This document shows, in pieces, positions 1 through 28,644 of a stretch of 28,644 nucleotides of DNA (the first letter of the stretch is position 1; the number at the start of each line of letters is the position of its first letter). Under the pieces are notes generated by a model. The model made no database searches and had not been told where the DNA came from. It worked only from the letters and a program-made list of their open reading frames with translations. The stretch comes from a virus. Lineage: Duplodnaviria; Caudoviricetes. Position numbers and translations under genes: made by a program. The stretch is taken from positions 1-28,644 of the IMG/VR virus record IMGVR_UViG_3300033416_000025; one strand, given 5' to 3'.

Positions 1-2
1 GG

Positions 3-1052
3 GGTCTGTGGGACGTGCTGCGGCAGGGGCAGGGCACGCGCACCGAGCCGCTCTTCTTCGGGATCACCACCGCCGGCGCCGGCCGCGAGGGGCTCGCGTG
101 GGCGGAACACGAACACGCGCGCATGGTCAACGAGCGGACCGTCACGGATCCGCGGCTGCTGGCTATGGTCTACACGGTGCCCGAGGATGCGGACTGGCGC
201 GACGAGTCGCTCTGGGTGCTGGCGAACCCGTCACTCGACGACTTCCTCCGCCGCGACGATCTCCGTGAGGCGATCGAGAAAGCGGCGCATACGCCGAGCG
301 AGGAACACGGCGTGCGCCGGCTGCGGCTGAACCAGTGGGTCGCGGCCGAGACCAAGTGGCTCGACCTCAACGCGTGGGAGCGCTGCGGCGGCCTCGTCGA
401 CGAGTCCGCGCTCCAGGGCCGGCCGTTCTACGGCGGGATCGATATCAGCCACTCGCGCGACTTCACCGCGTGGGTGATGTTCTTCCCTGACGACGAGGAG
501 AGCAACATCCTGCGCGGATCCGTGGTCGCGCACTTCTGGATGCCGGAGGCGGCGCTGGAGACGCATCGGCAGATGATGCGTCCGGATCTGGAGGCGTGGG
601 CGCGCGCCGGCTTCCTCACGCTCTGTCCGGGCGACCGGGTGGATCTGCGGATGCTGCGCGATCAAGTGCTCAAGGACTGCGAGCGCTACGAGCTCCGCGA
701 GATCGGCTTCGATCGCTACCACGCGCACGGCGTGATCGACGACCTCGCCGAGGTGCTCGGCGCCGACAGCATGGTCGACGTGTCGCAGGGCTTTATGGGG
801 ATGAACGCGCCGGCGAAGGAGCTCGAAGACATGGTGGCCTCGGGCCGCCTCAACCATGGGGGGAATCCGATCCTCCGGTGGATGGCCTCCAACGCCGTCG
901 CCGACGTGGATCGTGACGACCATATCCGACCGAGCAGAATGTCGTCCGCGGACAAGATCGACGGGATCATGGGCTTGTGCACGGCGCTGGAAAGAGCAAT
1001 CGCAAACCAACAGGACACGAGTGTCCCTGGTATCGAGGTGATAGAGCTGTGA
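3..1052 (+). CDS. terL: Terminase large subunit, 5'-truncated by the window edge
   Basis: Frame is open from position 3 (GLWDVLRQGQGTR...). It has the ITTAG coupling motif and nuclease-domain motifs GGIDISHSRDFTA, GFDRY and KIDG, and lies directly upstream of the portal gene. Confidence 0.95.
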   Translation, partial: GLWDVLRQGQGTRTEPLFFGITTAGAGREGLAWAEHEHARMVNERTVTDPRLLAMVYTVPEDADWRDESLWVLANPSLDDFLRRDDLREAIEKAAHTPSEEHGVRRLRLNQWVAAETKWLDLNAWERCGGLVDESALQGRPFYGGIDISHSRDFTAWVMFFPDDEESNILRGSVVAHFWMPEAALETHRQMMRPDLEAWARAGFLTLCPGDRVDLRMLRDQVLKDCERYELREIGFDRYHAHGVIDDLAEVLGADSMVDVSQGFMGMNAPAKELEDMVASGRLNHGGNPILRWMASNAVADVDRDDHIRPSRMSSADKIDGIMGLCTALERAIANQQDTSVPGIEVIEL

Positions 1053-2419
1053 GTTGGTACAACCCTGTGGACTGGTTCACAAAGCGAGTTCCGCTGGAGG
1101 CCGAGCCGGAAGAGCGCGCGCCGATCGACCGTTTCGACGTGGGCGCCCTGGTGGCACCGAAGAGCCCGAGCGGCAAGTCGATCACCGAGGCGACGGCGCT
1201 GGAGGGCACGGTGGCCGTCTTCGCTGCGGTCTCCCTGCTCGCCGACAGTGTCGGCCAACTCCCCTGCCTGACGTACCGCCGGCTCGACGAGCGCAACCGC
1301 GAGCGGATCTCCGAGACGCCGGAGCGCTTTCCGGGCAGCCTCGCGCGTACCCTGCACCAATCGCCGAATCCGGAGATGACGGCGCCGGAGTACTGGGGCA
1401 CCGTCGTCGGCCACGCGGCGACTTGGGGGAACCACTTCTCCTACATCGTCCGCGATCCCTACGGCCGGACGAAGGAGCTCTGGCCGCTGCGGCCGGACCG
1501 GATGGAGGTCTGGCAGCTCGAAGGCCGGCAGGGTATGCCGGCGGCGCGCGCCTACGTCTACCACCTGCCGGACGGCAAGCCGGTCGGGCTGACGCGCAAC
1601 GAGGTCTTTCATGTAATGGCGTTGTCGAGTGACGGAATCACCGGGATGAGCCCGATCTCCGCCGCGGCCAACGCGATCGGGATCGAGCAGGCGGCCGCGG
1701 AGTACACGGCGCGCTTCTTCGCGAACAGCGCCGTACCCGGCGGCGTGCTGCAGTCCGAGAAGGCGCTCACCAAGGAGCAGAGCAAACACCTGAAGGAGCA
1801 GTGGCAGTCGATCGTCGGCGGGCTCTCCAACGCCAACCGGATCGCCGTCCTGCACTCCGGCGTCACGTGGCAGGCCGTCGGCCTGCCGCCGCGCGACAAC
1901 GAGTTCTTGGAGCTCCGGCGCTTCCAGATCCAAGAGGTCGCGCGCCTCTTCCGGATCCCGCTGCACCTCCTGCAGGAGAACACCGGATCGACCTCGTGGG
2001 GCACCGGCATCGAGCAGATGACGATCGGGTTCGTGGTCTTCTGCCTGAACCCGTGGGTCGGTCGGATCACCGCGGCGATCAACCGCGATCTCGGCGACGT
2101 GGCGGCCAACAAGACGCTCCTCGACGAGGGGATCTACGCCGAGTTCCAAGTGAACGCGCTGCTCCGCGGCGACATGGCCTCGCGCGCCGCCTTCTACCAG
2201 TCCGGCATCCAAAACTCGTGGATGACGCCCGAGGACGTGCGCGCCTTCGAGAACCTCCCCTACATTCCCGGCATCGACCGGCCTCAGATCCAAGTGAACC
2301 GCGCGCCGATCGGCGTCGACGGTCTCCCGCAACTACCCGAGCCGCCGGCGCCGCCGGCGCCCAGCGAGCCGCCGGAGGAGCCGGCGGACGGCGATCCCTC
2401 CGAGGAGGATGAACAGTGA
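1049..2419 (+). CDS. Phage portal protein, HK97 family
   Basis: Motifs GNHFSYIVRD..G....LWPLRPDRM, GITGMSPI, FFANSAVPGGVL, EVARLFRIP, MTPEDVRAFENLP. Start placed at GTG 1049 (GTGA overlap with the terL stop, GAGGTG upstream). Pro/acidic C-terminal tail. Confidence 0.95.
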   Translation: MSWYNPVDWFTKRVPLEAEPEERAPIDRFDVGALVAPKSPSGKSITEATALEGTVAVFAAVSLLADSVGQLPCLTYRRLDERNRERISETPERFPGSLARTLHQSPNPEMTAPEYWGTVVGHAATWGNHFSYIVRDPYGRTKELWPLRPDRMEVWQLEGRQGMPAARAYVYHLPDGKPVGLTRNEVFHVMALSSDGITGMSPISAAANAIGIEQAAAEYTARFFANSAVPGGVLQSEKALTKEQSKHLKEQWQSIVGGLSNANRIAVLHSGVTWQAVGLPPRDNEFLELRRFQIQEVARLFRIPLHLLQENTGSTSWGTGIEQMTIGFVVFCLNPWVGRITAAINRDLGDVAANKTLLDEGIYAEFQVNALLRGDMASRAAFYQSGIQNSWMTPEDVRAFENLPYIPGIDRPQIQVNRAPIGVDGLPQLPEPPAPPAPSEPPEEPADGDPSEEDEQ

Positions 2420-3348
2420 AGACCGATTACATCGTCGAGCGGCGCTTCGTCCCGCTCGAAGACGTGGAGGTGCGCGACGACGGCGCCACGCTGAACTTCC
2501 GCGGCCACGCCGCGGTGTTCGACGAGATCACGGACCTCGGTCCGTGGCGCGAGCAGATCGCCAAGGGCGCCTTCAAGAAGACGATCCGCGAGGCGGACGT
2601 GCGCTTCCTCTACAACCACGAGCCGGACAGTGTGATGGCGCGCACAAAGAACGGCACGCTCCGGCTCGCCGAGGACGCCGTCGGCCTGCAGTCCGACGCC
2701 GACCTCGATCCGAGCGATTGGGACGTGCAACGGCTGGCGCCCAAGCTGCGCGCGCGCAACGTCGACCAGATGAGCTTCGCGTTCCGCGTCGTCGGCGCCG
2801 CCGGCGAATCGTGGGACGACGAGCCGGAGGACGGCGGCAAGCCGATCCGTACCCTGCGCGAGCTCGCGCTCTTCGACGTGTCGGCCGTCACCTTCCCGGC
2901 CTATCCGCAGACCGACGGCGGCCTGCGCGCGAGCATCAACGCCGTGGCCGAGCGCCGCGGCATGGTGGTCTCGTGGGACGACGAGCTGCCGGCGTCGCCG
3001 GCCGCTTCAGGCACCGAGGATCCGGGCTTCTTCGCGCGCGGTCACCTCGCCAAGGGCGATCGGCAGGTGCTCCGCGATCTGATCGTCGCCGCCGACACCG
3101 AGCCCGAGCTCGTCGCCGCCGAGGATCGCGCCGGCGAAGCGCAAGAAGAGCTCGCCGAGACCGATGTAGAAGATACCGGGGCGCCGGCGCCTGCCGACGC
3201 GCCCGTGATCGAAGAAGCACCTGAGCCGCTCGACGACGCCGCGCCGGCCGCCGAGGATCCGCAAGGCCAAGAGGATCCGGAGGCACCACGCGGAATGGAC
3301 GCCGCAGCACTGTGGGCGCGTCTCATGGAACTACAGAACACGCTCTGA
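2416..3348 (+). CDS. HK97-family prohead (capsid maturation) protease with long acidic C-terminal extension
   Basis: FRGHAAVFD, EQIAKGAF, FLYNHE (His), DQMSFAF (Ser), LFDVSAVTFPAYPQT. GTGA overlap with the portal stop. Confidence 0.93.
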   Translation: MKTDYIVERRFVPLEDVEVRDDGATLNFRGHAAVFDEITDLGPWREQIAKGAFKKTIREADVRFLYNHEPDSVMARTKNGTLRLAEDAVGLQSDADLDPSDWDVQRLAPKLRARNVDQMSFAFRVVGAAGESWDDEPEDGGKPIRTLRELALFDVSAVTFPAYPQTDGGLRASINAVAERRGMVVSWDDELPASPAASGTEDPGFFARGHLAKGDRQVLRDLIVAADTEPELVAAEDRAGEAQEELAETDVEDTGAPAPADAPVIEEAPEPLDDAAPAAEDPQGQEDPEAPRGMDAAALWARLMELQNTL

Positions 3349-3364
3349 AAGGAGCCAAGTACCA

Positions 3365-4582
3365 ATGACCATCCTCGAAATGAAGGCGCAGCGCGCGAAC
3401 ATCTGGGAACAGATGAAGACGCTCGCCTCCCGCTCCGAGGAAGAGAAGCGCACCCTGACGGGTGAAGAGCAGACGGTATGGGACCGCATGGAGGCCGATC
3501 TCGAAGACCTCCGCGTCAAGGTCGAGCACGCCGAGCAGGCCGAGCGCCTCGAAGCGCTCCGCGCCTCGCTCGACAAGGCGAACGATCCGCAGCGCCACTA
3601 CCGTACGCCCGAGCAGATCTTCCTCGATGAGGCGCGCTCGCTGTTCCGCGGCGACTCGCGCGTTCTCAGCATCCCCTACAGCCAAGCCGACGTGCGTACC
3701 GCTCTCCAGGTGGGCGCCACTCCGGGCTCGAAGGTCATCGCTCCGGACTTCCTCCGGGTGCTCCGCGAGTACCTGATCGAGTTCTCGGGCATCCGGCAGG
3801 CTGGCTGCACGCTGCTTGTCACCAACGGTGGCGAGACCATGACCATCCCGCGTGCGACCGCTCATCCGACGGCCGCGCTCATCGGTGAGACCTCGCAGAT
3901 CACCGAGTCCGAGCCGACCTTCGACCAGGTCGCGCTGGAGGCGTACAAGTACGCGAACCTGCAGTACCTCACCTCCGAGTTCTTGGAGGACGAGGTCGTC
4001 GGCGTGCTCGACTACCTCGCACGCCAGAACGGTATGGCGCTCGCGAACGCCATGGGCAACGACATGATCACCGGCGCCGGCACGGCCGGACCGCTCGGTA
4101 TGTGTCACGCCACGAACGGCGTCGATGTCGGCAAGACCGGCACCACCGGCCAGACCACCACGGTGACCGGCGACGATCTCGTCGACCTGTACCACTCGAT
4201 CCTTCCGGGCTACCGCAACCGCGCCGTCTTCATGATGAGCGACGCGACCGTCGCGGCGATCCGCAAGATCAAGGATCTGGCATCGGGCAGCAACCAGTAC
4301 CTCTGGCAGCCGGGTCTGACCGCCGGCGCGCCGGATCTGCTGCTGGGCAAGGCGATCGTGGTCGATCCCTACGTGCCGGATATGTCGGCCAGCGTGAAGT
4401 CGATCCTCTTCGGCGACTTCTCGGCCGGCTACTACATCCGTGAGGTCGGCAACGTCCGCATCGAGCGCTCCGACGACTTCAAGTTCGACACCGATATCGT
4501 CACCCTCCGCACCATCATGCGGGTGGACGGTACGATCGTCGACGCGCAGGCCGTCAAGGCGTACAAGAACAGCGCGACGTGA
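3365..4582 (+). CDS. Major capsid protein, HK97 fold, with N-terminal coiled-coil delta domain
   Basis: Charged helical N-terminal ~100 aa, then IGETSQITESEPTFDQVAL, IRKIKD..NQYLWQP, LLGKAI, ILFGDFS, RVDG. RBS AAGGAG upstream. Confidence 0.96.
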   Translation: MTILEMKAQRANIWEQMKTLASRSEEEKRTLTGEEQTVWDRMEADLEDLRVKVEHAEQAERLEALRASLDKANDPQRHYRTPEQIFLDEARSLFRGDSRVLSIPYSQADVRTALQVGATPGSKVIAPDFLRVLREYLIEFSGIRQAGCTLLVTNGGETMTIPRATAHPTAALIGETSQITESEPTFDQVALEAYKYANLQYLTSEFLEDEVVGVLDYLARQNGMALANAMGNDMITGAGTAGPLGMCHATNGVDVGKTGTTGQTTTVTGDDLVDLYHSILPGYRNRAVFMMSDATVAAIRKIKDLASGSNQYLWQPGLTAGAPDLLLGKAIVVDPYVPDMSASVKSILFGDFSAGYYIREVGNVRIERSDDFKFDTDIVTLRTIMRVDGTIVDAQAVKAYKNSAT

Positions 4583-4600
4583 TCCGAGGGGGTCTGAACA

Positions 4601-4981
4601 ATGGCCGTCCTCAAGGGTAACGCCGCCAGTCTGAAGCTCTCGACCAACACGGTCGCGGAGATGCAGAACTGGGAGCTGTCCGTGGAGCAAGAGTTCCAAG
4701 ACACCACGTCGTTCCTTGATACATTCAGGGAACAAACTCCGACGTTCGCGACTTGGACCGCCACCGCGGCCGGCAAGGTCGACACGACCGACACCAACGG
4801 GCAGGTGGCTCTGCAGACCGCATGGCTCGCCGGCTCGACGGTAACACCGCGCTTCTACATCGACTCGACGCACTACTACAGCGGGACGGCGTACGTCTCC
4901 GCCAACGTGGGTGCTGCGGTTGATGGAATCGTGGAGATCAACTACTCCTTCCAGGGGGCAGGTACGCTAGCGTACACGTGA
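4601..4981 (+). CDS. Putative tail tube (major tail) protein, short form (paralogue 1)
   Basis: Pattern MAVLKG...VAEMQNWELSVEQEFQDTTSF.DTFREQ.P...W....SGTAYVS.NVGAAVDGIVEINYSFQGAG resembles minimal siphovirus tube proteins. Aligns by eye with 13234-13884. RBS GAGGGGG. Confidence 0.72.
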   Translation: MAVLKGNAASLKLSTNTVAEMQNWELSVEQEFQDTTSFLDTFREQTPTFATWTATAAGKVDTTDTNGQVALQTAWLAGSTVTPRFYIDSTHYYSGTAYVSANVGAAVDGIVEINYSFQGAGTLAYT

Positions 4982-5008
4982 TCCCTCTAGCGGGAGCTGG
5001 TACGACCT

Positions 5009-5036
5009 GAGCGGGCGGCGGTAACGCCGCCCGCTC
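5009..5036 (+). terminator. Strong hairpin: 12-bp stem with GTAA (GNRA) loop, possible terminator or mRNA stabiliser
   Basis: GAGCGGGCGGCG-GTAA-CGCCGCCCGCTC is a perfect inverted repeat 28 nt after the stop of 4601-4981. There is no U-tract. Confidence 0.6.
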
Positions 5037-5091
5037 GCTACCGGGGCCGGCGCGCAGCGTCGGCGACCGATCACCACCCAACCTACCATCG

Positions 5092-5110
5092 GGGCGGCCA
5101 CTGGCCGCCC
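5092..5110 (+). promoter_or_regulatory. Second intergenic inverted repeat just upstream of the RBS of 5132
   Basis: GGGCGGCCA-C-TGGCCGCCC perfect inverted repeat. Function unknown. Confidence 0.35.
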
Positions 5111-5131
5111 AACGGCTGTAAGGAGCCAAGC

Positions 5132-5359
5132 ATGGCAGTGAAACACCTCGTCAAGATCCACGTCCTCGTGTCCTTCGGTCCGCTCGCGCGCATGGGCTTC
5201 AAGTGCGACTCGATCGCCGAGGTCGAGGCGCGGTTGGCGGCCGACATGGTCAAGATGGGCCACGCCGAGCTCGTGCCCGTGCCGGAGCCCAAGAAGAAGT
5301 CCGTGCCGGACAAGCCGGAGCAGCGGCCGGCGCCGGCGGAAGAGGTTGAGGTCCGATGA
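5132..5359 (+). CDS. Small hypothetical protein of the post-capsid type (75 aa)
   Basis: RBS AAGGAG, ATGA overlap with the next gene. EV....A..MV..G.AE.V pattern with a Lys/Pro/Glu tail, as often seen downstream of capsid genes. Confidence 0.7.
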   Translation: MAVKHLVKIHVLVSFGPLARMGFKCDSIAEVEARLAADMVKMGHAELVPVPEPKKKSVPDKPEQRPAPAEEVEVR

Positions 5360-5898
5360 GCGTCCAGATCCCGATCCCGCTGCCGGCGGTCGGCGTCTAC
5401 GCCGCCGCGCAGACCAACGCCGTGCTCGTCGCCAACGGCGACACCACGCGCAAGATCGTCATCGACTGGATCGTGCCGGCGAACGGTGCGACCGCCGGCG
5501 AGATCAAGCTCCTGAACGGTATCAGCCTGTCCAACGCGACGATCACGGCGATCTCGCAGGCTTCGCCGACCGTGGTCACCTGCGGGGCGAACATCCCCAC
5601 CGGCAGCCAAGTGACGATCACCGGATCCAACTCGACGCCGTCGATCAACGGCACGCATACCGTGACCAACGTCGACGCGACGAAGTTCTCGATCCCGGTC
5701 GCCGTCACCGTCGCCGGCACCGCCGGCACCGTCGATATCCTCTACGGCGATCCGGTCCTCGACGCCTTCGTGCCGATCGACACCGCGCCGTTCCTTCCGT
5801 GCCACGTCGAGTTGACGGCGGGCCTCGGTCTCTACGTGACGAGCGTCACCGTGACCACGCACCGCGTCAACGTCGGCTACCACTTCGAGACCGTCTAA
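5356..5898 (+). CDS. Putative virion protein containing an inserted E1-FCCH-like small beta domain
   Basis: Thr/Val/Gly-rich beta protein. The segment ITAISQASPTVVT...TGSQVTITGSNSTPSINGTHTVTNVDATKFSI matches the FCCH-like module common in phage structural proteins. Confidence 0.65.
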   Translation: MSVQIPIPLPAVGVYAAAQTNAVLVANGDTTRKIVIDWIVPANGATAGEIKLLNGISLSNATITAISQASPTVVTCGANIPTGSQVTITGSNSTPSINGTHTVTNVDATKFSIPVAVTVAGTAGTVDILYGDPVLDAFVPIDTAPFLPCHVELTAGLGLYVTSVTVTTHRVNVGYHFETV

Positions 5899-5913
5899 GG
5901 AGGCGGGTAAGCT

Positions 5914-6783
5914 ATGGCAGGCCTGAGTAACAACCTTGAGAACGAGGCACTCGACCACCTCACCAACGTGGGCAGTTACACCTGCCCCACCACACTCTAC
6001 CTCGCGCTCTTCACCACCAACGGCGACTTCGAGACCGGCGCCTACGCCGGCTTCACCGAGGTCACCGGCGGCGGCTACGCCCGCAAGAGCGTCACCATGT
6101 CAACGACCAACTGGAACAACGCCGCCGACGCCTCGCCAAACGGCAAGAAGGTCACGAACAAGGGGACGTCCGCCTTTCAGTGGTCGGCCGCCTCTGCCAA
6201 CTGGGGCACCGTCAACGGCGCCGCATTGGTCAGCACCTCGTCTGGTACGTGGGAGGGCACCGGCATCGGCCTCTCCTTCGGTGCCGCGCTGACCACGCCG
6301 AAGCAAGTCGACAACGGTGACACATTCGAGTTCCCGGCGGACTCGATCGAGCTGTCGCTGGACAAGGCGACCGAAGCCGGCATCTCCGACTTCTGGAAGG
6401 CCGAGATCCTCGATCACATCACCAAGACCGACGCCTCCTACGGGGCGCCGACGACCGGCTACGTGGCGCTGTTCACCGCCGAGCCCAACTACATCACCGG
6501 CGCCGGCGGCACCGAGTGCTCCGGCAGCGCCTACGCGCGCGAGCCGGTGACCATGGCGACCGGTTGGGAAATCGCCGCCTCCGGTGCGACCGCCAACAAC
6601 GGCGCGATCACGTTCGAGACCGCGACCGGCGACTGGGGCACCATCCTCGGCGCCATGCTGGTCAGCACGGTGTCGGGTGCCTTCGACGCGTTCGCCGGCA
6701 AGACGCTGACCGCCAGCAAGGCGGTCGGCAACGGGGACACGTTCTCGATCGCCGACAACGACTTCGATATCACCCTCGACTGA
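5914..6783 (+). CDS. Putative fibre-associated structural protein made of two tandem homologous domains
   Basis: Two copies of S.....E.LDH.T....Y..PTT.Y.ALFT.....E..G..YAR..VTM...W...A....N.....WGT..GA.LVST.SG.....LT..K.V.NGDTF.......LD (about 5917-6363 and 6376-6780). RBS AAGGAGG. Confidence 0.8.
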   Translation: MAGLSNNLENEALDHLTNVGSYTCPTTLYLALFTTNGDFETGAYAGFTEVTGGGYARKSVTMSTTNWNNAADASPNGKKVTNKGTSAFQWSAASANWGTVNGAALVSTSSGTWEGTGIGLSFGAALTTPKQVDNGDTFEFPADSIELSLDKATEAGISDFWKAEILDHITKTDASYGAPTTGYVALFTAEPNYITGAGGTECSGSAYAREPVTMATGWEIAASGATANNGAITFETATGDWGTILGAMLVSTVSGAFDAFAGKTLTASKAVGNGDTFSIADNDFDITLD

Positions 6784-6792
6784 TAACGCGCC

Positions 6793-7200
6793 GTGCCAGC
6801 GGCGACTCTGACAGAACTACTCGCGGGCCTACCCGCCGACGAGCGCATCGCTCGTAAGGCGGAAGCCTTGGCACGCCTTCTCGCCGACGGTGCCTACACC
6901 GTCGGCAACAAGTCCGTGCCGATCGAGCGGTTCACCACGTGGACGATCGACGGCGTGACGCTGCACCTGGTCGCCGTGCGGTACATCGCCGACTACGGCT
7001 GCCTCGGCGTGATCGTCACCGCGGAGGACGCCGGCGGTCCGCTGCCGGCGCCGCCGATCGCGGGCGAACACTGGATCGTCAACCCGCCCATCTGCGTCCA
7101 CGACGGCGAGACGGTGGTCGAGAGCATCGTCGCCGCGTGCCAGCAGTCCATCTACGAGGCCGTGGTCGCCTACGCGCGTAACCACGGCTGGGGCGGCTGA
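6793..7200 (+). CDS. Hypothetical protein (135 aa)
   Basis: Fills the gap between two structural genes with high-GC3 codons. Has a WIVNPPI motif. Start uncertain because no clear RBS. Confidence 0.65.
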   Translation: MPAATLTELLAGLPADERIARKAEALARLLADGAYTVGNKSVPIERFTTWTIDGVTLHLVAVRYIADYGCLGVIVTAEDAGGPLPAPPIAGEHWIVNPPICVHDGETVVESIVAACQQSIYEAVVAYARNHGWGG

Positions 7201-7203
7201 GCC

Positions 7204-9690
7204 GTGGCGATCACGCACATCTCTAACTCCGCTAGCTGGGTAGCAGAGAACAACCCGATCAGCGGCAACTTCACCTTGCCTACGTCGGGTCACGCGGTCG
7301 GTGACCTTGCGCTATGTATGTGGTACAGCAGGGCGAGCACCAAGTCGTTCAACGCGCCGGACTACTTCGTGAGCGACGGCGGCGTCGCCTTGTACGATGT
7401 CTCTGACGCTAGCTACGGTCACTTGTGGATCGGCGCAAAGCCGCTCACTCAGAACGACATTGACTGGGGCCTCGTCGGTGAAACCGCGTGGAGTTCAACC
7501 TACGTCAATAACGCAACCACGATGTATGGCGTTGCTCTCTTTCGCGGCGTCAATACCACCACGAACTGTGGCGTCGAGGCCAACAGCGGCTCGCCCACTA
7601 CCGGCACCAACGCGGTCAACGCTCCCGCTGTCACGCCTCTCACGCTCGGGGCGTGCGTCGTCGCCATCGGCGGCCAGATGGACGAGAACGACAGTTTCAC
7701 GGTGCCGACCAACTACACGGACTCCGGGCACGCCAGTTCGACCAGCGGCACCGACGCCTGGGGCGGCCTAGCCTACATACTGAACCGTGGCACCTCTAGT
7801 CAGGATCCGGCCGCGTGGGGTTGTGAGAACACGGCGGGCTGGTATGCGTGGACGTGTGCGCTCAAGCCTGCCGACGAAACCTCGCCGGTCACCTTCTACA
7901 GCAACTCCTACGGCATTGGGGATACCTCCGAGGAGGGTCTGACCAACCAGACCAACGCCACCTACGCGACCGCTCGGGAACTGGATCCGGCCACGAGTGC
8001 GAGCACGACGATCTATGCCACCGTCGGTCAGACGACCGGGTACACCTGCTATCAGAGCGTCCTCTCCTTCCCGACCTACACCCTGCCCGACAACGCCTCC
8101 ATCACCACGGGCACGTTCTCGGTCTACGGTTACGCCGACGTATCCACCACCGACTTTGACGTTGAGTGCCGCCAACACGCTTGGGGGTCAACCCTCGACA
8201 CCAGCGACGTGCTCAAGGGCAGCGAGATCTCCGGCGCCACGTTGTTCGCGCACTTCCACACCTCGGCTACCTGGAGCACGACCGGGTACAACGCCTTCAC
8301 CACCGATTCGCTCAGCGTCATCAGCAAGACCGGCCACACCGATCTGCAACTCTGTTCCTCGCGGCAGAAGGACGGCAACACGCCGACTGACAACGAGTTC
8401 GTGCAGGGTTATCTCGCCGCGCAGGCCGGCACGACGTACGACCCCAAACTGTACATCGAGTTCACGAGTGGCGGCGCCAACGAGCAGGGCGCCATCGCGG
8501 TCGCCGCGACCACGTCGGTCGCCGCGGTCGGATCCGTCTCGCACGCCGCTTGGACCGGCGCGCTCGCCTGCGCGGGCGTGACCACGGTCACCGTCGCCGG
8601 CGGCCGGCAGATCAAGGGCGCCGTCGCGATCGACGCCGTGACCACGGTCGCGGTCGCCGGCATCCTCGTCAAGCAAGGCGCGCTCGCCGCCGCGGCCACG
8701 AGCGCCGTCGCCACGGCGGCCACGGTCGCGCACGCTACCTGGCAGGGCGCGACGCTGGTCGTCGCGACCACGAGCACGGCGGTCGCCGGATCTGTCTCCC
8801 ATGCCAACTGGCAGGGCGCGCTCGCGGTCGCCGGATCCACCACCGTCACCGCCGCGGGCGCCGTCGCGCACGCCGCATGGCAAGGCGCGATCGCACCCGC
8901 CGCCGTTACGACCACCGCGGTCGCCGGCAGCGTCGCGCACGTCGGTTGGCAGGGCGCCATCGCCGTCGCCGGATCCTCGACCGTCGAGATCGCCGGCGCC
9001 GTCGCGCACCGCAACCAACAGGGCGAGCTCCTCGCCGCCGGCGCGAGCACGGTCGCGATCGCCGGCACCGTCCAGCAGGGCGGCCAACTTGAGCAAGGCG
9101 CGTTCGCAGCGGACGCCACGTCGACCGTGGCGTGCGCTGGGTCCGTCGTTCATGCCAACTGGCAGGGCGCCATGGCGCCGGCTAGCGCGACCACCGTCGC
9201 GATCGCCGGCACGGTCTCTCACCAAGTACTGCAGGGCGCACTCGCGGTCGCCGGATCCTCGACCGTCGCGATCGCCGGCACCCGCGGACGCTTGGGCGAG
9301 CTCGCGGCCGCCGGCGCGACCACCGTCGCGACTGCCGGCACGGTCTCTCACGCCGCTTGGACTGGCGAGCTCCTCGCCGCCGGCGCGACCACCGCGGCGG
9401 TCGCCGGCACGGTGGCGCACCGCAACCAACAGGGCGCGCTCGCCGTCGAGGCGACGACGGCGCTCCAGGTGTCCGGCTCCTTGGCTCACGCCGCGTGGGC
9501 CGGCGAGCTCGTGGCCGCCGGCAGCTCCGCCGTCGCGATCGCCGGATCCGTGGGCCACGCTGCGTGGCAGGGCGCCTTCGCGCCGGCTGCGGCGACCACG
9601 GTCGCGATCGCCGGCACCGTGGCCGGCGCGGGACCGACGATCGACGCCTACCGCGTCGGCGACGCCGTCCGGATCGAGTGGGTGATCTGA
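7204..9690 (+). CDS. Repeat fibre protein A: N-terminal beta domain, DNRLRE/CBM96-like domain, 17 beta-strand repeats, C-terminal FN3 A-B-like peptide
   Basis: 828-aa ORF. The second domain has YQSVLSF.TYTLPDNASITTGTFSVYG...PKLYIEF. Repeats of consensus xWQGA(L/F/I)AxAGxTTVAIAGTVxHA follow. Confidence 0.8.
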   Translation: MAITHISNSASWVAENNPISGNFTLPTSGHAVGDLALCMWYSRASTKSFNAPDYFVSDGGVALYDVSDASYGHLWIGAKPLTQNDIDWGLVGETAWSSTYVNNATTMYGVALFRGVNTTTNCGVEANSGSPTTGTNAVNAPAVTPLTLGACVVAIGGQMDENDSFTVPTNYTDSGHASSTSGTDAWGGLAYILNRGTSSQDPAAWGCENTAGWYAWTCALKPADETSPVTFYSNSYGIGDTSEEGLTNQTNATYATARELDPATSASTTIYATVGQTTGYTCYQSVLSFPTYTLPDNASITTGTFSVYGYADVSTTDFDVECRQHAWGSTLDTSDVLKGSEISGATLFAHFHTSATWSTTGYNAFTTDSLSVISKTGHTDLQLCSSRQKDGNTPTDNEFVQGYLAAQAGTTYDPKLYIEFTSGGANEQGAIAVAATTSVAAVGSVSHAAWTGALACAGVTTVTVAGGRQIKGAVAIDAVTTVAVAGILVKQGALAAAATSAVATAATVAHATWQGATLVVATTSTAVAGSVSHANWQGALAVAGSTTVTAAGAVAHAAWQGAIAPAAVTTTAVAGSVAHVGWQGAIAVAGSSTVEIAGAVAHRNQQGELLAAGASTVAIAGTVQQGGQLEQGAFAADATSTVACAGSVVHANWQGAMAPASATTVAIAGTVSHQVLQGALAVAGSSTVAIAGTRGRLGELAAAGATTVATAGTVSHAAWTGELLAAGATTAAVAGTVAHRNQQGALAVEATTALQVSGSLAHAAWAGELVAAGSSAVAIAGSVGHAAWQGAFAPAAATTVAIAGTVAGAGPTIDAYRVGDAVRIEWVI
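8476..9630 (+). repeat. Coding tandem repeat, 17 units of ~23 aa (20-25)
   Basis: Hand-parsed from ANEQGAIAVAATTSVAAVGSVSHA to AWQGAFAPAAATTVAIAGTVAGA. Confidence 0.9.
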
Positions 9691-9691
9691 G

Positions 9692-12136
9692 ATGGCCGCC
9701 TCGATCCGTAACATCGGCACCGCCAAAGAGGCGAACGCCGCGAGCATCACGTACGCGACCACGGATCTGACGTGGGACGCGGCGGATCTCATCTTCATCG
9801 TCGCCGGCACCTACGCCACGGACGCGATCGCCTGCGACAACGGCTTCTCCGAGCTGTTCGACACCGGCAAGCTGCACGTCTACTACCGCGCCGCCTCGGG
9901 TTGGTCGGGCACCACCACCGTGAGCGGCGCCTCCGGCCCGATCGCCGCCGGGATCTTCTCGGTGCAGTCGCAAGCCGGCCTCGGCACCGAGACGCCGGCC
10001 AGTACCTCGGGCACCGATACCACCGCCGAGTTCCCGACCTTCTCGACCAACCTCGACGCCGAGCTGGTCCTCGTGCCAATCGGCGTGGCCGACAACAACG
10101 CGCCGTCGCTGACCAGCGGCGGCAACCTCACTGGCGCCACGCTCGTCGACCTCTCGCGTACCTCGCTCGGTAGCGACTGCGGTACGGCGCTGGTCTATGG
10201 CACCATGCCGACCGCCGGCTCGATCGGCTCGGGCTACGTCACCTACTCGCAGTCGGACGCGTGGAACAGCTACGCGATCGCGATCAAGCCTGCGGCGGTC
10301 AACGAGCAGGGCGCCATGGCGCCGGCCGGCGCGACCACTGTCGCGGCCGCCGGCACGGTCTCGCACGCTAACTGGCAGGGCGCCTTCGCGCCGGCGGCGA
10401 CCACGACGACGACGATCGCCGGCACCGTGAGCCATGCCGCGTGGCAGGGCGCCGCGGCGGTCGACGGATCCTCGACGGTCGCGATCAACGGCACGGTCGA
10501 GGAAGGCGGCGTCAACGAGCAAGGCGCGTTCGCCGTCGACGCCGCGACCACGGTCGCGATCGCCGCCGGCGTCTCGCACGCCGCTTGGACCGGCGCGTTC
10601 GCGGTCGACGGATCCTCGACGGTCGCCGCGGCCGGCACCGTCGCGCACGCTACTTGGCAGGGGGAGCTCGGCGCCGCCGGCAGCTCGACGGTCTCGATCG
10701 CCGGCACCGTCACGCTCGGATCGTACATCTCGATCGAGCGCAAGGACGGCGCCGAGGGGACGTACGCCGAAATCACCCAACAGGCGGTCGACTCGTCGCC
10801 GTGGGACGACGACGGACCGTTCACCGCTGGGCACACTTACTACTACCGCGCCCGCGTGTGGGACGGCGACTCGTGGGGCGAGTACGGCAACGAGGATTCC
10901 GTCGCGTGGGGCGCCAACGAACAGGGCGCGTTCGCGGTCGACGGATCCTCGACGGTCGCCGCGGCCGGCACGGTGGCGCACGCCGCTTGGACCGGCTCGA
11001 TCGCGCCGGCCGGCGCGACCACCGTAGAGATCGCCGCCGGCGTGTCGCACGCCGCTTGGAGTGGTGAGCTCCTCGTCGCCGGTGCGACCGCTGTCGCGAT
11101 CGCCGGTACGGTCGCGCACGTCAACCACCAGGGCGCGGCCGCGGTCGAGGCGACCACCGCTGTCGCGATCGCCGGCACGGTGAGCGGCCAGCAGCAAGGC
11201 GCCTTCGCCGTCGCGGCCGTCACGAGCTCCGCGATCGCCGGCCGGGTCGACTACCGCGCCGCGGCCGCGATCGCCGCGACCACGACGACGACGATCGCCG
11301 GCACCGTGGCGCACGTCAACCACCAAGGCGAGCTCGCGGCCGCCGGCAGCTCGTCGACGAGCGTCGCCGGCACCGTCTCTCATGCCGCATGGCAGGGCGC
11401 GCTGGGCGCCGCCGGCGCGACCACCGTGGCGGTCGCCGGATCCGTGGCGCACGCCGCGTGGACCGGCGCGCTGGGCGTCGAGGCGACCACCACGGTCGCG
11501 ATCGCTGGCACGATCGCCGGCGCAGTGGAGGGCGAGTTCGCTGTCGCCGGCGCGACCACGATCGCTGTCGCCGGCTCCGTGAGCCACGTCGCGCTCCAGG
11601 GCGCGTTCGCTGCCGCGGCCGGCACAACCGTTACCGTGGGTGGCGCCGTCGCGCACCGCAACCAACAGGGCGAGCTTCTCGCCGCCGGCACCACGAGCGT
11701 CGCGATCGCCGGCACGCGCGTACACCGCGCCGCCTTTGCGTCCGGCGGATCCTCGTCCGCGGCGATCGCCGGCTCCGTGGCGCACGCTGCGTGGACCGGG
11801 GAGCTCTCCGCCGCCGGCGCGACCACAATCGAGGTCGCCGGCGCCGTCGACCACGCCGCGTGGCAGGGCGCCATGGCGATCGCGGGGACCACCGCGGTCG
11901 CGATCGCCGCCGGCGTCGAGGGGCAGGACCAAGGATCCTTCGCGGTAGCTGCCGTCTCGCGTGTGACGATCAAGGGATACCGCCCGCGCGGCGGCCACTG
12001 GCACTACGAGCGCAACGATCGGCCGCAACGCGGCGGCGATCGCGACACTCCGCCGCGGCGCCCGGATCGCGGCGGCGGCAAGAACGACGGAAGACACGAC
12101 CACGGCCGGCGTCAACGCGGCGGCGGCGAAAGATAG
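9692..12136 (+). CDS. Repeat fibre protein B: N-terminal beta domain, 6 repeats, partial FN3 (strands C-G), 16 repeats, Arg/Gly/Asp tail
   Basis: 814-aa ORF starting 1 nt after the stop of protein A. N-domain is homologous to that of A (ADLIFIV/GDLALCM; WNSYAIAIKPA/WYAWTCALKPA). Same repeat consensus. Confidence 0.8.
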   Translation: MAASIRNIGTAKEANAASITYATTDLTWDAADLIFIVAGTYATDAIACDNGFSELFDTGKLHVYYRAASGWSGTTTVSGASGPIAAGIFSVQSQAGLGTETPASTSGTDTTAEFPTFSTNLDAELVLVPIGVADNNAPSLTSGGNLTGATLVDLSRTSLGSDCGTALVYGTMPTAGSIGSGYVTYSQSDAWNSYAIAIKPAAVNEQGAMAPAGATTVAAAGTVSHANWQGAFAPAATTTTTIAGTVSHAAWQGAAAVDGSSTVAINGTVEEGGVNEQGAFAVDAATTVAIAAGVSHAAWTGAFAVDGSSTVAAAGTVAHATWQGELGAAGSSTVSIAGTVTLGSYISIERKDGAEGTYAEITQQAVDSSPWDDDGPFTAGHTYYYRARVWDGDSWGEYGNEDSVAWGANEQGAFAVDGSSTVAAAGTVAHAAWTGSIAPAGATTVEIAAGVSHAAWSGELLVAGATAVAIAGTVAHVNHQGAAAVEATTAVAIAGTVSGQQQGAFAVAAVTSSAIAGRVDYRAAAAIAATTTTTIAGTVAHVNHQGELAAAGSSSTSVAGTVSHAAWQGALGAAGATTVAVAGSVAHAAWTGALGVEATTTVAIAGTIAGAVEGEFAVAGATTIAVAGSVSHVALQGAFAAAAGTTVTVGGAVAHRNQQGELLAAGTTSVAIAGTRVHRAAFASGGSSSAAIAGSVAHAAWTGELSAAGATTIEVAGAVDHAAWQGAMAIAGTTAVAIAAGVEGQDQGSFAVAAVSRVTIKGYRPRGGHWHYERNDRPQRGGDRDTPPRRPDRGGGKNDGRHDHGRRQRGGGER
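10298..11986 (+). repeat. Coding tandem repeat, 22 units of ~23 aa, interrupted at 10721-10912
   Basis: Hand-parsed: 6 units at 10298-10720 and 16 units at 10913-11986. Confidence 0.9.
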
Positions 12137-12146
12137 CGAGGACGGT

Positions 12147-12749
12147 ATGGCACTTTTCACCGTGGCGGAACTGCGCGCCTTCGACCAGGGGCAGTGTAGC
12201 TCGGTCACCGACTACCCGGACGCCACGATCCAGCAAGCGGCGGCCGACGCGAAGCAGTTCCTCGAAGAGATCTGTCGCGTGAACTTCGAGCCGACGGAGC
12301 ACACCGAGACACTGAGCGGCGACGGCACCGATTGGCTGTTCCTCTCGTGGCCGAAGGTGACCGCGGTCGCCTCGATCACCGCCGACGGCGTCGCCTTCAC
12401 CGCCGAGGAGCTCGACACCGACGACTACGACCTCGGCCTCGCGATCGACGCCGATCTCGGGATCCTGACGCGGCGCTGCGGCTACTTCGCGAAGGGCTGG
12501 TCGAACCTGATCATCAGTTATACCGCCGGTCATACCAGCGTGCCGGCGCTGATCAAGCGCGCCGCGCTGTGGATCGCGCTCGACCAGCTCGTCGTGACGG
12601 CGACGCCGTACGAGGCAACCGACTTCAACGCCGGCGACGTGAGCTACGGTTTCGCGCGCGCCGACGGCTACCGCGACAACTGGCACAAGAACCCGGAGGT
12701 CGTGAAGGCAATCCGGATGTACTCGATGGGCACTCCGTGGCTGGCCTGA
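12147..12749 (+). CDS. Head-tail adaptor/connector (HK97 gp6/SPP1 gp15-like, long form)
   Basis: LFTVAELR, IQQAAADAKQFLEEICRVNF, ETLSGDG..L.L..PKVTAVASI, NLIISYTAGHTSVPALIKRAALWIA. GAGGA RBS. Confidence 0.85.
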   Translation: MALFTVAELRAFDQGQCSSVTDYPDATIQQAAADAKQFLEEICRVNFEPTEHTETLSGDGTDWLFLSWPKVTAVASITADGVAFTAEELDTDDYDLGLAIDADLGILTRRCGYFAKGWSNLIISYTAGHTSVPALIKRAALWIALDQLVVTATPYEATDFNAGDVSYGFARADGYRDNWHKNPEVVKAIRMYSMGTPWLA

Positions 12750-12750
12750 G

Positions 12751-13218
12751 ATGAACACCACGCTACCGACTTTCCTCGACGCGCTGCGCTCCGCGCTGGT
12801 CCTGCGCGCCGGCTTGGACCATGTGAACGTCTTCACGTGCCCGGTGGATCCGCACGATCTCGGCGAACAGGCGATCGAGCTCGCGAACGAGGTCATGGTC
12901 GAGCAGAAACGCGAGTCGATGGACTCCGACGACCTCGACGAGGAGTACGTGGTCACCGGCGCGATCATCGTCTACCGTACCGCGGCACCGGGCGCGCAGG
13001 CGATCAACCTCGCGGCCAAGGCGGCGCGCGATCGCGCCGACGCGATCCTAGAGGAGATCGTCGACGAGGTCTCGACGAACGACACGATGACCGGCACGGT
13101 GCGCGACGTGACCATCACGCAACAGATCTGGGCGCAGGGCATGGCGCCGGAAAACCGCCTCGGCCGGTTCTGCCGGGTGAACTTCTCACTGACCGTCACG
13201 GCCAGCGTGACACCGTAA
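12751..13218 (+). CDS. Putative tail terminator / tail completion protein
   Basis: 155 aa, acidic, alternating beta and helix pattern (EEYVVTGAIIV, ARDRADAILEEIVDEV..NDTMTGTV, CRVNFSLTV). Lies directly before a tail tube gene. Confidence 0.6.
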   Translation: MNTTLPTFLDALRSALVLRAGLDHVNVFTCPVDPHDLGEQAIELANEVMVEQKRESMDSDDLDEEYVVTGAIIVYRTAAPGAQAINLAAKAARDRADAILEEIVDEVSTNDTMTGTVRDVTITQQIWAQGMAPENRLGRFCRVNFSLTVTASVTP

Positions 13219-13233
13219 GGAAAGGAGACTGCC

Positions 13234-13884
13234 GTGGCAGTCATCAAGGGTATCAATGCGCGGGTCTACGCGTGCGACGACACCGTCGCGTCGACCACGT
13301 TCACCGGCGAGGCGACGGCCGCCAACGGCGACCGTACCTGCTTCACCATCACCAATACCGCGAAGCGGTTCTGGGATCCGTCGGCGACCTACGTCGTCAA
13401 GCTCGCCGGCAACCCGATCACCTCGTACAGCTCGCTGCAGATGCCGGGTGGCCGGGTGCACTTCGCGAGCGATCCGGGCGCCGGCGCGATCACCGTCGAC
13501 GGCAAGTACTTCGCCGTCGCCGTGTTCGGGCAGTGCAAGAGCTTCGAGCTGGCGGCCGAGTTCGACTACTACGACGCGACGACCTTCGGCGACACGATGC
13601 GGGTCCAGGTGCCGGCCATGCGCTCGGCGACCGTGAGCATCCAAGCGCTCGCGCTCGACGACCTCTCCGGCGGCGACGATCGCTTCAACCTGCTGAAGAA
13701 CGCCAACCTCGTCGGCCTCGACCTGTTCCTCGACGCGACCGGCTCCGCGGAGAAGCGCTACGCGGTCTACGCGCGCCCGTCCAACGTGACGAGCTCGGCA
13801 GCCGTCGACGCTCTCATCGAGCAGCCGCTCAACTTCGCGGTCGTCGACGGTCCGTACTACATCGCCGGCCTCGGCGTCGGCTGA
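13234..13884 (+). CDS. Putative tail tube protein with ~80-aa inserted domain (paralogue 2)
   Basis: MAVIKG start, then KSFELAAEFDYYDATTFGDTMRVQVP and SNVTSSAAVDALIEQPLNF, matching 4601-4981. Strong RBS AAGGAAAGGAG and canonical tube position. Confidence 0.72.
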   Translation: MAVIKGINARVYACDDTVASTTFTGEATAANGDRTCFTITNTAKRFWDPSATYVVKLAGNPITSYSSLQMPGGRVHFASDPGAGAITVDGKYFAVAVFGQCKSFELAAEFDYYDATTFGDTMRVQVPAMRSATVSIQALALDDLSGGDDRFNLLKNANLVGLDLFLDATGSAEKRYAVYARPSNVTSSAAVDALIEQPLNFAVVDGPYYIAGLGVG

Positions 13885-13887
13885 TCG

Positions 13888-14403
13888 ATGCCGAAGATCT
13901 CCGCCAAGGGCGGCGATCTCGTCGACTTCCACGTCGACATGAAGCTGCTCGAAGCGCGGATGCGGAACATGGACGCGAATATGCGCGACCTCACGGATCT
14001 GTACCGCGAAGCGGTCAAGCCGATCTATGCCGCGTACCTCCGCGTGGTGCCGAAGAGCGGCAGCGAGGGTCCGCATATGGCGGCGGACGTGTACAAGACG
14101 GCGACCTACCGCTACGGCGCGGTCGGTCTCGACAACACCGGCCGCGCGCGCGATCCGAATACGCACTCCGGTGTTACCGAGTTCGGTGGGACGATTCCAG
14201 TACCACACTCGAAGACCAACCCGAAGCTCGCCGGCAAACGCCGGATGCTCTCGCGCGATAAGCCTTGGGTGGGCGGCCGGGATGGCACGAGCTACTACCT
14301 GTACCCGATGTGGGAGCGGGAGTGGCGCAAGGTGGTGCCGCCGTTCGTCGACAAGCTGCGCGAGATCTGCCGGCGCTATATGCCGGCCGGGACGATCCGG
14401 TAA
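13888..14403 (+). CDS. HK97 gp10-like / virion morphogenesis tail component
   Basis: Basic 171-aa protein with VPKSG, SGVTEFGG and YYLYPMW, resembling the P..TG / VEFGT / FL.PA pattern of gp10-like proteins. Confidence 0.62.
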   Translation: MPKISAKGGDLVDFHVDMKLLEARMRNMDANMRDLTDLYREAVKPIYAAYLRVVPKSGSEGPHMAADVYKTATYRYGAVGLDNTGRARDPNTHSGVTEFGGTIPVPHSKTNPKLAGKRRMLSRDKPWVGGRDGTSYYLYPMWEREWRKVVPPFVDKLREICRRYMPAGTIR

Positions 14404-14426
14404 CAGGAGACAAGGAGAGCTAGAAC

Positions 14427-14699
14427 ATGAAGATCGACGTGGACATGGACAAGATGGACCTCGGGGATCTCGATTTCATCGAGCAGGAGTCCGGCATCGG
14501 GGTGAACGATCTCGTCAAAGGCAAGATCACGACGCGTGCGCTGCTGGCGATCATCGTCGTGCAGGAGCGGCGCAAGAACCCGGCCTACACGATGGACGAC
14601 GCGCGCAAGCTCAAGGTGTCGGAGATCGAGGTCGTCGTCGAAAACCCTACAGAGCCCGAGACCGCGCCGCCAAAGAAGCGCCGGGTGGCCTCTTCCTAA
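14427..14699 (+). CDS. Tail assembly chaperone (gpG-like)
   Basis: 90 aa, RBS AAGGAG, upstream of the tape measure gene, contains an in-phase slippery heptamer. Confidence 0.8.
   Translation: MKIDVDMDKMDLGDLDFIEQESGIGVNDLVKGKITTRALLAIIVVQERRKNPAYTMDDARKLKVSEIEVVVENPTEPETAPPKKRRVASS
14642..14648 (+). promoter_or_regulatory. Programmed -1 frameshift site A AAC CCT
   Basis: X XXY YYZ heptamer in phase with the gpG-like frame (GAA AAC CCT = ENP). The -1 frame stays open to 14839. Confidence 0.7.
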
Positions 14700-14839
14700 A
14701 GGCGCTGCCCAAGTTCTGCAAGTTCTACCATATGCAACCCAGTGAGTACTGGGGCTTGACCGCGAGCCAGTTCGCCATCTTGGCGGACTGGATGCGCGAC
14801 TTCGAGCGCGAGCAAGAACGGAGAAACCGTGGCAGGTAA
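14642..14839 (+). CDS. gpT-like extension of the tail assembly chaperone (fusion 14427-14839)
   Basis: The -1 frame reads ...LPKFCKFYHMQPSEYWGLTASQFAILADWMRDFEREQER, a typical gpT-like P.E.W.LT..Q pattern. It fills the gap to the tape measure gene. Confidence 0.72.
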   Translation, partial: KPYRARDRAAKEAPGGLFLKALPKFCKFYHMQPSEYWGLTASQFAILADWMRDFEREQERRNRGR

Positions 14840-17612
14840 GAGAGCCGAGGCAAAGGTCTACGTCCTCGGCGACGCACGTGGCTTCCACACGACCATGCGT
14901 CGGGCGCAGTGGGACGCTATGACGTTCGCCGGCAAGATGAAGGCGATCGGCGGTCAGATGCGGACCACCGGTCGCTCCCTGGCGCGCCATGTCAGCCTGC
15001 CGCTCGCCGCCGTCGGCGTGGTCTCGCTCAAGCTCGCCGCGGACTTCGAGTCCTCGGCGACCAAGATCGCCGCTCTCGCCGGCGCCGGCGCCAAGGAAGT
15101 GAAGTTCCTCCGCAAGGAGGTGCTGGCGCTGGCTCCGGCCGTCGGTATCGGTCCGCAGGAGTTGATGGACGCGCTCTACCCGATCGAGTCGATGGGGCTG
15201 CGCGGCGCAAAGGCCATGGCCGTCCTCAACGCCTCCAGCAAGGCGGCCGCCTCCGGCCTCGGCGACCTGACCACGGTCTCCGATGCGGTGACGAGCGCTC
15301 TCAACGCCTACCAGGGCACCGGCCTCACGGCGGCGCACGCCGTCGACGTGATGGTCGCCTCGGTCAAGGCCGGCAAGATGAAGGCGGAGGACTTCGCCGG
15401 ATCGCTCGGCAACGTCCTGCCGCTGGCCTCGAAGCTCGGTGTGGGCTTCGACCAAGTGGGTGCCGCGATCGCGAGCATGAGCCGTATGGGCGCGGATCCG
15501 CACGCCGCGGGCGCCGGCCTGACGCAGATGCTCACCAACCTTCTCAAGCCGACCTCGCAGGGCACCAAGACGCTCGAAGAGTTGGGCCTGTCGTACGCCG
15601 GCCTCCGCAAGGAGATCGCCGGCAAGGGTCTTATGCCGGCCATGATGCACCTCTCCGAGGCGCTGGGCGGCAACGCCGAGGCGGCGGCCACGATCCTGAG
15701 CAAGAAGGGTCTGACCACCTTCTTTACCCTGACCGGCAAGGCGGCCAAGACCAACGAGAAGGTGTTCCGCGACGTGGCCGATTCCGCCGGCCTGCTCAAC
15801 GAAGCCTTCGAGACCACGCGCGAGGACGCCGGCTTCAAGCTGAAGCAGGCGTTTGTGGCGCTCAAGGCGGCGGCGATCGAGATCGGCGCCGCGTTGATGC
15901 CGATCGCGGTCGGTATCGCGAAGACGATCGCGCGCGTGGCGCGCGCCTTCGGCAGTCTCTCGCCGGGGATGAAGAAGTTCCTGGTGATCGTCGGTCTGAT
16001 CGCCGCCGCGGCGGGGCCGCTGTTGATGATGTTCGGCAGCCTCATCTCGCTGATCGGCGCGCTCGCCGCGACGGTCACCGTCGCCGGCACGTCGATGACG
16101 CTCTTCGGCGCGATCATGAGCGTGGCGCTCGGGCCGGTGGGTCTCGTCATCCTCGCCGTGATCGCGGCCGCGGCCGCGTTCGTGGTCCTCTACAAGAAGA
16201 GCGAGACCTTCCGCAAGATCGTGCACGGCGTGGCCGGCGTCCTCAAGGGGATTGTGGTCGGCGCCTTCAAGGTCGTGGGTGCGGTCATCGGCTGGGTGCT
16301 CAAGCACTGGCGCGGACTGCTCGACGCCTTCCTGCTCGCGGCCGGCCCGATCGGCTGGATCGCCATGTACGTGATCCATCATTTCGACACGGTCAAGAAA
16401 GCGCTCGGCGCGGCGTGGGCGTGGCTGCAGGACCGCTGGGACGATCTCTGGAACTGGTTCAAGAAGACGCCGATGGGCGTGATCTTCGGCAAGGTCGTCG
16501 ACGCCGCCGGCGCCATGAAGGACGCCGTCCTCGACCATTGGGACGGCCTCAAGCGCGGGATCGCCGGCGTCGTCAACAAGATCGGCGGTTTCATCAACAA
16601 GGCGTTCGGCTGGACCGGGATCCATGTTCCGAGCGTCAACTGGGGCGGCACCACCACCGGCACCGGCGGCGGCGGCGGGCGCAAGCACGCGCAAGGCGCG
16701 ATCGTGCGCCGGCCCGAGGTCGCACTGATCGGCGAGGAGGGGCCGGAGCTGATCCTGCCGCTGACCAAGCCGAAGCGGATGAAGGAGCTGCTCGACCAGG
16801 TGGGCCTGCACGCCTACGCGCAGGGCGGCATCATCGGTGACGTGAAGGACGCGCTGAGTGGCGCGTGGCGCAAGGTCAAGGACGTGGCCGGCGCCGTCTA
16901 CGCGGTGGGCGGGAACATCCGCAAGTGGCTGCTCGATCGCCTCGATCTGCCCGAAATGCCGGACTTCCTGCACAACCTCTTCCCGAGCATCGTCAAGGCG
17001 CTCGCCGGCAAGATCAAAGAGGCGCTCGGCTCGTTCAAGCGCTCGCTGGCGGGGACCGACTTCGGCAACCTCTCGGGCGACCTCAAGTCACTGGTCCGCC
17101 AGATGAGCCAGCGCCTCGGCTGGGATCCGGTCGCGTGGATGAAGATCATCATGCGCGAGTCGGGCGGCAGCATGACGGCGACCAACCCGAGCTCGGGCGC
17201 CTACGGTATCGCGCAGGGGATCACCGGCCCGAAGTGGTACTACCAGCACGGCGGCAATCCAAACACCATGGCCGGCCAGCTCACCGCCATGGCGAACTAC
17301 ATCCGCGACCGCTACGACAATCCAACGAACGCGTGGAACTTCTGGCAGAAGCATCACTGGTACGGCGCCGGCGGATCTTTCATCGCGCACGAGCCGCAGC
17401 TCATCGGCGTCGGCGACCGCGGTCCGGAGCACGTGCAGATCACGCCGCTCGGCGCGTCGGCCGAGCTGCCGCGGACGATCAATGTCAACGTGGTGCTCCC
17501 TGGTGGGACGACGCTCATCGGCGAGGCCGATCGCGTCGGCCAGATCCTCGCGCCGCACGTCGTGCGGGCGCTGGAGCGCAGCGCGCGGCAGGGCACGAGG
17601 GGAAGGGCGTAA
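14829..17612 (+). CDS. Tape measure protein (TP901-type core) with C-terminal lytic transglycosylase-like domain
   Basis: 927 aa, Ala/Leu/Lys-rich helical. SLPLAAVG...AADFES core, hydrophobic segments, Trp-spaced repeats, HAQGAIVRRPEVALIGEEGPE motif. C-terminal IIMRESGG...NPSSGAYGIAQ...YIRDRY..P..AW.FW..HHWY. Confidence 0.95.
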   Translation: MAGKRAEAKVYVLGDARGFHTTMRRAQWDAMTFAGKMKAIGGQMRTTGRSLARHVSLPLAAVGVVSLKLAADFESSATKIAALAGAGAKEVKFLRKEVLALAPAVGIGPQELMDALYPIESMGLRGAKAMAVLNASSKAAASGLGDLTTVSDAVTSALNAYQGTGLTAAHAVDVMVASVKAGKMKAEDFAGSLGNVLPLASKLGVGFDQVGAAIASMSRMGADPHAAGAGLTQMLTNLLKPTSQGTKTLEELGLSYAGLRKEIAGKGLMPAMMHLSEALGGNAEAAATILSKKGLTTFFTLTGKAAKTNEKVFRDVADSAGLLNEAFETTREDAGFKLKQAFVALKAAAIEIGAALMPIAVGIAKTIARVARAFGSLSPGMKKFLVIVGLIAAAAGPLLMMFGSLISLIGALAATVTVAGTSMTLFGAIMSVALGPVGLVILAVIAAAAAFVVLYKKSETFRKIVHGVAGVLKGIVVGAFKVVGAVIGWVLKHWRGLLDAFLLAAGPIGWIAMYVIHHFDTVKKALGAAWAWLQDRWDDLWNWFKKTPMGVIFGKVVDAAGAMKDAVLDHWDGLKRGIAGVVNKIGGFINKAFGWTGIHVPSVNWGGTTTGTGGGGGRKHAQGAIVRRPEVALIGEEGPELILPLTKPKRMKELLDQVGLHAYAQGGIIGDVKDALSGAWRKVKDVAGAVYAVGGNIRKWLLDRLDLPEMPDFLHNLFPSIVKALAGKIKEALGSFKRSLAGTDFGNLSGDLKSLVRQMSQRLGWDPVAWMKIIMRESGGSMTATNPSSGAYGIAQGITGPKWYYQHGGNPNTMAGQLTAMANYIRDRYDNPTNAWNFWQKHHWYGAGGSFIAHEPQLIGVGDRGPEHVQITPLGASAELPRTINVNVVLPGGTTLIGEADRVGQILAPHVVRALERSARQGTRGRA

Positions 17613-20600
17613 ATGGCAGTACCGACTGTCACACTATGCGTACCGCAGTCCGGGCCTCCGGGCACGATGGTGCTCATCACCGGCACCAACTTTGACGAGA
17701 CCGTCTCCAAGGTCGAGTTTGGCTCCTACAGCTCGGGCACCAACTTCGCGGTTCTCGATTCGACCAGTCTGGTCGCCTACGTGCCGGCGGGATCCGGCAC
17801 GAACGTCACGGTCAAGGTGACGAACAGCAGCGGCTACGGTCAGCTCGCCTCGGGGTTCACCTTCGACACCTACGAGGGCGGCGGCGGCGGCGGTGGCGGA
17901 TCGGCGCCGACGGTCTCGGGGATCGCGCCCGAGACCTCGGCCTACACGGACGGCCGCGGCGGCGACGCCGTGGTCGTCTCTGGTAGCGGGTTCACCACCG
18001 CCAACGCGGTCTTCTTCGGCACGATCCCGGCGGAGTTCACCCTCTCGTCGAGTACGCCGGACAGCTCACTGACCGCCTACGCGCCGGCGCAGATGGGCAC
18101 CGTCTACGTGACGGTCCGCAACGCCTACGGCACCTCGGCGACCGGCTCGCAGTGCGACTTCCTCTACGGCGGCGTCTCCAGTCCGACCGTCTCCGGCATC
18201 GCGCCGGCGGCCGGCTGGCCGGGTACTGTGGTGACGATCACCGGCACCGGCTTCGACACCACCACGCAGGTGATGTTCGGCACCTACGAGGCGCAGTACA
18301 CCTACGTCGACGCGACGCACCTCACGGCGATCGCGCCGGTTGGGCCGGCCGCGGGATCCGCGGTCAACGTCGTGGTCTACAACCAGAACGGCGCCAGCGC
18401 GCAGACGAACAACTTCACCTACCAGCAGCGTACCGGGCTGCGGACGACGGCGACCGGCCTGTCTGACGCGCCGTACGAGAACTGGTCCGGCAGCGATATC
18501 ACCGTGACGCTGACCGCCGACGCCGGCGGCGGGCCGGCCGTGGCCGGCACCTACTACCGCGTCAACGGCGGCACGATCCAAACCTACTCGTCGGCGTTCC
18601 AGGTGACCACCGACGGCTGCAACCTCGTCGAGTTCTGGTCGGTCGACGTGACCGGCCTCAAGGAGCCGACGCGGAGCGGCTACGCGAACAAGCTCACCGC
18701 CGGCGGTGTGCCGACCGGGCTCACGGTCACGGCGGGAATCAACACCCTGCACTGCACGTGGAATCCGGTCGCCTCCGAGGGCGCCGTCTCCTACAAGGTC
18801 TACTGGGGCGCCCAGAATCCTCCGACCGATCACGTGCAGGCGGTCGGGCAGGCGTACTACATCATCTCGCATCCGTACGCCGACGGCGGCCAGTACGTGC
18901 AGGTGTCGAGCGTCGACGCGCTGTCGCGCGAGAGCTCGAAGTGCTCCGTGGTCGGACCAACGACTCCGCTGCAAAACTCGACCGAGATCGCCGATCACTC
19001 GATCACCAACGACAAACTCGTGTTGACCATGCGTCCGCCGACGCTCAACGCCACGGCGCCGACGCTGCCGGCGACGGAGTACCCGGCCGGCTCGACCTAC
19101 TACAACACGACCGACGATCTGCTTTATGTTACCAAGGACGGTAACACTTGGACGAAGGTCGTCAACACGACCGACCTCGACGGCACGATCGCCACCAACC
19201 AGATCGCGGACGACGCGGTCACGTGGGGCAAGCTCGCCACCGAGTTGACACCGCCGCGGATCGTCTCCTCACTGCCGACGCTGCCGGACTCGAACTACCC
19301 GGCCGACTCGTACGTCGTGCTGACGACGGACGACAAGCTCTACGTGACCAAGACCGGCCTCGCCGACTCGTGGGTGAAGGTCGTCAACACCACGGACCTC
19401 GACGGCACCATCGCCACGACACAGATCGCGGACGACGCGGTCACGTGGGGCAAGCTCGCCACCGACCTAGCGCCGCCACGGCTCAAGAGCAGCGCGCCGA
19501 CGTTGCCTGACGCTGATTACCCGGCCGGGTCGACTTACTACAACACCACGGACGACCATCTCTACGTGACGGAGGACGGCAACACGTGGGTGCGTGCGGT
19601 GCGTGCTGCACAGTTGGACGGTCAGGTGGTAGAGAGTCAGATCGCGAACGACGCGGTCACCAACGCCAAGATCTATGCCGGCGCCGTGAGCGCGCTGGAG
19701 CTCGCCTCAGACGCCGTGACCGCGGACAAGATCGCCGCCGGCACGATCTGGTCGCGCTCGCTGTACGTGGGCAACTTCGAGAACCTCATCATCAACGGCA
19801 CGTCCGAGATGGACGTGACCAGCGCGCCAACCAACGCGGTCGAGGCGACTGGCATCTCGACCGACTACGCCTACCAGGGCACGCGGAGCCGCAAGCTGCA
19901 GGGCGGCGACGTGTACACGTCGTTCGACGTGACTGGGTGGATCCCGGTCCAGGCGGGCGAGATCTACCGTTACGGCGCGACCATGCGCCTCTCGGCGTCG
20001 TCGACCGGCCACGCATACTTCCAAGTGGTGTTCAAGCAGGTGGGCGAGGTCTACGACTACGGCAACACCGGCACGGTCTCGGGCACCTCGTGGGAGGAGA
20101 AATACGGCTCGCTCACGGTGCCCAGCGGCTACGTACAGATGAAGTTCCAGTGCGCCACGTACCAACTCACGGCGTCGAAGTACGCCTACTTCGACAACAT
20201 GATGTGCACGCGGCGCACGGACGCGAACCTCCTCGTCGACGGCACCGTGACCACGGACAAGCTCGCGGCCAACGCCGTGACCGCCGCCAAGATCGCCGCG
20301 GACACGATCACCGCGGCGGAGATCGCGACCGATACCATCACCGCGGCGGAGATCGCGACCGGCACGATCACCGCGGCGGAGATCGCGACCGATACCATCA
20401 CCTCCGGGTGCATCGCCGCCGGCGCCATTAGCGCGAGCGAGCTGGCGGCCAGCTCCGTCTATGCCAAGAACCTCATGGTCGCCAACTTCGACAACCTCAT
20501 CCCCAACCCGATGAGCGAGTTGGATCACACCGGCAAGGACGTTGCTCAAGACGGCGGCGACCTCGACTTCCGCGGGGTCTCCTCCGACTACTACTTCCAC

Positions 20601-23585
20601 GGCGCGCACAGCCGCAAGGTGACGGACACCAACGGCAGCCACTACTACATGGAGATCGCCCAGCGGATCCCGTGCGCCGAGGGCGAGCAATACTTCGGCG
20701 CTGGGTACTTCCGTTGCGGCGTGACCGAGGACGCCGACCACGGCGTGAAACTCCTCATCGTGGGCATAGACGCGAGCGAGACCGCCGTGCAGTACTCGTT
20801 CACGGAGTTCGTCCAGAGCACCTCGTGGACGGCGAAGACGGTCTCCTTCACGGTCGCCTCGACCGTGGTCGCCTTGCGTACGTATGTCGAGATGTACGGC
20901 AGCGCCGCGGGGCGCTCGGGTTACGCCGACGAGCTGCTCCTCCGCCGCAAGAACGACGGTTTCTTGATCGTCGACGGCGCGATCACCACGGACAAGCTCG
21001 CGGCCAACGCGGTCACCGCGGCCAAGATCGCCGCGGACACGATCACCGCGGCGGAGATCGCGACCGGTACGATCACCGCGACCGAGATCGCCGCGGACAC
21101 GATCACCGCGGCGAAGATCGCTGCCGGCGCGATCGGCGCTGACGAGCTCGCGGCCGATTCGGTCTACACGAAGAACCTCATGATCGGGAACTGGGTCAAC
21201 CTCATCCCGAATCCGGAGTCGGAGTGGGACCACACCGGCAAGACCACGACCATGTCGGGCGACAACGCAGACATGGACTTCCGCGGCGTATCGAGCACGC
21301 TGTACTATCGCGGCGCGCACTCGCGCGAGTTTCCCGGCAACGGCGCGGGGCAGTACTGCTGCATCACGCGCAACTTCCCGGCGCACGCCGGCGACACGTT
21401 CTATCTCGAAGCGATCATGCGCTGTACCAGCGCGACCGGCGCCGGCACCGGCGCGCAGATCCTCTTCTGCGGCGTCGACAGCGGCGGCACCGGCAAGGAG
21501 TGGAGCGGCACCGGGCGCGTCGACGGCACGACGTGGACCGTCGGCAACTGTACGTACACCGTGACCGACACAACCGTGGTCGCGGTCAACGTGCAGGTGA
21601 CGCAGACCGTGTCGGCCGGCAACTCCGCTTGGTTCGACGATCTCAAGTGCTACCGCGTGAGCGAGGGCGTGCTGATCAAGGACGGCGCGATCACCGCCGA
21701 CAAGATCGCCGCCAACACAATCACGGCGGCCAAGATCGCCGCCAACACAATCACGGCGGCAGAGATTGCCGCCAACGCGATTACCGCCGACGAGCTCGCG
21801 GCCAACTCCGTCACCGCGGGCAAGATCGCCGCGGCCGCCGTGGCCGCCGACGCAATCGCCGCCAACTCGATCTTCGCCAAGCATCTCACGGTCGCCGACT
21901 GGGACAACCTCATCCCCAACGGCAACTCCGAGAAGGACCACACGAGCAAGGATTGTACCGAGACCTCGACCGACGTGGAGTTCCGCGGCGTGGTCGATTC
22001 GCCGCACAACGGCGTCAGCGCCTACCAAGGCGCGCATATGCGTCACCTGACCGGCGGCGCCGGATACACCGGCTACATCGTCTCACCGTACATCCAGTGC
22101 AAGGAGGGCGACTCGTTCGTCTTCGAGGCGTGGATGCGGCTGGAGGCGGACCAGGGCGCCGATGGCGCCTACCTGCAGTTCGTCTTCTACGACGAGAACT
22201 TGGCGAACCCGTCGTTTGTCGGCCAAACCGCGGCGTACAACGACACGACCTGGTCGCTGGTACGCACGACCTACACGGCAGCGGCGGGCAAGTCGTTCGT
22301 GGTCGCCATGGTGGCGGGCTACGCGCACGCCAGCAACGACGCGCTCTTCGACGGTCTCCTCTTCCGCCGGCGCGCCGGCGCGAGCATGGTCGTCGACGGC
22401 ACGCTCACCGCGGACAGCCTCGCGGCCAACACGATCACCTCGACCTCCGCCTGCATCGGCTCGCTCTCGGCCTCGAAGATCAACGCCGGCACGATGAGCT
22501 GCGACTACCTGAGCGGCGGCACGATCAACGGCCAGACGATCACCGGCGGTACGATCACCTCGCCGACCTTCCGCACGGCGGCGAGCGGCAAGCGTATCGA
22601 GATGACCGGCTCCTACGAGGATCGCGTCACCTTCTACCCGTACACCGATTGCACCTACGGCAACGCCGCCTACATCGTCACCGGCGGCACCTCGTCGGCG
22701 CCGTGGCTGCAGTTCCAAGGTCCGACCGTCGGCAGCACGTACGGCTATCTGCGGATGACGGCGACCGACGCGAGCACGGACTACTCGACGCTTCAGGTGG
22801 ACGCCGATCAGGTCATCATCGGCTCGGGCTATCCGGGCGACGCCGGCGAGTGCGCCACGGCGCTGTCCGGCGCGGTCACGTTCGGCCCGTCGCGCAAGGC
22901 GTCGGTGAACCGCGAGTGGGATTTCATCGGCACCACTGTGCAGCACGACACCGGCAACTACATCGATATGTGGTACTGCTACGACCTCAACAGCGGCGCA
23001 ACCCTCACCGCGGTTGGGGCGGGCATCGATCACCCTGGGGTCATCGACTACACCACCGCCGCGTCGGCCAACGCGGGCTTCCGTATGTACACGAACATGG
23101 AGGCGATCCGCTTCACCACCTCGACCACGCCGCCGTACGACTTCGACTACGCCGAGTACGTGTTCCGGCCGGAATCCGTCAGTACCAACGTATCGATGCG
23201 CCTCGGGTTCTGTAGCTGGTGGAACCACGAGAGCGCCGCCAGTGTCAACGGCTACGGCGTCTACGCCTTCACCGTGGGCACCGGGTCGTACTGCAACCTC
23301 ATCGGTCGCGTGGCGATCTACGGCACCACCTACAGCACCGGCACCTCGTACAACATGACGAACGGCACGTGGTACACGCTGCGCGTCAAGGTGCATCAAG
23401 GCACACACGCCGACTTCTACCTCTACACCGCCGACGGTACGTGTGTCTGGAATGACTACGTGAGCTACTGCCCGACCGGAACCGACCTGTCGCACGGCTG
23501 GGTCGGTTGGACCGACGTGGCGACGGCGTACAACTTCGCGGACTTCGACTACATGAACCTCTATCTGGCCCCAAGGAGCAGGTGA
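17613..23585 (+). CDS. Large multidomain tail fibre / host-recognition protein (1990 aa)
   Basis: Three IPT/TIG-like repeats (PTV..I.P..G..GT.V.ITGTGF), an Ig-like domain (TYYRVNGG...VEFWSVD), an FN3 domain (PTGLTVT...TWNPV...SYKVYW), three ~73-aa shaft modules, four CBM-like jelly-roll modules separated by 10-aa ITAAKIAADT repeats, and an aromatic-rich C-terminal domain. Confidence 0.88.
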   Translation: MAVPTVTLCVPQSGPPGTMVLITGTNFDETVSKVEFGSYSSGTNFAVLDSTSLVAYVPAGSGTNVTVKVTNSSGYGQLASGFTFDTYEGGGGGGGGSAPTVSGIAPETSAYTDGRGGDAVVVSGSGFTTANAVFFGTIPAEFTLSSSTPDSSLTAYAPAQMGTVYVTVRNAYGTSATGSQCDFLYGGVSSPTVSGIAPAAGWPGTVVTITGTGFDTTTQVMFGTYEAQYTYVDATHLTAIAPVGPAAGSAVNVVVYNQNGASAQTNNFTYQQRTGLRTTATGLSDAPYENWSGSDITVTLTADAGGGPAVAGTYYRVNGGTIQTYSSAFQVTTDGCNLVEFWSVDVTGLKEPTRSGYANKLTAGGVPTGLTVTAGINTLHCTWNPVASEGAVSYKVYWGAQNPPTDHVQAVGQAYYIISHPYADGGQYVQVSSVDALSRESSKCSVVGPTTPLQNSTEIADHSITNDKLVLTMRPPTLNATAPTLPATEYPAGSTYYNTTDDLLYVTKDGNTWTKVVNTTDLDGTIATNQIADDAVTWGKLATELTPPRIVSSLPTLPDSNYPADSYVVLTTDDKLYVTKTGLADSWVKVVNTTDLDGTIATTQIADDAVTWGKLATDLAPPRLKSSAPTLPDADYPAGSTYYNTTDDHLYVTEDGNTWVRAVRAAQLDGQVVESQIANDAVTNAKIYAGAVSALELASDAVTADKIAAGTIWSRSLYVGNFENLIINGTSEMDVTSAPTNAVEATGISTDYAYQGTRSRKLQGGDVYTSFDVTGWIPVQAGEIYRYGATMRLSASSTGHAYFQVVFKQVGEVYDYGNTGTVSGTSWEEKYGSLTVPSGYVQMKFQCATYQLTASKYAYFDNMMCTRRTDANLLVDGTVTTDKLAANAVTAAKIAADTITAAEIATDTITAAEIATGTITAAEIATDTITSGCIAAGAISASELAASSVYAKNLMVANFDNLIPNPMSELDHTGKDVAQDGGDLDFRGVSSDYYFHGAHSRKVTDTNGSHYYMEIAQRIPCAEGEQYFGAGYFRCGVTEDADHGVKLLIVGIDASETAVQYSFTEFVQSTSWTAKTVSFTVASTVVALRTYVEMYGSAAGRSGYADELLLRRKNDGFLIVDGAITTDKLAANAVTAAKIAADTITAAEIATGTITATEIAADTITAAKIAAGAIGADELAADSVYTKNLMIGNWVNLIPNPESEWDHTGKTTTMSGDNADMDFRGVSSTLYYRGAHSREFPGNGAGQYCCITRNFPAHAGDTFYLEAIMRCTSATGAGTGAQILFCGVDSGGTGKEWSGTGRVDGTTWTVGNCTYTVTDTTVVAVNVQVTQTVSAGNSAWFDDLKCYRVSEGVLIKDGAITADKIAANTITAAKIAANTITAAEIAANAITADELAANSVTAGKIAAAAVAADAIAANSIFAKHLTVADWDNLIPNGNSEKDHTSKDCTETSTDVEFRGVVDSPHNGVSAYQGAHMRHLTGGAGYTGYIVSPYIQCKEGDSFVFEAWMRLEADQGADGAYLQFVFYDENLANPSFVGQTAAYNDTTWSLVRTTYTAAAGKSFVVAMVAGYAHASNDALFDGLLFRRRAGASMVVDGTLTADSLAANTITSTSACIGSLSASKINAGTMSCDYLSGGTINGQTITGGTITSPTFRTAASGKRIEMTGSYEDRVTFYPYTDCTYGNAAYIVTGGTSSAPWLQFQGPTVGSTYGYLRMTATDASTDYSTLQVDADQVIIGSGYPGDAGECATALSGAVTFGPSRKASVNREWDFIGTTVQHDTGNYIDMWYCYDLNSGATLTAVGAGIDHPGVIDYTTAASANAGFRMYTNMEAIRFTTSTTPPYDFDYAEYVFRPESVSTNVSMRLGFCSWWNHESAASVNGYGVYAFTVGTGSYCNLIGRVAIYGTTYSTGTSYNMTNGTWYTLRVKVHQGTHADFYLYTADGTCVWNDYVSYCPTGTDLSHGWVGWTDVATAYNFADFDYMNLYLAPRSR
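19035..19670 (+). repeat. Three ~72-74-aa coding repeats (PTLP..YPA.S.Y..TTDD.LYVT...W.KVVNTTDLDG.IA..QIADDAVT)
   Basis: Units start at about 19035, 19251 and 19473, with long identical DNA stretches such as CAGATCGCGGACGACGCGGTCACGTGGGGCAAGCTCGCCACCGA. Confidence 0.88.
20301..20402 (+). repeat. 30-bp coding tandem repeat (TITAAEIATD/G)
   Basis: ATCACCGCGGCGGAGATCGCGACCG occurs at 20307, 20337 and 20367. Related arrays lie at about 20985-21160 and 21685-21870. Confidence 0.9.
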
Positions 23586-23589
23586 ACCG

Positions 23590-23862
23590 ATGAACTACTA
23601 CCTCAAGAACGCCGACGCGACGCGGATGTACCGGGTGGTGTACGAGAACGTCGATCCGGCGGGCTTCACGGCGTCGTCCGCGTTCGCCTGCGCGACCGGC
23701 GCCGAGGCCGTACTGCCCAACGGCAACCCGATCCAATCGCTCGACCAACCGACCGATCTCGGGCAGGTGCTCATCGACGTGGTCCTCAACGACCTGGTGC
23801 CGGGTACGCTCGCGGAGTACAAGACGCTCGCGGTCGCCATGGTCGAGACCAACTGGACGTAA
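23590..23862 (+). CDS. Hypothetical protein (90 aa), possibly fibre-associated
   Basis: Tightly packed after the large fibre gene, with AGGTG/AAGGAG upstream and high GC3. Confidence 0.7.
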   Translation: MNYYLKNADATRMYRVVYENVDPAGFTASSAFACATGAEAVLPNGNPIQSLDQPTDLGQVLIDVVLNDLVPGTLAEYKTLAVAMVETNWT

Positions 23863-23865
23863 GCC

Positions 23866-25599
23866 ATGGCGTACGCCGGCCTCATGGATGGCGGGCTGTC
23901 GGTCACGATCGGCGGCACCGAGTACAAGACCGTGCTGTACGGCTTGGAGTGGGAATCGACCAACCAAGGCGACGGTGGCGCGTCGTTTTGGATGGAGGTT
24001 GCGGATCCGTTCAACCCGCAAGCCGACTACCCTGCGCTCTGGCACGGCGCGCCGGTCATCATCCAGCATACCTTCGACGCGGCCACGACCACGCTGTACA
24101 AGGGCTACGTGGTCTCGGATCCGCGCACCGCGGTCGCCGGCTCGCGGGCGTTCGTCAACGTCGACTGCGGCGGGATTCTCGACGTGATCAAGTGGCGCGG
24201 AGATCTCGGCTGGGTGTTCACTGACGCCGACACGTCGCAGTGGTTCGCCAACAAGCGCAACGCCGCCTGGTCGATCGTCGACACGGACGGCGGGATCTAT
24301 CTGGGCGCGAGCGAGGACTCGAAGGTGCCGCGGAACCGCGCGGCGATCGTCTCCTACGTGCCGTACCTCGGCGCCGACTACCTGCTGATCGCGAACGGCG
24401 GCCTGAACGCCGGCGTGAAGCGCATCACCGGCACCTTCTCCTGCGATCTGCGCGACGCCATGAAGGCGCGGCTCGCGTGGTCGAACGACTACATCCTCAC
24501 CCGGCAGCAGACCGACTCGCGCTGGAATGAGATCCAGACGTGGGGACCAAACACGCGGGTCGACGGCACGGCGATCGACTACACCTTCGGGGGCACCAAC
24601 GGCGCCGGCCACGTCGCGCTCCTGCTCTGGACGAACCACGACGGCGGCACGATCACCACCGACGAGCGCTACGCGCAGATCGACAACTGCGTCGTCTACA
24701 CGACGAGCGGCGAATACCGGATCAATACGGCCATGGTCGCGATCGCTGACCAGATCGACCTCGATACGAGCCAGTCGACCGCCGATATCGGGAGCGTCCT
24801 CCCGAGCGTGGCGGTGCGGCCGCCGACGGACGCCGCGGCGGCCATGGCGGGTCTGGCGCTCCAGGCCGACTGTCTGGTCGAGTGGGGTTGGTTCCGCGGC
24901 CAACTGCGGGTCAAACCGCTGGCGACGAATCCAACCACGATCCGTGCGCTCTCCGGTCCGAATCCCTCGCCGTACTGCTACAAGATCAACGCGCAGATTC
25001 CGGGCATCGAGTGGAATGTCCAACAGCATCCCGAGGACGGTATCGCGCGGGCGATCCGCGTGGTGTACGGCAAGGTCGCGCGCTCGACGCGTTGGCCGGC
25101 CGGCACGCCGGCGTCGCAGATCGCGCTGAAGAATCCGGGATTCACCACCGGCTCTCCGTTCCTCGGCGTGATGTGTCCGGTGATGGTCGCCGAGTTCGAT
25201 TACAACTGGACCGACGGCCACGCCGCCAAGGTCGCCAAGAAGCTCGCGCGGCACCTGGGCACCGGCCTGTCGAGCGGATCCGTGAACCTGCAGCCGGCGA
25301 GCGGCACCGTGCCGATCTATGCCGGCGGCACGCGGCCGGCGACCTACATCCAAGGCGGCGACTGGATCGAGGAGGAGCACTCCGCCTGCGGTCCGCTGTA
25401 CATCACCCGTTGCCGTGTCAACGCGGATACTGACCAAGTGACGATCGATGCGGGACTCTCCGACGACGCTCTGATCGACCAGCTCGTGAGCGCCGGCGCC
25501 GTCAACGCGAGACGACATACGCGCGCCAAGCTGGCGCCGACGCCGCCGCCGCCGCAGCCGCGCGCGACCAAGAGCAAGAAGCAGAGGAGACGACACTGA
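23866..25599 (+). CDS. Putative tail-tip/baseplate hub (Tal/gp27-like) protein
   Basis: N-terminal GLEWEST..G.GGASF...L..GAPVII....LYKGYV.....VNVDCGG pattern of hub proteins, C-terminal IQGGDWI...LYITR..V......VTI beta module, basic Pro-rich tail. Confidence 0.6.
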   Translation: MAYAGLMDGGLSVTIGGTEYKTVLYGLEWESTNQGDGGASFWMEVADPFNPQADYPALWHGAPVIIQHTFDAATTTLYKGYVVSDPRTAVAGSRAFVNVDCGGILDVIKWRGDLGWVFTDADTSQWFANKRNAAWSIVDTDGGIYLGASEDSKVPRNRAAIVSYVPYLGADYLLIANGGLNAGVKRITGTFSCDLRDAMKARLAWSNDYILTRQQTDSRWNEIQTWGPNTRVDGTAIDYTFGGTNGAGHVALLLWTNHDGGTITTDERYAQIDNCVVYTTSGEYRINTAMVAIADQIDLDTSQSTADIGSVLPSVAVRPPTDAAAAMAGLALQADCLVEWGWFRGQLRVKPLATNPTTIRALSGPNPSPYCYKINAQIPGIEWNVQQHPEDGIARAIRVVYGKVARSTRWPAGTPASQIALKNPGFTTGSPFLGVMCPVMVAEFDYNWTDGHAAKVAKKLARHLGTGLSSGSVNLQPASGTVPIYAGGTRPATYIQGGDWIEEEHSACGPLYITRCRVNADTDQVTIDAGLSDDALIDQLVSAGAVNARRHTRAKLAPTPPPPQPRATKSKKQRRRH

Positions 25600-25600
25600 G

Positions 25601-25993
25601 ATGGCAACGGTAACCTGTACGTACGGCGGCACGTCGATCAACTCCGGCCGCTACACCCTGCTCGCGTTCGATCCCGGCGAGAAGATCAAGACGTGGGACG
25701 AGGTGCGCTCCTACAACGGCACCGTGGCGCAGACCAACGTGTCGGAAGCGAACCTTATCGAGATGAACCTCCGCCTGTTCATCCAAGGCAGCTCCAACTC
25801 AGATCTCCGCGACGCCGTGGCCGATCTGAACACGCTCATCGACGCCGGCGCGCAAACGCTCGTGTTCAACGACGGCAGTGGCAACGTGAGCTACTCGTGC
25901 GTCGAATCGCCGCGGATCAAGTACGTACCGGATCCGGTGAGCGTCAACAAGTTCTGGACCGTGGTCGACATGGTGCTCTACCGCGCTTCGTAA
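25601..25993 (+). CDS. Putative minimal distal tail (Dit-like) protein
   Basis: 130 aa. IEMNLRLFIQGSSNSDLRDAVADLNTLID....TLVFND resembles the strand-helix-strand of the Dit N-domain. Confidence 0.5.
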   Translation: MATVTCTYGGTSINSGRYTLLAFDPGEKIKTWDEVRSYNGTVAQTNVSEANLIEMNLRLFIQGSSNSDLRDAVADLNTLIDAGAQTLVFNDGSGNVSYSCVESPRIKYVPDPVSVNKFWTVVDMVLYRAS

Positions 25994-26017
25994 GCAGCTA
26001 GCAAAGGGGACCGACCA

Positions 26018-26677
26018 ATGCTCGTGTTCAACCTGCTACGGCGCCACGTGGCGCTGGTCCTGCTCGCGTTCATCTCCGCGGCCGGCGTCGGCACCGTGCT
26101 GGTCGCCGGCGCTCCAGGCGCCGTGTTCGGCGAGCCGGCCGGCGTCTCGCGTGCCGCGCACCAACAGATCAATGGCCTGCAGCGCGAGATCCTCCGCCTC
26201 GATCGACGCGTGGAGGATCTGCAGGTGCAGATCAAGCACTTGAAGGCCAACGTGCGCGAGTTGGAGAAGTCGAAGCGCGCGTGGATCCGCTGGGGCCGGC
26301 ACTGGCGCAACGTCGCGCGGCACGGCGTCACCGGGCGCGCGATCACCGTGGTGCGCCTCGCGCGGGCGCAGCTCGGCAAACCGTACGTCTTCGGCGCCGC
26401 CGGCCCGTGGGCCTTCGACTGCTCGGGGCTGGTCAAGTACGTGTTCAACAAGGTAGGGATCCACCTGCCACACGCCGCGACCTACCAGCAGCGCGCCTCG
26501 CGGCGGATCTCCCTGTCGTCGCTGCGCGCCGGCGACCTCGTCTTCTACGGCGGCTACTACCGCTCCTACCACGTCGCGATCTATGTCGGCGGTGGGCGCA
26601 CGATCGAGGCGACCGACGGTCACGTGCAGTACGGCTGGGTCGGCAACGCGTGGATCGGCGGGACATTCTTCCACTGA
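26018..26677 (+). CDS. NlpC/P60 (C40) cell-wall peptidase with N-terminal signal/TM segment and coiled coil
   Basis: LGKPYVFGAAGP..FDCSGLV, LRAGDLVFY, HVAIYVGGG..IEA. Hydrophobic N-terminus VALVLLAFISAAGVGTVLV and heptad stretch INGLQREILRLDRRVEDLQVQIKHL. Confidence 0.93.
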   Translation: MLVFNLLRRHVALVLLAFISAAGVGTVLVAGAPGAVFGEPAGVSRAAHQQINGLQREILRLDRRVEDLQVQIKHLKANVRELEKSKRAWIRWGRHWRNVARHGVTGRAITVVRLARAQLGKPYVFGAAGPWAFDCSGLVKYVFNKVGIHLPHAATYQQRASRRISLSSLRAGDLVFYGGYYRSYHVAIYVGGGRTIEATDGHVQYGWVGNAWIGGTFFH

Positions 26678-26743
26678 GGCGGTTACCGAGACGCCGTCTA
26701 GCATGGAATCGTACCTAGACCTCTCATTCAAGGGGGACCGACC

Positions 26744-27394
26744 ATGAAGGTATATCTGAGTCCATCGCTGCAGGAACAGAACATCGGAGTTGGCGACTTC
26801 GGCAGCGAAATGTCGCGCGCGTTCCAAGTAGCCACGCTCGTGAAGGGTTATCTGGAGCCGGCCGGCATCACGGTGCGAACCTCGAAGCCGGAGTGGTGCA
26901 AGCTGCCGAGCTCCGAGCTGCTCGCGCAGGTGGTCGCCGACTCGAACAACTTCGGCGCCACGCTGCACGTCTGTCTGCACACCAACGCTGGCGGCGTGAT
27001 GGATGACGGCACGCTCGTGATGCACTATCCGGGCAGCGCCAAAGGTCTCAAGCTCGCCGGCCTGATCTACAAGCGCCTCGCGCCGATCTCGCCGGGGACC
27101 GACTACGGTCTCGTGTCGCAGCCGGTGTTCTACGAGACGCGCAAGGCGAACGCGGTCGTCGTCTACGTCGAGGCGGCCTTCCACACGAACCCGGCCGAGG
27201 CCAAGGACTACGTGTTCGCGCGCAAGCTCTACGCGTGGGCGATCGCGGCCGGGATCCTTGAGTACGCCGGCAAGCCGGTCCCGGTCAAGCCGGTGGCCTC
27301 CTTCCAGTACCTCAAGGTGCCGATCCCGATGCGGAAGCCGGCGTGGTGGAAGTACCTCGAAGCCTACCTCGCGCGCGTGAAGAAGACGGGCTGA
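26744..27394 (+). CDS. N-acetylmuramoyl-L-alanine amidase (Amidase_3-like), putative endolysin
   Basis: KVYLSPSLQ, SE, LHVCLHTNAG, FYETR.ANAVVVYVEAAFHTN, AIAAGILEY. Confidence 0.88.
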   Translation: MKVYLSPSLQEQNIGVGDFGSEMSRAFQVATLVKGYLEPAGITVRTSKPEWCKLPSSELLAQVVADSNNFGATLHVCLHTNAGGVMDDGTLVMHYPGSAKGLKLAGLIYKRLAPISPGTDYGLVSQPVFYETRKANAVVVYVEAAFHTNPAEAKDYVFARKLYAWAIAAGILEYAGKPVPVKPVASFQYLKVPIPMRKPAWWKYLEAYLARVKKTG

Positions 27395-27396
27395 CG

Positions 27397-28428
27397 ATGC
27401 GCGCCTATCCGTTCACTCGCGAACAGATCGAAGAGGCGCTTGCCACTGCCGGCTCGATGCGCGGCGCTGCGCGCCTGCTCGGTGTCTCCTACATGGTGGT
27501 CGACCACCGGATGCGGAAATGGGGTCTGCACGCGCCGGATCCGGTGCCCGGTCCGGCGCTCTCCGAGCCGGCGCCGGCCGAGGCCGGCGAGATGAGCGAC
27601 GACGAGCGCGAGGCGTGGGCGTTCGCGCTCCTGCAGTCGAAGGGCTACCGGCTCGATACCGACTCGTTCCGCGTCACGGACGCCGAGTTCGAGGCGTCGA
27701 CCTCGACGTGGGACGGCACGCGGTTCCGCGTCGGCGTGGTGAGCGACACGCACCTCTGCAGCAAAGAGCAGCAGCTCACCTTCCTGCACAACGCGTACGC
27801 CATGTTCGCGCAGGAGGGGATCGACTTGGTGCTGCATCCGGGCGATCTGCACGCCGGCAACGGCAAGGTCTACCGCGGCCAGATCTACGATATGTTCGTG
27901 CACGGCTTCGACGAGCGGGTCGACTACGTCGTCGAGTACTACCCGAAGGTCGAAGGGGTCACCACCAAGCTCATCGCCGGCAACCACGATCTCGCGGATC
28001 TCAAGGAGAGCGGCCACGACTTCTGTCGCGCCGTCTGCGATCGCCGGCCGGATTTGCACTACCTCGGGCAACGCGGCGCCTACGTGACGGTCCATGGCGT
28101 GCGCTTCTACCTCATGCACCCGGACGGCGGCGTGCCGTACGCGCGCTCCTACCGGCTGCAGAAGGTGATCGAGCAGTTCGCGCCCGAGGCCAAGCCAAAC
28201 GTGCTCCTCATGGGGCACCTGCACGTCGTCGACTACCTGCCGAAGTACCGCAACGTCTCCGGCATGATGTGCGGCTGCTTCGAGAGTCAGACCTCCTACC
28301 TCAAGGCCAAGGGGCTCAACCCGGAGATCGGGTTCTGGATCCTCGACGTGACGGCCAACGAGGGCGGCGTGGCGAACATCAAGACCGAGTGGTTCCCGGT
28401 CTACGTGCCGAAGGAGAAGGATTGGTGA
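27397..28428 (+). CDS. Calcineurin-like metallophosphoesterase with N-terminal Fis-type HTH
   Basis: IEEALATAGSMRGAARLLGVSYMVVDHRMRKWGL (HTH), then VSDTH, PGDLHAG, AGNHD, LMHPDG, MGHLH. ATG is 2 nt after the amidase stop. Confidence 0.9.
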   Translation: MRAYPFTREQIEEALATAGSMRGAARLLGVSYMVVDHRMRKWGLHAPDPVPGPALSEPAPAEAGEMSDDEREAWAFALLQSKGYRLDTDSFRVTDAEFEASTSTWDGTRFRVGVVSDTHLCSKEQQLTFLHNAYAMFAQEGIDLVLHPGDLHAGNGKVYRGQIYDMFVHGFDERVDYVVEYYPKVEGVTTKLIAGNHDLADLKESGHDFCRAVCDRRPDLHYLGQRGAYVTVHGVRFYLMHPDGGVPYARSYRLQKVIEQFAPEAKPNVLLMGHLHVVDYLPKYRNVSGMMCGCFESQTSYLKAKGLNPEIGFWILDVTANEGGVANIKTEWFPVYVPKEKDW

Positions 28429-28644
28429 TGGGCGAGGCGTGGGGTGGAGAGCGCGGCGAGCGCTTTCTCCTCGTGTCGCCGGACGGCGTCAACTGGACGA
28501 CCGAGCCGGCGCCGCCGGCGCTGGCGCCCGAGGACGCGAGCTGGAAGGCAAAGCTGCCGGCGATCTGTCCGGTGTCCGGCGCCGCCGGCTGCGATCGGTG
28601 CGCCATGCCGGGATGCGCGGATCCGCCGGAAGCGGCCGCGACTC
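28428..28644 (+). CDS. Hypothetical Cys-motif protein, 3'-truncated by the window edge
   Basis: TGATG overlap with the previous stop, AAGGAG/AAGG upstream. Hand translation MGEAWGGERGERFLLVSPDGVNWTTEP...ICPVSGAAGCDRCAMPGCADP... is open to the end of the window. Confidence 0.55.
   Translation, partial: MGEAWGGERGERFLLVSPDGVNWTTEPAPPALAPEDASWKAKLPAICPVSGAAGCDRCAMPGCADPPEAAAT

Follow-up and report, generated by a model that had tools for sequence, protein, structure and literature searches.

Two adjacent genes of an uncultured phage, A and B, encode repeat proteins that carry complementary parts of one FN3 domain, with its first two strands at the C-terminus of A (the tag) and the other five in an insert within the repeats of B (the socket). 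These halves are conserved as a pair and probably join into a single FN3 domain, which would hang A as a branch on the rope formed by the repeats of B. The split is real, conserved and portable, and combines two known devices. Docking of A into B as a side branch had been proposed in the initial annotation; the split proved to be conserved and the complex is predicted, while the branch itself we infer.

Gene neighbourhood and sequence of the two halves

The stretch of DNA analysed, hereafter the window, is a linear virus record of 28.6 kb (28,644 nucleotides) that is 56% complete. Terminase, portal, prohead protease and capsid genes were recognised in it by inspection, and tail, tape-measure, tail-fibre and lysis genes occur downstream of these capsid-side genes, pointing to a phage with a long-tail gene set. 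Genes A and B are placed between the capsid gene and the head-tail adaptor gene, and their products have no Pfam or PHROG match. A tandem gp80 gene is located two genes upstream of A (Table 1), which suggests that A and B are likely the ropes of a GP4-type chain-like fibre, with the joint as a branch point, and that the tandem gp80 protein is likely the bead coating them. This function of the repeats, to which the Pfam (PF23140) and PDB (8jou_A) matches of the neighbouring gene point, was left out of the initial annotation. The repeat period fits that of the solved rope, and a comparison of the repeats with PDB sequences gave only five chance rows. The product of the small gene preceding A has no Pfam, PHROG or NCBIfam match; its counterparts are L002:428-838 and L003:782-1261, the latter placed between both proteins of a second split pair (see below). 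The window also contains two tail-tube-like genes, one coding for a 126-aa PF06199 protein directly after the capsid gene (4601-4981) and the other, a second and weak major-tail match, at the usual place (13234-13884).

Table 1. Features of the A/B cassette, in window positions
Feature	Position	Strand	Basis or remark
Tandem gp80, two PF23140 domains in one chain	5914..6783	+	Pfam E 5.7e-46, 2 stretches; PDB 8jou_A E 9.3e-4; halves 41% identical
Small gene accompanying the cassette	6793..7200	+	look-alikes by eye in L002 and L003
Protein A, whole gene	7204-9690	+	828 aa
Protein A tip, two all-beta domains (about 1-225, 226-425)	7204..8478	+	AF2 pLDDT 71.5
Protein A rope, 17 repeats of 20-25 aa	8485..9627	+	16 units by script, one double unit counted by eye
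C-terminal tag, FN3 strands A-B with strand-B Trp (W826), then stop	9631..9690	+	sequence matrices, complex prediction
Protein B, whole gene	9692-12136	+	814 aa
Protein B tip domain, residues 1-203	9692..10300	+	related clusters unnamed, largely viral (0.96-0.97)
Protein B rope, 6 repeats ahead of the socket	10307..10717	+	repeat split
Socket, FN3 strands C-C'-E-F-G inserted in the rope	10721..10909	+	profile, PDB and structural matches
Protein B rope, 16 repeats past the socket	10922..11977	+	script, count completed by eye
Arg/Gly-rich C-terminal tail of B	11978..12136	+	conservation; head-tail adaptor (phrog_442) is the next gene

The tip domains of A and B lack Pfam matches, and no significant BLAST similarity was found between the B tip and the first A tip domain. 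The model of the A tip has no fold match in the PDB at E<=0.001 and 32 matches in BFVD at the same threshold, mostly to uncharacterised phage proteins, while the second A tip domain is weakly DNRLRE-like (NF033679, E 5.6e-5, below the cut-off). At the other end, the B tail is 70% and 83% identical to those of two relatives, compared with 40-56% for the ropes, and may anchor B to the virion near the neck. The C-terminus of A carries the tag alone, the conserved tail of the B type being absent there. The Arg/Gly-rich tail is nearly invariant in P0003 and L005, and other socket ropes terminate in about three copies of a motif, with a gene coding for about 100 aa coming next (L009, L025).

The sole non-repeat insert of B spans residues 344-406, starting at S344 between repeats 6 and 7 of 22. 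When it was used as a query, 808 of 1.84 billion representatives matched at E<=0.001; those listed are mostly multi-repeat proteins, aligned from query residue 10 onward. On an FN3 profile of length 101, made from 316 intact domains cut from these matches, the insert covers positions 39-96 with 55.8 bits and nothing precedes it. By profile, it is thus FN3 strands C to G beyond chance, in agreement with the initial annotation, which had placed C-G in the insert with no A-B ahead. Strands C-C'-E-F-G with the tyrosine corner are present in the insert, and strands A-B with the strand-B Trp occur on the separate chain of A. A profile of the 12 sockets described below matches the PDB entry 3mpc (residues 33-93, E 3.4e-5) and other FN3 domains, while a phmmer search of the PDB with the insert gave one chance row. 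At the curated cut-off of Pfam fn3, neither A, B nor the 12 sockets match, as expected for half domains.

The tag consists of 19 residues, GPTIDAYRVGDAVRIEWVI, directly following the last of the 17 repeats of A. Its fit to strands A-B including the Trp, as originally read, was assessed with two matrices, built from 150 A-B segments of intact FN3 domains and from four distant tags. On the former the window tag scores -3.9 bits, which is not significant, and still ranks first among the 225 ORF ends in the window; on the latter it scores 15.9 bits, with the next ORF end at -3.7. Taken alone, it is therefore a weak FN3 match. Joining the tag to the insert in a script gave 55.0 bits, compared with 55.8 for the insert alone, without extending the match on the profile, the tag being undetected by the HMM. 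An isopeptide bond between the halves was considered and discarded, Lys being absent from the A-B segment of all seven tags known. The sockets at L025:6899-7117, L025:8600-8818 and L030:6899-7117 have a Cys on strand F and another on strand G, which may form a stabilising disulfide within the half domain.

Distribution of the split across loci

A C-G socket inside a repeat protein was found by collection scans at 12 distinct loci, with duplicates of one record or phage counted once: the window (L001), L002, L003/L004, L005, L006, L007, L009, L014, L023, L025, L030 and L059/L060. The repeats of these loci belong to about eight consensus types, as judged by eye, their G+C content ranges from 43% to about 70%, and rope repeats occur on both sides of the socket in all 12. 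As L005, L009, L014, L023 and L059 begin inside the socket gene, the count of upstream tags takes in the other seven loci, all of which have an upstream gene ending in a tag. Aside from that of the window, these tags are GPLIDAYRVGDYIRIEWVV (L002), GPTIAVERVGDAIRVSWS (L003), PPTISAAQSGSNIVVSWT (L006), ASLTAAQVGPNIRLNWTF (L007), LVLTAVQHETHIDLTWVAA (L025) and VNLTAVQDGANIALEWTY (L030). The tag gene is adjacent to the socket gene in six of the seven loci, L025 being the exception with two genes in between. Because the window, L002 and L003 are closely related to one another, the seven tag loci represent five independent lineages. Homologous pairs that keep the split point, with differing gene junctions, argue against a one-off or a misassembly, both of which had been raised at the outset.

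Compared with L002, the tag and the socket are each 79% identical and the ropes 48-55%. The proteins that carry the tag differ, a 178-aa protein without repeats ending in it in L006 and a 463-aa protein with three repeats in L030. The position of the socket likewise varies, from three to six repeats from the tip in the closest relatives. Genes for gp80 are recognised by Pfam in four of the seven tag loci (window, L002, L006 and L025); there is no such Pfam match in L007 and L030, and L003 ends before that position.

With the matrix of intact A-B segments, the tag gene ranks first among all ORF ends in each of the seven loci (225, 48, 40, 78, 123, 59 and 78 ORFs). The six tags from outside the window score 1.8 to 16.5 bits, the best of 1865 ends in 26 other loci reaching 0.6. 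Leave-out matrices made from four tags also place all seven tags first (11.6-28.5 bits), while a five-tag matrix detected no tag among the same 1865 ends (best 6.9 bits). Eight control loci picked for a gp80-like or rope gene (L031, L055, L063-L068), a set which draws on six of 17 phage records, contain neither a socket in a rope nor a tag among their 685 ORF ends (best 6.2 bits). An intact FN3 domain of the same subtype is encoded by a small gene in the control L031. Within the 12 socket-bearing ropes, no tag-like stretch was found (best 8.5 bits). In the control L055:3-4240, homologues of both A tip domains are found on a pair of neighbouring ropes, and split FN3 is absent; the rope encoded first ends in an apparently intact beta-sandwich domain, an alternative form of attachment.

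In L003, where each tip domain of A has a protein of its own, a second FN3 is cut, and at a different point. Two repeats and then strands A-B-C-C' make up the C-terminal end of the first protein (3-812), which is truncated at the contig start. In the second (1239-3248), E-F-G is located between tip and rope, with an A-B tag at the C-terminus, and a C-G socket is contained in the third. A scripted fusion of the first pair reaches 22.1 bits on the FN3 profile (positions 14-85), versus 8.2 and 11.4 for its halves. Two complementary partitions in one operon, found at this one locus, are hard to explain as decay. A possible third cut point occurs in L014:1385-3493, where a second rope gene after the socket gene has an FN3-like insert of a different subtype that may lack the first strand.

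Several sockets may also be combined. The 57-kb record L025, which is 76% complete, contains two sockets and one tag gene; P0108 is a 150-aa protein without repeats comprising two C-G sockets in tandem, and P0110 a rope-like protein of 307 aa with two sockets and a piece consisting of E-F-G only. Neither P0108 nor P0110 includes a tag within the protein, and both are possible multi-branch adaptors.

Single-sequence scans of viral contigs with the insert and with the tandem gp80 yielded no relative. Three sockets compared by tblastn with 50,697 phage records had no significant match, so that no cultured phage with the joint was found. A third homologue search, restricted to proteins of 539-2000 aa, gave at least 120 matches, those listed being FN3-annotated proteins. 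A pattern search of genome contigs gave 15 matches, two of which are rope sockets; the other 13 were set aside as FN3-like domains in non-rope proteins, sulfatase-like proteins or chance. None of the 23 loci retrieved with the relaxed viral pattern added a new socket, L048 among them giving no ORF match. For L060, the upstream gene that is missing was sought at the opposite end of the record and not found outside bases 20001-21843.

Predicted complex and alternative explanations

In keeping with the docking that had been proposed, a confident complex was predicted between residues 337-417 of B and 793-828 of A, with an ipSAE of 0.64 (runs 0.65, 0.64 and 0.64) compared to 0.07 for the best of three controls. 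The ipSAE mark is reached by 116 of 157 solved complexes and two of 215 mismatched pairs, counts that are only roughly valid with the alignments used here. The runs agree in at least 96% of contacts, with a partner pLDDT of at least 62. The tightest contacts link B W371-D373 (strand E) with A 821-824 (strand B) and B 402-404 (strand G) with A 813-817 (strand A), and the rope part of the A fragment is outside the predicted interface. These modelled contacts are those of the FN3 topology, in which strand B of the tag would pair with strand E of the socket and strand A would lie against strand G. As split-domain halves tend to pass by their likeness to solved folds, the score shows fit, not binding, and may be due to intact FN3 folds or the phage structure 5E7T having been memorised by the model.

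The five-stranded socket could instead be a self-sufficient mini-domain, stable by itself, in homodimeric form or through a rope repeat that completes it in cis, serving as a spacer or kink, with the tag a remnant or docking elsewhere. Folding of the insert by itself had been weighed against docking from the outset; the AF2 model of the insert alone forms five strands, at a moderately confident pLDDT of 72.9. Among the FN3 domains that Foldseek lists for this model none reaches E<=0.001, and in many structural alignments the rope flank of the socket model (model residues 1-7) is aligned to the FN3 positions before strand C, which would suit completion in cis. The FN3 profile also runs on into the preceding repeat for three of the 12 rope sockets scored, and the tandem sockets of P0108 and P0110 and the two sockets per tag in L025 likewise count in its favour. 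The mini-domain is nevertheless unlikely given the tag in all testable socket loci and in none of the controls, its absence in cis from the 12 ropes, its retention on unrelated passengers, one of them without repeats, and the complex prediction.

If A is joined to B through a composite FN3 domain, the likely trunk of the rope-and-bead fibre would be B, with its C-terminal tail as the anchor close to the neck. One tandem-gp80 bead would be threaded by each repeat of about 23 aa by sheet augmentation, as in the phages GP4 and A1002. The joint, 16 repeats from the B tail, would then give rise to a 6-repeat arm and a 17-repeat arm with different all-beta tip domains, probably for adsorption. If a bead takes up about 27 A, the lengths would be about 600 A for B and about 460 A for A. 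The joint could also be real without giving a free side branch, if A forms cross-links from one fibre to the next or tethers fibres to the capsid, or if the short N-terminal arm of B folds back to leave one long end-to-end fibre. Fibres of GP4 and VP1 lie against the head and those of A1002 wrap the tail (PMC13730344), the socket position varies among relatives, and the geometry is not fixed by sequence or by the complex model, all of which would accommodate such arrangements. They are considered improbable, as repeats flank the socket on both sides and A and B each have their own N-terminal tip domain, from which a three-way junction would follow if both sides are beaded.

A single ancestral gene disrupted by an insertion, the alternative named in the initial annotation, or by a sequencing error, or one whose parts are rejoined by frameshifting or readthrough with FN3 folding in cis, is highly implausible as the origin of A and B, for although the genes abut (TGA, one base, ATG) and the L030 junction is in frame, the same stop is present in L002, the split recurs in the five lineages with different junctions (a one-base gap, an ATGA overlap, a TGATG overlap, in frame, and two genes between in L025) and conservation is higher in both halves than in the ropes. 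The differing junction frames also led to the rejection of a programmed frameshift linking A to B.

Comparison with known fibres and split domains

Donor-strand complementation in chaperone-usher and type V pili likewise has one chain fill in the incomplete Ig-like fold of another. There the donor is a single strand belonging to an N-terminal extension, and the product is a linear polymer of repeating subunits. The A/B joint differs in its two-strand C-terminal hairpin and its single junction, with one socket match in the record.

Although no such arrangement in phage fibres was known to the initial annotation, a solved phage precedent exists in the baseplate tripod of Tuc2009, where the C-terminal beta-hairpin of BppU (296-321) completes domain 2 (230-286) of BppA (PDB 5E7T; PMC4742702). 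BppA is an accessory carbohydrate-binding protein (PMC9692632), and the composite domain resembles titin 2NZI (PMC4742702). As predicted for the A/B pair, a C-terminal two-strand hairpin of about 20-25 aa completes a 57-residue beta-sandwich of another chain, with the same cut and the same fold. The socket model aligns with 5e7t_B 229-285 at Z 6.8 (rmsd 2.0, 57 residues, 9% identity), tied with many ordinary FN3 domains, the best of which has Z 7.6, while BppA is not among the 22 PDB matches (E<=10) of the socket profile. The two systems differ in that the Tuc2009 joint is part of the baseplate, whereas the present genes occur between capsid and head-tail adaptor and likely belong to a chain-like fibre. 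The roles are also exchanged: in Tuc2009 the structural protein donates the hairpin and the passenger has the acceptor at its C-terminus, whereas in the A/B pair the tag is on the passenger and the acceptor is internal to a repeat protein. The A/B joint would work like BppU/BppA, but is no member of that system by position or detectable sequence.

The chain-like fibres of the podophages GP4, VP1 and A1002 (PF23140, PDB 8JOU) share with the window a gp80-family bead gene beside long low-complexity beta-repeat proteins. Fibres of the GP4 type are attached by way of a collar or nozzle. In A1002, 11 gp80-like dimers are arranged on a rope of about 300 A, each via an augmented beta-sheet (PMC13730344), which by our own division amounts to roughly 20 residues for each dimer; GP4 has a distinct rope protein that connects five dimers (PMC13730344). 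As described, these fibres have one rope and no branch, and the term 'branch' is absent from that report (PMC13730344), whereas the window combines a long-tail gene set, a fused tandem bead, two ropes and a split FN3. The neck fibre of A-1(L) is a chain of trimers, a different design (PMC10966104). Binding of a separate A-B hairpin by an FN3 fragment is also found in anastellin with strands A and B of fibronectin FN3-3 (PDB 5J6Z), with which the socket model aligns at Z 6.4 (rmsd 3.9, 68 aligned); anastellin differs in being an engineered fragment of a human matrix protein, with no gene pair.

A literature search, screened by title and abstract opening and with most subscription journals outside its coverage, returned no socket inside a rope, branched chain-like fibre, split-FN3 fibre or two cut points in one operon. 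New with respect to the precedents are the socket inside a rope, the portable tag and the occurrence of two cut points within a single operon. With a rope-borne socket, branching and the swapping of tip domains become genetically accessible by adding about 17 codons to a gene, which explains the presence of several rope genes per operon with only one anchor-like tail. With such a motif, fibre topology becomes predictable from sequence. At 19 and about 62 residues, both partners are small, and the double cut in one operon suggests that orthogonal tag-and-catcher pairs exist in nature, of use in protein engineering and display. As a tentative generalisation, which may or may not hold, a plug-and-socket kit could be common to rope-and-bead phages, in which a 17-residue FN3 tag hangs any passenger on a socket anywhere in the rope. 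In this kit, cuts in different FN3 loops would provide orthogonal connectors and so dictate which parts assemble first, giving tree-shaped fibres with several tips.

L007:4694-10003 codes for a rope protein of 1.7 kaa that has a polysaccharide deacetylase domain (PF01522) close to the N-terminus and a further large domain interrupting the rope past the socket. The window itself encodes a 1990-aa tail protein (17613-23585) with three TIG domains, carbohydrate-binding-like domains and decapeptide repeats, the N-terminal part of which has a close look-alike in L006. Near the end of the window (26018-28428), a coiled-coil NlpC/P60 protein, an Amidase_3 endolysin and an HTH-metallophosphoesterase are encoded consecutively.
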